Positions 1 to 64,000 of a DNA stretch of 64,000 nucleotides are shown here, piece after piece. Numbering within the stretch: position 1 is the stretch's first letter; the number at the start of each line of letters is the position of its first letter. The stretch covers positions 21,707 through 85,706 of the forward strand of contig CAKVHF010000005.1 in the NCBI GenBank assembly GCA_934748015.1. The letters run 5' to 3'. The DNA comes from an uncultured Clostridia bacterium. Its GTDB lineage: Bacteria; Bacillota; Clostridia; Christensenellales; UBA1242. Made by a program: the position numbers and the translations under genes. The notes under the pieces were generated by a model that saw only the letters and a list, made by a program, of their open reading frames with translations, had not been told where the DNA came from and made no database searches.

Positions 1-102
1 GTCATCAGTAATCTTGCCATCAATCATAGGAACATTGAAGTCAACTCTAATAAGAACTCTCTTGCCTGCAACGTCTAGATCTCTAATTGTTTTCTTATTC
101 AT
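1..102 (-). CDS. pgk: phosphoglycerate kinase, first 34 codons only (gene continues past the left edge)
   Basis: Reverse-strand ATG at 100-102 translates to [34 protein letters not shown], the canonical Pgk N-terminus (RVDFNVP). A GGAGA SD lies just upstream. It is absent from the ORF track because it is truncated. Confidence 0.8.
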
Positions 103-260
103 TACATGTCTCCTCTATATATTGTTATATCTAATAAATTATGGTGATCTATATATTCATATATACATCATCTATACAACCAGTAGTATACAATATTATT
201 GATTTATCTCAAAAAGATTATGTGCATTTTGTTATAATTTCTTCAATATTTTTTTAGAAC

Positions 261-293
261 AAAAAAAAACTAACCAATTAACTAACTGGTTAG
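261..293 (-). terminator. intrinsic terminator of dusB
   Basis: CTAACCA / TGGTTAG stem spans the dusB stop codon and is followed by a 9-nt U-run on the minus strand. Confidence 0.7.
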
Positions 294-1235
294 TCTATCG
301 TTGCTGGCAAAGAAATCTTGCAACATATTGATCATTGTATCAAGATCGTCTATCTTAACTATTTCTGTCTTAATTTTTTTACATTCCCGATAATTGCGTA
401 AATACCACAAGATATGCTTACGGATATAATGCACTATTAGGTTATCACTATACTTGTTCTGCAATATTGATATGTGCTTGCGGATACAATCCATAGTAGA
501 TAAATTGCATGTAGTTCCACTCAAAATACTAAATATCTGCGGATAACCCAAAGCACCTCTGCCTATCATAACAGCATCTGCTTTAGTAATTTCTAATGCC
601 TCAGTGTACGACTGCTTATCCACTACATCACCACTAAGGATAACGGGGATATTGACAGCCTCTTTAACTTTTGCTACAAGCTCCCAATCACTATGCCCAC
701 TGTAGAAGTCTTCCCTAGTCCTAGCATGCACAGTTATCGCACTTGCACCTGCCCTCTCACACATCTTGGCAAAGTCAATGCAGTTGATACTGCCATTGTC
801 CCAACCGCTACGGAACTTAACCGTCACAGGTCTGCCATTGGAGTTGGCTACACAAGCCCTGATTATCTCTTCTGCTAGACTTATATCGGTCATAAGTCTA
901 CTGCCTGCACCGTTGTTAACAATCTTGGGTGTTGGGCATCCCATGTTGATATCTATTATATCGAACTTATCTAGTTCGGGCATATGCAAGACTTTAGCAA
1001 AAACACTTGGCTCACTGCCAAATAATTGCACAACCTTGATCTTCTCGTTGTCGGCAGTTTCTAGCAGTTCAAAAGTCTTCTCGTTTCTAAACTCTAGTGC
1101 CTTAACGCTGATCATTTCGGTCACAGCCCAGTCAGCACCGCACTCTACACATAGAGATCTAAAGCCAACATCGGTCACGCCTGCCATTGGGGCTAATATT
1201 AAATTGTTGCGTAAAACAATATTTCCTATCTTCAT
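282..1235 (-). CDS. dusB: tRNA-dihydrouridine synthase
   Basis: MKIGNIVLRNNLILAPMAGVTDVGFRSLC...INMGCP...; Dus-family FMN TIM-barrel motifs. Start set to ATG 1235. The ORF-track start at 1277 is GTG and lies within a TTGATT-N18-TGcTACAAT promoter-like sequence. Confidence 0.85.
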   Translation of the reverse strand: MKIGNIVLRNNLILAPMAGVTDVGFRSLCVECGADWAVTEMISVKALEFRNEKTFELLETADNEKIKVVQLFGSEPSVFAKVLHMPELDKFDIIDINMGCPTPKIVNNGAGSRLMTDISLAEEIIRACVANSNGRPVTVKFRSGWDNGSINCIDFAKMCERAGASAITVHARTREDFYSGHSDWELVAKVKEAVNIPVILSGDVVDKQSYTEALEITKADAVMIGRGALGYPQIFSILSGTTCNLSTMDCIRKHISILQNKYSDNLIVHYIRKHILWYLRNYRECKKIKTEIVKIDDLDTMINMLQDFFASNDRLTS

Positions 1236-1486
1236 AACACATTGATTGTAGCACAAATACACAGCAATAATCAACACATTTATCCACCATAACTTACGCC
1301 AAATTGCTTAATCTTTTGCTTTTTACAACCCTGCAAAGCACCTAAATTGCCAGCATTTTGATGAAAATTGGTGTAAATTATTGATTTTTGCAAGCCAAAA
1401 GCAGTCAAAAACATGCCAAAATGCATAAAAATAGGCATTTTTATCGCATTTTTAACGTAATAATTCGAAAATTGCGATTTTTTGTT

Positions 1487-1515
1487 TTGTTGTCGCAAAA
1501 TAATTATGGTATAAT
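1487..1515 (+). promoter_or_regulatory. sigma-A type promoter of hup
   Basis: TTGTTG-N17-TATAAT with a TGn extended -10, about 35 nt upstream of the hup start, which has an AAGGAG SD. Confidence 0.45.
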
Positions 1516-1550
1516 TGGGTATCACTTAAAATAAGAAGGAGATAACAATT

Positions 1551-1823
1551 ATGAATAAAAATGATTTAGTAAAAGTAATTGCTGATAAAACTGAATTAAC
1601 TCAGAAAGAAGTTGCTGGCGTTATTGAAGAGTTTATCGTAGTTACAACTAAGGCACTAAAAGCAGGAGAAGAGGTTGCTATCGCTGGACTAGGCAAATTT
1701 ACAGCTAAGACTAGAAAACCTAGAACTAGCATCAATCCAAGAACTAAAGAAAAAGTTAAAGTTCCTGCAAGCAAAGCTGCTACTTTCAAATCAGCTAAAG
1801 CTTTGAAAGATGCTTTGAACTAA
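1551..1823 (+). CDS. hup: HU family nucleoid DNA-binding protein
   Basis: 90 aa. MNKNDLV..., GLGKF...RKPRTSINPRT arm motif typical of HU/IHF. Confidence 0.92.
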   Translation: MNKNDLVKVIADKTELTQKEVAGVIEEFIVVTTKALKAGEEVAIAGLGKFTAKTRKPRTSINPRTKEKVKVPASKAATFKSAKALKDALN

Positions 1824-1850
1824 AAAGTTTCAAAAATAATTGAAATATGA

Positions 1851-1887
1851 AAAAATTACTTAAGTTATACTTAGGTAATTTTTTTTG
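1851..1887 (+). terminator. intrinsic terminator of hup
   Basis: AAATTACTTAAG / CTTAGGTAATT hairpin followed by T7. Confidence 0.7.
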
Positions 1888-1972
1888 GAAAAATTATATA
1901 ATAATTATTTAAAAATCAATTTATATGACAATTTTATATATAAATATTAAATAGTTATTCTATCTTGTAACA

Positions 1973-3751
1973 CTAGATCACTTGATCCTCTGGCTGGATA
2001 TATTTCCTAAATTTCTTAGGCAAAAACCTAACTAGTTTCTTAGGGATAGGCAAGTATGCCCACTCCCTTGTGTTGAATGCTCTAAGGACAAATAGTAGTA
2101 GAATATACATTGTCATCATCACTCCCCCAACAATCACCATAACCAGCCACGAAGGAAGGACACTGTAGCATAGTTGTTTGATCCCATAGCCTAGGACAGA
2201 AACAAGAATAATACTAACTATTGGCGTCACAAAAAATGTCTTGAAATTAACCCTAAGAGGAATAACTTTTCGCAAAGACAACACACAACCTACACACGAT
2301 ATCAGTAAGAACACAGTATTGGCGATAATAAGTCCAAAGACATTAAGTCCAGGAATTGAAACTAAGACAACTGCAAGCAGTGTCCTAACAGCTAGTGCTA
2401 TTATCTGGCTATAGAACGGCACTTCGGGTTTGTCAAACGCATTAAGGATAGCGGTAAAAGTATAAAGAAATGCGTTATATATTATTGATATACTGGATAG
2501 TGCCAGAATTTTGTAAGAGAAAGCAAACTCGTCTATAACCTTGCTAGACAATCCACCTGCATATAGCACATTGATTATTTCGGAAGAAAATATAAGATAT
2601 AACGCACACATTGGCAGGGCAATTATCCAAGCAAACTTGATAAAAAAGTTAGTCTTGGTCACAACAACATCTTGCGAACTAAGTTCGATCGTACTACTTA
2701 GGTTAGGGACAATGGTTGTTGAGAGTGCTGAGATTACAACTATAGGCAGACTAATAAGGCTGGACACAATGCCGTTGCTCATGCCGTACAGACTGGTCGC
2801 TATGGTTGTGCTATATCCGCTATTGGTTAGCAAATTTACTACAAGAAAACTATCCACAAATACACTAAGTGGCAACACTAGACTAGAAAGTGTGCTAGGG
2901 ATTGCGTATTTAATTAGTTTTACAAATAGTGTCTTATAACTGCAACAATCGTTGTTTTCGCAATAATATTTGTCACACCTAAGTCTCTTCTTTATCCTCT
3001 GTCGTCTACTATTGCTGCAATATAACACCGCTGTATTTTTGCTAAGATACTCTCTCTTTAGTCTATGTATTTCGTCATGCTTCTCGCATGGTTTTTTTTC
3101 GTAAAATTTGTAAAACTGCTTATGCCTATAGACTACAAATCGGATAGTCAGATATATAAGTGTAACAAGTTCGGATAATGTCACACCTATGATTGCTCCA
3201 AGCACGGCATATTGGACACCCAAGTCTTTCAATTTGTAAGCAAAAAACAAACCAAACAGCAACTTAAAAGTTTGTTGAACCAGTAGCGAGATACTGCTAG
3301 GAAGCATATTTTCTACCCCTTGGAAATACCCCTTAATAACTGCCAATACCGATGCAAAAACTATCGCTGGTGCAATGGCTAAATAACTAAGATAAGCATT
3401 GTTGTTGCCTTGCAAAAAACTAAATGTGTCGGCTAGCAAGTATGTAAGTCCAACGAGTATTAACGACACAATAAACGAACATAGTATTGCCAGTTTAAAT
3501 ATTTTTTGCTCGTTTCTCTTATTGAATTTGCTACGCTCAGTTGCAACCATTTTGGTCACGGCAGTAGAAATGCCAGAACTAGCCAAAATAAGTGCTAGCG
3601 AATAAAAAGGGAACACAAGGTAGTATACTCCCATGCCGTTAGCGCCTAGAATATGAGTAAGTGGAATCTTGTAAAATGCACCCAAAAATTTTGCTAAAAA
3701 TCCACCTATTGCAAGGATACTAGCCCCTATGAAAAAAGACTTCTTTTTCAT
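1973..3751 (-). CDS. MOP-superfamily flippase (MurJ/SpoVB/YabM-like polysaccharide biosynthesis protein)
   Basis: 592 aa with many TM segments. N-terminus FLAKFLGAFYKIPL is typical of SpoVB/YabM. Its start overlaps the spoVT stop (ATGA), as in the Bacillus spoVT-yabM arrangement. It carries an unusual Cys-rich basic loop (see findings). Confidence 0.75.
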   Translation of the reverse strand: MKKKSFFIGASILAIGGFLAKFLGAFYKIPLTHILGANGMGVYYLVFPFYSLALILASSGISTAVTKMVATERSKFNKRNEQKIFKLAILCSFIVSLILVGLTYLLADTFSFLQGNNNAYLSYLAIAPAIVFASVLAVIKGYFQGVENMLPSSISLLVQQTFKLLFGLFFAYKLKDLGVQYAVLGAIIGVTLSELVTLIYLTIRFVVYRHKQFYKFYEKKPCEKHDEIHRLKREYLSKNTAVLYCSNSRRQRIKKRLRCDKYYCENNDCCSYKTLFVKLIKYAIPSTLSSLVLPLSVFVDSFLVVNLLTNSGYSTTIATSLYGMSNGIVSSLISLPIVVISALSTTIVPNLSSTIELSSQDVVVTKTNFFIKFAWIIALPMCALYLIFSSEIINVLYAGGLSSKVIDEFAFSYKILALSSISIIYNAFLYTFTAILNAFDKPEVPFYSQIIALAVRTLLAVVLVSIPGLNVFGLIIANTVFLLISCVGCVLSLRKVIPLRVNFKTFFVTPIVSIILVSVLGYGIKQLCYSVLPSWLVMVIVGGVMMTMYILLLFVLRAFNTREWAYLPIPKKLVRFLPKKFRKYIQPEDQVI

Positions 3752-4263
3752 CCAAGCATCCCCTTCAATATTTGTGCCAAGATCTCCAATACTTTGACTT
3801 CACTCATGTCAACATTTGGTCTACTGCTATACGCAATAACACACATATCCGCACTGCTTACTCCGACTATAATTTCACTAGAAACATCGGATATTTTGTC
3901 ACACAATGGCAAGATGGTTGTGCTATCATCTATACATGCAAAATACACCCTATCTCTACTAACTATCTGCCTAGCCGATGCGGATATATTGCAACCAATA
4001 TATATATCTTCACCATACATTATGTTAGACCCAATAGACACAACAATATTCATATTGATGCCATCAGCAAAATGTCTAATAACATCATTGATTATCTCTG
4101 GTGAAATATATGTACTTGTTTTGCCTCGCAACACAACATCTCCGTTGTCACTTATGCCTATCTCTAGTGGGCTTCCTTCTTTTAGTTTTAGATAATCTCG
4201 TATCTCCTTAGGGATAACTACTCTTCCCACCTCATCCAGTTTTCGTATCACACCTGTTCGCAT
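3748..4263 (-). CDS. spoVT: stage V sporulation protein T-like regulator (AbrB/SpoVT N-domain plus GAF-like C-domain)
   Basis: MRTGVIRKLDEVGRVVIPKEIRDYLKLKEGSPLEI is the swapped-hairpin AbrB-type domain. Length of 171 aa and synteny with the downstream flippase match spoVT. Confidence 0.8.
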   Translation of the reverse strand: MRTGVIRKLDEVGRVVIPKEIRDYLKLKEGSPLEIGISDNGDVVLRGKTSTYISPEIINDVIRHFADGINMNIVVSIGSNIMYGEDIYIGCNISASARQIVSRDRVYFACIDDSTTILPLCDKISDVSSEIIVGVSSADMCVIAYSSRPNVDMSEVKVLEILAQILKGMLG

Positions 4264-4351
4264 TGATTACACACTTACTCCTTTTCTACTTTCTATTAGT
4301 AGTTGTGTATCAAATGTGACAATAATATGTATAGCATTTTCCATTTTCTGG

Positions 4352-4394
4352 AAAAAAATATCCATGCAACTCTTTTTAGCATGGATATTTTTTC
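4352..4394. terminator. bidirectional hairpin with A/T-run flanks
   Basis: ATCCATGC / GCATGGAT stem, A-run on the left and T-run on the right. It lies between the orphan transcription unit and spoVT. Confidence 0.5.
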
Positions 4395-4492
4395 TATCAA
4401 ATAATACAATTTTTAGTTTTGTACCCTATTATTATAACGCAGTCTGATCTTATAGATAATATTGGATATCAATTATCCGCCTATATATTTAC

Positions 4493-4520
4493 AAAAAAAA
4501 TCGAGGCATGCACACCTCGA
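4493..4520 (-). terminator. intrinsic terminator ending the orphan unit
   Basis: TCGAGG-tgtgcatg-CCTCGA followed by U8 on the minus strand. Confidence 0.75.
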
Positions 4521-4723
4521 CCATATTATATTTTATAAAATATAACTTTTCCCCAAGTCAAGTTCATGACACTTGCCTGAAGTACACCAGATTTTCGAAC
4601 ATCTAGTGCATTGATTAGAACTCGAACATTCTGCATTATATCCAAGTTCATTTGTGACTAGTTTTTGTTATTTAGCTGGGTTTCTCGCCCCTTCTACTTC
4701 AATGTGATCTATAATAATGTCAC
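4493..4723 (-). ncRNA. candidate small RNA or small-protein transcript (orphan promoter-to-terminator unit)
   Basis: Bounded by a near-consensus promoter (4730-4759) and a strong terminator (4493-4520). It follows the separate rpsI terminator. I did not recognise a known RNA family. Confidence 0.3.
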
Positions 4724-4729
4724 ATCTAT

Positions 4730-4759
4730 ATTATATGACGCATTCGTTTATTTTGTCAA
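4730..4759 (-). promoter_or_regulatory. near-consensus sigma-A promoter (TTGACA-N18-TATAAT)
   Basis: Read directly on the minus strand immediately downstream of the rpsI terminator. Confidence 0.5.
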
Positions 4760-4770
4760 TACTTTTTTTG

Positions 4771-4810
4771 CAAAAAAAACTTGGGATTGAAATAAAATAC
4801 CCAAGTTTTG
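4771..4810 (-). terminator. intrinsic terminator of the rplM-rpsI operon
   Basis: AAAACTTGGG / CCCAAGTTTT stem followed by a U-run on the minus strand, about 35 nt after the rpsI stop. Confidence 0.75.
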
Positions 4811-4842
4811 TATAAACAATATTTTTTTTGTAATAAAGCAAA

Positions 4843-5277
4843 TTATCTCTTTCTGAATTGAGGAGCTTTACGAGCTTTCTTAAGACCATATTTCTTTCTT
4901 TCTTTAGCTCTTGCATCACGAGTAAGGAAGCCAGCCTTCTTAATTTCGCTCTTAAGATTTTCATCAGCTTTAACCAATGCTCTAGCGATACCATGTCTGA
5001 TAGCACCTGCTTGACCAGTTAGTCCACCACCGTGTACGTTAACTTCTACATCATACTTAAGTAGTGTATCAGTCAATGCTAGTGGTTGTACAGCTATTTG
5101 TTGTAGTGTTCCTAGACCAAAGTAATCTTCTAGGATGTCGCCGTTGATACGGATTGTACCCTTACCATTAGGGAAAAGTCTAACTCTAGCGATAGATTGT
5201 TTTCTACGGCCAGTAGCAGCATAATTTACTTTCTTATTAGCAGGAATCTTCTTGCTAGTCTTTTTCTCTTCTGCCAT
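4843..5277 (-). CDS. rpsI: 30S ribosomal protein S9
   Basis: ...[19 protein letters not shown]...KAPQFRKR C-terminus. It has a Lys-rich N-terminal extension. Overlaps rplM by 1 nt (TAATG). Confidence 0.95.
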
Positions 5278-5720
5278 TATTTAACTCCTCCTTTGATAGT
5301 GTAGTTAACTGGTTGTTGTGCATCATGAGGATGCTCAGCACCTTTGTATACTTTCAACTTTCTGAACATATCATGTCCCAAAGAATTCTTAGGAAGCATG
5401 CCCTTAACAGCCTTCTCCAATACAAAGTCACTTCTGTTCTCCATAAGAGCCTTGTATTGAACAGCCTTAAGTCCACCTGGATATCCAGAATGTCTGTAAT
5501 AATATTTCTTATTTAGTTTGTCTCCTGTAAGGATCATCTTGTCAGTATTGATAACGATAACATAATCGCCTGTATCTACATGTGGAGTATAAGTAGGCTT
5601 GTGTTTGCCACGAAGTATATATGCTACTTGGCTAGCAACTCTTCCTAGAGGAATACCAGCTGCATCGATCAACAACCACTTTCTGTCCACAGTTTTGTTA
5701 TTTGCCATAACAGTTTTCAT
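5277..5720 (-). CDS. rplM: 50S ribosomal protein L13
   Basis: [22 protein letters not shown]... Start set to ATG 5720, which is preceded by an AAGGAGTG SD. The ORF-track start at 5756 has no SD. Confidence 0.93.
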
Positions 5721-5922
5721 AAAAGTTTTTTTCACTCCTTGATAAATTTTTTCCAAAAATATTAATATTCTTATTCATTTCCGAAAACATTTTTTCATAG
5801 GGGCTAACTTACAAAAAACTTTCCGAAAATCTTCAAAGCGATATAAGTTTACAACAAGATACACACTTTGTCAAGAATTTTTCCAAGATTTCTCCAACTA
5901 AATTGTGTAAATATATTTATAC

Positions 5923-8520
5923 TTATCCCCTCTTCCAGTGCTTATTAAGATATATAGATTTGAACAATGTAGAATTATAGAATGTATCTGTAGACGACAC
6001 TTCTGCATCTATACCATCAGTGTAATTAGTATTGCTATATACTTTCCAGCCAGTTGTATTACTAAATGTTACACTATTTAATAAACTACAACCCTGAAAC
6101 ACCTGATTACCAATTGTTGTCACACCACTACCAATAGTTACAGACTTTAATTGTCCAGCATAAGCAAAAGCAAAATTCCTTATAGTCGTAACCGAATTAT
6201 GAATTACAACACTTTCAAGTTTGCTAAAACCAAAACTTTCCGCACCAATGGTTTTTACAGAATTGGGTATAGTAATTGTTGTTATCGGTATAACATAGAA
6301 AGCACGATAACCTATCGCAGTTACTGTATTAGGTATTGTGGAATTTTTACAGCCAGCCACTAGTGTATTTGTTACAGTCTCGATAACTGCATTACAATTA
6401 TCTCTACTGTCATATACAGCATTGCCAGCATCAACTGTTATTGTTGCAAGATTATTGCAATAACCAAAGACATTCTCCTTGATTTTATTTACATTTTTAG
6501 GAATATTAATGGACTTCAATGGTGTTTGATAAAACGCTTGTACTCCTATTGTTTCTAAACTGTTTGGCAATGTTATACCACCTAATAAAACTCCTTGAAA
6601 TGCTTTATCACCAATTGCTTTTATTCCCTCAGGTATAGTAGAAGTTGCAATACCTTGAACAAGAGTATTGGTTGCAGTTTCTACAATAGCATTGCAGTTG
6701 TTTCTACTGTCATACTTTGGGTTGTTTTCATCCACCGTAAGAATGGCAAGATCTGTACAATTATCAAAAATTGCTTCATCAATCGTAACAACACCACTAG
6801 GAATATGTAGACTAGTCAACCCTTTGCAATATTGAAATGCGTAACTAGCAATAGACACCACTGTATTAGGGATAATTGATTTATTACAACCTATCACTAG
6901 TCTATTGACTGATGTTTCAATTACTGCATTGCAGTTGTTTCTGCTATCATACTTAGGATTTGCGGAACTTACTACAATACTATTAGTTCGACTTGTACAT
7001 AATGCAAGGCTTCCTATATAGTTGACAGAAGCTGGAATATAGAATGTTTCAATTGGAGTAAGGTAAAATGCATATCCATTAATAGTTGTTAAACCATTAG
7101 GCAATACAATATTTGTTAATCCTGTCTGTTGTAAACTGCTAGCACCTAATGTTTTTACTGTATAAGGTAAATTAATTTCTTGCAAACTGCTTATACCGTA
7201 GAAAGCACGATTCCCGATAGTTACTATACCTTCTGGCACAACAGTATTCTGACAACCATACATCAATGTATTGCTTGCAGTCTCAATAATTGCATTGCAA
7301 TTATTTCTACTATCATAATTAAGGTTTCCACTTTCTACTGTTATAGCCTCTAATTTAGCATCGTTTACCAACAAACCACCTCCAATCGATATAACACTCT
7401 TTGGAATGTACAGACTTCTTAAATTTGTGCAATCAGCAAATGTACTATCTCCTATAGATGTTACAGTATTTGGAATAACAACATCTACTATTGTTTTGTT
7501 ATACCTAAACGCAAAGCCCGCTATGGATGTAATTCTGGCATTGCCATGAGTGCCATCATTGTGGATATCTGGTACAAATATGTTGCTGGTTGAACCATTG
7601 TATCCACCTACTATTGCATAGCCGTCACCTGTGTAGGTGTAGGATAATCCCGGAGTTTCATCTTCGTACTTAGGATATATATTGGTGGAAGATGTTATAA
7701 GTGCTGGCCATTCAACCTCTATATCATTGCCACTCTCGTCCTTAGTGTACCAACCTGTAAAGCATTTGTTTGCTTTCTGAGGATATATATTTGGCTTTTC
7801 GTTCTCACAATCAAGAACAAGATTGACCTTATCCATTTCATCTTTGTTAACTACATCGGCATCGTCTGTGCCGGATATAATTGTTCCGCCAGATACATTC
7901 TCTGTTGTGTTATCTACTAAGCCTGCTTTGGTTAATGTCCAGCCAAATTCCCCTTCAAATAGTACGTCTTTCATAAGATCTTGGATAGATGCAATAACAT
8001 AGATATATTTAGTTGTTTTGGGTAATAATGATTGACTGTTAAGAGTAGTCTTATTGGATGTTATTGTATTGTACTTTTGGGCTGTGCTAGAAGAATATGT
8101 AAGTAATATATTGTTGTTGATTGTATCTACTGGCACTTTTACCCCACCATCCTCTATGGTCTGAGATATGCTTGCTGGAATAGTCTCGGATAGATTGGTG
8201 AATTTGTACTCATATATTATCTTGGAGTTATCTCTATCCATAACCAGTTCGTCTTCGGTCTGATTAAGTTCACCACTCATATTAACTGGTGACAAAGTTA
8301 ATATATCCGAGTTGCCATTCTTGAGAGTATATACATTGCTACCTATATATGCCTTAGCAGATATCTCTACATATACATCACTTACTTGATACTTTACCTT
8401 CAATTGCACTTTTGCATTTTGATTGCCTGCAACCATCACAACCATGATACCCACGATCATGGCTATTAGCATAATTGACATCAGTGCAATTGCGATTAAC
8501 AATTTTTTATTCTTACTCAT
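5923..8520 (-). CDS. membrane-anchored surface protein, paralogue 1 (shared N-domain, GWYT repeat, BspA-type LRR super-repeats, shared C-tail)
   Basis: Lys-rich N-terminus plus one TM. About 230 aa is shared with 12903-14417 and 28620-30098 (VKY..DV.V, IIYEYKFTN.S, Y.YV..SI, F.G.FGW.L.K). Then CFTGWYT...IYPKY (Listeria-Bacteroides-type repeat). Four super-repeats of about 95 aa follow, each with YDSR(N/D)NCNA(I/V)(I/V)ET plus ..IG..AF LRR units. Tail is GWKV...HWKR. Start set to ATG 8520 (AAGGAAG SD). Confidence 0.8.
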   Translation of the reverse strand: MSKNKKLLIAIALMSIMLIAMIVGIMVVMVAGNQNAKVQLKVKYQVSDVYVEISAKAYIGSNVYTLKNGNSDILTLSPVNMSGELNQTEDELVMDRDNSKIIYEYKFTNLSETIPASISQTIEDGGVKVPVDTINNNILLTYSSSTAQKYNTITSNKTTLNSQSLLPKTTKYIYVIASIQDLMKDVLFEGEFGWTLTKAGLVDNTTENVSGGTIISGTDDADVVNKDEMDKVNLVLDCENEKPNIYPQKANKCFTGWYTKDESGNDIEVEWPALITSSTNIYPKYEDETPGLSYTYTGDGYAIVGGYNGSTSNIFVPDIHNDGTHGNARITSIAGFAFRYNKTIVDVVIPNTVTSIGDSTFADCTNLRSLYIPKSVISIGGGLLVNDAKLEAITVESGNLNYDSRNNCNAIIETASNTLMYGCQNTVVPEGIVTIGNRAFYGISSLQEINLPYTVKTLGASSLQQTGLTNIVLPNGLTTINGYAFYLTPIETFYIPASVNYIGSLALCTSRTNSIVVSSANPKYDSRNNCNAVIETSVNRLVIGCNKSIIPNTVVSIASYAFQYCKGLTSLHIPSGVVTIDEAIFDNCTDLAILTVDENNPKYDSRNNCNAIVETATNTLVQGIATSTIPEGIKAIGDKAFQGVLLGGITLPNSLETIGVQAFYQTPLKSINIPKNVNKIKENVFGYCNNLATITVDAGNAVYDSRDNCNAVIETVTNTLVAGCKNSTIPNTVTAIGYRAFYVIPITTITIPNSVKTIGAESFGFSKLESVVIHNSVTTIRNFAFAYAGQLKSVTIGSGVTTIGNQVFQGCSLLNSVTFSNTTGWKVYSNTNYTDGIDAEVSSTDTFYNSTLFKSIYLNKHWKRG

Positions 8521-8682
8521 TGCTACTTCCTTTTCATTTAGTATTTGTATTTTTGGGAAAAAAACAAAAAAGGATATGGCAAACAATTTTACTTATTTAC
8601 CTAATATCCTTTAATTGATTAATTATTAAGTTGTGTTTGTTATGTACTGGGGATAAAATTATGCTATCCTTACCAAAGGATA

Positions 8683-8692
8683 CCCCCCCCCC
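8683..8692. repeat. homopolymeric C10 (G10 on the coding strand) tract upstream of surface-protein paralogue 1
   Basis: Ten consecutive C read directly, 163 nt upstream of the 8520 start. Confidence 0.9.
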
Positions 8693-8889
8693 GTTGGATA
8701 TTTGCAAAATTGCTAAAAATAGGCATTGTTGAGATGTCCAACAAGTTATTTCTTACTATTAAGTTGTTTTGCAAAAATACACTTTTCATAACACAAATAG
8801 TATGGCACAAAAAAGCCATTTTGCAAAATGATTTTACTGCTTTTTCACTTATTCATTATATTTTCAGTGTGTTGTACAGCAACATTGCA

Positions 8890-9645
8890 TTACTCGCTAT
8901 CGTCTAATGCACTGTCTTGGTGCGAATTGCATAGTGTCATGGATCTAACTAACTTTGCGCCTGCCTTATATAAGACATCAGCACATTCGTCAATAGTTGC
9001 ACCTGTTGTAAATATATCATCTACTATCAGGATATTCTTGTCCTTAACGCACTCCGGTCTTGTAACTTCAAAAGCACCTTTTACATTATTTCGTCTATCC
9101 TTCTTAGGCAGACTGGCTTGGTGGGGAGTATCCTTGATCCTAACTACAACATCGGTTGCTATTTTGTCATCTATCCCTTCCACTTCCTTTAGCATTAGTT
9201 CGGTCTGATTATAGCCTCTTGTTCTTAGTCTGACGCTATTTAGTGGGATAGGAATAACAATATCTGGCTCATAGTCTTTAACTACATCGCAATATAAGTC
9301 ATTCAACATTTTGCCTAAGGATACTGCTATGTGCTTTTTGCCATCATATTTCAACGCATGTATCATTTGTTTGACTTTGCCCGTATACACCAACGCACCA
9401 TAATTGCGATCAACAACATGCTTAACATATTGGCAATCGGAACAATATATTGTATCGGCAGTCACCCTTGCACCACACTTGGCACATGTTTTGCCGACCA
9501 AGAAATCAAACTGATCAATGCAATTATCACATACATGATATTTTGCATCATAACTTAACTCTTCGCCACACACTACACAAGTAATATTATTGGGGAATAT
9601 TGCATCGGATAGGCGATTGAGGAACTTATTCATCCATTTCTTCAT
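8890..9645 (-). CDS. comFC: ComF family protein (double zinc-ribbon plus phosphoribosyltransferase domain)
   Basis: CVVCGEE...CDNC...CAKCG...CSDC zinc-ribbon cysteines. PRTase signature ILIVDDIFTTGATI. Confidence 0.85.
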   Translation of the reverse strand: MKKWMNKFLNRLSDAIFPNNITCVVCGEELSYDAKYHVCDNCIDQFDFLVGKTCAKCGARVTADTIYCSDCQYVKHVVDRNYGALVYTGKVKQMIHALKYDGKKHIAVSLGKMLNDLYCDVVKDYEPDIVIPIPLNSVRLRTRGYNQTELMLKEVEGIDDKIATDVVVRIKDTPHQASLPKKDRRNNVKGAFEVTRPECVKDKNILIVDDIFTTGATIDECADVLYKAGAKLVRSMTLCNSHQDSALDDSE

Positions 9646-11881
9646 TGTCTAGTTCCACCTCATCCGTATCGCTTGTTCGTCCCAAAATTGTGTCGATATT
9701 GTCTAGAAAATGCTTAAGCATTGTGTATCTAACCTGTGTGTGATTGTTGTGAACCATGCGTGCAATACACTGTTTAGTTCCGACCAACACAACCATCTTC
9801 TTAGCCCTAGTAACTGCTGTATACAATAGGTTCTTAGTAAGTAGCATAGGTGGGCCAGACAAGACTGGGATCACTACTGCATCAAATTCACTACCTTGGC
9901 TCTTATGGATGGTGATTGCATAACTAAGTGTTAACTCGCTCAGTTCCGGCTTCATATACACACTGCGTCTACCGTCTTCGAAGTCAATAGTAACCTGATG
10001 TGTATTGATGTCTATCCCTGCTATAACGCCTATATCTCCGTTGAATACACCAGACCCGATTTCGCCAGTTGGCTTACGCCAAGTTCGCTCATAATTGTTA
10101 GTGATCTGCATTATTCTGTCGCCCTCACGGAATACACATTTATCCAACTGCAATTCCATTTTGCTAAGCGATTGTGGGTTAATCTTCTCTTGCAATTTCT
10201 CGTTAATATTGTCTATGCCTATCACCCCTGCCTTCATGGGTGCAAGCACCTGAATTTTGGATGAGTCCACACCTAAGAATTTAGGGATACGAGTTGTGCA
10301 CATTGTTACAATTGTATTAAGTACCCCCTCTTGCTCGGTCTGTTCGCTGAAGAAAAAATCCTTACTTTTATTATCTATTATAGGCATTTTGCCATTGTTG
10401 ATAGCATGTGCGTTGGTGATAATCAAACTGTCTCCACTCTGTCTATATATCTGTGTCAAGCATACTGTTTCGAACTGCTTGCTTGCCAAGATATCCGCTA
10501 GCACATTGCCACAACCTACGCTTGCAAGTTGGTCCTTATCACCCACCAGAATAAGTTGTGTGCCTTGCCTCAATGCACGTGTAAGATAATACATCAATTG
10601 TATATCCACCATGCTGACCTCATCGATAATAATAACATCATATGGCAACTTATTCATATTGTTGTAATAGAACATATTTGCATTGGTGTAATCCAGCTCC
10701 AAGGCTCTGTGGATAGTCATTGCTTCCATGCCAGTGCTCTCGCTCAACCTCTTAGATGCTCTGCCTGTTGGTGCAAGCAAAAGTGTTCTTTTTCGCATAC
10801 TTTTGCATATCTGCAATATACATTTTACAATTGTCGTTTTGCCTGTTCCTGGGCCACCGGTGATGACCGATACTCCACTGCCTACTGCGACCTTAACTGC
10901 TTCTTTTTGGTTAGCATGCATGGTTATCTTGTTAAGCAGTTCGTACATCTTGATCTCATCATCTACATCCATATTGGACTTGTCCACACACGTGTCCAAC
11001 AACTGTAGCATAACAGCAACGCTCTTCTCCATGTTATAATACTTGCTTAAGGCAACACATTCTAGATCATCTTGTGAAAAGTATTTTACCACGCCATCTA
11101 GCACCAATTGCTCTACGACATGTAGCAGTCCATCGTGTTCAATCTCTTGCTTAAGCAAGCCAACCAACTCATTCTGCAAGTTCTCAAAATGTATATATGT
11201 GTGACCACCTCTGTCACTATTGTCCTTAAGGACATGCAATATTCCAGCACGCATCCTGTATTCGCTATCCGGCTCTATACCCATGCTCTGTGCAATCTTG
11301 TCTGCTGTGTGAAAACCTATCCCCTCAATGTCCTCAACCAATCTATATGGGTTATCTTGCATATATTGCTGTGTCTTCTCGCCATAACGATTGTATATCT
11401 TGATAGCAAGATTGGTGGATATGGAATATTGTTGCAAAAAGATGATTGTGTTCTGCATCTTCTTGATACTCCCAAATTGTTCTGCTATCTCCATCGCCTT
11501 ATTCTCGCTTATGCCACGAACCTCTTTCAGTCGCTCTGGCGTAAACTCTATGATGTCTAACGTGTCTTTGCCGAACTTGTCTACAATATTGCTAGCAGTA
11601 ACTGGGCCGATACCCTTGATAAGTCCACTGCTAAGATACTTGATAATACCCTCACATGTATTGGGTGGTGTGATCTTAACATTGCGTACACTAAATTGCT
11701 CACCATATCTAGCATGCTTAGTGTACATGCCCTCAACCTCTACGCATTCTCCCTCACAGACATTAGGAAATTTGCCAACGGCACATACATCGCTTCCGTT
11801 GACATCTAGCATACATACAGTATAGTTATTATCTGTATTTCTATATATTATCTCTTGTACTATTCCATTAAGTTTTATCAT
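9626..11881 (-). CDS. recD2: RecD2-type SF1 helicase (RecD/TraA family)
   Basis: Walker A GGPGTGKTT, DEVSMVD, LVGDKDQLASVG, HKSQGSEF and YTAVTRAKK motifs, with N-terminal HhH region. Start set to ATG 11881 (MIKLNGIV...). Overlaps comFC by 20 nt. Confidence 0.88.
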   Translation of the reverse strand: MIKLNGIVQEIIYRNTDNNYTVCMLDVNGSDVCAVGKFPNVCEGECVEVEGMYTKHARYGEQFSVRNVKITPPNTCEGIIKYLSSGLIKGIGPVTASNIVDKFGKDTLDIIEFTPERLKEVRGISENKAMEIAEQFGSIKKMQNTIIFLQQYSISTNLAIKIYNRYGEKTQQYMQDNPYRLVEDIEGIGFHTADKIAQSMGIEPDSEYRMRAGILHVLKDNSDRGGHTYIHFENLQNELVGLLKQEIEHDGLLHVVEQLVLDGVVKYFSQDDLECVALSKYYNMEKSVAVMLQLLDTCVDKSNMDVDDEIKMYELLNKITMHANQKEAVKVAVGSGVSVITGGPGTGKTTIVKCILQICKSMRKRTLLLAPTGRASKRLSESTGMEAMTIHRALELDYTNANMFYYNNMNKLPYDVIIIDEVSMVDIQLMYYLTRALRQGTQLILVGDKDQLASVGCGNVLADILASKQFETVCLTQIYRQSGDSLIITNAHAINNGKMPIIDNKSKDFFFSEQTEQEGVLNTIVTMCTTRIPKFLGVDSSKIQVLAPMKAGVIGIDNINEKLQEKINPQSLSKMELQLDKCVFREGDRIMQITNNYERTWRKPTGEIGSGVFNGDIGVIAGIDINTHQVTIDFEDGRRSVYMKPELSELTLSYAITIHKSQGSEFDAVVIPVLSGPPMLLTKNLLYTAVTRAKKMVVLVGTKQCIARMVHNNHTQVRYTMLKHFLDNIDTILGRTSDTDEVELDNEEMDE

Positions 11882-12111
11882 AAATATGCCACATCCATTA
11901 TTCTGCCATAATTGTAGCAAAGTAATCAAAAATAATCAAGTAATAAAAGATGTGTTATCAAACAAATGTGCGAAAAATTGAAAATTTTGAAACTTGCCCA
12001 TATTTATTTGCTAATATATCACCCAAATGGTGTAAAATATATATGTAATGCAAATAACTTAAAAAAGCCAATCAAATCCCATCATGGCATTACAAAAAGG
12101 AAAATAAAATT

Positions 12112-12666
12112 ATGATTATTACAATATCTGGAAAATCTGGCAGTGGCAAGTCTACACTAAGCGAAATGCTACGAAAAGATCTAACCGATGCAATACACCT
12201 AGATATTGACGAACTTAACGGCGATCTTATGAAGACCAAGCCTGTCATTGCTATGGCAAAAGAGATCTTTGGGGATAACGCTATCAATGACGGCAAACTA
12301 GACAAGCAGTACATCTTGGATACAATCTCGACCGATAAAATCAAATACACCCAATGGACAGACTATATGAAAAATGCTTGTTACAACTTTGTTAAGCAAT
12401 TTGTAGACAAAACAACTTTTGCATACTATATAATAGATCACCTAAATGCAGGCATTTGGGACTTTGGCAAAGATGCAGTAAATATCAACTGCATAGCCGA
12501 CCTAGGGCTTAGATTAGACAGATTGCAGAAGAGGGAAAATATCTCAAAAGAGTGTCTAGATTTTCGTGACAAAAACCACATAGAAACCGATGCCGATATC
12601 AACTACACCCAAGACAATTACTCCGAGGTGCTAGACTACATTGTCGCAAGAATAAATAATAAATAA
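12112..12666 (+). CDS. coaE: P-loop kinase, dephospho-CoA kinase-like
   Basis: MIITISGKSGSGKSTLS P-loop followed by DIDEL...FG...INDGKLDK..., a pattern resembling CoaE. The assignment rests on motif pattern only. Confidence 0.5.
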   Translation: MIITISGKSGSGKSTLSEMLRKDLTDAIHLDIDELNGDLMKTKPVIAMAKEIFGDNAINDGKLDKQYILDTISTDKIKYTQWTDYMKNACYNFVKQFVDKTTFAYYIIDHLNAGIWDFGKDAVNINCIADLGLRLDRLQKRENISKECLDFRDKNHIETDADINYTQDNYSEVLDYIVARINNK

Positions 12667-12670
12667 AAAC

Positions 12671-12798
12671 TAGTTAGATAGACAGGTAGATAAATAGTAA
12701 GTTAGTGAGATAGTTAGTTGATTGATTAATTAGTTAATGAAATAAATAATTAGATAAATATGTAAATAAGTGAGTATGTAACTAACTAAATTACTAAA
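12671..12798. repeat. 16 consecutive degenerate octamers (TAGNTARN-like), strongly strand-asymmetric
   Basis: Splits cleanly into 8-mers: tagttaga tagacagg tagataaa tagtaagt tagtgaga tagttagt tgattgat taattagt taatgaaa taaataat tagataaa tatgtaaa taagtgag tatgtaac taactaaa ttactaaa. By my count the top strand has 23 G and 4 C. Confidence 0.85.
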
Positions 12799-12821
12799 AC
12801 AACATCCAATAAAACTGAAAT

Positions 12822-12861
12822 AAAAAATACACTAGAAAATTAAAATCTAGTGTATTTTTTT
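12822..12861. terminator. bidirectional terminator hairpin, copy 1 of a repeated element
   Basis: AAAAAATACACTAG-aaaattaaaat-CTAGTGTATTTTTTT between convergent genes. The arms are identical to those of the hairpin at 21306-21342. Confidence 0.75.
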
Positions 12862-12902
12862 GTGCCTATCTTTGTGAATTGTACACATTTATAAATTACG
12901 AT

Positions 12903-14417
12903 TTATGATCTTGTCCAATTATAGGAAGAATATGTTGTAGTTAACAACTTTGCATTAGCTGCATAATCGGTATCAGATAATGCAATAGATTTTTTATTTC
13001 CAGATATATCAACTTTCCAACCACTAATATTTTCAAACTTAGCACTGGTTAATGTTGATCCAAAGGCAGATGCTGATATTTTGGTTACACTTCTTGGAAT
13101 TACAATGCTTGTTAGTAATGTACATCCATCAAACTCGTCCAATCCAATTTCTGTACTGTCATAAGATAGCGTCACAGCTGTCAACTTACTACACCCATTA
13201 AAATTAAGAGCATTTCCACTTACTATTTTTACTGCTAAAGATATAGTTGACAACTTACTACATCCCCAGAATGTACCGCCATTGATTTGCACTACATGGT
13301 TGCTTCCTCCACCAACTACTTGTGTTAGATTAGAACATCCCCAGAATGTGCCTGCACTAAAAGAAGTTATTGATCTTGGAATATATGCTGAAGTTATTGC
13401 CTTGTTAATTATACCGCTACCCATTGAACTACCTGATGTACCAGTAACTGGCTTTACACCATTAGTACCATTATACACATCTGGGATAATCATAATAGTA
13501 TCGGTGCCAGTGTAACCTGTCACTTTATAACTATCTGTAGCAGTGTCGTAGGAATACGCCAATCCACTTGTTGTAGAGCTCCTAAACAAAGGATACAACT
13601 TAGTGCTGGCAGTTGGAATAATTGGGAAAGTAGCTGGTTGTTGACAATTAAAGTCTAGATACCAACCCAAAAATACACTCTCCTCTATCATTGGATACTC
13701 TGGTTCTACATTCTCTACACCTATTACTAGTTGCAGACTTTCCATAGTGGACTTGTTGTATAATTTAGAATTAGTAGTATCAACAACTATTGCCTCTGTA
13801 GATCCATCACCCTTAGACAATGTCCAGCCAAAATCACCATTGAATTGCATATTATACAAAAGTTCCTTAATAGAAACAATTACATATACATATCTCTTAG
13901 TTCCAGCAGGAAGTGCAAGTGTACTATAAGTCTCGTTGTCAGAAGATGCGTTAGCACCCAACTGAGTAGAAGAGGACTTGTATGTTAGTTTTGCATTATC
14001 CTTGCCGGACTTGTCTGTAGGGACAACAACTGTGCCATCTACTACGGTCTGATCTATAGTTGCGGAAATCTCTGTGGACATGTTAGTAAAGATATACTCG
14101 TATATTATTCTATCATTCTCTGCCGAAAGATTAACAACGCTAACATTGCTAGGTTGGTTAAGCGATCCTGTTTCTTGCTTAGGTTTCAACTCGATAAATG
14201 TCTTATTGTCGCTAGTCACCATTGCTGTGGCTACACCACCTACATAGTAGTTAGCCTCTACCTTGACACTAACATCATTACTGACATATTTTACATTAAC
14301 GTTAGATGTTGCTCTCTGACTACCCACAACCAGTGCTACAACTAGTGATGCTGTAGAGATCACGAACATTGCAACCAATACAATAATTGCTATTGTCATT
14401 TTTTTGCGTTGTGTCAT
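12903..14417 (-). CDS. membrane-anchored surface protein, paralogue 2
   Basis: Same N-terminal architecture as paralogues 1 and 3 (TM, VKYVSNDVSVKVEANYYVGG, IIYEYIFTNMS, RYVYVIVSI, FNGDFGWTLSKG, FLGWY...LYPLF). The LRR region is short and degenerate. Tail is GWKV...YNWTRS. GGAGAG SD precedes ATG 14417. Confidence 0.8.
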   Translation of the reverse strand: MTQRKKMTIAIIVLVAMFVISTASLVVALVVGSQRATSNVNVKYVSNDVSVKVEANYYVGGVATAMVTSDNKTFIELKPKQETGSLNQPSNVSVVNLSAENDRIIYEYIFTNMSTEISATIDQTVVDGTVVVPTDKSGKDNAKLTYKSSSTQLGANASSDNETYSTLALPAGTKRYVYVIVSIKELLYNMQFNGDFGWTLSKGDGSTEAIVVDTTNSKLYNKSTMESLQLVIGVENVEPEYPMIEESVFLGWYLDFNCQQPATFPIIPTASTKLYPLFRSSTTSGLAYSYDTATDSYKVTGYTGTDTIMIIPDVYNGTNGVKPVTGTSGSSMGSGIINKAITSAYIPRSITSFSAGTFWGCSNLTQVVGGGSNHVVQINGGTFWGCSKLSTISLAVKIVSGNALNFNGCSKLTAVTLSYDSTEIGLDEFDGCTLLTSIVIPRSVTKISASAFGSTLTSAKFENISGWKVDISGNKKSIALSDTDYAANAKLLTTTYSSYNWTRS

Positions 14418-14612
14418 TATCTTCTCTCCTTCTATAATTATTGCTATATTATTGATTTGTACTATATCTATGCTTACTTAGCAACTTATATTGCTTCACA
14501 TTGCATCTTTGTATAGACAACATTTCTTATTATAATACTATTATCAATAATATTTTAAACAATATTATGTTATTTAGTCAAACGATTTTGATTACAATTG
14601 AAGCAATATTAG

Positions 14613-14646
14613 CAAAAAAAATATTCTATGGCATCAACCACAGAAT
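14613..14646 (-). terminator. intrinsic terminator after the SDR gene
   Basis: ATTCTGTGG / CCATAGAAT hairpin followed by a U-run on the minus strand. Confidence 0.65.
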
Positions 14647-14660
14647 ATATTATTTGATGA

Positions 14661-15464
14661 TTAGAAATACATTTTCCTTACAGCCCATTCTCGCATTTTG
14701 CGTGGCATAAGGCTAAGTAGGAATGAAAACAACTTGTACTTGCCACCTATTACATTTCGTACACGATAGTGTTTTTTTAGTGAAATTTTGTATATTTTGC
14801 CAGCAACATAGTCAGCTGTCATGCCACCTTGTTCGTCTCTTTCCATCTGTCCGACACACTTGGTGCACACCTTGCTATAGGGGTCATCTTCGTTCAGATT
14901 CTGCTTGTCTCTTGCTCCTGTAAAGCCAGTCTTGACATCACCCGGATGTACACTAAGTATCTGTACCCCAAAACTCTTAACCTCTGACCTAGTTGCATCC
15001 ACAAGGCTATCTAGTGCAGACTTGCTTGCCGAATAGAATGCTTGGAAAGGAAGGGGTACGAAACTAGCAACCGAACTGGTACAGATTATTCTGCCATAAC
15101 CCTGCTTACGCATAATTGCAATTGATGCCTTAATAACATTGAATGAACCTAAGAAGTTGATGTTCATTATCTTTCTTACGTCTTCGATGTCCGCAGTTTC
15201 TACCGGCCCACTTATTCCTATGCCAGCATTGGATACAACTATGTCGATTTTGCCTTCTTTCTCGGCTATTTCATCTATAATCTCGGTTATCCTTTCACTA
15301 CTTGTAACATCAGCACTATAGTATATCATTCCATCTAGTTGAAACGCTTTACGACCTATTCCATACACTATGTCATTGGAGGCAATATACTTCTTAGCCA
15401 GTGCTAGCCCTATACCGCTAGAAGCACCAGTAATAATAACGACTTTGTTATCCGCTTTTTTCAT
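14661..15464 (-). CDS. short-chain dehydrogenase/reductase (SDR)
   Basis: VVIITGASSGIGLALA cofactor motif, NAG, and YSASK catalytic motif. It abuts the upstream gene with no gap. Confidence 0.85.
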   Translation of the reverse strand: MKKADNKVVIITGASSGIGLALAKKYIASNDIVYGIGRKAFQLDGMIYYSADVTSSERITEIIDEIAEKEGKIDIVVSNAGIGISGPVETADIEDVRKIMNINFLGSFNVIKASIAIMRKQGYGRIICTSSVASFVPLPFQAFYSASKSALDSLVDATRSEVKSFGVQILSVHPGDVKTGFTGARDKQNLNEDDPYSKVCTKCVGQMERDEQGGMTADYVAGKIYKISLKKHYRVRNVIGGKYKLFSFLLSLMPRKMREWAVRKMYF

Positions 15465-16754
15465 TTATTCCTCTTTGTTTATTGAAATATTTCCTGTATT
15501 TACAACTTTGGAATTTTTGCCATTTCTAACAGAATTGCAAACAGTAAAAATCAGCCCTATGAATATAATTCCATAATAAGTAAACAATCTCCAGAAAAGC
15601 ATTGCCCAGAATTGCATGTCGCTCTTGAAAAATAGGCTAAACATACCCATGAAAGATAGTTCTGCAGCACCTGATCCACCAGGAAGTGGAACTAGGCTAA
15701 CCGCTGCATCACATAGGACTGACAACGCAACCATCTGCATCCATCCAGCAAGCTCCATTGTACCCTCTAGATAGTATGCATAGTTGAATGCAAGATAGAT
15801 AAAGTATGCAATTGTTGCATTAAGTATAATATTGAACATACCCAAGAATATCTGAATAATTGTGTTAAGAGGGTTTTTTAAGCTTTTCTTTATGCACAAC
15901 TGGTAGTTGTCAAAAGTCTTATGTGCTTTCTCATACGCTTTGTCATAATTCTTGATAATATGCATCTTGTGAAACAATTTCAAGAAGCCATTAAGTATTT
16001 TGCTACCTAGTTTGTTGTTAAATGACATCAACATTACAAACGAGAATAGCAAAATATTGCCTATTATTCCGAACCAAGCAAGATACCTAACAATGTTGGC
16101 TATATTGGTTATTTTAACTGGTGTCAAAACAACAATAATTGCAATAATACAGAAAGACATCTGCCAATATAGATATTTAGCAAGTGGAATACCTGTGGCG
16201 TTATCTCCGCTAAAACCATTTTTGCTTAAATGATAGATCTGGAATGGCTGACCACCCGAACCAAATGGAGTGATACAGTCCCAATATCTGCCAATTACGC
16301 CGTTTTCTAGCGCAATAATAGGTCTAAATTGACCAGTCGTTGTCTTGATGATCAATAATATCTTCAAGCCCTCAACCAGCAAGCATACTATCATTGCCCC
16401 AAGTGCTAGAAATAGAAATCTATAATATGGTGCTTCGGCAAATAGTTCGCCTAATGGTTTCAATCCGCCATCTACACTTTGCTTAACAAATATGGCTGAA
16501 ACTATCACAATGTTAAGTATGATAAATAGCCAACTAAGTAACTGCTTATTTATTTTCTTCTTTTTCTTAGGTTTAACTTCATTCGCAGTCTCTTCATTTA
16601 CAATCGTGTTCTCGGTTGTTGCATCCTCGTACACATCTTGTGGAAGTATCTTAATCCTAGAAAAAACAGTCGCATCTTCCGACTCAAAGTTCTTTTTTAA
16701 CTTAAGATTAACTATAACCTGCTTTAGACTTTTTTTCGTTTCTTTATTTTTCAT
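15465..16754 (-). CDS. flippase-like membrane protein (LPG-synthase TM / UPF0104-type domain)
   Basis: 429 aa. A Lys-rich cytoplasmic N-region is followed by about 8 TM segments with a PLPGGSGAAE motif typical of this family. Confidence 0.6.
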   Translation of the reverse strand: MKNKETKKSLKQVIVNLKLKKNFESEDATVFSRIKILPQDVYEDATTENTIVNEETANEVKPKKKKKINKQLLSWLFIILNIVIVSAIFVKQSVDGGLKPLGELFAEAPYYRFLFLALGAMIVCLLVEGLKILLIIKTTTGQFRPIIALENGVIGRYWDCITPFGSGGQPFQIYHLSKNGFSGDNATGIPLAKYLYWQMSFCIIAIIVVLTPVKITNIANIVRYLAWFGIIGNILLFSFVMLMSFNNKLGSKILNGFLKLFHKMHIIKNYDKAYEKAHKTFDNYQLCIKKSLKNPLNTIIQIFLGMFNIILNATIAYFIYLAFNYAYYLEGTMELAGWMQMVALSVLCDAAVSLVPLPGGSGAAELSFMGMFSLFFKSDMQFWAMLFWRLFTYYGIIFIGLIFTVCNSVRNGKNSKVVNTGNISINKEE

Positions 16755-16976
16755 ATTCTTATCTACTTTTTTATCTCAATGGTTGTATGACTTTGCTAGC
16801 ATATTGTATTGTAGCATAGTTTCTCTTTGCAACCTCAAACACTCCTACCCTGCACAAAATATCTCACAAATATTATTACAATCTCTTATATATCTCTTAT
16901 GCAAGTATAACACAAAATATTGTTAATGCAAAAAACATTTGGACATTATTTCAAGACATATCTGACAAAATATCTG

Positions 16977-18116
16977 TTATTTCTTGCCAATAAGTACAAG
17001 GGGGACTTCCACTTCCTCTCTCGTCAGTCCAGAATGATGTCCCTTGAACTTAATAAGATTCTCGTCACTGCCATGTGTTGTGTACTGTATTATGCTATTG
17101 CCGTAACCTATTGCGACAAAGTCACCAATGTATTTATCCACTAGGTCGCTCTTAGTCCCAAATAGTTTCTTCTTCTGGATAGTTTCCTTGGTGTATAGCA
17201 GAAATTCGTTGCCAAAATACTTCATAAATAGTTTGTAAAATTGCACCCTTTTGCCCGGCTTAACATTGAAGCCGATTGTTCTAGCATCCAGATATGGCGG
17301 ATTGACCAAAAGATCACACAGATCCTTATATTGATGTAGATATATCCTATTCTTGATCTCAATCTGTCCATGATCGGCACATATTATAACCAATGTATCA
17401 TCCACCTCGTCCATTAGTTTGGCAACAGATGTATTGATTGTCTTTACAAACTTGTTTGCTTCCGTGCTATATGGTCCAAACTCGTGCATAATTCCATCAG
17501 GATTAGGGTTGTAACAGAACACAAAATTACTTTTGTCATTATCGCATATCTTTTTGATATTTCTAAACATTCCATTAAGTGTCTTGTATGGTTTACTATT
17601 CCCAGGCACAGGCAGATTGTCTGGATACACTAGGGTTACTTCGCACTTGCCCTTCTTGGTGATCTTGTCAAAAATCCTCTTGGTTGGAATGGTTCTTGCA
17701 ATATAACCTGTGTCATCTAGTTTGACCTGGTCATAAGACTCCATTGCTGTAAATAGATCTACCACCTTGTCAATATCTGCAAAATACATATTCCAGCCTA
17801 ACCAGCCGTGTTCACTAGGATAACTGCATGTAGTATAAGTTGTAGTGGATGCAGTTGTAGTTGGTGGAAACACACTGTGCAAAATTTCTGCTGTGTGAGA
17901 ACGAATTATATCATCACTATTTAAGTGCTTATTCATTATATTTTTGCCAAAGCCGTCAAAAAGGATAAATACAACATTTTTGTATTTTTTCTTCAACTCT
18001 TTTTTTAGCACAGCACTCTTAGGATATTCATTTTTTACCCCATAATATTCCATGATAGTTGCAGGAATATTGATAACCGAATGCTTGTAATTTGGCTTAA
18101 ATATTTTGTTCATCAC
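16977..18116 (-). CDS. alkaline-phosphatase superfamily protein (type I phosphodiesterase / nucleotide pyrophosphatase-like)
   Basis: FILFDGFG metal-ligand motif, FPPTTTASTTTYTTCSYPSEHGW nucleophile region, CADHGQ. No signal peptide. Confidence 0.7.
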   Translation of the reverse strand: MMNKIFKPNYKHSVINIPATIMEYYGVKNEYPKSAVLKKELKKKYKNVVFILFDGFGKNIMNKHLNSDDIIRSHTAEILHSVFPPTTTASTTTYTTCSYPSEHGWLGWNMYFADIDKVVDLFTAMESYDQVKLDDTGYIARTIPTKRIFDKITKKGKCEVTLVYPDNLPVPGNSKPYKTLNGMFRNIKKICDNDKSNFVFCYNPNPDGIMHEFGPYSTEANKFVKTINTSVAKLMDEVDDTLVIICADHGQIEIKNRIYLHQYKDLCDLLVNPPYLDARTIGFNVKPGKRVQFYKLFMKYFGNEFLLYTKETIQKKKLFGTKSDLVDKYIGDFVAIGYGNSIIQYTTHGSDENLIKFKGHHSGLTREEVEVPLVLIGKK

Positions 18117-18435
18117 TTATCCTTTTTTTGTTATTTTATACACTATATGCTTTTGTATAATTTGGCTATATATAGGTGTTTTATCGTGTTATGCAAAAGT
18201 TGAGAAGATAATCTAATATACACATGAAATATGTAATAACAATTGTCATATTTTTGACATAATTTGTTTTAAATTATGACTTGCAAATTGTTATGACAAA
18301 AAAATTTCTTTTCAAGCAAAGTCTTGACTACTAGACAACAAAAAAAACACCACTTTGTCACCATATATATTAACAAAATAATACATTATAGGCAACCAAA
18401 AGCGGTGCTTATATTTATTTAGGGGAAAATTTGTC

Positions 18436-19176
18436 CTAGTCCCCATACACTCCGCCATCTATCTTGATGACCTGGTTATTAATGAAGTCGGCTCTACTAC
18501 TAGCTAAGTAAGAAACAAGACCAGCGACATCTTCCTCAGTCCCTGCACGCCTAACCATTATTTTACTCGTTTCATCTGCTATATACTCTTCATCCATGCC
18601 GTCTACTTCGCTCTCTGTCGCTATAAATCCCGGAGCGATCGCATTGCATGTAACATAAGGAGCAAATTGCATTGCAAGATTGTGTGTTAGGCTATTTAGT
18701 CCTGCCTTGGACGCATCATATTCGGCACACATAGGATAATATGTATTATCCCCATTGGTAGACGAAATGTTGATAATTTTGCCGTGCTTATTCTCATACA
18801 TTATCTGTCCAACTAGTTTGCTAAGATAGAATGATCCGACAAGGTTAACCCTAAGCACTCTAGCAAAACTATCCATGTCTTTGTCTGCAAATAGCGAATC
18901 GTGTGTTGTGGCAGAATTGTTGATAAGAACATCAATTTTGCCAAACTTCTTCATAACCTTATCTACTAGGTTATCTATTTCGCTCTGGTCGGCAATATCT
19001 GCTTTGACAAAGATATTATCTACACCCTTGCTAGACAATTCTGCTTGCAACGCTTTTGCTCTATCAACGCTTGTATTATAACACACAGCAACACTATATC
19101 CCTCGTCCGCCAGCGTCCTAACAATGCTAGCACCTATTCCTCTTGCACCACCTGTAACTAAAGCAACTCTGTTCAT
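18436..19176 (-). CDS. FabG-like SDR; candidate YmfI-type EF-P modification reductase
   Basis: MNRVALVTGGARGIGASI, NNSA, YDASKAG. It lies 59 nt downstream of efp with its own SD but no space for a promoter. Start set to ATG 19176. Confidence 0.8.
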   Translation of the reverse strand: MNRVALVTGGARGIGASIVRTLADEGYSVAVCYNTSVDRAKALQAELSSKGVDNIFVKADIADQSEIDNLVDKVMKKFGKIDVLINNSATTHDSLFADKDMDSFARVLRVNLVGSFYLSKLVGQIMYENKHGKIINISSTNGDNTYYPMCAEYDASKAGLNSLTHNLAMQFAPYVTCNAIAPGFIATESEVDGMDEEYIADETSKIMVRRAGTEEDVAGLVSYLASSRADFINNQVIKIDGGVYGD

Positions 19177-19215
19177 GTTTCCTTTTTCCCTTTTGTTTGA
19201 CCCATAATTTTTTAT

Positions 19216-19243
19216 CAAAAAAGGACTTAAAATAATTAAGCCC
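19216..19243 (-). terminator. short hairpin plus U-tract overlapping the efp stop codon (probable leaky terminator or attenuator)
   Basis: GGGCTTAA-ttatt-TTAAGTCC-TTTTTTG on the minus strand. The 5' arm contains the efp TAA. Confidence 0.5.
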
Positions 19244-19793
19244 TTGAATAGTATTTGCCATCGTTAGATGTAACAATGATCTTCTCGCCCTCTTCGATAA
19301 ATAGAGGAACTTTAACTAGCATGCCAGTCTCTGTGTAAGCATCCTTAGTCTGGTTAGTTGCAGTTGCTCCCTTAACACCTGGCTCAGTTCTTACGATTGT
19401 GAATTCGATCTTCTCTGGCAATGATAGTCCAAGCAACTCATTCTTATAACGAGTGATCTCAACTTCCATATTCTCAGTCAAGAAATTCTTCTTGTTGCCG
19501 ATCTGATCTTCTGTCAACTCAAATTGGTCATAAGTGTTAGTGTCCATAAAGTTGTATACACCATTGTCTTCGTACAAATATTGAACCTTAATACGATCAA
19601 TTCTTGCTTCTTCGAACTTAACGTTAGTATTGAAAGTACGCTCAATAGTTGCACCAGATCTCAAGTTCTGAAGTTTCGTCTTCATAAAAGCAGATCCCTT
19701 ACCTGGCTTAACATGTAGGAACTCAACTACTTGATAAATGTTACCTTCAATCAACAAAGTCATACCATTTCTAATATCATTTACTTCTATCAT
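19236..19793 (-). CDS. efp: translation elongation factor P
   Basis: 185 aa; MIEVNDIRNGMTLLIEGNIYQVVEFLHVKPGKGSAFMKTKLQNLRSG. The KPGKG loop has Lys at position 32 by direct count. C-terminus is ..TETGMLVKVPLFIEEGEKIIV. Confidence 0.95.
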   Translation of the reverse strand: MIEVNDIRNGMTLLIEGNIYQVVEFLHVKPGKGSAFMKTKLQNLRSGATIERTFNTNVKFEEARIDRIKVQYLYEDNGVYNFMDTNTYDQFELTEDQIGNKKNFLTENMEVEITRYKNELLGLSLPEKIEFTIVRTEPGVKGATATNQTKDAYTETGMLVKVPLFIEEGEKIIVTSNDGKYYSRA

Positions 19794-19829
19794 ACAATAA
19801 TCTCTCTTTTTTATAAGTTTTACTGACCT

Positions 19830-19859
19830 ATTTTACCTAAAAATAGCAACCCTTGTCAA
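19830..19859 (-). promoter_or_regulatory. putative efp promoter (TTGACA-N18-TAAAAT)
   Basis: Read on the minus strand about 35-65 nt upstream of the efp start. Confidence 0.45.
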
Positions 19860-19998
19860 TATCTTTTCACTACTTTTCCAGTTTGTATCATATTTTCTTT
19901 TTGTTTTTTTATTTACAAAATAGTCTACTTGTAGTAGAATAACGTAGATTACAACAAAATTGACTTGCAATAAACAATTGCATAACATAGGAGACAAA

Positions 19999-21249
19999 AT
20001 GTATTACGGATACGATATAGACGACAAAATAATAGAATTATCTAACAAGATTGAAAAACAAATAGCACCAATGCTAGAAGATATAGACAAAATTTGTATG
20101 CTTAATAGTGCCAAAGTATTGAAAGCATTCCAAGAAGAGCGAGTATCCACCTCAGACTTCAGTGAAGTAACAGGATATGGATTTACCGATGACGGAAGAG
20201 ATAAGCTAGAGAGAATATACTGTAGAATATTTAAGGCAGAAGACGCACTAGTAAGAAGCCAGATAATGTCAGGAACTCATGCACTTGCACTTACATTCTT
20301 TGGACTACTTAAGAGTGGTGACACTATGATATCTATCACTGGCGAGCCATACGACTCTCTACGCAGTATGATAGGAACTGAGGGCAATAGCCGTAACTCA
20401 CTAATTAAGCATGGCATCAAGTATGAGCAAATCGAGTTGATAGATAACGACTTCGATATCCCTACAATCCAAGAAAGACTAAGCAAGCACGATGTTAAAT
20501 TGGTAGAAATCCAAAGAAGTAGAGGATATAGCAATCGTCTAAGTCTAGAGATAGCAAAAATCGAGAAAGTCTGCAAAGCCATAAGAGAAGTAAATAGTGA
20601 AGTTATCATAATGGTAGACAACTGCTATGGTGACCTGGTCGAAGACAGAGAACCTATCGAGGTCGGTGCTGACATAATTGTAGGCTCATTGATGAAGAAC
20701 CTAGGTGGCGGAATTGCTAGGACTGGTGGATACATTGTGGGTAAGAAAGAATATATAGAAGATGTTGCCGAAAGATTTTCTGCACCATGTATTGGCAAAA
20801 ATCTAGGCGCTAACCTAAATAGCAATCTTGACTTCTACAAAGGGCTATATGTATCCCCTAGTGTAGTTGCTAGCAGTCTTAAGACTATGGTGTATGCTAG
20901 CGCAATGCTAGAAAGCCTTGGCTATGAAGTAAGTCCAAAATACAACGACAAGCGAACAGATATAATACAGACAATTACACTTAACACTGGCGACAACTTA
21001 GTTAACTTCTGCAAAGGCATACAAGCAGGCAGTCCAATAGATAGTTTCGTAACACCAATACCAGCACCTATGGATGGATATCCTCATGACGAAGTTATGG
21101 CAGGCGGAAGTTTCATATCCGGATCTACTATAGAGTTAAGTTGCGATGGCCCAATGACACCACCATATTTTGCATTTATGCAAGGTGGACTTACATACGA
21201 GTATGGCAAATTAGGCATAATGATCGCACTAAGCAAAATCGACAAATAA
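19999..21249 (+). CDS. ynbB: YnbB / aluminium-resistance-type PLP-dependent enzyme (Cys/Met-metabolism fold)
   Basis: MYYGYDIDDKIIELSNKIEKQI...FQEERVSTSDF..TGYGFTDDGRDKLERIY matches the YnbB-type N-terminus; ..GSLMKNLGG.. supplies the lysine region. Start set to ATG 19999 (AGGAGA SD). Confidence 0.75.
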   Translation: MYYGYDIDDKIIELSNKIEKQIAPMLEDIDKICMLNSAKVLKAFQEERVSTSDFSEVTGYGFTDDGRDKLERIYCRIFKAEDALVRSQIMSGTHALALTFFGLLKSGDTMISITGEPYDSLRSMIGTEGNSRNSLIKHGIKYEQIELIDNDFDIPTIQERLSKHDVKLVEIQRSRGYSNRLSLEIAKIEKVCKAIREVNSEVIIMVDNCYGDLVEDREPIEVGADIIVGSLMKNLGGGIARTGGYIVGKKEYIEDVAERFSAPCIGKNLGANLNSNLDFYKGLYVSPSVVASSLKTMVYASAMLESLGYEVSPKYNDKRTDIIQTITLNTGDNLVNFCKGIQAGSPIDSFVTPIPAPMDGYPHDEVMAGGSFISGSTIELSCDGPMTPPYFAFMQGGLTYEYGKLGIMIALSKIDK

Positions 21250-21305
21250 CTCAAACAAAATATGTGCAAGAAATTAATTAGAAAAATTGCAAATAGTTAA
21301 AAAAC

Positions 21306-21342
21306 AAAAAATACACTAGCAAATCAAATCTAGTGTATTTTT
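21306..21342. terminator. bidirectional terminator hairpin, copy 2 of the repeated element
   Basis: AAAAAATACACTAG-caaatcaaat-CTAGTGTATTTTT between convergent ynbB and the EF-P paralogue. Confidence 0.75.
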
Positions 21343-21349
21343 CTTAGTC

Positions 21350-21883
21350 CTATTCAATAATCTCGCCAGTCTCGGTGTCTACCTCAACCTTCTGTCCCAC
21401 AACCATGTCACTATCTACCTTAACATTTAGTCCAGTCTCTAGCACTGCGTTGCGATAACCATTGACTGTTGTGTCGTCAATCTCAACAATGGTTAGATCC
21501 ACTGTCTGAGGCAAAGTAATCTTAAGTAACTTGTCCTTAGCAAAAGTCATTGTTACAACTGCGTCTTCCGAAATATATTGCATATAGTCTTTAACAAGTT
21601 TGCTGGTAAGTGGCAATTGGTCATACTCATTAACATCAATGAAGTAGTATAGATCACCATCTTGGTACGAGAATTGCATCTTCTTATCTACAATCTCAAA
21701 CTCTTCCACTTCTTCATTCATTGCAAATTTCTTGTCAATAATATCGCCTGTCTCTAGATCTTCTAGACTAGTAACATACTCACTATTCAACATTGAGTCG
21801 CCAACCATTTCACAATTCTGCACACGATATAGATGTCCATCGTACTCAAACGTGTCACCCACCTTAACATTAGTAATTGTCAT
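21350..21883 (-). CDS. divergent EF-P paralogue lacking the modified-lysine loop
   Basis: 177 aa. The N-terminal region aligns to the window's efp without gaps (GHLYRVQNCEMVGDSMLNSEYVTSLEDLETGD against GNIYQVVEFLHVKPGKGSAFMKTKLQNLRSGA). Middle (YQDGDLYYFIDVNEYDQ) and C-terminal (AVLETGLNVKV...VEVDTETGE) EF-P signatures are retained. Confidence 0.75.
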   Translation of the reverse strand: MTITNVKVGDTFEYDGHLYRVQNCEMVGDSMLNSEYVTSLEDLETGDIIDKKFAMNEEVEEFEIVDKKMQFSYQDGDLYYFIDVNEYDQLPLTSKLVKDYMQYISEDAVVTMTFAKDKLLKITLPQTVDLTIVEIDDTTVNGYRNAVLETGLNVKVDSDMVVGQKVEVDTETGEIIE

Positions 21884-22080
21884 AATAGTTTCAATCGTCT
21901 CCTAATATTCTCTTACAAAAATCGAACGCCGTTATTGTAACACAAACCATATCCTATATGCAACTGTTTTGCACAAAAATAGTTTTGTCGTCTATGCTTG
22001 TCCAAAAACAGCACTTTACTAAAAAATTTTATTCTTGTAACTTGATTTATGATTATATTATCACTACATCGCTGTCTTAT

Positions 22081-22116
22081 GCACATTGATCAAAATAAGC
22101 ACATTGATCAAAATAT
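22081..22116. repeat. tandem 18-nt direct repeat containing the palindrome TTGATCAA
   Basis: gcacattgatcaaaataa / gcacattgatcaaaatat, 17 of 18 identical. Confidence 0.85.
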
Positions 22117-22141
22117 AACACTTCAAAAAAATTATGTAATA

Positions 22142-23272
22142 TTATTTCCTAACAAGCAAAGCAATGCTCTCTATATGATTGGTATGAGGGAACATATCAA
22201 AACATTCCACCGATTTCAAAATAAAATCTTTTTGTAACAATTTGATATCCCTAGCAAGCGTAGTTGGATCACATGACATATACACCATGCGATCTATATT
22301 GGAGTTAAGTATTGCATTGATTGTCTCTGGCTCTGCACCGTTTCGTGCTGGATCTAGAAAGCATTTAGAATAACCACCTATATCAATATTATTTATCACA
22401 TCACCACATGCACCAGTGTATATATCCAAGTTGGCTATATTATTCAGCTTTTTGTTGATTTCTGCATTTTTAGTTGCTTCTTTGTTATATTCAATACTTA
22501 TAACTTTATTACACTTTTTGGCAAAAAGTATAGATGTTATGCCAATACCACTATACATATCGACAATATTATCACATGTATTGATGTCCAATAGTTTCAT
22601 TGCCCTATTATACATTGCTTTGCATATCTCTAGATTGACTTGCAAGAAACTATTGGGTGATATCTGATATTTTACACCCAAGATATTAGATTGTATATAC
22701 TTCTCACCCTTAACAAAACTAAAGCCTTTGTCATCAAAAACCAACTTGTCTGATCTAGAATTAACATTGACATATAGAGATACTTTCTTGAACGCCTCAC
22801 TAAGCTTAGCATACAGATATTCTCTGCCGGCAAAGTTCTTAGTCGTTGTTACAATTGTACACATAATATTGCCATCTATCACCCTTGCAACAACATATCT
22901 GATAACGCCAGTTCTGGTGTCATTGTCATAAGGTTCGATCCTATATTTCGTTACAAATCCTCTAACAATTTCTATCAATTTGCCTAGCCATGTATCATGC
23001 AAAAGGCACGACTTAATATCTACAACTCTTCTACTTCCTTCCTCGTAAAACCCAATTATAATTTTGCCCTTGAATTTCTTAATTGCAAGGTGAACTTTGT
23101 TACGATACTTGTAAGGAAAAAACATTCCTATCGGTGTAGGAATATTTATATCTATATTGTTGTTATTAAATATATCTTGTACATAATTTTTCTTAAGCTG
23201 CAATTGCTCGGAATAGTCTATATCCATAAGCGAACAATTGCCACAATATTTAGCATATTCACATTTTTTCAT
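22142..23272 (-). CDS. 23S rRNA (uracil-5)-methyltransferase, RlmCD/RumA family
   Basis: N-terminal Cys cluster CEYAKYCGNCSLM, SAM motif DMYSGIGITS, and FLDPARNG...YMSCDP catalytic region. No TRAM domain. Confidence 0.8.
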   Translation of the reverse strand: MKKCEYAKYCGNCSLMDIDYSEQLQLKKNYVQDIFNNNNIDINIPTPIGMFFPYKYRNKVHLAIKKFKGKIIIGFYEEGSRRVVDIKSCLLHDTWLGKLIEIVRGFVTKYRIEPYDNDTRTGVIRYVVARVIDGNIMCTIVTTTKNFAGREYLYAKLSEAFKKVSLYVNVNSRSDKLVFDDKGFSFVKGEKYIQSNILGVKYQISPNSFLQVNLEICKAMYNRAMKLLDINTCDNIVDMYSGIGITSILFAKKCNKVISIEYNKEATKNAEINKKLNNIANLDIYTGACGDVINNIDIGGYSKCFLDPARNGAEPETINAILNSNIDRMVYMSCDPTTLARDIKLLQKDFILKSVECFDMFPHTNHIESIALLVRK

Positions 23273-24270
23273 TAGAAATAACTCATCTTTAATTTATCTT
23301 TTTGTATCTTTTCAGCAATCTCAATTAACTTATTTAGTCTATGATTGATACCTGACTTGGATATATCTTTGCCATACAATTTCCTCAAAGTCTCTAGGCT
23401 CTCATCTGGATTGGCAAGCCTTATCAGTGCCAATTCCATAAGATCATCCGGCAATGACTCTAGTCCATTGGCATCTTGAATAATCTTGATTGCATTAAGT
23501 TGCTTAACTGCTGCATTAACAGTCTTAGACAGATTGGCATTAAGGCAATTAGTCTGTCTATTGATACTATTTCTTAACTCTCTTATAGCAGCTTCGTTCT
23601 GCAGGCTTAGGACTGCCTTGCTTGCTCCGACCAGTGCTAGTGTATCACATATAAGTTGATATTCTTTGATATACACTATTGGATTTTTCTTACGGATTGT
23701 CATCTTGGCATTGATATCAAACACCTTCAATAGATTGATAAAGTCTTGTGCTAGCTCCTCAAAAGCAAATAGGAACTCCAAGTGATATCCACTAGTATTC
23801 TTCTCAATATTGCTATATTCCTTGATCTTAATGTTGCTTGTGGAACAACCTACAAATACGCCCTTAATGTATGATCTCTTGCAACACTCGTCTGCTATTA
23901 TGAAATCAGCTATGCCATTGTTGACCTCTAGTGGGCCATCACGATTGATATCCATAATGCCTAGGTCTTTCAATATCTGAGTAGTTATACTAGCAGGCAA
24001 AGTTATCTTAAATCTATCGTTCTTAGTCTTAGTATTTTCTTCCGCCTTCTCAATGGTACATTCCATGCCATAATATTGTTTAACTATACTATTAACCTTG
24101 TCAAACACCTCGGGCAACTCGGTGTATATCTCAACATTGATTGTCTTATTTGCCCCAAAGCCCAATAATCCCGAGCACTTAATAAGCGCACTCAAAAAAG
24201 CAATTGCACAGCAGTCGCTTGTAATTTCTTCTTTTAGTACTTCCAATTTTGCTTCGGATGCAAAAGACAT
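23272..24270 (-). CDS. whiA: DNA-binding protein WhiA
   Basis: MSFASEAKLEVLKEEITSDCCAIAFLSALIKCSG... LAGLIDADG-like core and C-terminal HTH (ISKSGINHRLNKL). Confidence 0.9.
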   Translation of the reverse strand: MSFASEAKLEVLKEEITSDCCAIAFLSALIKCSGLLGFGANKTINVEIYTELPEVFDKVNSIVKQYYGMECTIEKAEENTKTKNDRFKITLPASITTQILKDLGIMDINRDGPLEVNNGIADFIIADECCKRSYIKGVFVGCSTSNIKIKEYSNIEKNTSGYHLEFLFAFEELAQDFINLLKVFDINAKMTIRKKNPIVYIKEYQLICDTLALVGASKAVLSLQNEAAIRELRNSINRQTNCLNANLSKTVNAAVKQLNAIKIIQDANGLESLPDDLMELALIRLANPDESLETLRKLYGKDISKSGINHRLNKLIEIAEKIQKDKLKMSYF

Positions 24271-24291
24271 CTTTCTTTTCCCCTTTCGTTA

Positions 24292-24636
24292 TTAATCTTC
24301 TTTGGTTTCTGACTTAACAAGCACACCTTTCTTATCATAAGCGTACTTGCGATGTTCGTTAATATTTAGTTTCTTATTGATCTCATCTTCTAGCGAAAAT
24401 CCAAGCAGTTCGGACAATCCCATAAGATATATTGCTACATCTGCTAGTTCGCTACCTAGATCGTCTTTCTTCTTACGCCATGCATCATACGCTTCACCCA
24501 CCTCACCATACAATAGACAGAACTCCATGTGTAGATTGGTTGTATTGAAACCCTTATTAATTTTATTTTGTATAATTCTCTTTTGTACTTCGTTTAAATC
24601 CATAATTGTCCACCATTTGTTAACATCTTTTGTCAA
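24292..24636 (-). CDS. MazG-like nucleotide pyrophosphohydrolase domain protein
   Basis: 114 aa; LYGEVGEAYDAWRKKKDDLGSELADVAIYLMGLSE (EXXE...E..D motif pattern). Confidence 0.7.
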   Translation of the reverse strand: MTKDVNKWWTIMDLNEVQKRIIQNKINKGFNTTNLHMEFCLLYGEVGEAYDAWRKKKDDLGSELADVAIYLMGLSELLGFSLEDEINKKLNINEHRKYAYDKKGVLVKSETKED

Positions 24637-25348
24637 AGTTAGGGACTTTGTTAAGATTGGCTATTTGATTTTCTGGGATATTGAATTTCTCAGCAATTGT
24701 TAGTCCCAATCTAACATTGCCCACATTGGTTGCAATATGTGCATCCGAGTCCAATATGAACATAACACCAGTGTCTACAACTTGTCTAAAAGTCTTGTCG
24801 TCAATGCAGTGTTTTCTGCCATTTAATTCAAAGAATATATTGTGCTCCTTACAGAACTTAGCCAATCTAACACAATCTACTGGGCATGCATAGTTAGGAT
24901 GTGCCACAATTGCAATCTTAGGGTTGTCCTGCAAAGCCTTGATATATGCATAAGTATTAAGTTCAATATTCTTAGGGGTTAACTTTCGCATTTTAGCATG
25001 TCTGCGTTTGTCAAAGAACCCTGCACCGCTACTCTTGTGATAGCCCAGTATCACTATATCCAGCTTGTCCTGCATATTGCGTGGAATATCAATTTTGCCC
25101 GATTGATCTATCAGATTGGCTTCAACCGCCTTCAGTACCCTAATGGTTGTCCCAGCATTGATACGCTCCACCTCTCTTATCTGCGATTCGAAATCAGCTG
25201 GCTTCATGCCGTACATGTGGAAATACCCATGCTCACTGCAAGCAATCTCCTTTAGTCCTTTGTCAATAGCAGTATTAACATTGTCTGTTATTGTGCTTTT
25301 GGCATCCTTGCTATATATGCTATGTGTATGATAATCTCCGTATAACAT
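24620..25348 (-). CDS. PHP-domain phosphoesterase
   Basis: YGDYHTHSIYSKDA N-terminal PHP motif, later EHG.., AHP and DSDAH. Confidence 0.75.
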   Translation of the reverse strand: MLYGDYHTHSIYSKDAKSTITDNVNTAIDKGLKEIACSEHGYFHMYGMKPADFESQIREVERINAGTTIRVLKAVEANLIDQSGKIDIPRNMQDKLDIVILGYHKSSGAGFFDKRRHAKMRKLTPKNIELNTYAYIKALQDNPKIAIVAHPNYACPVDCVRLAKFCKEHNIFFELNGRKHCIDDKTFRQVVDTGVMFILDSDAHIATNVGNVRLGLTIAEKFNIPENQIANLNKVPNFDKRC

Positions 25349-26257
25349 CTACTTATCTCCTATTATCCTCTGTTCTAGTTCCAGATCCACTCCATACTCC
25401 CGCTTAACTTGTGCCTTTATTACACCGATTAGAGATATAATATCTTCACCCGTTGCACTGCCCTTGTTAACAATGAAATTGGCATGTTTGTCTGAAACAT
25501 AAGCATTGTTAATATTGTAATTTTTTAAACCACATTTGTCAATCAATTCGCCCGCAAAGTAATTATTGCCATTTTTGAACACACTGCCTGCATTGGGATA
25601 TCCGACCCCTTGCTTGGATCGCCTAATCTCTAATGTCTTAAGTATATTGTTGCTGATAGTTTCCCTGTCACTTTGCTTCAAGCACAACTCTACCCTTAGT
25701 ATTATTCCGCCACCATCTTGAAATATACTTTTGCGATAGCCAAAGCCACATTCATCCTTGTTCCAAAGGCGAATTTTGCCATCAATATATATTAGCACAC
25801 TTCCCACAACTCTGTCTATACTAAAATCAAATGCTTGTGCATTCATATACACAGCACCACCCATTGTCCCTGGGATGCCGATTGCCTGTTCCATGCCTGT
25901 TAGGTTATTATCTTTAGCAAAATTAATTACATCCAATATACTTGCTCCACTATCGGCTATTACGTTATTGCCCTGCATATAAATATTACTAAATTTATTG
26001 CCAAATATAATTACTACGCCATCTATTATAGGCCTAGCAAGTATGATATTAGTTCCGTTACCTATCACTATTGGCTTAATGCCAAGTTGTTCACAAAAAG
26101 ACATTGTTTTGCAAAAAGTCTCTAGTGAATTAACTATAACTGCAACCTTTGCAACGCTATGGACTTTGTAAGAATTATGTGGATAGAGGTCATAATTCTT
26201 TCTAACAACACCTTTCTCTAGATTTTGTCTTAAAGTCTTGTACAATCTGTTAAGCAT
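25349..26257 (-). CDS. murB: UDP-N-acetylenolpyruvoylglucosamine reductase
   Basis: GNGTNII, GIPGTMGGAVYMNA, NAGSVFKN and HANFIVN motifs. Start set to ATG 26257 (GGGGGTGAG SD). Confidence 0.9.
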   Translation of the reverse strand: MLNRLYKTLRQNLEKGVVRKNYDLYPHNSYKVHSVAKVAVIVNSLETFCKTMSFCEQLGIKPIVIGNGTNIILARPIIDGVVIIFGNKFSNIYMQGNNVIADSGASILDVINFAKDNNLTGMEQAIGIPGTMGGAVYMNAQAFDFSIDRVVGSVLIYIDGKIRLWNKDECGFGYRKSIFQDGGGIILRVELCLKQSDRETISNNILKTLEIRRSKQGVGYPNAGSVFKNGNNYFAGELIDKCGLKNYNINNAYVSDKHANFIVNKGSATGEDIISLIGVIKAQVKREYGVDLELEQRIIGDK

Positions 26258-26359
26258 AATTCTCACCCCCTGTGTTACATTTAATAGAATATATGAGAAA
26301 AAGAAAATCTTGGCAACTAACAATTGATAAAACTATGCACAAAATGTTATACTAGTAGT

Positions 26360-28183
26360 ATGAACAAAGAAATATTACAAAGGATCAAAGAAAAACTGCG
26401 AACTGTTCCAACCACTCCCGGCGTATACCGAATGTTGGATATAGACGGCAACATAATATATGTCGGCAAAGCTGTCAACCTAAAAAGGCGTGTCAGTTCT
26501 TATTTCCTTGCCACAAAAAAACAAGAAAAAGTTGCTCAAATGGTGGAAAAAGTGTATGACTTCGAATATACACTAACCAATTCCGAACTAGAGGCACTTA
26601 ACCTAGAGAGTAACCTTATCCACAAGATCCAACCATTCTATAACATCCTACTTAAGGACGGCAAAGCATTTCCATATATCAAGATAGATATGCGAAAAGA
26701 TTTCCCAGTTATCGAAGTTACTAGAAGGATCTCGAAAGATGGTGCAATGTATTTCGGTCCATACTTCAACAAGATAGACATAAGGTCGCTAACTGACATC
26801 ATAGAGCATACTTTCAAGTTGCGTACATGTAGCAACAATATAACACTGCTCAAGAGATTGCCTCGCCCATGCCTTAACTACGCTATGGGACTATGCTTAG
26901 CACCATGTGTCAACAAGGATATCCATGCCGAGTATATGGAAGAGATCAAGAAAGTTGTTAATTTCCTTAAAGGCAACCTTACTCAAGCAAGAGACATCTT
27001 GCAACAAAAGATGTTAAATGCGTCAAGTCTGCAAATGTACGAAAAAGCACTGGAATACAAAAAACAACTGACGCTGATAGAAAATCTAAAGAGGCTGAAT
27101 ATAACCGAATTAACACAAGACATAGACTTAGATATATTTGGCTATGCAACCAATGGGGAACACTCTTGTATGTCGTTATTGGTTGTGCGTGGTGGCAAAA
27201 TGGTCGGAAGTAGCAACTATTCTATCGTAGATGGCAGTATTGAAGATGACGAAACCAAGACTAACTTTATCACCCAATATTACATTAGCCAAAAGAAGAT
27301 TGCTGACACAATAGTGTGCGACATAGAAGATATCGAGGCATTGTCAACATGGCTAAATGACACCGCTGGCAAAAAGATAAATGTTATTCATCCAAAGACT
27401 AGCATCAAAAAAAGACTGCTAGACATGGCTAACGATAACGCAAAAGAATATTTGACCAAAACAATACAACAAAGTAGCATATATAGTCTAAAGACGCAAG
27501 GTGCAATGGAGACTTTGCAAACCAAATTGGGACTATCTAGACTACCCAGAAGGATCGAGGGTTATGATATATCAAACCTACAAGGCACTAATACTGTTGC
27601 CAGCATGGTAGTCTTTGAGAACGCAACCCCTAACAAAAAACATTATAGGAAGTTCAAGATAGATATCGATCAGCAAAACGACTTCTTTAGCATGAACAAC
27701 GTAATATCACGTAGATTTACCGAGTATCGCAAAGGCGAAGATGTTAGTTTTGCTAAAATGCCCGATCTAGTATTGATAGATGGCGGACTAGGACAGTTGC
27801 ACAAAGCCTATGAAGCACTAAAATCTAACGGCATCAATGTCGACATTGTGTCATTAGCCAAAAGAGATGAGTTAATATACACTATCCACTCTTCCAAGCC
27901 TGTGCAGTTAGCCAAAAGTGACTATGCATTGAAATTGTTACAAAACGTCCGAGACGAAAGTCATAGATTTGCAATAACATTCCAGCGATCACTGAGAAAA
28001 AACACTATGGGTAGCGAACTGGAAAAAGTAAGTGGCTTAAGCAACATCGCAATTAACAATCTTGTCGCTCATTTCAAAAGCACTAAAGCAATCAAAACTG
28101 CAAGCATAGACGAGTTAACCGCAGTCAGCGGAATAGGCAACATAACCGCCCGCAAGATATTTGATTATTTTCACAAAGGTTGA
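26360..28183 (+). CDS. uvrC: excinuclease ABC subunit C
   Basis: GIY-YIG (PGVYRMLD..IIYVGKA), UVR domain, endonuclease V-like region and C-terminal HhH2. Start set to ATG 26360. Confidence 0.93.
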   Translation: MNKEILQRIKEKLRTVPTTPGVYRMLDIDGNIIYVGKAVNLKRRVSSYFLATKKQEKVAQMVEKVYDFEYTLTNSELEALNLESNLIHKIQPFYNILLKDGKAFPYIKIDMRKDFPVIEVTRRISKDGAMYFGPYFNKIDIRSLTDIIEHTFKLRTCSNNITLLKRLPRPCLNYAMGLCLAPCVNKDIHAEYMEEIKKVVNFLKGNLTQARDILQQKMLNASSLQMYEKALEYKKQLTLIENLKRLNITELTQDIDLDIFGYATNGEHSCMSLLVVRGGKMVGSSNYSIVDGSIEDDETKTNFITQYYISQKKIADTIVCDIEDIEALSTWLNDTAGKKINVIHPKTSIKKRLLDMANDNAKEYLTKTIQQSSIYSLKTQGAMETLQTKLGLSRLPRRIEGYDISNLQGTNTVASMVVFENATPNKKHYRKFKIDIDQQNDFFSMNNVISRRFTEYRKGEDVSFAKMPDLVLIDGGLGQLHKAYEALKSNGINVDIVSLAKRDELIYTIHSSKPVQLAKSDYALKLLQNVRDESHRFAITFQRSLRKNTMGSELEKVSGLSNIAINNLVAHFKSTKAIKTASIDELTAVSGIGNITARKIFDYFHKG

Positions 28184-28285
28184 TTATTAACACAAAAGTT
28201 ATTTATTGTCACAAACCCACAAATAAAACAAAATAAAATTATGAATAAATTATAATCATATAAAACTAATATTAACAAAAAAAAT

Positions 28286-28329
28286 AAGATATGCGAATAA
28301 TTGTAAATTTCACATATCTTGTTTTTTTT
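28286..28329 (+). terminator. intrinsic terminator of uvrC
   Basis: AAGATATG / CATATCTT stem followed by GT8. Confidence 0.6.
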
Positions 28330-28450
28330 CTAATTAATCTAACACTACCCACCTGACGTAACAAACAATACTGCGATTGCATATATACTATTATCTAATA
28401 TTGTTTTGCTATACTATCAAAAAAACTTTTTTGAAAACAGGGAGAACAAA

Positions 28451-28615
28451 ATGAATTTATTTTCCAACGATATTTTATTGGTTTTGCTAATATCCATATT
28501 GTCGTCTTCGACCGAAACCGACCTAAATACTAACTCCAACTTTCTATTACTACTGCTATTGATACTCTCCACCAACAACAATAACAACAACTCTTGTTGT
28601 AACTGTGGTATCTAG
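28451..28615 (+). CDS. candidate 54-aa hydrophobic peptide with Asn-run and CCNCG C-terminus
   Basis: GGGAGAA SD lies 6-7 nt before the ATG, and TGcTATACT (extended -10-like) lies upstream. MNLFSNDILLVLLISILSSSTETDLNTNSNFLLLLLLILSTNNNNNNSCCNCGI. I recognise no homologue. Confidence 0.3.
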   Translation: MNLFSNDILLVLLISILSSSTETDLNTNSNFLLLLLLILSTNNNNNNSCCNCGI

Positions 28616-28619
28616 TCAG

Positions 28620-30098
28620 TTATGCACGGTTCCATAGACATCCAGAATATGTGCTTGTTAGATATGTTGCATTAGCACTTGGATCGTTTAAATCAAGTTT
28701 AATTGTAGATCCAGATGAAAGATCTTGCACTGTCCAGCCCTTAGGATTGCTAAAAGTAACGCTTGTAAGAGAACTATCTACAAATGTACTAGGTGCCAAT
28801 TGTTTAACACCTGCTGGGATTGTAAATGTTTTCAAATTGGTTGTATCATTAAATGCAGCAACTCCAATAGAAGTTATACTATCTGGCATATTGATGCTAC
28901 TTAGTTTTGAGCAACCCCTGAATGCGGCATCACCAATTTGTGTTATTCCGTCACCAAGTGTTACACTAGTAAGATTGGTACAACCCTCAAATTCGGAAGA
29001 ATTTAGACTGACAAAAGTCTTTGGAAGCACAATAGTTTGGATTGTTGTGTTGCCTTTGAAATAAATAGTAGAAGAATCATATTGAAATATTCCAACAACT
29101 TCTCCAGTAGTACTGCCTATTTTTACAACATCAGGAACAATGATATTTGTGGCAGTTCCACTATACATAGGATCTGAAACGCTTCCTACATAAAAATTGC
29201 TTCCATCGCTAAAGTAACTTAATCCACTAGTCGCAGTTTCAAACTTAGGATACAACTTAGTTGTTTCAGTTATAACCATTGGAAAGTTTGCCTTAGAAGT
29301 TAGCCCAGAATTAGTATACCAACCTGTGAAGCATTTGCTCTCAACCATTGGATATACTGCAGGCTCAACATTCTCGACACCTACCATAAGATCAATCTTG
29401 TTTACTGCATCTGCGTTATAAAATCCTGTCTGAGAAGTATTGACATTGACAATGCTATTTCCGCTACCTGTAGAATCGACAGTGGCAGATGTACCCTTAG
29501 CTAGATCCCAGCCAAAGTCACCCTGGAAATCCACATCGGCTAGCAAATCATGTATAGCAACCATAACATATACATATCTAGTTGAACTAACTGGCAATGC
29601 TTGCTTGTTGAAGGTAGTTGATGTACTAGAGGCATTGCTACCCAGTTGTGTTGTAGATGTCATGTATGTAATATCTACATTGTTATTAACATCGCTTGGG
29701 ATCATAATTGTATTATCTGCATTAAGCAACTGATCTATTGTTGCAGGAATGCTAGAGGACAAGTTGGTGAATTTGTATTCATACACAATTCTGCTATTTG
29801 TCTTATCTAGAGTAACCTCTGTTGCGTTTTGGTCAAGTGAGCCAGAAGTCTTATTGGCATCCAGTTCGATAGATGTTGCATTGCCATTACTCTTATCTAC
29901 CATGTCTGTTCCAGTTGAGCCTATATAGTATTTTGCTTCAACCCTAACATTAACATCACTACTAGTGTACTTAACATGTACCTTAGATTCTGCACTTTGG
30001 TTGCCAGCAACTAGCACCACAATAAGTGTACCTGTGACAGCCACTATAGCCACTGCAATGACAATAACCAAAGCCAACATTTTTTTACTACTTGTCAT
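28620..30098 (-). CDS. membrane-anchored surface protein, paralogue 3
   Basis: TM anchor, VKYTSSDVNVRVEAKYYIGS, IVYEYKFTNLS, RYVYVMVAI, FQGDFGWDLAKG, CFTGWYT...LYPKF, short LRR region. Tail is GWTV...LWNRA. Start set to ATG 30098 (AGGAGAA SD). Confidence 0.8.
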   Translation of the reverse strand: MTSSKKMLALVIVIAVAIVAVTGTLIVVLVAGNQSAESKVHVKYTSSDVNVRVEAKYYIGSTGTDMVDKSNGNATSIELDANKTSGSLDQNATEVTLDKTNSRIVYEYKFTNLSSSIPATIDQLLNADNTIMIPSDVNNNVDITYMTSTTQLGSNASSTSTTFNKQALPVSSTRYVYVMVAIHDLLADVDFQGDFGWDLAKGTSATVDSTGSGNSIVNVNTSQTGFYNADAVNKIDLMVGVENVEPAVYPMVESKCFTGWYTNSGLTSKANFPMVITETTKLYPKFETATSGLSYFSDGSNFYVGSVSDPMYSGTATNIIVPDVVKIGSTTGEVVGIFQYDSSTIYFKGNTTIQTIVLPKTFVSLNSSEFEGCTNLTSVTLGDGITQIGDAAFRGCSKLSSINMPDSITSIGVAAFNDTTNLKTFTIPAGVKQLAPSTFVDSSLTSVTFSNPKGWTVQDLSSGSTIKLDLNDPSANATYLTSTYSGCLWNRA

Positions 30099-30342
30099 TT
30101 TTTCATTTCTCCTGCATTGATTATATTTACTTTTATCCTTAACTATATTATTAGTATTCTCTCTAAACAATATAATTGTATAACAATTTGATAAATTTAC
30201 AAAACAAATTATTATATTAATACCAAAAAAATAGCAACCTATGACCTTTAATAAAAATTATTTTTAAAAATCAAAATCAGTTGCTATTTTTTTATTGTGT
30301 TTTAGTTATCTTGTTATAGTATTTCTACAATAAGACACTTAT

Positions 30343-31020
30343 TTATTTTATATTGTCCGCTATATCTGTGGTTGAACCTATCTTGTTGTGTACAACAATT
30401 GGCTGTTTTCTCTTGCGGACATTGACAATTATGATATATGCCACAAAAAATAATATCGCTCCCAACATATCTGCCATTAGGTCATAAATGGTGTCTCTAA
30501 TTGCTTCGTGACCCACCAATGCCCCGCCATCTAGTCCTGTATGCCTCTGACTATTAAGTCCCAAGATCTCATCTGACCAGAACTCCCAGAACTCCCACAA
30601 TACACCCGCCATAGTTGCAAAAGATATTGTAAATAGTGCAATAAATAGTTTGTTATCCTTCTTATCCTTAGCAATCACTCTGTATAGATACAGACCGAAA
30701 GCCCCCAAAAGTACACCGCTGGAAGCATGCAAGACTGTGTCATATATAGATATGATGTCATATAGTCCGTATATTGTTCCGCCCAGTGTTGTGCACCATA
30801 CAAATACAATATATGATATGCTTATGTAATTAGGTAGTCGCCACCTGAAGATCCAAAGTAGCAAATATGGAACAAAACATAACAGAACGAACACTCCTGT
30901 CATCATCATTTTGAAGTCAGTATACAACTTAGGGATACACAAAAGCACAATCACTGTCGCAACCGCAAGTATGACCGAAATGGTCGTAAAAATAAACAAA
31001 GTTGAGATTTTTCTTTTCAT
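30343..31020 (-). CDS. integral membrane protein of unknown function
   Basis: 225 aa with about 6 TM segments. Conserved-looking YDTVLHASSG and WEFWEFWSDE..GHEAIRDT..D motifs suggest a metal- or substrate-binding membrane fold. I cannot name a family confidently. Confidence 0.55.
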   Translation of the reverse strand: MKRKISTLFIFTTISVILAVATVIVLLCIPKLYTDFKMMMTGVFVLLCFVPYLLLWIFRWRLPNYISISYIVFVWCTTLGGTIYGLYDIISIYDTVLHASSGVLLGAFGLYLYRVIAKDKKDNKLFIALFTISFATMAGVLWEFWEFWSDEILGLNSQRHTGLDGGALVGHEAIRDTIYDLMADMLGAILFFVAYIIIVNVRKRKQPIVVHNKIGSTTDIADNIK

Positions 31021-31191
31021 AAAAAAACAAGATCCTTATAATAACTAGTGTGTGAAAATTGTTGTTAAAATATTTTATAAAATTTCACCCTTTATAATTT
31101 TATTTTAACAAAAAATTTATTATATTCCAACTAATTATTAATATGGATCTTGTTTGTATTTTTTGGTAAATTACATTAATTTTTCTAAGAT

Positions 31192-32265
31192 TTATTTGGT
31201 ATCCAGTTTCTCTAGTTTTGCTTTCTGGTCAGCAATTCTTAGATTTTCGATCAAATTATCAATATTGCCATCTAGGAAACTCTGTAGATTGTACTCGGTA
31301 TAATTGATACGGTGATCGGTCAATCTGCCTTGTGGATAGTTGTATGTTCTTATTCTCTCACTTCTATCGCCTGTTCCTACTTGGTTACGTCTATTCTCTG
31401 CATACTCGCTATCTTTCTGCATCTGATAATAGTCATATAGTTTGCTCTTCAATACCTTGAACGCTTTTTCCTTATTCTTGGTCTGAGACCTCTCGTCCTG
31501 ACAACATACTACAATTCCTGTAGGGAAGTGTGTGATACGGATAGCACTATCTGTTGTGTTAACATGCTGACCACCTGCACCAGATGATCTATAAGTATCA
31601 ATCTTGATATCCTTGTCATTGATCTCTACATCTACATCCTCGTGTTCTGGTAGAACTGCAACAGTAGATGTTGAGGTGTGTATTCTTCCGCTACTCTCTG
31701 TCTCTGGAACACGTTGTACACGATGTACACCGCTCTCGTACTTCAATTTGCTGAACGCACCCAAGCCCTTAACCATAAAAGATACTTCTTTAATTCCGTT
31801 AAGTTCGGTTTCGTTCATATCCAATACTTCGACCTTCCAGTGCATCTTCTCGGCATACATACTGTACATTCTAAATAGCACGCTACAGAATAGACTTGAC
31901 TCCTCACCACCTGCACCGCTACGGATCTCCATAATAACGTTGTTGTCATCATCAACATCCTTAGGTAGTAACAAAATTTTGATTTCTTCCTCTAGTTTTG
32001 CTAACTCTTTCTTGTTCTCCTTGATTTCTTCTTCCAACAATTCACTCATCTCAGAGTCTTTCTCGGTCTTAAGTAGTTCTTCAGCACTATCGATATCTCC
32101 AACCAACTTAGCATACTTGTCATACGCTTGCGCAATAGGTTCTAGCATCGAATACTCTTTGGCTAGCTTAGTATATTCTTTCATATCCGCAATAATGGCT
32201 GGATCTACTAGGCTGGCACTAAGTTGAAGATATTTATCTTTGATTGTTTTCAATTTATCTAACAT
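31192..32265 (-). CDS. prfA: peptide chain release factor 1
   Basis: GGQ motif SGAGGQHVNTTDSA. RF1-type PxT tripeptide region RVPETESSGRIHTS. Confidence 0.95.
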   Translation of the reverse strand: MLDKLKTIKDKYLQLSASLVDPAIIADMKEYTKLAKEYSMLEPIAQAYDKYAKLVGDIDSAEELLKTEKDSEMSELLEEEIKENKKELAKLEEEIKILLLPKDVDDDNNVIMEIRSGAGGEESSLFCSVLFRMYSMYAEKMHWKVEVLDMNETELNGIKEVSFMVKGLGAFSKLKYESGVHRVQRVPETESSGRIHTSTSTVAVLPEHEDVDVEINDKDIKIDTYRSSGAGGQHVNTTDSAIRITHFPTGIVVCCQDERSQTKNKEKAFKVLKSKLYDYYQMQKDSEYAENRRNQVGTGDRSERIRTYNYPQGRLTDHRINYTEYNLQSFLDGNIDNLIENLRIADQKAKLEKLDTK

Positions 32266-32341
32266 TTCTTTTTCTCCTATAATATATACTTTTTAATTTG
32301 TTCGTTAAATTTGTTTTTTTCAAAAGTTGTTTTTGCTTTTG

Positions 32342-33160
32342 CTACAAATTTTTGCCAGCAACAATTATTCTGTCATTATTGCTATAATCCTTAATAACCT
32401 CAATATTGTTGAAATTATTAAGCAACAATTTGCTTACATCATCGCCTTGGTTGTAACCCACCTCGACAAATAACTTGCCATTGTCGTTAAGATAGTCTTT
32501 GGCTTGATCTGCCAAAACTTTGTAATAATATAGTCCGTTCTCTTTAGCAACCAATGCTCGTTTTGGGTCGTTATTTTTAACCAATTTGTCTAGTGTCTTA
32601 TATTCTGATCTGCTAATGTATGGTGGATTGCACACTATTATGTCGTACTTCTCTGTGATATCATCAAACATGTCTGTCTTAACCACTTCCACCTTTACAC
32701 CGTTAAGCTTTGCATTGGATCTACACTGCTTAACCGCTCTAAATGATATATCCGCACATGTCACTTCCGTATCCGTTCTTGCCTTAGCAATAGCAATGCC
32801 AATGCAACCGCTTCCGCTACATAGATCTAGAACACGACACCTCTTGTGGTTGATATTTTCTAGTATCTTCTCCACCAGCAGTTCGGTTTCTAGCCTTGGG
32901 GTAAGTGTGTGCTTGCTATATGGGATGTAACAATTGTAGAACATACTATAGCCTAGCAATTTCTGAACCGGGCAGCCCTTGATGTGCTTACTCATCAACT
33001 TAACAATTTTGCTAGCCTGCTTATCACTAATGTTGCTAAAAGGATTGATGTCTTCCTTGACACCCATAACATGCTTAGATATTAAGTTGAAATCCGAACA
33101 CAAATCACTATGGTCACGGCACATTGCAACACATTGTTTCTTAAGAGTGTGTAGTTCCAC
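32342..33160 (-). CDS. prmC: release-factor glutamine methyltransferase
   Basis: PRLETE, DLCSGSGCIGIA and NPPYI motifs. GTG start with a GGGGGT SD. It lies upstream of prfA, the reverse of the Bacillus order. Confidence 0.85.
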   Translation of the reverse strand: MELHTLKKQCVAMCRDHSDLCSDFNLISKHVMGVKEDINPFSNISDKQASKIVKLMSKHIKGCPVQKLLGYSMFYNCYIPYSKHTLTPRLETELLVEKILENINHKRCRVLDLCSGSGCIGIAIAKARTDTEVTCADISFRAVKQCRSNAKLNGVKVEVVKTDMFDDITEKYDIIVCNPPYISRSEYKTLDKLVKNNDPKRALVAKENGLYYYKVLADQAKDYLNDNGKLFVEVGYNQGDDVSKLLLNNFNNIEVIKDYSNNDRIIVAGKNL

Positions 33161-33246
33161 TTTTGGTTACCCCCATCCAAAGCCATAAAAAATACTCATA
33201 CTATTTGTGTCCAATTTTCTCTATTTTGGTCACAAATTATATGAGT

Positions 33247-33324
33247 TAAAAAAAGTAGGTTGAAGAAAAAGTCTTTCGTGCTAAACACTTTTGTGTTTTG
33301 CAAGAAATGTATCTCTAACCTACT
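33247..33324 (-). terminator. rpmE terminator with an unusually large, internally structured loop
   Basis: Outer stem AGTAGGTT / AACCTACT is followed by a U-run on the minus strand and encloses about 55 nt, including an AAACAC-tttt-GTGTTT hairpin. Confidence 0.45.
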
Positions 33325-33333
33325 ATATTTTTA

Positions 33334-33540
33334 CTAATCAAGATTGTATTTCTTCTTGAACTTGTCTACTCTACCAGCTGTATCTACTAGCTTTTGTTTT
33401 CCAGAGTAGAATGGGTGACATTGGTCACAAACTTCAATTCTCAATGTATCGCCTTTGATTGTAGAACCTGTAGTAAACTTGTTACCGCATCCACAAACAA
33501 CTTCGACTTTGTGATAATCTGGATGTATATTCTCTTTCAT
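33334..33540 (-). CDS. rpmE: 50S ribosomal protein L31 (zinc-binding type)
   Basis: [22 protein letters not shown]...[13 protein letters not shown]. Confidence 0.95.
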
Positions 33541-33663
33541 TTCATTACCTCAAAAAAATTATTTTGCTAGACTATTATACTTAAAAATACCCTCCAAGTC
33601 AATACAATTTGTCAAGATATTAATTTTTTTAAGATAATTTTGCACCCAAAATTGCTTGTGATA

Positions 33664-35031
33664 TCAAAAATCTCGCAAAAGTTGTGGCATATCCCCTGCA
33701 CCCATAAGCACAATACAATCATATTTCTTATGTCTACTGCACTCGCACACTCTATCCCTTACGGCTTGTGTATCATTGACAATATATTTGTCCTTATTGG
33801 TAATTGCGTTATACAATGTCTTCTCGTCACCAGAGGCATCATATCTCTCCCTAGCAGGATATGTAGGATAGATTATAACCGTCTTGGCATCGGCAAAACA
33901 CTTAGCAAATTCGTCTAATAGTATCTTGGTTCGAGAATATGTATGTGGCTGAAACACAACCAAAATGTTATTAAAATGTGACTTAAGTCCACGCAAACTA
34001 CTGCTTATCTCTGTAGGGTGATGTGCATAATCACTAATAATCGGGATACTGCCAAATGCTGACACCCTCTCGTATCTTCGCTCCACACCCTTATATGTCT
34101 TAAGTGCCTTTTTGATAGTCCTAGGGCTGATACCATATAATAGTGCGACAGAGATTGCAAAAACTGCATTTCTAACATTGTGCTTGCCGTATTGATTTAG
34201 CCTAAATTTACCCAAATTTTTGCCAAAAGCGGATGTCTTGAACACATAGCCGTAGTCTTTCTGAGTGATATCATAGGCATACACATCCTGCTTGGCATTT
34301 AGCCCTGCACTAACAAGGTTGTTAGTCCTATACTTCCACCTTAGCAATCTTTCACTACCCACAACTACATTGTCTTTGGTTTTATGATCCAGTCGCTGAA
34401 ATGCAGAAATAAGATTTTTCTTAGTCTTGTAATAATCTAAATGGTCGTTGTCAATATTGGTGATAACCGTTGTATTGGGATTAAGTGTCCCCATGCTATC
34501 TCTATACTCGCATGCTTCGGTCACAAACACACCTTTGCCACCCAGTCTAAGTGCACCAAAGTTGAGTGATGTTCCGCCCAAATGCACTGTTGGGTTTAAT
34601 TTTGCCACTGCAAAAATATGTCCGATCATGGCAGTTGTTGAGGTCTTGCCATGTGAGCCACTAACCGCAATAACATTGTCATAACTACTAGCAAGCATTG
34701 CTAGATACTCCGACCTCTCCATGGTTGGGATGCCAAGTTTCCTTGCAGTGACCAACTCTATATTACGCTTATCAACCGCACCCGAATACACAACTAGGTC
34801 GCAACCCTCTGGGATATTGCTGTCAAGATGTCCAATATGTATGCCGACACCCTCCCTCTGCAGGTTATACGAACATATGGTTGTAACCACATCCGACCCA
34901 GATACAGTCATCCCCAGATCCATGCTTAACCTTGCCAAAGCACTGACACTTACACCACCAATTCCTACAAAATGTACCTTTTTTATTTTTTCGAAATTTG
35001 TATTATTTTGTACTATATCTTTATTTTCCAT
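33664..35031 (-). CDS. murC: UDP-N-acetylmuramate--L-alanine ligase
   Basis: VHFVGIGGVSVSALA, VSGSHGKTSTTAM P-loop, and the Mur ligase middle and C-terminal pattern. Confidence 0.92.
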   Translation of the reverse strand: MENKDIVQNNTNFEKIKKVHFVGIGGVSVSALARLSMDLGMTVSGSDVVTTICSYNLQREGVGIHIGHLDSNIPEGCDLVVYSGAVDKRNIELVTARKLGIPTMERSEYLAMLASSYDNVIAVSGSHGKTSTTAMIGHIFAVAKLNPTVHLGGTSLNFGALRLGGKGVFVTEACEYRDSMGTLNPNTTVITNIDNDHLDYYKTKKNLISAFQRLDHKTKDNVVVGSERLLRWKYRTNNLVSAGLNAKQDVYAYDITQKDYGYVFKTSAFGKNLGKFRLNQYGKHNVRNAVFAISVALLYGISPRTIKKALKTYKGVERRYERVSAFGSIPIISDYAHHPTEISSSLRGLKSHFNNILVVFQPHTYSRTKILLDEFAKCFADAKTVIIYPTYPARERYDASGDEKTLYNAITNKDKYIVNDTQAVRDRVCECSRHKKYDCIVLMGAGDMPQLLRDF

Positions 35032-35124
35032 AAAATATTATATGAAAATAGTGCAAAAAAGTTGTAGAAAAAGCACAAATAGTTTATAATTAGTGTGTAA
35101 TTTCGAAAGAAGGAGAATACAAGA

Positions 35125-35394
35125 GTGAATATTTCAGACATCAGAATTAGATTATTGCAAAAGGACGACAGCAAATTGAAAGCTGTTGCTTCTATGACAA
35201 TCGATGATTGTTTTGTTGTTCATGACATCAAGATCTTAGAAGGTAACCAAGGATATTTCGTAAGAATGCCATCTAGACAGACTGGCGAAGGCGAATACAA
35301 AGATATCGCTCATCCTCTTAATACACCTACTAGAGACGAAATTAGCAGATTGATCCTAGCTAAATTTGATGAAGAGATGAAAAACAATCAATAG
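35125..35394 (+). CDS. spoVG: septation protein SpoVG
   Basis: (GTG start) MNISDIRIRLLQKDDSKLKAVASMTIDDCFVVHDIKILEGNQGYFVRMPSR. AAGGAGAA SD. Confidence 0.92.
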   Translation: MNISDIRIRLLQKDDSKLKAVASMTIDDCFVVHDIKILEGNQGYFVRMPSRQTGEGEYKDIAHPLNTPTRDEISRLILAKFDEEMKNNQ

Positions 35395-35466
35395 TTGTTT
35401 TAGTAAAAAAATCTAACAAAAAACAAAAATTTTAATCTTATCTAATATATTTACTTAAGAAAAATT

Positions 35467-35505
35467 GCCAGCAAACTTTTTCATTAATTTTTTGCTGGCT
35501 TTTTT
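35467..35505 (+). terminator. intrinsic terminator of spoVG
   Basis: GCCAGCAAA / TTTGCTGGC stem followed by T6. Confidence 0.75.
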
Positions 35506-35537
35506 GTTATTATGGCAATTTTCTTAATATTATCGGA

Positions 35538-35711
35538 AGTTGTCGGCGAGCGACACGAAGTGGCATTTGCCGGCAACTGATGTTTATTCAATCTATGTGA
35601 CCACAATTTATTGTGGACTTTGCGTTTAGCAAATTGGTTTGCGAATGCAATGAACAAATCAACATCACATAGATTGTGTCCCACCGCATAATATCCACCA
35701 CCTCTCCACAC
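35538..35711 (+). promoter_or_regulatory. candidate structured RNA (leader of the M20 peptidase gene or independent RNA), family not recognised
   Basis: Locally GC-rich. 10-bp hairpin at 35538-35578. 12-bp perfect outer stem (35589-35600 / 35665-35676) encloses two hairpins (35601-35616 and 35621-35649). A C-rich unpaired tail follows at 35677-35711. Two G-U pairs exist only on the plus strand. Confidence 0.35.
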
Positions 35712-35763
35712 AATAATAGTAGTCAAATATATAAAATAAAAAAACAAAAGGAAATATTAAAAA

Positions 35764-36831
35764 ATGAAACTAACCGAATTATTAACCAAACTAATAAGTT
35801 ATAAGACAGTCAGTGGCAATCACACCGAGGTCAAAAAGGCATTTGATTTTATCAAAAAATATCTTGGCAAAGACTTTTACTTCAAAGATTTCTGTTTCAA
35901 TGGTTTCTACTCCCTACTTATTAGCAACACCAAAGAGTTAAACAACTTCGATGTTGTATTCAATGGTCACATTGATGTTGTGTCAGCCGATGACAAAGAT
36001 TTTGTCACAAAAACGGATAATGACAAGATGTATGGCAGAGGCACTATAGATATGAAAGGGCAAATCGCTTGCATATTGCATATCTTAAAGAACACTACCC
36101 TAGACAAGCATGTGGGTGTTGTAATCACTTCGGACGAAGAATTGGGTGGTCACAATGGTGCAGAAAAGATTGTGCAAGAATATCCAATCAAAGCAAAACT
36201 AGTGATCGTTCCCGATGCTGGCGAAAACTTTACATTTGTAGACAGCGAAAAAGCATTGTTGCAACTGGACATTGTTGCAACTGGATTATCTGCCCATGCC
36301 AGCACACCCGATGAGGGACGAAATGCGGTCCTTGAATGCATAGACATATACTCAGACCTTTGCAAACAATATGAACTAGATATATATAGTCCTGTCAACG
36401 ATAATATATCTATCAACCTCTCTATCCTAAATAGTGGAGATCTATACAACAAAGTCCCTGCTCTAGCCAACATGTCACTAGACATAAGATATAGCGGGAT
36501 CAAACGAAAAGACCTAGAGCGAAATATAGACAATATATGCAAAAAACATAATGCCATATATAACATTCACAACGCAGTTAACGAATTCAAGTGCGATCTA
36601 AAAAATAGCGAGGTTGTAAAATTTATTAAATCATGCGAAAAGACGCTGGGTAGAAAACTGGAACACATCAAAGTAAATGGTGCTAGCGACATTGGATATT
36701 TTGCAAGCCTCAATATCCCTTGCGTATCTATCAACCCAGAAGGATACAATCTGCATAGCGAAAACGAACACATCATTCTATCCTCGCTAGACAAATTCCA
36801 GCAAATGCTAATTGAATATCTGATTGGATAA
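35764..36831 (+). CDS. M20-family metallopeptidase (ArgE/DapE-like)
   Basis: Pattern ..FNGHIDVV..., GRGTIDMKG and SDEELGG is typical of M20 metal ligands and catalytic residues. Confidence 0.8.
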   Translation: MKLTELLTKLISYKTVSGNHTEVKKAFDFIKKYLGKDFYFKDFCFNGFYSLLISNTKELNNFDVVFNGHIDVVSADDKDFVTKTDNDKMYGRGTIDMKGQIACILHILKNTTLDKHVGVVITSDEELGGHNGAEKIVQEYPIKAKLVIVPDAGENFTFVDSEKALLQLDIVATGLSAHASTPDEGRNAVLECIDIYSDLCKQYELDIYSPVNDNISINLSILNSGDLYNKVPALANMSLDIRYSGIKRKDLERNIDNICKKHNAIYNIHNAVNEFKCDLKNSEVVKFIKSCEKTLGRKLEHIKVNGASDIGYFASLNIPCVSINPEGYNLHSENEHIILSSLDKFQQMLIEYLIG

Positions 36832-36990
36832 TATTCAATAATCAAATCGAAATTTTTTAAAAGTCATTGCAAGTAAAAGCAATGATCTTTTTTGCTTAAA
36901 CATTTTTCACAAAGGGAGAGGGAAAAGCAATATTATGTAGTAATATATTTTGACACAATATGCCATACTAGGTGTATAAAGGAAAAGTGT

Positions 36991-37887
36991 ATGCAAAATA
37001 TTATTATATATAATCGGCTTAGTGGCAAAGGCTTAAGCCAAAGGAAATATGATCAAGTAATAAGTATACTAAAAAGACAATATGACAATGTCTCAATATA
37101 TGAAACTAGCAAAACTGGTGATGCCTATAGATATGTCAAAGATGCATCTCGTGGATTAAAAAATCTAATTATTTTGGGCGGTGACGGAACAATCAATGAT
37201 TGTATAAGAGCAATCGCAGAAAGTAGGTGCAACCCTAACATATTGATCGTGCCAGTTGGAACAATGAATGATGTATCACGCAACTTACACCTATCACGCA
37301 ACCCTATCAAAAATCTAACTACTAAATACCCTGCAGACTATGTCAAGCATAGTATATTAAAAGTTAACAACACCTACGCAGTATACGGCATAGCTATGGG
37401 CAGATACAGTAGCACCAGTTACAACACATCACGAAAATATAAGAAGATATTTGGCAAGTTGGCATACTTTATCTCAGCAAGCAAAGATCTACTGCACTAT
37501 CCACCTATACATATGCGAATAACCGCAGATGGCAAAACATACAATGGCAAATTTGCTCTGGCACTGGTCACCACTAGTGACTACATTGCGGGCTTCAGGA
37601 TAGACAACAAAAACTTTGTATCAAATAAAGCAAAATTAGTGCTTATAAAAGAACTGGACAATAAACCAAATGGGTCATTGCAATCAAGCCTAGCAATAGT
37701 AAAAATGTTTGTATCTGGATTAGATAAATTTGCTAACCACAAACTTGCAACAATTATCGAATTTGACAAAATACATATAGATTTTGACAAAAATATGGAT
37801 ATAGTAATAGACGGAGAAAAGTTTTGCGACAATAAGCTAGATATTACAGTTATCCCACATCGCACTACTTTTCATAGCAGACAATAA
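36991..37887 (+). CDS. diacylglycerol-kinase-family lipid kinase (YegS/DagK type)
   Basis: IIYNRLSGKG..., ILGGDGTINDCI and VPVGTMNDVSR motifs. Start set to ATG 36991. Confidence 0.8.
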   Translation: MQNIIIYNRLSGKGLSQRKYDQVISILKRQYDNVSIYETSKTGDAYRYVKDASRGLKNLIILGGDGTINDCIRAIAESRCNPNILIVPVGTMNDVSRNLHLSRNPIKNLTTKYPADYVKHSILKVNNTYAVYGIAMGRYSSTSYNTSRKYKKIFGKLAYFISASKDLLHYPPIHMRITADGKTYNGKFALALVTTSDYIAGFRIDNKNFVSNKAKLVLIKELDNKPNGSLQSSLAIVKMFVSGLDKFANHKLATIIEFDKIHIDFDKNMDIVIDGEKFCDNKLDITVIPHRTTFHSRQ

Positions 37888-37942
37888 AAAAATATATCAA
37901 TTAGCTTATAATACTTACGCTATACATTGATATATTTTTTTT
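37886..37942. terminator. hairpin terminator with a 24-nt loop
   Basis: ATATATCAAT / ATTGATATAT arms flanked by A- and T-runs. Confidence 0.5.
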
Positions 37943-38047
37943 GTTTTATATTGCAATTTAGCAATATATATTTTAGGATAATTATATTAAAAATTTTATT
38001 AATAGCATCTATCCAATTATTGTTGTATTGATATATAATTATTCCTT

Positions 38048-39463
38048 TTACTTCTGACCAACAATGTGGATCTTAATGATATCGGTGCTAGTTGGTTTAC
38101 GAGTACCTGTACCGATCAGAACCATCTCACCTTTCTTAGCATATTTCTTAGCCTGAACAATGTCGTCTATCTCTACAATAAGCTTATCTGCTGTCTTGAT
38201 ATCCTTAACTAATACTGGATACACACCCCATACAGAACTTAGGTTATAATATGTGTTCTTGTCTGGTGTCAAAGCAACGATTGGGCAACTAGGGAAATGC
38301 TTACTTATCATCATTGCAGTGTGACCAGATTGTGTATATACGGCAACTGCCTTTAGCTCTTTGATCTTAAATGCTAACTTAGCAACTGTACGAGAAATAA
38401 TGTTAGACAATGTCTGATCTGTCTGCTCTTCTTCCTCAAATAGCAACTTGTAATCAACATACTTCTCAGTCTCTTCACATATCTTAGCCATAACCTTGAT
38501 AGCCTCTACTGGGAACTTGCCCATAGCACTCTCACCAGATAACATAACTGCACTGCTACCATCAAATACTGCATTGGCAACGTCACTAGTTTCAGCCCTG
38601 GTTGGTCTAGGGGAATTAATCATACTCTCTAGCATTTCGGTTGCAGTAATAACTATCTTGTTGGCATTGATACACTTATGGATTATCATCTTCTGTAGAT
38701 GAGGTATGCTCTGGAATGGCAACTCCACTCCTAGGTCACCTCTAGCAACCATTATGCCATCGCTAGCCTCAATAATCTCATCTATATTGCTGATGCCTAG
38801 ACTACTCTCTATCTTACTGATTATCTTGATATCTCCGCCGTTGTCTTTGATAAACTTACGCACCATTTCGATATCTTTAGCACTATTAACGAAACTGCAA
38901 GCGATGTACTCTACACCTTCTTTGATTGCATTAACAATATCCGCTTTATCTTCATCATTTAGATAAGAGAAATTGAATATTTTGCCCGGGAATGACAAAC
39001 TCTTGTGATTAGAAATCTCACCACCATTGATTACCTTCATCTTAACACCATTAGGCAAAATCTCTGTTACCTCAAAAGTTATAAGTGCATTGCAAGCAAG
39101 AACCTTATCTCCAACATTAAGTAGTGATATAGAATTAGGATGATTGATTGTGGCTCTGGTGTGATCGCCTAGTATATTATCTGTCACAAGCGAAAAATAT
39201 TGTCCCTCCACCAACTGTGCCTTGCCGTCCACAAAGTTACCTATCCTCAGTTCTGGACCACGAGTATCTATCATGATACCCACACTAGTGTTCATATCCT
39301 TACGGATCTTCTTGATCTTGTCTATCTTCTCCTTATGCTCAGCCCATACACCATGGCTAAGATTGATACGTGCAACATTCATGCCTGCTTGCACCATCTC
39401 GCATAATGTTACATAACTGGAACTAGCTGGGCCTAAAGTTGCTACTATTTTAGTTTGCTTCAT
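38048..39463 (-). CDS. pyk: pyruvate kinase
   Basis: MKQTKIVATLGPAS..., NVARINLSHG, MVARGDLGVE. 471 aa with no PEP-utilising C-terminal extension. Confidence 0.95.
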   Translation of the reverse strand: MKQTKIVATLGPASSSYVTLCEMVQAGMNVARINLSHGVWAEHKEKIDKIKKIRKDMNTSVGIMIDTRGPELRIGNFVDGKAQLVEGQYFSLVTDNILGDHTRATINHPNSISLLNVGDKVLACNALITFEVTEILPNGVKMKVINGGEISNHKSLSFPGKIFNFSYLNDEDKADIVNAIKEGVEYIACSFVNSAKDIEMVRKFIKDNGGDIKIISKIESSLGISNIDEIIEASDGIMVARGDLGVELPFQSIPHLQKMIIHKCINANKIVITATEMLESMINSPRPTRAETSDVANAVFDGSSAVMLSGESAMGKFPVEAIKVMAKICEETEKYVDYKLLFEEEEQTDQTLSNIISRTVAKLAFKIKELKAVAVYTQSGHTAMMISKHFPSCPIVALTPDKNTYYNLSSVWGVYPVLVKDIKTADKLIVEIDDIVQAKKYAKKGEMVLIGTGTRKPTSTDIIKIHIVGQK

Positions 39464-39624
39464 ATATTTTCCCCTCTATTTAAGATTTCTTTGCAATATT
39501 GTTAGGCACAATCGGACTGATATATTTTCTCGATCTAATATATGCCTAAGCAACATACTTTTTCAACTTATATTTTATAACAAATTAGCTAATTTGCAAA
39601 ATATTTTTTTGTATACTAATATTT

Positions 39625-39682
39625 TTATAAAAAAAGATATGTATATATTATCCACAATCTGTTAGATAATGTATACATATCT
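39625..39682 (-). terminator. strong terminator after the serine-hydrolase gene
   Basis: 18-bp near-perfect inverted repeat (AGATATGTATATATTATC / GATAATGTATACATATCT) followed by a U-run on the minus strand. Confidence 0.7.
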
Positions 39683-39707
39683 AAATAATAAATTATTTCA
39701 AAATGTA

Positions 39708-41132
39708 TTACTCACCCATTTCGGCAGTAGTATCAGCCTCGGCAGTGTTAGACGCAACTGCTTCCTTGTAATTGCCTAGTTCGGTCAATGCACCATTTAG
39801 CGCACCACCTATCTGCTTAAACGCCCTCTCGTTGCCTGAGTTGCTGGCTTGGGTCATAATAGATACAATATAATTGCCGTGAGGTGTATATACAACGCCA
39901 CTATCATTGTAAGACTTAGGGTTAAAACCTGACTTGTGTGAACAGTCGTAAGGAAATGCATTTTCCAAGAAATTGTATTTTGCAGTCAACAACTCGTAGT
40001 TAAGTATAGCACATGCACTATACCTGCTTTCGTCTATAGCCTCACCATTATTTGCCTTGTGATACATCTCTTCGCCCTCTAGTCTATCGCTATTGTATAT
40101 CTCTTGCCATACTAGGTTAAGATCTTGGGCACTCATATATCCCCACTTAGCCCATTTGCCTATCTGATTAGTGCAACCCAATTCCGACACCATCTCATCA
40201 TACTTCTCCTTAGTAACCAAGTCTTGCAACATATAATATCCAATGTTATCACTAATGTGAATAGTACGATGTACAACTTCTCGCAATGTATATTTTGTTC
40301 CAACTGGATCGTATTGGATAGAACCCGATCCGCCACAACTTTGGCTAGCCTTGTACTCCAACTCCATATCCATATCTAGTAGTCCCGCATCAACCATCTT
40401 GCATGCAAGCAATGCCATTCCAGCCTTGATAGCACTGGCAGGGAATATCTTATCTTGTGCATTGTAAGATATTGTAGTCATAGTTTCTGGATCGGTGATA
40501 TAGAAACTAACTGGCTTATTAACACCCTTGATTGTTTTCATAATATTATCGATTGTATCTTGGCTAAGAGTAAATCCATTATCGCTATTAACCATTATTT
40601 TGTTACGCTCTATGACATCATCACTAGTGTTTTTGCCAACTGTTAGGAACATATTGTCAGGAGTTATACCTTTGCTCTCCTCTATAGGCTCACTAGGTTC
40701 AACAATTTGCGATGGTTCACTAGGTTCAACCACTGGTGGTTCTGTGATACTAGGTGTTGTCTCAGATGGGGTGCTAGGCTCTACAGTCCCCTGAGGATTG
40801 TTCTGTTCCTCTCTTTCTAACTCTTGTTGTGCCTTCAATCTCTCTTCTCTAATATGATTGATTACTTCCATAATTCTGTCATAACTGGTCTTAAAAGCAC
40901 GACCCTCGATATAGTCAAAAGGTCTAAGATCGGGTGATGCTATTGTCTTAGGTTCTTCCACCCTAGTTGCAGGCTCATCAAACATTATAACACCACTGGT
41001 GCTTGCATCCGTAACACCTACATTGTGCATATTTACATACTCGCTATTATTAACCGACTGATTGGCAACCAATCCACCCAACAATCCTAGCGCAACCATT
41101 GTGGTTGCAATTGCTTTCTTACTGTTTTTCAT
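39708..41132 (-). CDS. secreted class-A beta-lactamase / PBP-like serine hydrolase with Pro/Glu-rich linker
   Basis: Signal/anchor MKNSKKAIATTMVALGLLGG; linker EPSTPSETTPSITEPPVVEPSEPSQIVEPSEPIEE. All three motifs are present: SAIK (SxxK), SDN and KSG. Start set to ATG 41132. Confidence 0.75.
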   Translation of the reverse strand: MKNSKKAIATTMVALGLLGGLVANQSVNNSEYVNMHNVGVTDASTSGVIMFDEPATRVEEPKTIASPDLRPFDYIEGRAFKTSYDRIMEVINHIREERLKAQQELEREEQNNPQGTVEPSTPSETTPSITEPPVVEPSEPSQIVEPSEPIEESKGITPDNMFLTVGKNTSDDVIERNKIMVNSDNGFTLSQDTIDNIMKTIKGVNKPVSFYITDPETMTTISYNAQDKIFPASAIKAGMALLACKMVDAGLLDMDMELEYKASQSCGGSGSIQYDPVGTKYTLREVVHRTIHISDNIGYYMLQDLVTKEKYDEMVSELGCTNQIGKWAKWGYMSAQDLNLVWQEIYNSDRLEGEEMYHKANNGEAIDESRYSACAILNYELLTAKYNFLENAFPYDCSHKSGFNPKSYNDSGVVYTPHGNYIVSIMTQASNSGNERAFKQIGGALNGALTELGNYKEAVASNTAEADTTAEMGE

Positions 41133-41286
41133 AATCCACATACCTCCCCATAAATAATTTTTTAGCACACAATATTTATTATATATATTTTACTATAACA
41201 TATCACCAATAGTCAATACCCAACCTTGCGACCATGTATAGCAACAAAAAAGCCATCAAATAATATATTCGATGGCTTAAACATTA

Positions 41287-42417
41287 TTACATTTCGTTCT
41301 CGTTGTCGTCATATGGATAATCGTCATCCATATCATCATCCACATCATCTGGATAATTAGTTATTTGACTAGGATCTACACCCACTGCGATCTTAAGTCC
41401 CGACTCGACTATTTTCTTATTCAACAATGCTATTTCTTCTAGCATATCTGCTTTGACTTCCGGTGCAATATCTGCAATGCCGACAATCTTGCCAGTTTCA
41501 TCAATATCGTACACTTCAGGGACTGGGTGCAAAATATCGTAATGCACATGTTTGCCCTCACTAAAATATTTGACATTAAGATCTTGAACATAACTGGTTA
41601 CAATTGGTGTATTGTTGTCCTTATTTTCCTTTACTGTACTGACAACAGTACTATCATAAGGTACGTGCAGTGGAGTGTTGCTAATTATGCTATTCCTAGT
41701 AACCCATATCTCACTAGTTACACTATTTAGTCCCATACTGCTACACAATTGATTACCATTACTAGCCCCAATGGTCGTAGGTACATGCTCGTATTGATCC
41801 ACTGCATAAGTGCTAAAGGACAAATTCTTGTACATTATGTCTTCTATTATCTTATATCCGTCATCTAGGTTGGATACAAAACTAAGCGGATCTTCTTCAA
41901 AATGATGTTCTTGATTAAGCACAATTGGATTTTCTTTTGCCAATTCTGCGTGTTGATCCAAGAACTCATTAAAAGACTTCTTGTCTCCAACCTTGCTCAT
42001 ATATTCCGCCATCAACTCCAGTCTAGTAGGTGCAGGGATATATGAACCAGTAGAGGTCGTACTCCATACAACATTCTTGTTAGTCTCTTCGTCTAGTCTA
42101 AAGCCTGCTTGATTGCCAAAACTGGTTGCAAATTTCATACCCTCTACTATAGCAGTATCACTCGCCTTGTCATATCCTCCGACACAACCAAACTTAGGGG
42201 TATCTTCGATATAATCCTTCTCTGTTGGATAAATAGAATATCTCAAACCACCATTGCCATCATCTCGCAATCTAAGTTCCGCAGTGTGCATATTTTCATT
42301 TATTTTAAGCAATACATAATTGACTTGAGCCTCTTTGTCATATCCGACAGTACCCATGATCATGCCGTTATTTATTAGTTTCTTATATAGTGCCATATTA
42401 TTCTTTAGGTCTTCCAT
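41287..42417 (-). CDS. hypothetical cytoplasmic protein with poly-acidic C-terminal tail
   Basis: 376 aa with no TM or signal peptide and no motif I recognise. It ends ...NYPDDVDDDMDDDYPYDDNENEM. It has its own TTGAAA-N18-TACAAT promoter-like sequence and an AAAGGTGAAAG SD. Confidence 0.6.
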   Translation of the reverse strand: MEDLKNNMALYKKLINNGMIMGTVGYDKEAQVNYVLLKINENMHTAELRLRDDGNGGLRYSIYPTEKDYIEDTPKFGCVGGYDKASDTAIVEGMKFATSFGNQAGFRLDEETNKNVVWSTTSTGSYIPAPTRLELMAEYMSKVGDKKSFNEFLDQHAELAKENPIVLNQEHHFEEDPLSFVSNLDDGYKIIEDIMYKNLSFSTYAVDQYEHVPTTIGASNGNQLCSSMGLNSVTSEIWVTRNSIISNTPLHVPYDSTVVSTVKENKDNNTPIVTSYVQDLNVKYFSEGKHVHYDILHPVPEVYDIDETGKIVGIADIAPEVKADMLEEIALLNKKIVESGLKIAVGVDPSQITNYPDDVDDDMDDDYPYDDNENEM

Positions 42418-42537
42418 AGTGTACTTTCACCTTTTTGTTTTTTGCAATATCTAAGTACATTGTATCACAAAGGCACACTCACTTTCAATACCCATTTTGC
42501 AAAAATAATACACTTACTTTACATCGCCCCAATTAAC

Positions 42538-42572
42538 AAAAAAATGCAGACTATACAATCTGCAAATTTTTT
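42538..42572. terminator. hairpin terminator after paralogue 4
   Basis: TGCAGA / TCTGCA stem flanked by A7 and T6 runs. Confidence 0.5.
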
Positions 42573-42639
42573 ATTTATTTTGTTATAATATACATATAAC
42601 CTTATCTTAACAATTTTAATATTTTATCGCATTTATTAG

Positions 42640-44460
42640 TTATGCTCTGTTCCAGTACTTTGTTTTGTGTGTGGTTTTTAACAATGTCGCATTAGCAACA
42701 AAATCAGAATCAGATATTGTTACCGCTGTGCCTGTAGTTGCTGTACTAGAAGTGGTAACAGTCCAACCAGTTAAAACTCCAAATTTGGCACTAACCAATT
42801 TAGAACAATTATAAAAAGCATACGCTCCTATTTTTTTAACTCCGCTACCAATTGTAACACTGGTCATCTTGGTACAATTTCTAAAAGCTGAACCATTTAT
42901 ATTAATTACATTATTGGGAATTACTATACTAGTTAATCCAGAACAATTGCTAAAGGCAGAACTACCTATATCAGTAACACCATTTCCTATTGAAACACTA
43001 TTCAAATTGCTACAATCATTGAAAGCTGTATCACCAATACTTACTACACCATCACCTATTATTACACTCTTAGAGACACTAGAACTATAATAAAAGGCAC
43101 TTTCAAACGCACTTTTACCTATAATTGTTGCACCACCACCTATTATTGTTGCACTATCCAATCTATAACAATTTGCAAAAGCCGATTTTCCTATACTGAC
43201 TACATTAGCTGGAATAATTACATTTTTTAGCATTTCGCAATTCGAAAAAGCTTGATCACCTATGTTAGTTACTCCATTGCCTATTGTTATAGTTTCAACT
43301 TTAGTACAACTATTAAAAGCTTCACTACCTATAGTAATAACACTATCTGGGATTGTTATGTCTACCAAATTAGTACACGACGAGAAAGCTAAATTATCTA
43401 TAGTTTTTACTCCATTGCCTATTGTTAAACTAGTTAAGCCATCGCACTGATTAAATGCATAAGAACCTATAGTGATCACACTATCCGGAATTGTTACACT
43501 AGTCAAACCATAACACTTAAAGAATGCATGTGAACCTATACTAGTTACTTTATTACCAATTCTCCATGTCTGCAATTTTTCACATTCTCTAAACGCCTCG
43601 TCTCCAATATTTGTTACATTATCACCAATTGTTAAATATGTTAATTTTTTACAATACATAAAGGCACTATTGCCTATACTGGTTACCCCATTGCCAATGT
43701 ATACATAAGACAAATTACTGCAATTCATAAAAGCATCATCACCTATAGTAGTTACACTGTCCGGTATTTTTATACTACTGAAATAACCGCTACTGCAACC
43801 ATAAAAGGCATTTACACCTATACTAGTTACACTATCTGGGATTGTTACATTACTTAAACTAGAACAATTAAAAAAAGCACGTTCTTCTATATCGGTTACA
43901 CAATTTGAAATTGTTACATTTGTCAAATCACTACAATTATTAAAACCCTGTATTGCTATGCTTGTTACTTTATGAGCACCATTTATTCCATCATCGTATA
44001 TATCAGCAATAATAGCACTAGTGATAGTCTTTCTTGCACATTTAACTGTATAACTACTCGTACTTTCTTGAAAGGTATATGTTAAATTACTTGTAGTTGC
44101 ATCTAAATATACAGGGTAAAATGCAACGTCTTCAGTTACAGTAAATGGGAAAACCGCCTCATTGGTTGCATTTGCGTCTGTATACCAACCCGTAAAACAC
44201 TTATTTAGTATTGTTGGAACTGGCAGTTTTTCTATAGCTTCACCATTTTTTATTTTCTTATAATCATTGAAATCACTAGCATTTGTACAATCTTCACTTA
44301 ATGAAAAAGTAACTATACTACTGCCACCATAATGAATATCTAGATCGGTCAGAACATACTGAGTGCCAGACACCATCACTATACCCAAAGTGGTTAATAC
44401 TAGCATCAATGTTACAATCAATATACACAATGTCAAAGATAATTTTCTTGTGTCATTCAT
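42640..44460 (-). CDS. membrane-anchored BspA-type LRR surface protein, paralogue 4 (lacks the long N-domain)
   Basis: TM anchor, CFTGWYTDANATNEAVFPFTVTEDVAFYPVY repeat, then about 18 units of ..V(T/I)..IG..AF..C..L..(V/I). Shared tail is GWTV...ANATLLKTTHKTKYWNRA. Confidence 0.8.
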   Translation of the reverse strand: MNDTRKLSLTLCILIVTLMLVLTTLGIVMVSGTQYVLTDLDIHYGGSSIVTFSLSEDCTNASDFNDYKKIKNGEAIEKLPVPTILNKCFTGWYTDANATNEAVFPFTVTEDVAFYPVYLDATTSNLTYTFQESTSSYTVKCARKTITSAIIADIYDDGINGAHKVTSIAIQGFNNCSDLTNVTISNCVTDIEERAFFNCSSLSNVTIPDSVTSIGVNAFYGCSSGYFSSIKIPDSVTTIGDDAFMNCSNLSYVYIGNGVTSIGNSAFMYCKKLTYLTIGDNVTNIGDEAFRECEKLQTWRIGNKVTSIGSHAFFKCYGLTSVTIPDSVITIGSYAFNQCDGLTSLTIGNGVKTIDNLAFSSCTNLVDITIPDSVITIGSEAFNSCTKVETITIGNGVTNIGDQAFSNCEMLKNVIIPANVVSIGKSAFANCYRLDSATIIGGGATIIGKSAFESAFYYSSSVSKSVIIGDGVVSIGDTAFNDCSNLNSVSIGNGVTDIGSSAFSNCSGLTSIVIPNNVININGSAFRNCTKMTSVTIGSGVKKIGAYAFYNCSKLVSAKFGVLTGWTVTTSSTATTGTAVTISDSDFVANATLLKTTHKTKYWNRA

Positions 44461-44829
44461 ACTATTTCTCTCTTTATATTTGGTCTAGATTATTGCAAGT
44501 TAACAAAGCGTCTTATTAATAAGAAAGCAAATTGTTAACTGTAAAATTCTCCACCCCTTATACACCCATATTGTAGCATATAATTATATTCTAAGCAAAA
44601 AATATAAAATAATTTTTGTAAAACATAAATAAGTATGAAATGTTGGATATAACACTTAAGAAAAATAAATTATTATGTGCCACAGCCACTAGTTATGTGA
44701 CTTGTCTTAAAGATTATTGCAGTATTAGGCAATATACACATACACTAGTGTGACACTTAAGATATACTGCCTAGGTTTTAATTTCGTTATTTGTTTATGA
44801 CCGCAAATGCACAAAATTTGCGATTTTAC

Positions 44830-44864
44830 AAAAAAATTGCAGGAATATACTTTTGTCCTGCAAA
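44830..44864 (-). terminator. intrinsic terminator of pfkA
   Basis: TTGCAGGA / TCCTGCAA stem followed by U7 on the minus strand. Confidence 0.75.
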
Positions 44865-44876
44865 TTTTTACTATAT

Positions 44877-45848
44877 CTATCTATCTAGGTTGTGCATTTT
44901 GCGAAGTTTGTTATATAGGTCACGATCAAACTCCCTTCTTGCACTTAGGCAAGTATCTATAGGGGTATAAAATAGATCATTGTTGCGGATGCCTAGGGCT
45001 ACACCTGACACACCCGCTTCCAAGCACTCTACTGCCATGATACCCATATTCATGCCTAGCATACGGTCAAATATACTAGGTGCACCGCCACGTTGGATAT
45101 ATCCCAGCTCGGTACTACGAGTATCTATCTTAAGAGATTGTCGTAACGCCCTCTCAACATCTTTCAGTTCATAATCGCAATTCTCACTTACAACAACTAG
45201 TGGGCTAGTTACGCCATTATCTAAGCAAGTCTTAACATCTCTAACTATATCTTCGATAGATGTGCCTAGTTCGGCTGTGGCAAGCGAATTAGCCATGCAT
45301 CCCACTGCCGTATACAACGCTATATCTCCACAATCTCTGCCCATAACCTTAACGATCATGCCACGAGAGTTAGCCTCCATGGTCTGCATCATTGCGTCAA
45401 TATTGGCTATTGCATTATTGACAGCGGTATCAAAGCCAAGAGTTCGTTCGGTATAATACAGATCGTTGTCTATTGTGCCTGGAATTGCTATCAACTTAAC
45501 GCCTTTGGCATATAGATTGACTGCACCATTGTACGAACCATTGCCACCGATCACAATCAATCCATCTATTTCATTCTTCTTCAAATTTCTTATTGCCTTG
45601 TCTAGTCCTGTAGGTGTACGAAACTCTTCACTTCGACTGACCTTAAGAATAGTACCGCCAAGACACTGAATGTTCTCAACAATATGTTCGTCTAGAAATA
45701 TCATATCATTGTCGATCAATCCCTGATATCCCCTCTTGATGCCTATAGGGATGATGCCATGGCTATTGCATGTATTAACAAATGCTTTGATGCAAATATT
45801 CATCCCTTGGCTATCTCCGCCACTACATAATATTGCGTATCTTTTCAT
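44877..45848 (-). CDS. pfkA: ATP-dependent 6-phosphofructokinase
   Basis: MKRYAILCSGGDSQGMN, GGNGS, PGTIDND and MGR motifs. Start set to ATG 45848 (GAGGAG SD 8 nt upstream). Confidence 0.93.
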   Translation of the reverse strand: MKRYAILCSGGDSQGMNICIKAFVNTCNSHGIIPIGIKRGYQGLIDNDMIFLDEHIVENIQCLGGTILKVSRSEEFRTPTGLDKAIRNLKKNEIDGLIVIGGNGSYNGAVNLYAKGVKLIAIPGTIDNDLYYTERTLGFDTAVNNAIANIDAMMQTMEANSRGMIVKVMGRDCGDIALYTAVGCMANSLATAELGTSIEDIVRDVKTCLDNGVTSPLVVVSENCDYELKDVERALRQSLKIDTRSTELGYIQRGGAPSIFDRMLGMNMGIMAVECLEAGVSGVALGIRNNDLFYTPIDTCLSARREFDRDLYNKLRKMHNLDR

Positions 45849-45861
45849 ATTTTCCACTCCT

Positions 45862-48800
45862 CTATCTAACCACTATATTGCTTTCGCCTACTATCGCCAA
45901 CAATTCTTGGTTAACAAAACTATTTAGGTTTACTCTGATATTTAACTTATATATTTGATTGGTGACCGAACACTTAATAACAACATCGGATGTACCTGGG
46001 TATGACTTCAAGATGTCCAAGATTTCATTCTTTAGGTTGTCATCCTTGGTGTTGAACTTGAGGTACAATGTCTTAGGTTTCTCGCTAGGTGCAACCTGCT
46101 TAGGCTCTGCCCCTGACGTCATCTTCTCGATATTATCCACCATAACTGATGGCTTAGTACCCTCTCGCACGCTAAGTTTTCCTGCAACTTTGACAATATT
46201 ATCTACGACCAATAGATCTTTGAACTTCTGATACATATTTTGCCAGAACACAACCTCGATTGTGCCATACAAGTCCTCTACTGTAACAAAAGCCATTTCT
46301 TTGCCCGAACGCTTAGAGATCATCTTCTTGACTTCGGTTATTATTCCGCCACATGTCACACTCATGCCGTCTTGCAAGCCGTTCTCGTCAGCATTGCCAA
46401 TCTCTTCATCGTCACCAGCACTAGCGTCTTCATCGGTTGTAAGCATATCACTGGTTAGGCTAAAGCCGGACATTAGGCTAGCAAATTTAGACAATGGGTG
46501 TCCAGAGATATACACTCCGACAACCTCTTTCTCCAATTTCAACTTAGTCTGCAGATCAAACTCTGGAATGTTAGGCACCTTAACCTCGTTATTGACATCA
46601 TCCTTAAGTAAGTCATCGAAGAATCCGATCTGTCCGCTGGCTTGCTTCTTTCTATCGCTAACAACCTTGTCTATAACAAGCGGATACATTTGCATCATTT
46701 GGCTACGATACAATCCAAAGCAGTCAAACGCACCACTAAGAATAAGCGACTCTATGCAACGTTTATTTAATGCGCCAGAGTCCATACGAGAGATAAAATC
46801 TTCTAGCGAAGTAAAGTCGCCATGCTTCTCTCTTTCGGCAATGATACTATCTACCACACCTATACCCACATTTTTAAGAGCTGCGATACCAAATCTTATT
46901 TTGTCATCTTTGACACTAAAGTAGGTCATTGATTTGTTAATATCTGGTGCAAGAATTTCGATTTTTTCTTCTCTTGCATAAGTAACATAGTTCTTGATTT
47001 CATCCGCATTGGTGATACGGTTATTAAGCACGCTGGTCAAGAACTCTGGCTCGTAATATGTCTTAAGGTATGCAGTCTGGTAAGTAATAAGGCTGTATGC
47101 GGCTGCATGCGATTTGTTGAACGCATAGGACGCAAAACTCTCCATTTCGCCCCAAATCTTGCTGGCAACATCTTCTGGTACACCACGTTTGATCGCACCA
47201 TCTATTGCTGGCTTGCCATTCTCTGCAGGCTTACCATGCAAGAACACTGCTTTCTCCGCCTTCATGGCTTCCAACTTTTTCTTACCCATCATACGTCTAA
47301 CCATATCGGCTTGACCCAAGGTATATCCTGCCATATCTTGCACTATTCTCATAACTTGCTCTTGATATACAATACAGCCATAAGTTACATTAAGGATAGG
47401 CTCTAGGATTGGGTGATCATAGGTTACTTTGTCTGGGTGGTGCTTGTTGTACACATATCTAGGGATACTATCCATAGGGCCTGGTCTATATAGTGACACA
47501 CCGGCGGTGATATCTTCTATAGAAGTTGGTTGCAATTCTTTCATAAATTTTCTAAAGCCCGGACTTTCTATCTGGAACACTGCCTTGGTGTTGCCAGTGG
47601 ATATCATCTTAAACACATTTGGATCAGCAAAACCAAGTTTGTGGAAGTCTATATCCACACCGTGATTTTCTTTAACATACTTGATACAAGTCTGGATATC
47701 GTTAAGGTTTCTAAGTCCAAGGAAGTCCATCTTAAGATGTCCCAATCTCTCAATATCTGTCATGGAATATTGTGTAGTTAAGTCATCTCCGTTACGAGAT
47801 AGTGGCATAAATTTCTCTAGGCTATCGCATCCGATAACAACACCGCATGCATGTGTAGAACACTGTCTAGGCATGCCCTCCAGTTTCATAGCGATATCTA
47901 CAACCTTCTTAACATTGGGGTTGGAGTTGTACATATTGACTAGGTCTGGAACGGGATACATTCCATACTCTTTATCCCCTTCCTTAGGTGGATCAGCAAA
48001 ACCAAAAGACTTCTTGATAACATCATGGTGCTTAGCACTTAGTCCCGGAATTATCTTAGTTACAGCATCCATTTCGCTATATGGAACGCCCAAAACCCTT
48101 CCTACATCCTTGATTGCGTTCTTGGCAGCCATTGTGCCGAAAGTAACAATCTTAACAACCTTATCTGCTCCATACTTGCGAGTAACATAGTCTATAACAT
48201 CTTGCCTGCGATCATCGGCAAAATCGACATCGAAATCGGGTGCGGTTACACGCTCGGTGTGAAGAAATCTCTCGAAAAGTAGGTCAAACTTAAATGGGTC
48301 AATATCTGTGATACCTATTGCATAAGCAACAACGCTACCTGCACCAGATCCACGACCTGGGCCTACTGGCACACCCATGCTTTTGGCAGCAAATATATAG
48401 TCCCATACGGTCAAGAAATATTGTGCAAAGCCCTGCTTGATAATAACTCCCAACTCTCTCTCAACACGCTCTCTAATTGTGTCTGTTACAGTGCCATATC
48501 TTCTTATTAGTCCCGCTTCAACCAATTCTCGCAAATACTCTTCTACAGTCTTGCCATCAGGTGCTTTGAATGGTGGGAACATATACATATTCTTATCGAT
48601 ATGGTCTTCTTCAAAGGAGTAATTGCACTTTTCGGCAATCTCCATTGTGGTCTCTAGTGCATCGAGGTCATTTGGGAATACTTTTGCCATTTCATCATAA
48701 GTCTTCAAGAAGAACTCTGTTCCGGTAAACTTAAGTCTGTTAGGGTCATCCAATGTTTTGCCCATCTGCACACACATCAAAACATCTTGGGTCAACGCAT

Positions 48801-49431
48801 CATCACGATACAAATAATGCACGTCATTAGTCGCAACCAACTTGATGTTATACTTCTTAGCATACTCATGAAGTTTAGCATTAACAACATGTTCTTCTTC
48901 TAGGTAGTGGTTCTGAATCTCAAGATAGAAGTCGTCATGGAATGTATCGACAAAGTATTGGATCATCTCTTCTGCCTTGTCATACTCACCTGCAAGGATA
49001 TATCTAGGGATGTCTCCCGCAATACAAGCGGACAAGCAGATAACTCCCTCACTATGCTCTTTTAGCACATTGTAGTCTATTCTGCCTTTGCCAAAATAGT
49101 AACCATCACGGAACGCAATGGTGTTAAGTTTGCATAGGTTTAGGTATCCAGTGCGGTTCTTAGCAAGCAAAATAAGGTGGGAGTTACGACTACGACCAGT
49201 CTTGACAGCTAGATCACTAACCACATAGAACTCACAACCAAAAATTGGCTTAATTCCCGCCTTTTTGCATGCATCATAGAAGGTTACTGCACCATACATG
49301 TTGCCGTGATCGGTGATAGCACACGCTGGCATTCCCATTTCGGCACACATTTTAGTCAGTTTTTCTATCCTAGCCGCACCATCCAGCAGACTATACTCAG
49401 TATGAACATGTAGATGAACAAAGTTTCCCAA
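45862..49431 (-). CDS. dnaE: DNA polymerase III alpha subunit
   Basis: 1189 aa. PHP N-terminus FVHLHVHTEYSLLDGA, then polymerase core and OB-fold. TTG start with an AGGAGAG SD. Confidence 0.95.
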   Translation of the reverse strand: MGNFVHLHVHTEYSLLDGAARIEKLTKMCAEMGMPACAITDHGNMYGAVTFYDACKKAGIKPIFGCEFYVVSDLAVKTGRSRNSHLILLAKNRTGYLNLCKLNTIAFRDGYYFGKGRIDYNVLKEHSEGVICLSACIAGDIPRYILAGEYDKAEEMIQYFVDTFHDDFYLEIQNHYLEEEHVVNAKLHEYAKKYNIKLVATNDVHYLYRDDALTQDVLMCVQMGKTLDDPNRLKFTGTEFFLKTYDEMAKVFPNDLDALETTMEIAEKCNYSFEEDHIDKNMYMFPPFKAPDGKTVEEYLRELVEAGLIRRYGTVTDTIRERVERELGVIIKQGFAQYFLTVWDYIFAAKSMGVPVGPGRGSGAGSVVAYAIGITDIDPFKFDLLFERFLHTERVTAPDFDVDFADDRRQDVIDYVTRKYGADKVVKIVTFGTMAAKNAIKDVGRVLGVPYSEMDAVTKIIPGLSAKHHDVIKKSFGFADPPKEGDKEYGMYPVPDLVNMYNSNPNVKKVVDIAMKLEGMPRQCSTHACGVVIGCDSLEKFMPLSRNGDDLTTQYSMTDIERLGHLKMDFLGLRNLNDIQTCIKYVKENHGVDIDFHKLGFADPNVFKMISTGNTKAVFQIESPGFRKFMKELQPTSIEDITAGVSLYRPGPMDSIPRYVYNKHHPDKVTYDHPILEPILNVTYGCIVYQEQVMRIVQDMAGYTLGQADMVRRMMGKKKLEAMKAEKAVFLHGKPAENGKPAIDGAIKRGVPEDVASKIWGEMESFASYAFNKSHAAAYSLITYQTAYLKTYYEPEFLTSVLNNRITNADEIKNYVTYAREEKIEILAPDINKSMTYFSVKDDKIRFGIAALKNVGIGVVDSIIAEREKHGDFTSLEDFISRMDSGALNKRCIESLILSGAFDCFGLYRSQMMQMYPLVIDKVVSDRKKQASGQIGFFDDLLKDDVNNEVKVPNIPEFDLQTKLKLEKEVVGVYISGHPLSKFASLMSGFSLTSDMLTTDEDASAGDDEEIGNADENGLQDGMSVTCGGIITEVKKMISKRSGKEMAFVTVEDLYGTIEVVFWQNMYQKFKDLLVVDNIVKVAGKLSVREGTKPSVMVDNIEKMTSGAEPKQVAPSEKPKTLYLKFNTKDDNLKNEILDILKSYPGTSDVVIKCSVTNQIYKLNIRVNLNSFVNQELLAIVGESNIVVR

Positions 49432-49677
49432 TGCAATAACTCTCCTATTATATATAATCTAACTAATTGTAAACAATCTTAATAAAAAAATCAAGCAAAA
49501 CAATATAAGCCCCACCAACTTTGTTGCAAAAAGTAAAAATTAATAAGTTTTAACAAAATTATGTATCTAAACCAAACACTATCCTAGTCAGATGTCAAAT
49601 TAGGCAAAGAACTGGGTGTCCCCTCGCAAAACATGCAAAATACTTCCGTCTTTTAGCAATAAATTTACCAGAAAATA

Positions 49678-49745
49678 AAAATTGCTAATATATATGCAAA
49701 ATATTGACAAATATAGATAAAATTGCTAATATATATGCAAAATAT
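49678..49745 (+). promoter_or_regulatory. hipBA promoter bracketed by two identical 27-nt operator-like repeats
   Basis: aaaattgctaatatatatgcaaaatat occurs at 49678-49704 and again at 49719-49745, each containing TTGC-N10-GCAA. TTGACA (49704-49709)-N17-TAATAT (49727-49732). Confidence 0.6.
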
Positions 49746-49757
49746 AAGGGGTGTAAA

Positions 49758-50048
49758 ATGGAAAACAGATTTGACATAAGCAAATTTGTAGATACAACTA
49801 CAGAAGCCAGTATAGTTCAAGGATTAATCGCAAGGGTGAAAAAAAGACGAAAAGAATTGAAGTGGTCACAATCAACTCTTGCAACAAAATCAGGCGTGAG
49901 TTATGGATCTATAAGAAGATTTGAAGCAACTGGAGAGATTTCTCTTTCGTCATTGATCAAGATTGCTCATGCCATGGACTGCATGCTAGATTTCAACCAC
50001 TTATTTCAACGCCAGATAATAACTAACCTAAAGGATTATAACGGATAA
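49758..50048 (+). CDS. hipB: XRE-family HTH antitoxin (HipB-like)
   Basis: ..RRKELKWSQSTLATKSGVSYGSIRRFE.. HTH. AAGGGG SD. Its stop overlaps the hipA start (TAATG). Confidence 0.8.
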   Translation: MENRFDISKFVDTTTEASIVQGLIARVKKRRKELKWSQSTLATKSGVSYGSIRRFEATGEISLSSLIKIAHAMDCMLDFNHLFQRQIITNLKDYNG

Positions 50049-51145
50049 TGGAAAAAGTAAAAAAATTGAAAGTAAAATACAATGATATAATTGTTGGATA
50101 TTTGGCAGAACTAGACAATGGTCAAATTGCATTTCAATATGATGAATTTTGGATCAAAAATGGATTTAGTATTTCGCCATTTTCCTTGCCACTTAGCGAC
50201 AAAATATATATTAATCAGAAAAATAATTTTGATGGATTATATGGGGTATTTTGGGATAGTCTTCCTGATGGATGGGGAGAATTGATTATCAAAAGAATGT
50301 TGGCAAAAAAAGGAATAAACTATGATAATCTATCCCCTCTTCAAAAATTATCCCTTATCTCTAGCAATGGCTTGGGTGCACTAACTTACGAACCGTCCGA
50401 AACTGACAATAACTCAACATGTGATATAGATCTTGACACTCTAGCGAATGACGCAAGAAAGATATTGAATAACGAAGCAACTAATGTTGAATTGGATCAG
50501 ATATATAGGCTAGGTGGATCTAGTGGTGGTGCTAGACCAAAAGCACATATAACTATTGATGACGAAGAGTGGATAATCAAATTTCCGTGTCTAATCGATC
50601 CAATTAATATTGGTGAAAAAGAATATAATGCAAATATAATTGCCAAGCAATGTGGAATAAATATAAACGAATGCAGACTATTTCCATCCAAACTATGTTC
50701 GGGATATTTTGGATCAAAAAGATTTGACCGAATATGCAACAAAAAGGTTCATATGATATCTCTATCAGCATTATTAGAAACATCCCACAGGGTTCCAAAT
50801 CTAGACTATTGCCACTTACTGCAAGTAATACAAAATATATGTCCTAACAAATCGGATATGTACGAAGCGTATAGAAGAATGTGTTACAATGTAATGTATC
50901 ATAATAAAGATGACCATGGCAAAAACTTTTCATTTATATATGACGAAAAAATAAATGGATATATGCTTTCTCCCGCTTATGATTTAACTTCTACGCCAGA
51001 CAAGCCAGAACATGAAATGTCAATCATGGGCAATGGTAACCCAACTGAAACTGATCTTGTTGCAATAGCAAAAAAATTTAGGTTATCAGAAGCCAAGTGC
51101 AAAAAAATAATTGAAGAAATCAAAAATATTGTTAATAAACAATAA
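50048..51145 (+). CDS. hipA: HipA-family serine/threonine kinase toxin
   Basis: N-terminal coupling domain (VKYNDIIVGYL..), GGSSGGARPKA and KDDHGKNFSF catalytic motifs. 365 aa. Confidence 0.85.
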   Translation: MEKVKKLKVKYNDIIVGYLAELDNGQIAFQYDEFWIKNGFSISPFSLPLSDKIYINQKNNFDGLYGVFWDSLPDGWGELIIKRMLAKKGINYDNLSPLQKLSLISSNGLGALTYEPSETDNNSTCDIDLDTLANDARKILNNEATNVELDQIYRLGGSSGGARPKAHITIDDEEWIIKFPCLIDPINIGEKEYNANIIAKQCGININECRLFPSKLCSGYFGSKRFDRICNKKVHMISLSALLETSHRVPNLDYCHLLQVIQNICPNKSDMYEAYRRMCYNVMYHNKDDHGKNFSFIYDEKINGYMLSPAYDLTSTPDKPEHEMSIMGNGNPTETDLVAIAKKFRLSEAKCKKIIEEIKNIVNKQ

Positions 51146-51151
51146 CAAAAT

Positions 51152-51204
51152 AACGCTTAAGCAAAATTGGGTATACACCAAAATTGTTTAAGCGTTTTTA
51201 TTTT
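51152..51204 (+). terminator. intrinsic terminator of hipBA
   Basis: AACGCTTAA / TTAAGCGTT outer stem followed by a T-run. Confidence 0.6.
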
Positions 51205-51262
51205 AAGTTTTTAATTAATTCTTTTATTGTTTCTTTGTTTTTGTCAGATAATTTTCTGTATT

Positions 51263-51517
51263 CTAGCAACAATTGTTTTTTTCCGCATATTTAGAAATAT
51301 CATCCCAAAATAGTTCCTCTGGACTACTCCCACAACACTCAGTTGCCTCAATAAGCACTTCGGCTGGAATACTAAAATCACCATTGTCAAACTTTGCAAA
51401 ATAGGCAATTGACTTATCGACCATTTGCGACAACTCTCTAGCAGACAAATTTGCTCTAGACCTTAAGTATCCCAACCTATCTATCAAATTTTTCCGCTTT
51501 TGCGTAATGTTCTTCAT
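51263..51517 (-). CDS. small XRE-family HTH protein
   Basis: 84 aa; ..RANLSARELSQMVDKSIAYFAKFDNG.. HTH. Starts 16 nt after the MBL gene stop. Confidence 0.7.
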   Translation of the reverse strand: MKNITQKRKNLIDRLGYLRSRANLSARELSQMVDKSIAYFAKFDNGDFSIPAEVLIEATECCGSSPEELFWDDISKYAEKNNCC

Positions 51518-51533
51518 AATAACAACCTTTTAT

Positions 51534-52688
51534 CTACGCAGATAACTTAGAGGCACGATAATCTTTGTACCACTGATTGGCTGTGATATTGTCTGTTATG
51601 TTGGAGCAGACAACTCTGATTGATGTTGCGTCCGATATTATTACAATATTGCCATTGTATAAATCGGACTTGCCCTCTTCATTGACTACACGTGGGCAAT
51701 ACATATTGGTTGTGTACTTGGTTATATTCTTAACTGCCTGCAGGGTTGGAAAAACATTGTCTAGATTGGAAGTATATTCTTGCACGCCCATTGCTGCTGT
51801 AAATACCACAATGTCTGGTCTTATAACATCCAATAGAGTTATTGTGCTAGATGTCTTAGAACCATGGTGTCCTGCTTTGTAGACATTTACTTTGCCAAGA
51901 CTATTGTTAGCAACTAGATGCTCTTCGCCACTCTTCTCTAGGTCACCAGTAAATAGATATTTGTAGTTGCCTGCAGTAAGCATCATACATACCGAATAGT
52001 TGTTCTCGTCAGATGATGTATGATCATAATAATAATTGTACAATATTTCCATAGACACATTGTCTGCAATATTATATACCCTCTTAGCCCCATCGGTCTC
52101 TTTGTAACACTGCAAGGCTGTATAGTGTGTTGCTCCATTGGCCACTTCTGCATCTCGCTTTGCCACATATCTGTTGTGCATTGCACTTGTTTTACTTGTC
52201 AAAGGTGCATCGATAATAATCTCGCACTCGTAACGATCAAAGATTGTCTGATAACTTACGCTTGTTGTTCCCGCAAAGCACGCAATGTGATCTCTGTCGC
52301 CATGTGTCACAATTACATATTCTAGTATTCCATCGGTACAATATGTGTTAATATATGTGCTGATAGTCTCAATACTATCTGTGTCCGATCCTGCATCTAT
52401 CAGTATCTCGGTGTTGCCGTTCTTGATAAGTATACAGTCACCTGCCTTATCATTGCCTAGTTCCATAAAATGCACCGATGTATCGCCTTCCTTAAGCGTA
52501 ACAGTACTGCCGGCTGTAATTGTTCCACCACCAGAATTGTTGAAGTTAAATATCTTCTTAAACAACACTGGATCAACAAAATACATTGTTCCAAAAACTA
52601 TACATAGTAGCAGTGCAATAATAAGTATCGCAACTAACAACTTATACGACATCTTTAGTTTTGCTTGTTTCTTTTTCTTTCTTGCCAT
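51534..52688 (-). CDS. membrane-anchored MBL-fold hydrolase (ComEC C-terminal-domain-like)
   Basis: Lys-rich N-terminus plus TM. HFMELGNDKAGDCILIK..ILIDAG, VTHGDRDH and GHHGS metallo-beta-lactamase motifs. Start set to ATG 52688 (AGGAGAA SD). Confidence 0.75.
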   Translation of the reverse strand: MARKKKKQAKLKMSYKLLVAILIIALLLCIVFGTMYFVDPVLFKKIFNFNNSGGGTITAGSTVTLKEGDTSVHFMELGNDKAGDCILIKNGNTEILIDAGSDTDSIETISTYINTYCTDGILEYVIVTHGDRDHIACFAGTTSVSYQTIFDRYECEIIIDAPLTSKTSAMHNRYVAKRDAEVANGATHYTALQCYKETDGAKRVYNIADNVSMEILYNYYYDHTSSDENNYSVCMMLTAGNYKYLFTGDLEKSGEEHLVANNSLGKVNVYKAGHHGSKTSSTITLLDVIRPDIVVFTAAMGVQEYTSNLDNVFPTLQAVKNITKYTTNMYCPRVVNEEGKSDLYNGNIVIISDATSIRVVCSNITDNITANQWYKDYRASKLSA

Positions 52689-52814
52689 TATTTCATTCTC
52701 CTTTTTCTCTTTGGTCTGTTTGTATGCTTTTACCCACATTATTGCTATCTTTGTGGATAATTGTTAAAAATTTTGTAGTATATTTCAGTAAAATTAGCCG
52801 ATTACATACGGACA

Positions 52815-53609
52815 TCATTTTGTGACGATATACCCAAAGCTATGGTCGCTAAGGGATAGAGTTGTGGATGTCTTAGTGGTCATATCGTTGACAATCTTAA
52901 TAACCAACTCGCTACATGCATCCCTTGAGTGTCCAGATAGACTATTGATCCAATTAAGTGCCTCAGAATTTACATCCCCTTGCAAGTTATTAATCCTAGA
53001 CGAGACATCTACTAGCACAACGCTTGCACCCGACATCTCTACAGTTGCAACAGACTTAATATATATTGTCTTGATCTTCTTCAATGTATCGTTGTTGACA
53101 CTATTGGTCAACTCTGACACATCTAGACTATACACACTGGTCATACTCCATTGCATAGAGCCTTTGGCTTGCAATGTTAACTCCAGCATGTTTACCTTCA
53201 GGCTAGTAAATACACTCATCATAGTAGTGCAAAATGCACCCATCTCACAATCGGTCAAAGAGTAACTATCTAACACATCTACAAATAATTTGTCATCATA
53301 TAGTGCTGGTGTCAATCTGCCGTCAATAAATATAGGCATATCCACACCTTCACTACCCAACTTCTCCAGCATGGTCGAATAATCGGAGTCCAATATTTTA
53401 TTGTCGGACATCATCGCATTCGGGTCATAAGGCTTACTTAATTCATTGGCCATCTGTGTGTAGGTTTTGGTAGGGAAATCGCAAGATCTATAGACTTCCA
53501 TGCAAGAGACTATTACTATCACAATCAATAGTAATGGCATGATTATCTTAACCACCCTGTCAGTCGTCCAAGGTTTCTTTTCCTTTTTTTTCTTTTTCAA
53601 TATCCCCAT
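52815..53609 (-). CDS. TM-anchored hypothetical protein (distant paralogue of 60193-61074)
   Basis: MGILKKKKKEKKPW.. plus TM. LTDCEMGAFCTTMM and C-terminal GYIVTK resemble LTDKQIGAFMAYIV and YYVLTK in 60193-61074. Confidence 0.55.
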   Translation of the reverse strand: MGILKKKKKEKKPWTTDRVVKIIMPLLLIVIVIVSCMEVYRSCDFPTKTYTQMANELSKPYDPNAMMSDNKILDSDYSTMLEKLGSEGVDMPIFIDGRLTPALYDDKLFVDVLDSYSLTDCEMGAFCTTMMSVFTSLKVNMLELTLQAKGSMQWSMTSVYSLDVSELTNSVNNDTLKKIKTIYIKSVATVEMSGASVVLVDVSSRINNLQGDVNSEALNWINSLSGHSRDACSELVIKIVNDMTTKTSTTLSLSDHSFGYIVTK

Positions 53610-53892
53610 ATTATATATTATACATATTTTGCTTTTGTTTACCAATTTAATTTGTTGTTTTTTTGCTATTTATATTTTGCTTAGACAATCTGGTGTTGTT
53701 ATTGCAGAAACCCCAAACACACCCACATAAGTATTCAAATGTCGTGTACAGCACACCCTAAAAATAAAGAGATATACTACAAAATTGAAATTATATCGTA
53801 ATATTTGGCATATTGCAGCCAATATGATATAATAAAAGATGTAATTGTGCCTAACAAAAGATATAACACTAGGCATTATATAAGGAGATAAT

Positions 53893-54480
53893 ATGAATGA
53901 AATAAAAAAAGAAAACAAATTGGTTGCAATCTTACTGATGATTGCATCCGCACTAGTTGGTGGTGTAATATGGGGACTGCTGTACACTACAGGCTGGTTT
54001 GTGGCAATAATTGCATATGGTACTGCACTACTTGCAATCTATCTATATACTAAGTTTGCCAAACCTACCAAAGCAACTTACATTGCAACCAGCATCGTTA
54101 TTATTGTAGTCAATATTGTCGCAATGTTTCTTGCTCTTGCAATAGATGGTGCAACCGAATTAGGGATATCTATTGGCGAAACTTTTGAATTAATTTTTAA
54201 CAATTTTGATCGTTTTGCTGGAGACATAATCTTAGATATTGTTCTAACTATTGCGTTCACAATTTTGGGTGTAATATCTTACATAAGATTTGATAGACAG
54301 AAGAGAGCCCAAACCCCAGCAACCCTACCTATGGATAGTGACAACCCGGTAGCGGTTAACAATTCAACACTTGACACTGATAATGAAACCAAGTCTGAGG
54401 ACAAAGTAGAAGAGAATGTAAAAGAAAATTTAGAGGAAAAATCTGAAACTTCTGATTCAACAAACAAAGAAGAAAAATAA
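53893..54480 (+). CDS. 4-TM membrane protein with acidic, low-complexity C-terminal tail
   Basis: AAGGAGA SD. Hydrophobic segments are followed by ..TDNETKSEDKVEENVKENLEEKSETSDSTNKEEK. Confidence 0.6.
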   Translation: MNEIKKENKLVAILLMIASALVGGVIWGLLYTTGWFVAIIAYGTALLAIYLYTKFAKPTKATYIATSIVIIVVNIVAMFLALAIDGATELGISIGETFELIFNNFDRFAGDIILDIVLTIAFTILGVISYIRFDRQKRAQTPATLPMDSDNPVAVNNSTLDTDNETKSEDKVEENVKENLEEKSETSDSTNKEEK

Positions 54481-54558
54481 AATAACAAAAATATATACAA
54501 CACTGAAAATTATTAAATAACACGCATACACTATATATTTTATTTATCCTTAAATAGT

Positions 54559-54602
54559 AAAAAAAACCGAACTCACTTTTGTAGTAGTTCGGATTTTTTT
54601 TA
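54559..54602. terminator. bidirectional terminator
   Basis: CCGAACT / AGTTCGG stem flanked by A8 and T9 runs, between convergent genes. Confidence 0.7.
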
Positions 54603-54634
54603 TTTAGTGCGACCAGAATAACCTCAGTTGAACA

Positions 54635-55117
54635 TTATATTACATTGTCGTTGCCAAATTGTCTTTTCATTATATCTAAAGCATTTAAATGATTGTTTTT
54701 ATTTCTGGATGAGCTTGCACATAAGTTAGATAAAATTATAGGTCTTATACAATTATCAAACAAATTAAAAGCAATTGCCAAACAACACGCATCTGTGTCA
54801 GTCCCGCATATTTCTATTTCTGTTATGCCTAAATCTTTAAGATGTTTAATATCATTAAAAGAAATGCCGTAACAATTTTTTGTTAAAATTTTTGCATTCT
54901 TAGGAACATAACAAACAATTTCTTGGTCATCTTTATCTTTAATTCCATTCCAATTTAATATTTTAGTGTAAGGACTATCATTAGTATTAACACATTTTGT
55001 AAAGAAAATGTTATCAAAATTGTTTTGTCTTAAATAATTGTTTATCTTTTCAATTAAATGGCAATTCGTTTCTTTCATAAAACCTTTTTGCATATCTACA
55101 ATAATTATATTTTTCAT
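54635..55117 (-). CDS. isochorismatase-family cysteine hydrolase
   Basis: MKNIIIVDMQKGF (Asp) ... EICGTDTDACCLAIA (catalytic Cys region). AGGAGTG SD lies directly after the U-tract of the tRNA terminator. Confidence 0.75.
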   Translation of the reverse strand: MKNIIIVDMQKGFMKETNCHLIEKINNYLRQNNFDNIFFTKCVNTNDSPYTKILNWNGIKDKDDQEIVCYVPKNAKILTKNCYGISFNDIKHLKDLGITEIEICGTDTDACCLAIAFNLFDNCIRPIILSNLCASSSRNKNNHLNALDIMKRQFGNDNVI

Positions 55118-55130
55118 TTTTCACTCCTAA

Positions 55131-55170
55131 TAAAACAAAAGACTCAGAAGAAATGCGGATTCAACTGAGT
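55131..55170 (-). terminator. hairpin plus U-tract immediately 3' of tRNA-Arg
   Basis: ACTCAG / CTGAGT stem followed by TTTTGTTTT on the minus strand. Confidence 0.55.
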
Positions 55171-55176
55171 TTCATT

Positions 55177-55253
55177 TGGTGCACCATAAGGGAGTCGAAC
55201 CCCTAACCTTTGGTTCCGTAGACCAACGCTCTATCCAATTGCGCTAATGGTGC
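55177..55253 (-). tRNA. tRNA-Arg (anticodon ACG), CCA encoded
   Basis: 77 nt. Acceptor GCACCAT/ATGGTGC, anticodon stem TTGGT/ACCAA with loop CTACGGA, T-arm AGGGG-TTCGACT-CCCTT, terminal ACCA. Very similar to Bacillus tRNA-Arg-ACG. There is one G-A mismatch in the D stem. Confidence 0.9.
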
Positions 55254-55263
55254 ATATATTTTG

Positions 55264-55292
55264 ATTGTAACATATAAATAATAATTTTGCAA
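55264..55292 (-). promoter_or_regulatory. tRNA-Arg promoter (TTGCAA-N17-TACAAT)
   Basis: The -10 hexamer ends about 10 nt before the mature tRNA 5' end. Confidence 0.55.
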
Positions 55293-55535
55293 GGTACCAA
55301 AGGTTACCTTAAGAGATAATTGCTGTCAATGTTCATATATATTATTTACGGAGCATATTATAACACAAGCTTTACTTATTTTCAAGTTTTTTATGTGTTT
55401 TATTTTAATTTGTGAAAAAAAACATAATACATAAACCAAATAACTTATTATATCCTTGTGGCTGAAAATCGCCTATTGACATTTCGATATATAGCATGAT
55501 ACAATATGGTACTAAAAAATATGGAGGAAATATAG

Positions 55536-56228
55536 ATGAAAGCAGTATTCTTCGACTTCGATGGAACACTAACCAAAAATGGCTCTAATATATGGAAGGA
55601 TATATGGGTAGACTGTGGATACAGTACTAGCAAAGGATCATATTTCTCTCAACTATACAATGCATTCAACAGCGGATCTATCACTCACAAGCAATGGTGT
55701 GACCTAACATGTCAGGCTTTTGCAGAAGCCAACTTCAATATTGCAGATCTATACGACCTATCTTGCAAAATAAAGATAATAGATGGTGCAGAAGAAACAT
55801 TTAAAGCACTAAAAGATAATGGATATAGCCTGCATCTTGTTAGTGGCAATATTGTACCTGTTATGCGACAAGCTTTGGGCAAAAGTTCTAAATACTTTGA
55901 CTCTATTAACGGCAACGAAATGCAGTTTGACGAAAATGGCGACATATGTGCTATAGATAGCACTGACTATGACTACGAAGGCAAAGCAAAATTTATATCC
56001 GAATGGCAACAAAAAACTCATTGTGATCCAAAAGATCTACTATTCATCGGCAATGGTGAAAATGACGAATGGGTACACAAATCTGGTTGCAGAACACTAT
56101 GTATCAACCCAGACAACACAGACGATAGTGATCGCACTAAGTGGCATAATTCGTTAGGCAAAATCGATAACCTAACTGAGATCCTACCTCTATGCAATAT
56201 CAAAGACGATGTTATGGAAAACGAATAA
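55536..56228 (+). CDS. HAD-superfamily phosphatase (subfamily IB-like)
   Basis: MKAVFFDFDGTLT motif I, VSGN motif II, and GNGENDE motif IV region. Confidence 0.8.
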   Translation: MKAVFFDFDGTLTKNGSNIWKDIWVDCGYSTSKGSYFSQLYNAFNSGSITHKQWCDLTCQAFAEANFNIADLYDLSCKIKIIDGAEETFKALKDNGYSLHLVSGNIVPVMRQALGKSSKYFDSINGNEMQFDENGDICAIDSTDYDYEGKAKFISEWQQKTHCDPKDLLFIGNGENDEWVHKSGCRTLCINPDNTDDSDRTKWHNSLGKIDNLTEILPLCNIKDDVMENE

Positions 56229-56246
56229 CATTAATAGTACTATCTA

Positions 56247-56275
56247 ATACCGCAAAACAATGTGGTATTTTTTGT
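56247..56275 (+). terminator. intrinsic terminator after the HAD gene
   Basis: ATACCGCA / TGTGGTAT stem (one G-U pair) followed by T6. Confidence 0.6.
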
Positions 56276-56305
56276 TAAAACCAACAAAAAGACATAGTTG
56301 CAAAA

Positions 56306-56341
56306 TAAAATTTTCCCACATATTAATGTGGGATTTTTTTT
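56306..56341. terminator. second, stronger hairpin terminator (serves convergent genes)
   Basis: TCCCACAT-atta-ATGTGGGA followed by T8. Confidence 0.7.
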
Positions 56342-56382
56342 GTGATGCAATGTTGCAAAGGCTTAATTATTTCGTTACAATC

Positions 56383-56922
56383 TTACTTCAATCGCAAATC
56401 TTTGATTGACATAATATCAATGCCATAAATATCATTATAGATACTAACAACATCTAGATCGGTAACAGAATTGCGATCAATACCAAGAACTTCTATAACC
56501 CGATTGATTGTATCTATATTATCTGCTTCTATCTCTGCATATGTTGGTATCATTGGCCATGTGTCTATGGATATCTCTGCACCATTCAGTGTAAATATTT
56601 GTCGTAAATTCTCCTGCCTATTGCGATATCTATAACCCAGTTCGTTCAATATTCTATCTGTCTCCCAAAAGTCCGACACTTCTATTTCCAACTCTTTAAC
56701 ATTCATTTTGCTTTTGTCATTAAGTTGCTTAATAGTAAGGGTTGTTGTATGACCATTAGTCCTAAGCCTTATCCACTTATTATGATCTTTTGGGACAAAA
56801 TCATACACACATCTTATTTGTTTTACTTCCGGACATGTCTCCACACCGCCTGCACTGATTATCTTGTGTATTAGATCTTCACGATCCACGTTTAATACAG
56901 TAATCTCATTCTCTATCTTCAT
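56383..56922 (-). CDS. CYTH-domain protein (class IV adenylate cyclase / triphosphate tunnel metalloenzyme family)
   Basis: 179 aa. N-terminal beta-strand KIENEITVLNV aligns with the CYTH ExExK signature, but Thr replaces Lys. Later WIRLR..., ELEIEV and the length fit CyaB-like proteins. Confidence 0.65.
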   Translation of the reverse strand: MKIENEITVLNVDREDLIHKIISAGGVETCPEVKQIRCVYDFVPKDHNKWIRLRTNGHTTTLTIKQLNDKSKMNVKELEIEVSDFWETDRILNELGYRYRNRQENLRQIFTLNGAEISIDTWPMIPTYAEIEADNIDTINRVIEVLGIDRNSVTDLDVVSIYNDIYGIDIMSIKDLRLK

Positions 56923-57118
56923 CTTTTGTGCACCCCACTATTATTATCTGTACTATATTTTAACACAAATACCATTTATTTCAAAGCTGGTTGTTATACA
57001 ATATATACTTATATATTTGACTTTTGTGGCAAATATCAATATACTAGGCAAAAAAATAATAACTTGCAATCTATAATGCTAATATAGGCTGTATTGCTAT
57101 AAAAAAAGGAGTATTGTT

Positions 57119-57781
57119 ATGCAACCGGATATACAAAATCAGTACATTCAAGACAACTGCAAAAGCATTGTTAACTATATGTTATCAAAATTAAAAGCAT
57201 ATTCTCCTGAAACTTATAATCACAGCATAGATGTTGCAAAATACTCTCTTATTATCGGCAAGCAAGCGGGACTATCGCAAGAAGAACTAACCAAGTTATA
57301 CACAGCATCCACTCTGCATGATGTCGGCAAGTTAGTGATAGATCAAGATTTACTAGCCGAGAAATTTACTAGCCGTGAACAAAAGAGGATAATACAGTTG
57401 GGGCACATATATGGCACTAAGATGTTACTGGAAGGCAAGATTGATGACGACATATTTAATATAGCATATCATCATCACGAAAGGCTAAATGGAACCGGTT
57501 ATCCCCAAGGATTGCAGGCAGATGACTTAAGTGATATGGACAGAATATTGCAAGTAGCAGATGTTACAAGTGCTCTGACTATGAAGAGATCTTACAAGGA
57601 TGCTTATGACAAAGAATTGACTAACCAGATACTAGATGATACTGTTCAAAAAGGTGAACTTGATCCAAGATATGTCACAATTGCCGAAAAAGAGATTGTT
57701 GACAAAACAGACACACTAGATAGCGACAAAAATGGTAACGATAGAGAAAATACTATGTCTGAGACAATCGCATACATGTAG
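57119..57781 (+). CDS. stand-alone HD-GYP domain protein
   Basis: HSIDVA..., STLHDVGKL (HD) and HHHERLNGTGYPQGL (GYP) motifs. No receiver or sensor domain. Confidence 0.85.
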   Translation: MQPDIQNQYIQDNCKSIVNYMLSKLKAYSPETYNHSIDVAKYSLIIGKQAGLSQEELTKLYTASTLHDVGKLVIDQDLLAEKFTSREQKRIIQLGHIYGTKMLLEGKIDDDIFNIAYHHHERLNGTGYPQGLQADDLSDMDRILQVADVTSALTMKRSYKDAYDKELTNQILDDTVQKGELDPRYVTIAEKEIVDKTDTLDSDKNGNDRENTMSETIAYM

Positions 57782-57951
57782 ATAAAGCAAATTATTAAAC
57801 ATTATTCTATTAAGACAATATAATTTAGTAAACGACCTCCTATTATTTTTTTGTTATCTTTCCATAAAAATTATTAGACAGTTGTATAATTTCTTGACAT
57901 CTGTTGTGTTATTGTGCTATCTTAAAAGTACAATAACATGGGAGTAACATT

Positions 57952-58539
57952 ATGGAAAAAAAACACAAAGAAGATTTAAGAATACTTAGAACAAGAAAAA
58001 TGCTGAGTGAATCACTTATCAAGTTATTAGAAACAACATCCTATGACAAGATTAGCGTAATAGACATTTGCGATCGTGCTATGGTACATAGAGCAACATT
58101 CTACAATCACTTTGCAGACAAAGAGGATCTACTATCCTATGCAATAGATGGCATCAAAGAAGAACTGTACAGCCAGACTATTAAGAAAGAAAATTACACC
58201 AATAGCAAAGAAATGTATATGTCACTTATTTCACAACTGATAGACTTTGTTAATGATCACAAGACCACCCTACAATCTATCCTCAACAACAACAGCAAGG
58301 AACAGATATCCGAATTGTTGAACACGACTATCAAGCGCAGTCTAAGATATCTTAATAGCAAGAATAACTATGGTGAGAAAACAACCATCCCTAAGAATGT
58401 GCTTATTGATTTCTTCAGTGGTGGCATCACTAGTCTAGGTATCTGTTGGCTACAAGACCCAAGCCAATACACCAAAGAACAATTGTTGGAATACTTCAAT
58501 ATCTTGCTAGACGAAAGAATATATGTTTCGCATAATTAA
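57952..58539 (+). CDS. TetR/AcrR-family transcriptional regulator
   Basis: N-terminal HTH ..YDKISVIDICDRAMVHRATFYNHFADKEDLL. Confidence 0.85.
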   Translation: MEKKHKEDLRILRTRKMLSESLIKLLETTSYDKISVIDICDRAMVHRATFYNHFADKEDLLSYAIDGIKEELYSQTIKKENYTNSKEMYMSLISQLIDFVNDHKTTLQSILNNNSKEQISELLNTTIKRSLRYLNSKNNYGEKTTIPKNVLIDFFSGGITSLGICWLQDPSQYTKEQLLEYFNILLDERIYVSHN

Positions 58540-58828
58540 TGTATAATGTATGTAATAATTGAAATACTAATTAAAATTTTTTATTATATAGTGTTATATA
58601 ATTTTATTCATATCAAATATCCTGAATAGTTTATATATACTTTAATAAAAATATTTTGTGTATTATTTTATTGTTTATATTAAATATTGTATTAGATATT
58701 TATGACAACAATAATATATTTTCTGTCAATAACATATATTTATTGTCAAGAAAGTCAATAATTTACACTTTAAACAAAAAAGGCACACCTATATATAGAT
58801 ATATCTATAACAAAGTGTGTCTTATTTT

Positions 58829-59920
58829 TTATACTTGTGGTTTTATCTTTTCCCAAGGAAAAATATCTCTGCCGAAATGACCGTAGCAAGCAGTATCCTT
58901 GTAGATTGGTCTTAATAGATCCAGTTCTTTGATCATATTGTCTATGCTGAAATCGAAGTTACGTTCTACATATCTATATATCCCTTCCAACGCTATCTTT
59001 TCTGTTCCAAAGGTCTCAATATTGATAGAGATTGGCTTCTCCATTCCTATAGCAAAAGATAGTTCTACTTCGCACTTGTCGGCTAGTCCGTGGGCAACAA
59101 TATTCTTGGCAACATATCTAGCGTAGTAAGCACCAGATCTATCTACCTTGGTCGCATTCTTACTACTAAAGCATCCGCCTCCTACTCTGCCTACTCCACC
59201 ATAAGTATCCACAACTATCTTCCTTCCTACACAACCACTATCACCAAAAGAACCCCAAATCGTAAACTTGCCACTAGGATTGATTATGATCTTAATATCA
59301 TCAGTGACATATTGCCTGTATTTTGCCAAAACTACATCCACTACATTTGCTCTTATTAGTTCTACAATGTCCGCTCTATTTAGGCTATCCGCATGCGATA
59401 CAGAAATAAGTATTGTATCAATATATTGTGGCGTATTGCCCTCGTATGCGATTGTTGCTTGTCCCTTAGCATCTGCAAAGAAATCATTCCTTTCCCTTCG
59501 GAAGTTATCATATACCTGCATAAGGTCATGGGCGATCACAATAGGCAGTGGCATATACTGCTTAGTTTCATTAGTAGCATATCCATACACCATGCCTTGA
59601 TCGTTAGCACACAAATGGTCTTTAACAACTGCACCTCTTATATCTGGACTCTGTGTACTAATCTCCTTAATTATTGTAAAGTCGTTAGTGTATCCTATGT
59701 CTTTCAAGATCACTCTAGCAATAGCATCATAGTCAATAATTGCTCTTGTAGTTGCCTCGCCGTATATAAATAGTTTGTCGTCCTTGATCGCACACTCCAC
59801 AGCCATTTGGCTATCTGGATCGCTTGCAAGTGCTGTATCTAGAAACGCATCTGCTAGATAGTCGCAAGTTTTGTCTGGGTGTCCAATGTTAACACTCTCG
59901 CTGGTTATTAGTCTTATCAT
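58829..59920 (-). CDS. metK: S-adenosylmethionine synthetase
   Basis: TSESVNIGHPDKTCD, GDQGM-like NDQGMVYGYA, and GGGCFSSKNATKVDRSGAY motifs. Confidence 0.93.
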   Translation of the reverse strand: MIRLITSESVNIGHPDKTCDYLADAFLDTALASDPDSQMAVECAIKDDKLFIYGEATTRAIIDYDAIARVILKDIGYTNDFTIIKEISTQSPDIRGAVVKDHLCANDQGMVYGYATNETKQYMPLPIVIAHDLMQVYDNFRRERNDFFADAKGQATIAYEGNTPQYIDTILISVSHADSLNRADIVELIRANVVDVVLAKYRQYVTDDIKIIINPSGKFTIWGSFGDSGCVGRKIVVDTYGGVGRVGGGCFSSKNATKVDRSGAYYARYVAKNIVAHGLADKCEVELSFAIGMEKPISINIETFGTEKIALEGIYRYVERNFDFSIDNMIKELDLLRPIYKDTACYGHFGRDIFPWEKIKPQV

Positions 59921-59974
59921 TTTTGTTTTCCTTTTATTTCTATTATTTCCATTAAGTCTTTTTTAACCAGAAAT

Positions 59975-60012
59975 CAAAGAAAAAGATCCCATCGATAACC
60001 GACAGGATCTGT
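59975..60012 (-). terminator. expression-platform terminator of the SAM riboswitch
   Basis: AGATCC...GGGATCT followed by TTTTTCTTT on the minus strand. The ATCGATGGGA segment is duplicated in the aptamer 3' strand and in the terminator, consistent with alternative pairing. Confidence 0.7.
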
Positions 60013-60029
60013 ATTTTAGAGATATAAAA

Positions 60030-60125
60030 TATTTCCCATCGATCAGCCTTTAGCACCTTTGCCAATATGACAGGTTGCTGTGTGGTCATCGGGGCTGTCC
60101 CTCGCACACTCTTAATGGATATATT
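60030..60125 (-). promoter_or_regulatory. SAM-I (S-box) riboswitch aptamer upstream of metK
   Basis: The minus strand reads AAGAGUGUGCGAGGGACAGCCCCGAUGACCACACAGCAACC...AAGGUGCUAAAGGCUGAUCGAUGG. This matches the S-box core (GAGGGA, GCCC, GAUGA k-turn, GCAACC, GGUGCUAA). Confidence 0.85.
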
Positions 60126-60126
60126 T

Positions 60127-60156
60127 ATATTACAACAAAAGTTTATACAATGTAAA
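60127..60156 (-). promoter_or_regulatory. putative metK promoter (TTTACA-N18-TAATAT)
   Basis: Located just upstream of the aptamer P1 on the minus strand. Confidence 0.4.
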
Positions 60157-60192
60157 GGCTTTTGTGCTAAGTTATTATTTATTTTTCATTTA

Positions 60193-61074
60193 TTATTTGG
60201 TCAGAACATAATAGTCTGTAGTTGTATCACCAACAACACCGGTTTCGAAATAGAAATCTCTAACAAATGGCTTAAGGCTATATGATAACCCTTGGGCATC
60301 AGGTGTTCCGATCAAGATATTAACAAAAGTATCGCCCAAAGTCTTGTTGAATGCATCAACCGAATCAATCTGAATGAAATTTCGGAATGTCTTGAAAATA
60401 TCTGCAGTGTCCTCTTGTGACAAATTGTTGATACTCATGCCCTTGCTAGTTGTTGTGTAACTAAATTCATCCTCTCCATGTGCAATTGTCACCGTGCTAG
60501 ATACATATAGTTCTTTAGGTATCGCCTTGCTTAACCAATTAAGTGGAAACTTGTTCATATCCTCCTTAACCTTGGTCAAATCAACCTTAACAACAACATT
60601 GAAGTCTGCTTGATTGCGATCAATATATGTTAGATCCACTTGCACAACCCTAAAGCCATAATCTTTAAGATCTATCTCACCGCCCACATTTGCCTTAATT
60701 GTAGATAAACTATCAACAATGTATGCCATAAATGCACCTATCTGCTTGTCTGTCAATTTTAGTGGTCTGACATCGGTCATTATTTCCACCATTTTAGCCT
60801 CTGGGATAGTGTAAGAATTGGTCTCCGGATCAATCTCTATCAATTCTTTAGCATAAGCCATATCATCTGCCGTGTACTCGTTAGTCAGCAGTCGTTCCAA
60901 CTTAACTTCTTCGTTAAGTGTTTTGATCTGCTTGCCCACTGTAAATACATTGATCTGATATCTTATGTATAGAAATGCACATGCAATGCCCAGCAACACT
61001 GCAATAGAAAGCAGTGAACTAATGATCCATAGTATTAACCTTAGCCACAATGGTTTTTTAACTTTATCTGCCAT
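60193..61074 (-). CDS. TM-anchored hypothetical protein (distant paralogue of 52815-53609)
   Basis: MADKVKKPLWLRLILWIISSLLSIAVLLGIACAF anchor. Shared segments with 52815-53609 are listed in findings. Confidence 0.6.
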   Translation of the reverse strand: MADKVKKPLWLRLILWIISSLLSIAVLLGIACAFLYIRYQINVFTVGKQIKTLNEEVKLERLLTNEYTADDMAYAKELIEIDPETNSYTIPEAKMVEIMTDVRPLKLTDKQIGAFMAYIVDSLSTIKANVGGEIDLKDYGFRVVQVDLTYIDRNQADFNVVVKVDLTKVKEDMNKFPLNWLSKAIPKELYVSSTVTIAHGEDEFSYTTTSKGMSINNLSQEDTADIFKTFRNFIQIDSVDAFNKTLGDTFVNILIGTPDAQGLSYSLKPFVRDFYFETGVVGDTTTDYYVLTK

Positions 61075-61304
61075 TTTATTTACTCCATATTAACAAAATT
61101 TTTACTTTTAAATAGATTATCACATATTGCGTTTTTATCCCAAACGATATTGACATGTTGTTAATTATTGTAAATTATTAAAAGTTATAAACAAAATCTA
61201 ATCCTTTGCAACACACTACTATATTATACTTTTCCCGAAATTAAAGAATTAGCATTATGTAAAAAACAATTAGAGAATACTATTGGATATAATCAAACCT
61301 CAAA

Positions 61305-61333
61305 ATAAAAAAGCCGTAACTATTGTACGACTT
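61305..61333 (-). terminator. intrinsic terminator after 61351-61809
   Basis: AGTCGTA / TACGGCT stem (G-U only on the minus strand) followed by a U-run. Confidence 0.6.
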
Positions 61334-61350
61334 CCCTCTTCCGTTATTAA

Positions 61351-61809
61351 CTATTTAACAAATCTTTGTTCTACAAATATAAGTGCTGAACTAGCAAGCG
61401 TGCTAACAAACATAATAATGTTAGGTGCAAGCAATTTCAAAACAACTTTTCCTGCATCAGTATTCTTACTAATAACAAAACTTAGCGACATTGCAAATGA
61501 AAGTATGCTAAAGAACGCAACAATTATTGCACCCAAGCCTAGCCACTCATAGACTTTGCCTAATCCCTTAACACCGCACATCTGAAGAATTGCAAATATA
61601 AGCAATACAAACAATGTTACAAAAGTAATAATTGCAAATATATATGCTAATTTAGCCAATGCACCAGATGCCAAGATTGTATCAGGTTCACCCATTACAA
61701 AATAATATTCTTCCCCTAACAAAATCATATCATATTGGTTAAGAAATATCATAACAAAACCCACGATTGCTAGAGCAATTGCAGATATTTTAAAAATATT
61801 TTTTTTCAT
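61351..61809 (-). CDS. small polytopic membrane protein
   Basis: 152 aa with about 4 TM segments. GGAGGAAA SD. Confidence 0.6.
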   Translation of the reverse strand: MKKNIFKISAIALAIVGFVMIFLNQYDMILLGEEYYFVMGEPDTILASGALAKLAYIFAIITFVTLFVLLIFAILQMCGVKGLGKVYEWLGLGAIIVAFFSILSFAMSLSFVISKNTDAGKVVLKLLAPNIIMFVSTLASSALIFVEQRFVK

Positions 61810-61892
61810 AAAAATTTTTCCTCCACTTTTCTTACAATAATTGTATATGTTGTTGCCAAAGTTGTCAAATATAACAATGCAATTTTTGTTAT

Positions 61893-62564
61893 TTAATTAT
61901 TTGCCTCGACCACATCGTCCGATTTCTTTTGTTGTACATCAGTAAGTCCTTTTGCTTTGATAGGTCTTACTTTCTCTTTTGATTTTTTTCTCCCAAAACT
62001 AAGAAAACTGAATAGTAGCATTATAACTTGAACTGGGATAGCAATATACAGCAGTCCCCAAATATTGTGATTGAATGTCAAGCATATAGCAACAATCAAT
62101 GTCCATAGTAATATTGATGCTAGGGTGGAAATTTGCCATCTTTTGCCCCAAACACAAGCAAATACAAGTAAGACAATGACACTAGCGGGGATTGCGTAAA
62201 TAAATGCAAGCCATGCCTTAGTTATATCAGGAACTGCAAGTGTCAAGCACACAAATATAAGTGTTGCTAACACCCATGCACCACCTGCCGACATTATGGT
62301 TATAAGGATATGATTTTTGATTGTATCCTTAGGCTTATAGACAGGCTTAGCCTCCTCTGCACTGATCATATCATTAAGGGTAATGCCAAAGATCTTGCAC
62401 ATGTTGATAAGAACCACAACATCCGGGATTGCCTCCCCTCTCTCCCACTTGGATATAGACTTGTCCGAGAAACTTAGTTTCTCAGCAAGTTCGCTCTGTG
62501 TCAACTTTGCTTTCTTTCTATATTCTGCAATGTTTTTCGAAATTATTTTATTATAGTCTTCCAT
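61893..62564 (-). CDS. membrane-bound XRE-family transcriptional regulator (HTH plus about 4 TM)
   Basis: MEDYNKIISKNIAEYRKKAKLTQSELAEKLSFSDKSISKWERGEAIPD HTH followed by hydrophobic segments. Start set to ATG 62564. Confidence 0.75.
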   Translation of the reverse strand: MEDYNKIISKNIAEYRKKAKLTQSELAEKLSFSDKSISKWERGEAIPDVVVLINMCKIFGITLNDMISAEEAKPVYKPKDTIKNHILITIMSAGGAWVLATLIFVCLTLAVPDITKAWLAFIYAIPASVIVLLVFACVWGKRWQISTLASILLWTLIVAICLTFNHNIWGLLYIAIPVQVIMLLFSFLSFGRKKSKEKVRPIKAKGLTDVQQKKSDDVVEANN

Positions 62565-62883
62565 ATTTTGTATTATATCATATTGCTGGAAATTAACAAA
62601 TGTTTTTGGCGGGCATTGGAAATATATACGAAATTTTTGGCTAAGCAATTTGTTGAAATATGTCAAACAAAAACTCACCCCTACACCCGTATCTACTAAT
62701 AGTAGAGTGGCGTATTAGTCAATCTACAATATAGCAAATTAAGTGTAGAAAATAACAGTGTATAAGTAGGTAGACTAAAAGCGCACATTTGCAATATAGT
62801 AGTGTTAAGAAAACGAAGCAGAGCATAACACACAAGTTAATAACAATAAATAATCTAACTAATAACTTAAGGAAGGTGAAAAT

Positions 62884-63603
62884 ATGGAAAAATTACAAAA
62901 AAGCAAAATAACAATTTTTGGCGACTCTATCCCAAAAGGAATAATATCTGAAGATGGTCAAATTAAAACATTGGACGACTCAGCGGTAACAATTATTGCC
63001 AAAGAGTGCAATCTAGATATCACCAATCTATCATCGTATGGATTGACCCTATCCAAGGTGATCAATCGTAACTATATAGACAACTATATCGACAATATAG
63101 ATAGAACATGTGATAACATTGCTGTAATATCGCTAGGTGGCAACGACTCTGATTATGACTGGTGCAATGTTGCCAAAACCCCTAATGACTGGCATGACCC
63201 AAAGACCACACCAGATAGTTTCAGAGAAGGGCTAATAAATATTATTAAGAAATTACAATCTAACGGAGTAAAAGTTGTTATATCCAACATTGTGCCTATC
63301 AATAGCACCAGATATTATAACAATGTAATCGGCAAGATTGCTGATAAGGACAAGGTGCTAGAATTCTTGAAAGGTGACATAGACAATATATATCGACACC
63401 AAGAACTGTACAACCTAATAATAACCGATTGTGCTAGAGATAACAACTGTAGGATACTGGATATAAGAGAAGCTTTCCTATATTCCACCAACTATCTAGA
63501 TTATCTATGCCAAGACGGAATTCATCCCAACAGATTGGGACATAAAAAAATTGCTGAATCAGTGATTAAGCAATTAAAAAATAATGTAAATTATGTGATT
63601 TAA
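62884..63603 (+). CDS. SGNH/GDSL-family hydrolase
   Basis: ITIFGDSIPKG (block I Ser), SLGGND (block II), QDGIHPN (block V Asp/His). AAGGAAGG SD. Confidence 0.85.
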   Translation: MEKLQKSKITIFGDSIPKGIISEDGQIKTLDDSAVTIIAKECNLDITNLSSYGLTLSKVINRNYIDNYIDNIDRTCDNIAVISLGGNDSDYDWCNVAKTPNDWHDPKTTPDSFREGLINIIKKLQSNGVKVVISNIVPINSTRYYNNVIGKIADKDKVLEFLKGDIDNIYRHQELYNLIITDCARDNNCRILDIREAFLYSTNYLDYLCQDGIHPNRLGHKKIAESVIKQLKNNVNYVI

Positions 63604-63617
63604 TCTATGTATTGATA

Positions 63618-64000
63618 TTAAACCTCTACATCCGTTAGATCATTAGGGATATCATAACACATCTCTTCATCAATATTGGCATCGGTTACTTTTTCCCCCG
63701 TTATCTTCATATATTTGATATCAGCAGTTGCTAGCACTACGCCATCCATTGTCCTGATCTCAGCGACTGCCTCATAGGCTCTAGAAGTGTTAACGATTAT
63801 TCTGCCTACACCCTGCAACATTGTGTTGTATGGAACGGGTTTGCGGAACTTAACATCAATACTAGTGGTCACTGCATACATATTGGGATCGATAATCCAG
63901 TACACCCTGCCAGCAAGCTCGTCTAACATTGCAGTAATCATGCCACCATGTACACGTCCCGGATAACTCTGATGCTCTGGCTTAAATTGAAACCTAGTAT
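63618..64000 (-). CDS. PaaI-type hotdog-fold thioesterase, C-terminal part (gene continues past the right edge)
   Basis: Extending the frame upstream of the ORF-track Met gives ..EHQSYPGRVHGGMITAMLDELAG.., the PaaI/4HBT HGG motif. No start codon lies inside the window. Confidence 0.7.
   Translation of the reverse strand, partial: TRFQFKPEHQSYPGRVHGGMITAMLDELAGRVYWIIDPNMYAVTTSIDVKFRKPVPYNTMLQGVGRIIVNTSRAYEAVAEIRTMDGVVLATADIKYMKITGEKVTDANIDEEMCYDIPNDLTDVEV

Follow-up and report, generated by a model that had tools for sequence, protein, structure and literature searches.

The pathway that places 5-aminopentanol on Lys32 of elongation factor P (EF-P) in Bacillus subtilis involves YnbB, GsaB and YmfI (Witzky 2018; reportedly also Hummels 2017); YnbB is genetically required for the modification (PMC5885033), and the HVKPGKG loop carries 5-aminopentanol in the EF-P of both B. 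subtilis and S. aureus (PMC7327921). The chemistry of EF-P modification in Firmicutes has been open since 2016-2018, with three B. subtilis genes required and none reconstituted; the genetic outline is still the same in reviews up to 2026. The Bacillus genes are dispersed: ymfI is found near ftsK/recA, unlinked to efp as a first-pass annotation of the DNA analysed here had stated, and ynbB is found with ynbA. Since it is difficult to separate their homologues from housekeeping paralogues, surveys have used ad hoc BLAST cut-offs.

Elsewhere, enzymes that modify the loop tip are encoded next to their substrate, with epmA/epmB near efp in Gammaproteobacteria and earP beside efp in Betaproteobacteria. 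Lassak is said to have recounted in 2015 that EarP and, in part, EpmAB were recognised through this linkage. The locus described below shares that layout, although EpmAB and EarP belong to unrelated families (a lysyl-tRNA-synthetase paralogue and an aminomutase; a glycosyltransferase) with other chemistry. The window, that is, the whole 64-kb stretch analysed from a 1.08-Mb scaffold of a gut Clostridia genome, contains the following features around efp:

18436-19176, minus strand: SDR reductase of an efp-linked clade, 246 aa from ATG
19221-19245, minus strand: terminator-like hairpin, 10-bp stem with 3 G-C pairs, then U6, overlapping the efp stop codon
19236-19793, minus strand: efp (elongation factor P), encoding 185 aa; TIGR00038 score 237 bits, with 186 as the cut-off
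19830-19859, minus strand: efp promoter-like site, TTGACA-18-TAAAAT, 11/12
19912-19940, plus strand: ynbB promoter-like site, TTTACA-17-TAGAAT, 10/12
19999-21249, plus strand: ynbB, YnbB-family PLP-dependent enzyme ('aluminium resistance protein' / C-S-lyase-like), 416 aa, PF06838
21311-21343, unstranded: inverted repeat ATACACTAG-N10-CTAGTGTAT with A-run and T-run flanks, read from the sequence
21350-21883, minus strand: EFP2, a divergent acidic EF-P paralogue, 177 aa, convergent with ynbB

The first-pass annotation had placed Lys32 in the KPGKG loop of efp, an SDR gene 59 nt 3' of efp on the same strand with its own SD-like stretch and a promoterless gap, a short hairpin over the efp stop codon, and a YnbB-type PLP enzyme 205 bp from efp in divergent orientation. 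The coordinates and distances hold to the base, as does the position of Lys32, and the hairpin was located at 19245-19221 on the minus strand. All three EF-P domains – PF08207 (KOW-like), PF01132 (OB) and PF09285 (C-terminal OB) – are found in the efp product. Its loop reads H27-V-K-P-G-K32-G-S-A, sharing HVKPGKG and Lys32 with B. subtilis, and Ser rather than Pro at position 34 sets it apart from the unmodified type, in which the loop is PGKGP. Judged by sequence, the KPGKG loop with Lys32 would place the protein in the Lys-type, Firmicute 5-aminopentanol subtype, and an HVKPGKG(A/S)A loop is kept in 93/93 efp genes linked to the SDR.

The PLP enzyme is likewise close to its B. subtilis counterpart. 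It scores 538 bits on PF06838 (gathering score 24), spanning profile positions 2-404 of 405, and matches the structures 3HVY (427 bits; named 'YNBB B. subtilis ortholog' by its depositors), 3JZL (389 bits; 67% identical to B. subtilis YnbB, PMC6522883) and B. cereus 3HT4 (381 bits). All three lie above the 200-bit BLASTP cut-off that Brewer and Wagner (2024) set for YnbB, although their cut-off and these scores are not on one scale. Across 19 homologues K233, part of a GSLMKNLGGG motif, does not vary, and alignment A1 shows K233 and N234-L235-G236-G237-G238 as invariant; by its fold type, K233 would be the PLP Schiff-base lysine. A GGAG lies 5 nt 5' of the ATG we adopt, and in the source assembly the gene was called from a TTG 21 nt upstream. 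Membership of the YnbB family can be taken as solid, and the role in EF-P modification is a prediction for which the genetics come from B. subtilis only.

Unlike their dispersed Bacillus counterparts, the genes in the window are clustered, or operonic, with efp, and this neighbourhood is not peculiar to the window. In 71/71 evaluable metagenome loci, efp lies directly 5' of the SDR on the same strand (median gap 20 nt), an order also seen in every gene-context look-up. A ynbB gene is nearby in 59 of the 62 evaluable SDR-anchored loci. Among the loci examined the SDR was never within a fab operon, and always directly 3' of efp. Three gene orders occur: divergent (A), convergent (B), and co-directional efp>SDR>ynbB with 4-nt overlaps (C), represented by 13, 31 and 6, respectively, when the SDRs are grouped at 90% identity into 62 clusters. 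In the last of these, SDR and ynbB themselves overlap by 4 nt. Carriers include metagenome-assembled genomes labelled Clostridia and others labelled Bacilli/Erysipelotrichaceae, and the outer flanking genes vary between loci, with mobile genes inserted in some. The linkage of efp, SDR and ynbB is far beyond chance and survives rearrangement; it is efp, in essence, that defines the SDR clade. No published report of this linkage was found in the literature.

When ynbB is taken as the anchor, the trio appears in 20 of 80 species-representative genome loci, or in 13/49 of those having at least 3.5 kb on each side. Roughly three quarters of ynbB loci in related species are not beside efp, which shows that YnbB function needs no linkage and counts against reading the trio as a module. 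The first-pass annotation had seen in this locus independent genomic-context support for the pathway and had proposed looking for the neighbourhood in related genomes. Because it recurs strongly both in relatives and beyond, that support is firmer than could have been known from one sequence. Adjacent, and sometimes translationally coupled, genes for EF-P, a reductase and YnbB offer independent comparative support for the place of YnbB in the EF-P pathway.

One conserved sigma-70-type promoter-like site precedes efp and the SDR, and a second, divergent from it and also conserved, precedes ynbB: both hexamers of the efp site are kept in those related arrangement-A loci that align across that part, and the ynbB consensus TATTTACA...TAGTAAAAT is kept in most aligned related loci. 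No promoter-like site was detected in the efp–SDR gap in a scan of 18100-22200. The hairpin at the efp stop codon, the sole terminator-like site in the same interval, counts against the proposed module. Its folding energy (-14 kcal/mol) is unexceptional relative to shuffled sequence (z = -0.9), for which reason no claim of regulated attenuation is made here; a terminator of weak or attenuating type, or a hairpin at the mRNA end, is the probable function. No Rfam match indicates a regulatory RNA at the efp locus. The Rfam matches in the window, one SAM riboswitch and one tRNA, both lie away from it.

For the reductase, the first-pass annotation had used the label YmfI-like and had suggested BLAST and phylogenetic comparison with YmfI and FabG. 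A GGGAAAAAGGAAAC stretch sits just 5' of its ATG; homologues begin at this ATG, although the reading frame is open back to a TTG at 19218. The catalytic tetrad N-S-Y-K is intact, and invariant in the clade, and the clade signature STNG(D/I)NTY(Y/F)PMCxEYDASKA is present. As a classical NAD(P)H-type SDR lacking the Arg172 of FabG, it resembles YmfI, which also lacks that residue. The YmfI designation did not survive the comparison. On the NCBIfam YmfI equivalog NF047420 the protein scores 160.4 bits against a cut-off of 238, and three of four other efp-linked SDRs score 158-167 bits, while the list of the 25 best families for the fourth does not include the YmfI model; a control from the YmfI family reaches 344.6 bits. 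BLASTP against B. subtilis YmfI (P0339) gives 112 bits and 31% identity, where Brewer and Wagner (2024) adopt at least 145 bits. In a neighbour-joining tree (200 bootstraps), for which genuine YmfI sequences were fetched with an approximate query (65% identical to B. subtilis YmfI, 79% to the B. anthracis protein), the efp-linked SDRs form a monophyletic clade with 98.5% bootstrap and YmfI one with 100%, and the two are joined in only 5.5%. These three lines rule out a YmfI orthologue, which is itself a point against the proposed module. The tree, in which deep SDR branching is poorly resolved, is compatible with a distant origin that the two clades may share.

Nor is the protein a canonical FabG. 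It has the fold, length and tetrad of FabG (TIGR01830; 3OSU, 2UVD, 1I01) at 33-40% identity, along with a basic residue at the position of the NADPH 2'-phosphate (Arg in the window protein and in 10/19 clade members, Lys in 8). Among solved structures FabGs come nearest, namely S. aureus 3OSU (159 bits, 39%) and B. anthracis 2UVD, which are closer than YmfI; this, too, counts against the proposed module. However, its best NCBIfam match, the FabG model TIGR01830, yields 205.5 bits against a cut-off of 297.75, and it falls under the cut-offs of all other FabG models. Its substrate loop (STNGxNTYYPMCxEY) differs from that of FabG and carries an insertion of one residue. Positions 129 and 172 of the E. 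coli enzyme, whose arginines reportedly dock the acyl carrier protein (Zhang et al. 2003), are Arg in all four FabGs aligned but K/D/E and Y/F/H/N, respectively, in the efp-linked clade. On both the model cut-offs and these replacements we reject the canonical assignment, as far as the 64 kb of the window reach. No fab gene was found among the proteins scanned in the window.

By these comparisons the SDR is a member of its own, previously unnamed, efp-linked clade, and a non-orthologous or very diverged replacement of YmfI. With the catalytic Ser-Tyr-Lys in place, ketone reduction on modified EF-P Lys32 is its candidate activity. Neither the YmfI model nor the BLAST cut-off in print would flag this clade; EF-P 'type' calls made on those criteria in Clostridia and Erysipelotrichia may therefore be under-called.

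We consider that efp, the SDR and ynbB probably form a compact module for modification of EF-P Lys32; the gene-neighbourhood evidence that the two enzymes act on EF-P is strong. From the B. subtilis genetics (Witzky 2018, Hummels 2017), YnbB would carry out an early, obligatory step in which the epsilon-amine of Lys32 receives a C5-type chain that bears a carbonyl. The NAD(P)H-dependent SDR would then reduce the ketone to an alcohol, the part played by YmfI in Bacillus. Its presence within the efp transcript would tie the supply of reductase to that of its substrate, a sensible arrangement given that EF-P carrying unreduced 5-aminopentanone is inhibitory in B. subtilis.

B. subtilis needs gsaB for the modification, yet the module has no linked homologue, and neither gsaB/hemL-like nor yaaO-like genes occur among the approximately 40 gene products of the window (28 scanned, the rest from a list of 19 genes with precomputed Pfam hits), which counts against it. 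Among the 160 loci whose neighbours were clustered, a class I/II aminotransferase was present in only two, L072 and L080, which are closely related. The amine step might be encoded elsewhere, performed by YnbB itself, or absent, and without it 5-aminopentanol would not be the final group; the lack of a linked GsaB homologue means that the product may indeed differ. A more far-reaching version, which we think unlikely, is that the three genes are a self-sufficient minimal system without GsaB, giving Lys32 a group other than 5-aminopentanol (for example, a hydroxy-alkyl chain with no terminal amine, or one whose amine comes from YnbB). EFP2, itself unmodified, would then bind either the modification enzymes or the E site of the ribosome, as decoy or regulator. 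The module thereby raises the question of whether an amine step is needed at all, and its three genes provide a cassette for heterologous reconstitution and mass spectrometry in a compact system for Gram-positive EF-P modification.

Two accounts would dissociate the enzymes from EF-P itself. The SDR may be a divergent 3-oxoacyl reductase of lipid or envelope metabolism that shares the strong promoter of efp, ynbB being an unrelated C-S lyase or sulfur gene and the linkage a matter of co-expression with growth-rate-regulated genes. The FabG structures and model that head its matches would fit, and the fatty-acid genes accB and accC lie near efp in some bacteria. In the clade of the window, moreover, genes of envelope type lie 3' of the SDR; they encode a phosphodiesterase, an LPG-synthase-TM flippase-like protein and another SDR. 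These downstream genes, unlike the trio, are conserved only in close relatives of the window, and a reductase that falls under every FabG equivalog cut-off, has lost both docking arginines and forms a clade of its own is a poor candidate for this role. As the SDR/ynbB overlap in arrangement C and the genetic tie of YnbB to EF-P in B. subtilis also speak against it, we regard this account as improbable.

The second account has the SDR and YnbB acting on a free metabolite – NAD-salvage-linked, or a polyamine-like compound or amino-alcohol – whose effect on translation would be only indirect, or which would simply be the unattached precursor of the adduct on EF-P. This account draws on the neighbours of efp: when genes were clustered over 160 loci to find extra conserved partners, the only recurrent ones directly upstream of efp encoded a PnuC-type transporter and a NudC-like Nudix protein (NADH pyrophosphatase). 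One or the other often adjoins efp, in many loci and in both major lineages, and this NAD-salvage context counts against the proposed module. Each, however, accompanies the SDR in only about a quarter to a third of loci, against 71/71 for efp, and the window locus has neither. Translational coupling of SDR and ynbB in arrangement C would suit such a pathway, and the order of steps and on-protein assembly in B. subtilis are deduced solely from mass-spectrometry intermediates; those intermediates, on the other hand, were seen attached to Lys32. We accordingly give this account little credence, and prefer modification of EF-P itself by the linked SDR and YnbB.

The gene beside the 3' end of ynbB, EFP2, was absent from the first-pass annotation and constitutes a separate lead on the evolution of the EF-P family. 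Its loop reads CEMVGDSMLNSEY, without KPGKG and with neither Arg nor Lys at the tip, and in relatives the loop is degenerate or five residues shorter. A three-domain EF-P fold is predicted (AlphaFold2 mean pLDDT 90.6), with a TM-score of 0.81 to S. aureus EF-P (6RJI). The protein is strongly acidic, evolves approximately four times faster than its neighbours and is confined to a narrow subclade of Clostridia, with a syntenic copy, 38% identical, in loci L087-L089. EfpL/YeiP of Gammaproteobacteria (TIGR02178; 8S8U) offers a parallel as a second three-domain EF-P-fold protein in the genome for which modification is not expected. Unlike EfpL/YeiP, though, EFP2 combines these acidic, fast-evolving and narrowly distributed traits with the lack of an extended, Arg-tipped loop; this lack, along with a score of 69.8 bits on TIGR02178 (cut-off 264), rules out that identity. 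Between the convergent ynbB and EFP2, the inverted repeat at 21311-21343, which the terminator scan misses because its loop exceeds 8 nt and G-C pairs are few in its stem, has the look of a terminator acting in both directions.

The window belongs to a 1,084,506-bp scaffold of the ENA metagenome assembly ERZ28615298 and has a G+C content of about 36%. Checked on the sequence, the coordinates at which the first-pass annotation had placed efp, a FabG-like reductase gene (hereafter the SDR) and ynbB match exactly, and the locus comprises the following features.

Features of the efp locus in the window
18436-19176, minus strand: SDR, 246 aa counted from its ATG
19236-19793, minus strand: efp, 185 aa, with all three EF-P domains (237 bits on TIGR00038, cut-off 186)
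19245-19221, minus strand: terminator-like hairpin with a 10-bp stem and U6 tail, overlapping the efp stop codon
19859-19830, minus strand: promoter-like site in the efp-ynbB intergenic region, a good match, in the efp direction
19912-19940, plus strand: promoter-like site in the same region, a good match, in the ynbB direction
19999-21249, plus strand: ynbB, 538 bits on PF06838
21350-21883, minus strand: EFP2, a second EF-P-like gene, convergent with ynbB and unmentioned by the first-pass annotation

The SDR lies 59 nt downstream of efp on the same strand, and a purine-rich stretch resembling an SD stands ahead of its ATG. A scan of 18100-22200 returned the hairpin as the sole terminator-like site, with an unexceptional stability (z = -0.9). 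Divergent from efp, ynbB is separated from it by 205 bp, and the hexamers of both promoter-like sites are kept, where alignable, in most of nine aligned related loci. The efp product carries the Lys32 loop HVKPGK32GSA. Assignment of the PLP enzyme to the YnbB family is secure. In addition to its Pfam match, it scores 427 bits against PDB 3HVY (deposited as 'YNBB B. subtilis ortholog'), 381 bits against B. cereus 3HT4, and 389 bits against Listeria 3JZL, itself 67% identical to YnbB according to a survey of B. subtilis PLP enzymes (PMC6522883).

The clustering of these genes recurs in relatives, as seen in two independent neighbourhood scans anchored on YnbB and on the SDR clade, respectively. 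The former covered 80 species-representative genome loci (57-77% identity), 20 of which held an efp-SDR pair within 6 kb of ynbB; among the 49 loci flanked on each side by 3.5 kb or more, such a pair was found near ynbB in 13. The divergent order of the window occurred in MAGs labelled Clostridia, Christensenella or Eubacteriales, and a convergent order (ynbB> <SDR <efp), interrupted at some loci by unrelated or mobile genes, in MAGs labelled Erysipelotrichaceae, Bacilli or Bacillales. The SDR-anchored scan covered 80 metagenome loci (49-58% identity). Here efp lay directly upstream of the SDR on the same strand in all 71 evaluable loci (median gap 20 nt), ynbB was found in 59 of 62, and a third, co-directional order (efp>SDR>ynbB) was seen in which the SDR and ynbB overlap by 4 nt. 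Clustering the SDRs of the pooled 101 loci at 90% identity gave 62 groups, with the divergent order in 13, the convergent in 31 and the co-directional in six; the other 12, mostly on short contigs, had no visible ynbB. Contexts of further homologues featured the trio again, with wholly different outer flanks, and the motif HVKPGKG(A/S)A was present in 93 of 93 linked efp genes. The three genes form a unit that has survived at least two rearrangements; within it the SDR follows efp closely, one conserved promoter lies ahead of both, and this SDR clade is found essentially only directly after efp. In B. subtilis, ymfI is flanked by ftsK/ymfFGH and pgsA-cinA-recA, remote from efp, which confirms the earlier statement that the two are unlinked there.

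The description of the SDR as YmfI-like did not hold. On NF047420, the NCBIfam equivalog model for YmfI, it reaches 160 bits (cut-off 238), and three of four other efp-linked SDRs scored, from distant loci, reach 158-167 bits; for the fourth, the YmfI model was outside the best 25 families listed. Against B. subtilis YmfI itself the match is 112 bits at 31% identity, under the 145-bit BLASTP threshold of a published survey (Brewer and Wagner 2024). For a neighbour-joining analysis over 244 columns with 200 bootstraps, 19 SDRs encoded next to efp were combined with six YmfI proteins, four FabGs, CylG and two SDRs as outgroup. The 19 formed a single clade (98.5% bootstrap), as did YmfI (100%) and FabG (80.5%), and they grouped with YmfI in just 5.5% of replicates. 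Model cut-off, BLASTP and tree led us to reject membership; judged by sequence, the SDR falls outside the YmfI family by every test run.

The SDR might alternatively be a divergent housekeeping FabG riding on the promoter of efp. Its best matches are indeed FabG-like, and the closest solved structures are FabGs, led by S. aureus 3OSU (159 bits, 39% identity). However, it falls short of the model cut-offs, including that of the FabG equivalog (205 bits against 298), its clade is separate, and it is coupled to ynbB. The clade retains the N-S-Y-K tetrad and has a distinctive substrate loop with 14 clade-specific invariant residues, but lacks both of the arginines with which E. coli FabG docks ACP, of which Arg172 is also absent from YmfI. 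We regard a housekeeping role as improbable. A further possibility, suggested by NAD-salvage genes that recur, unexplained, just upstream of efp, is that the SDR and YnbB serve a free-metabolite pathway. This position is taken by a PnuC-family transporter (PF04973) at 19 of the 80 genome loci and 22 of the 80 metagenome loci (L013, L019, L021, L022, L029, L035, L062, L069, L072, L080, L095, L096, L107, L111 and others), or the transporter lies divergent to ynbB where there is no efp. A different NAD-salvage gene, for a NudC-like NADH pyrophosphatase with a zinc ribbon and Nudix domain, holds the same position in 26 loci (the L129-L167 group), most of them from assemblies of human-gut metagenomes. 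Yet the invariant partner of the SDR is efp rather than either of these genes, and the window contains neither, so that this reading too seems unlikely.

We consider it probable that both enzymes act on EF-P. In B. subtilis, YmfI turns 5-aminopentanone into the alcohol; left unreduced, the modification is inhibitory. The start of assembly by YnbB from a fatty-acid-like substrate is a proposal only. By analogy, YnbB would act on Lys32 early, in a PLP-dependent step, and the ketone would be reduced by the SDR linked to efp; co-transcription with efp would let reductase supply track its substrate. The product is uncertain because no GsaB-type aminotransferase is linked to the module or present among the window proteins checked, and we have much lower confidence that it is exactly 5-aminopentanol. 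In two closely related Erysipelotrichaceae loci only (L072 and L080), a class I/II aminotransferase (PF00155) follows ynbB> <SDR <efp <pnuC, and could stand in for GsaB.

As proposed, the locus would resemble the Bacillus pathway in its working, with a reductase that, unlike YmfI, lies outside the YmfI family, and in principle resembles the efp-linked epmAB and earP systems. The literature searched, including reviews from 2024-2026, makes no mention of ynbB or SDR linkage to efp, nor does an S. aureus study probing the efp neighbourhood with STRING; such absence is no proof.

Elsewhere, ynbB occurs without efp. In other Clostridia lineages (the L026-L053 and L049-L078 groups) it either follows genes for a lipoprotein-type cyclophilin peptidyl-prolyl isomerase and a SpoU-type methyltransferase (18 loci) or precedes flavoprotein, YigZ/UPF0029 and Spo0A genes. 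A proline isomerase is a curious neighbour for a gene of the EF-P pathway.

EFP2, a strongly acidic protein with 38 D/E and 14 K/R residues, is 30% identical to the window EF-P and has no KPGKG loop. Its AlphaFold2 model confidently predicts an EF-P fold (pLDDT 90.6; TM-score 0.81 to S. aureus EF-P). A search of 1.84 billion cluster representatives gave just three matches at E <= 1e-30, its own (99% identical) included; a handful of relatives have 33-40% identity, some with a loop five residues shorter. One, P0363, sits beside ynbB at the same position in three metagenome contigs (L087:6001-6519, L088:6001-6519, L089:2522-3040). Relative to these contigs EFP2 is 38% identical, with EF-P at 84%, YnbB at 78% and the SDR at 68%; by this comparison of two species it is fast-evolving. 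Neither L002, the closest genome locus, nor any other locus compared has it, and it is limited to a narrow subclade. We rejected identity with EfpL/YeiP, and since both species keep an intact frame, EFP2 is unlikely to be a duplicate in decay. Directly upstream of EFP2, L087:1-5805 holds six tandem DUF3419 (PF11899) paralogues, and ynbB is split there into 282-aa and 112-aa pieces while intact in the near-identical L088. A full-length EF-P-like protein 40% identical to EFP2, P0362 (L090:6001-6558; NCBI GCA_054296685.1), carries HVSRPRLAAL in place of HVKPGKG and may represent an unusual EF-P loop type; its gene has pheST on one side and an M14 peptidase gene on the other.

Downstream of the SDR, a three-gene block (14661-18116, minus strand) encodes an alkaline-phosphatase-type phosphodiesterase, an LPG-synthase-TM flippase-like protein and a second SDR resembling 3-ketodihydrosphingosine reductase (214 bits, cut-off 400). 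L002 and L087 retain the block, other lineages do not, and it probably forms an envelope-lipid unit outside the EF-P module. Further features of the window are listed below, the several BspA-type proteins falling within 64 kb of an apparently small genome.

Other features of the window
5923-8586, 12903-14417, 28620-30170 and 42640-44460, all minus strand: large BspA-type leucine-rich-repeat (LRR_5) surface proteins
50048-51145, plus strand: HipA-like kinase gene, which with the small ORF ahead of it (49704-50048) may form a toxin-antitoxin pair
60033-60121, minus strand: SAM riboswitch (62.9 bits) upstream of metK (58829-59920)
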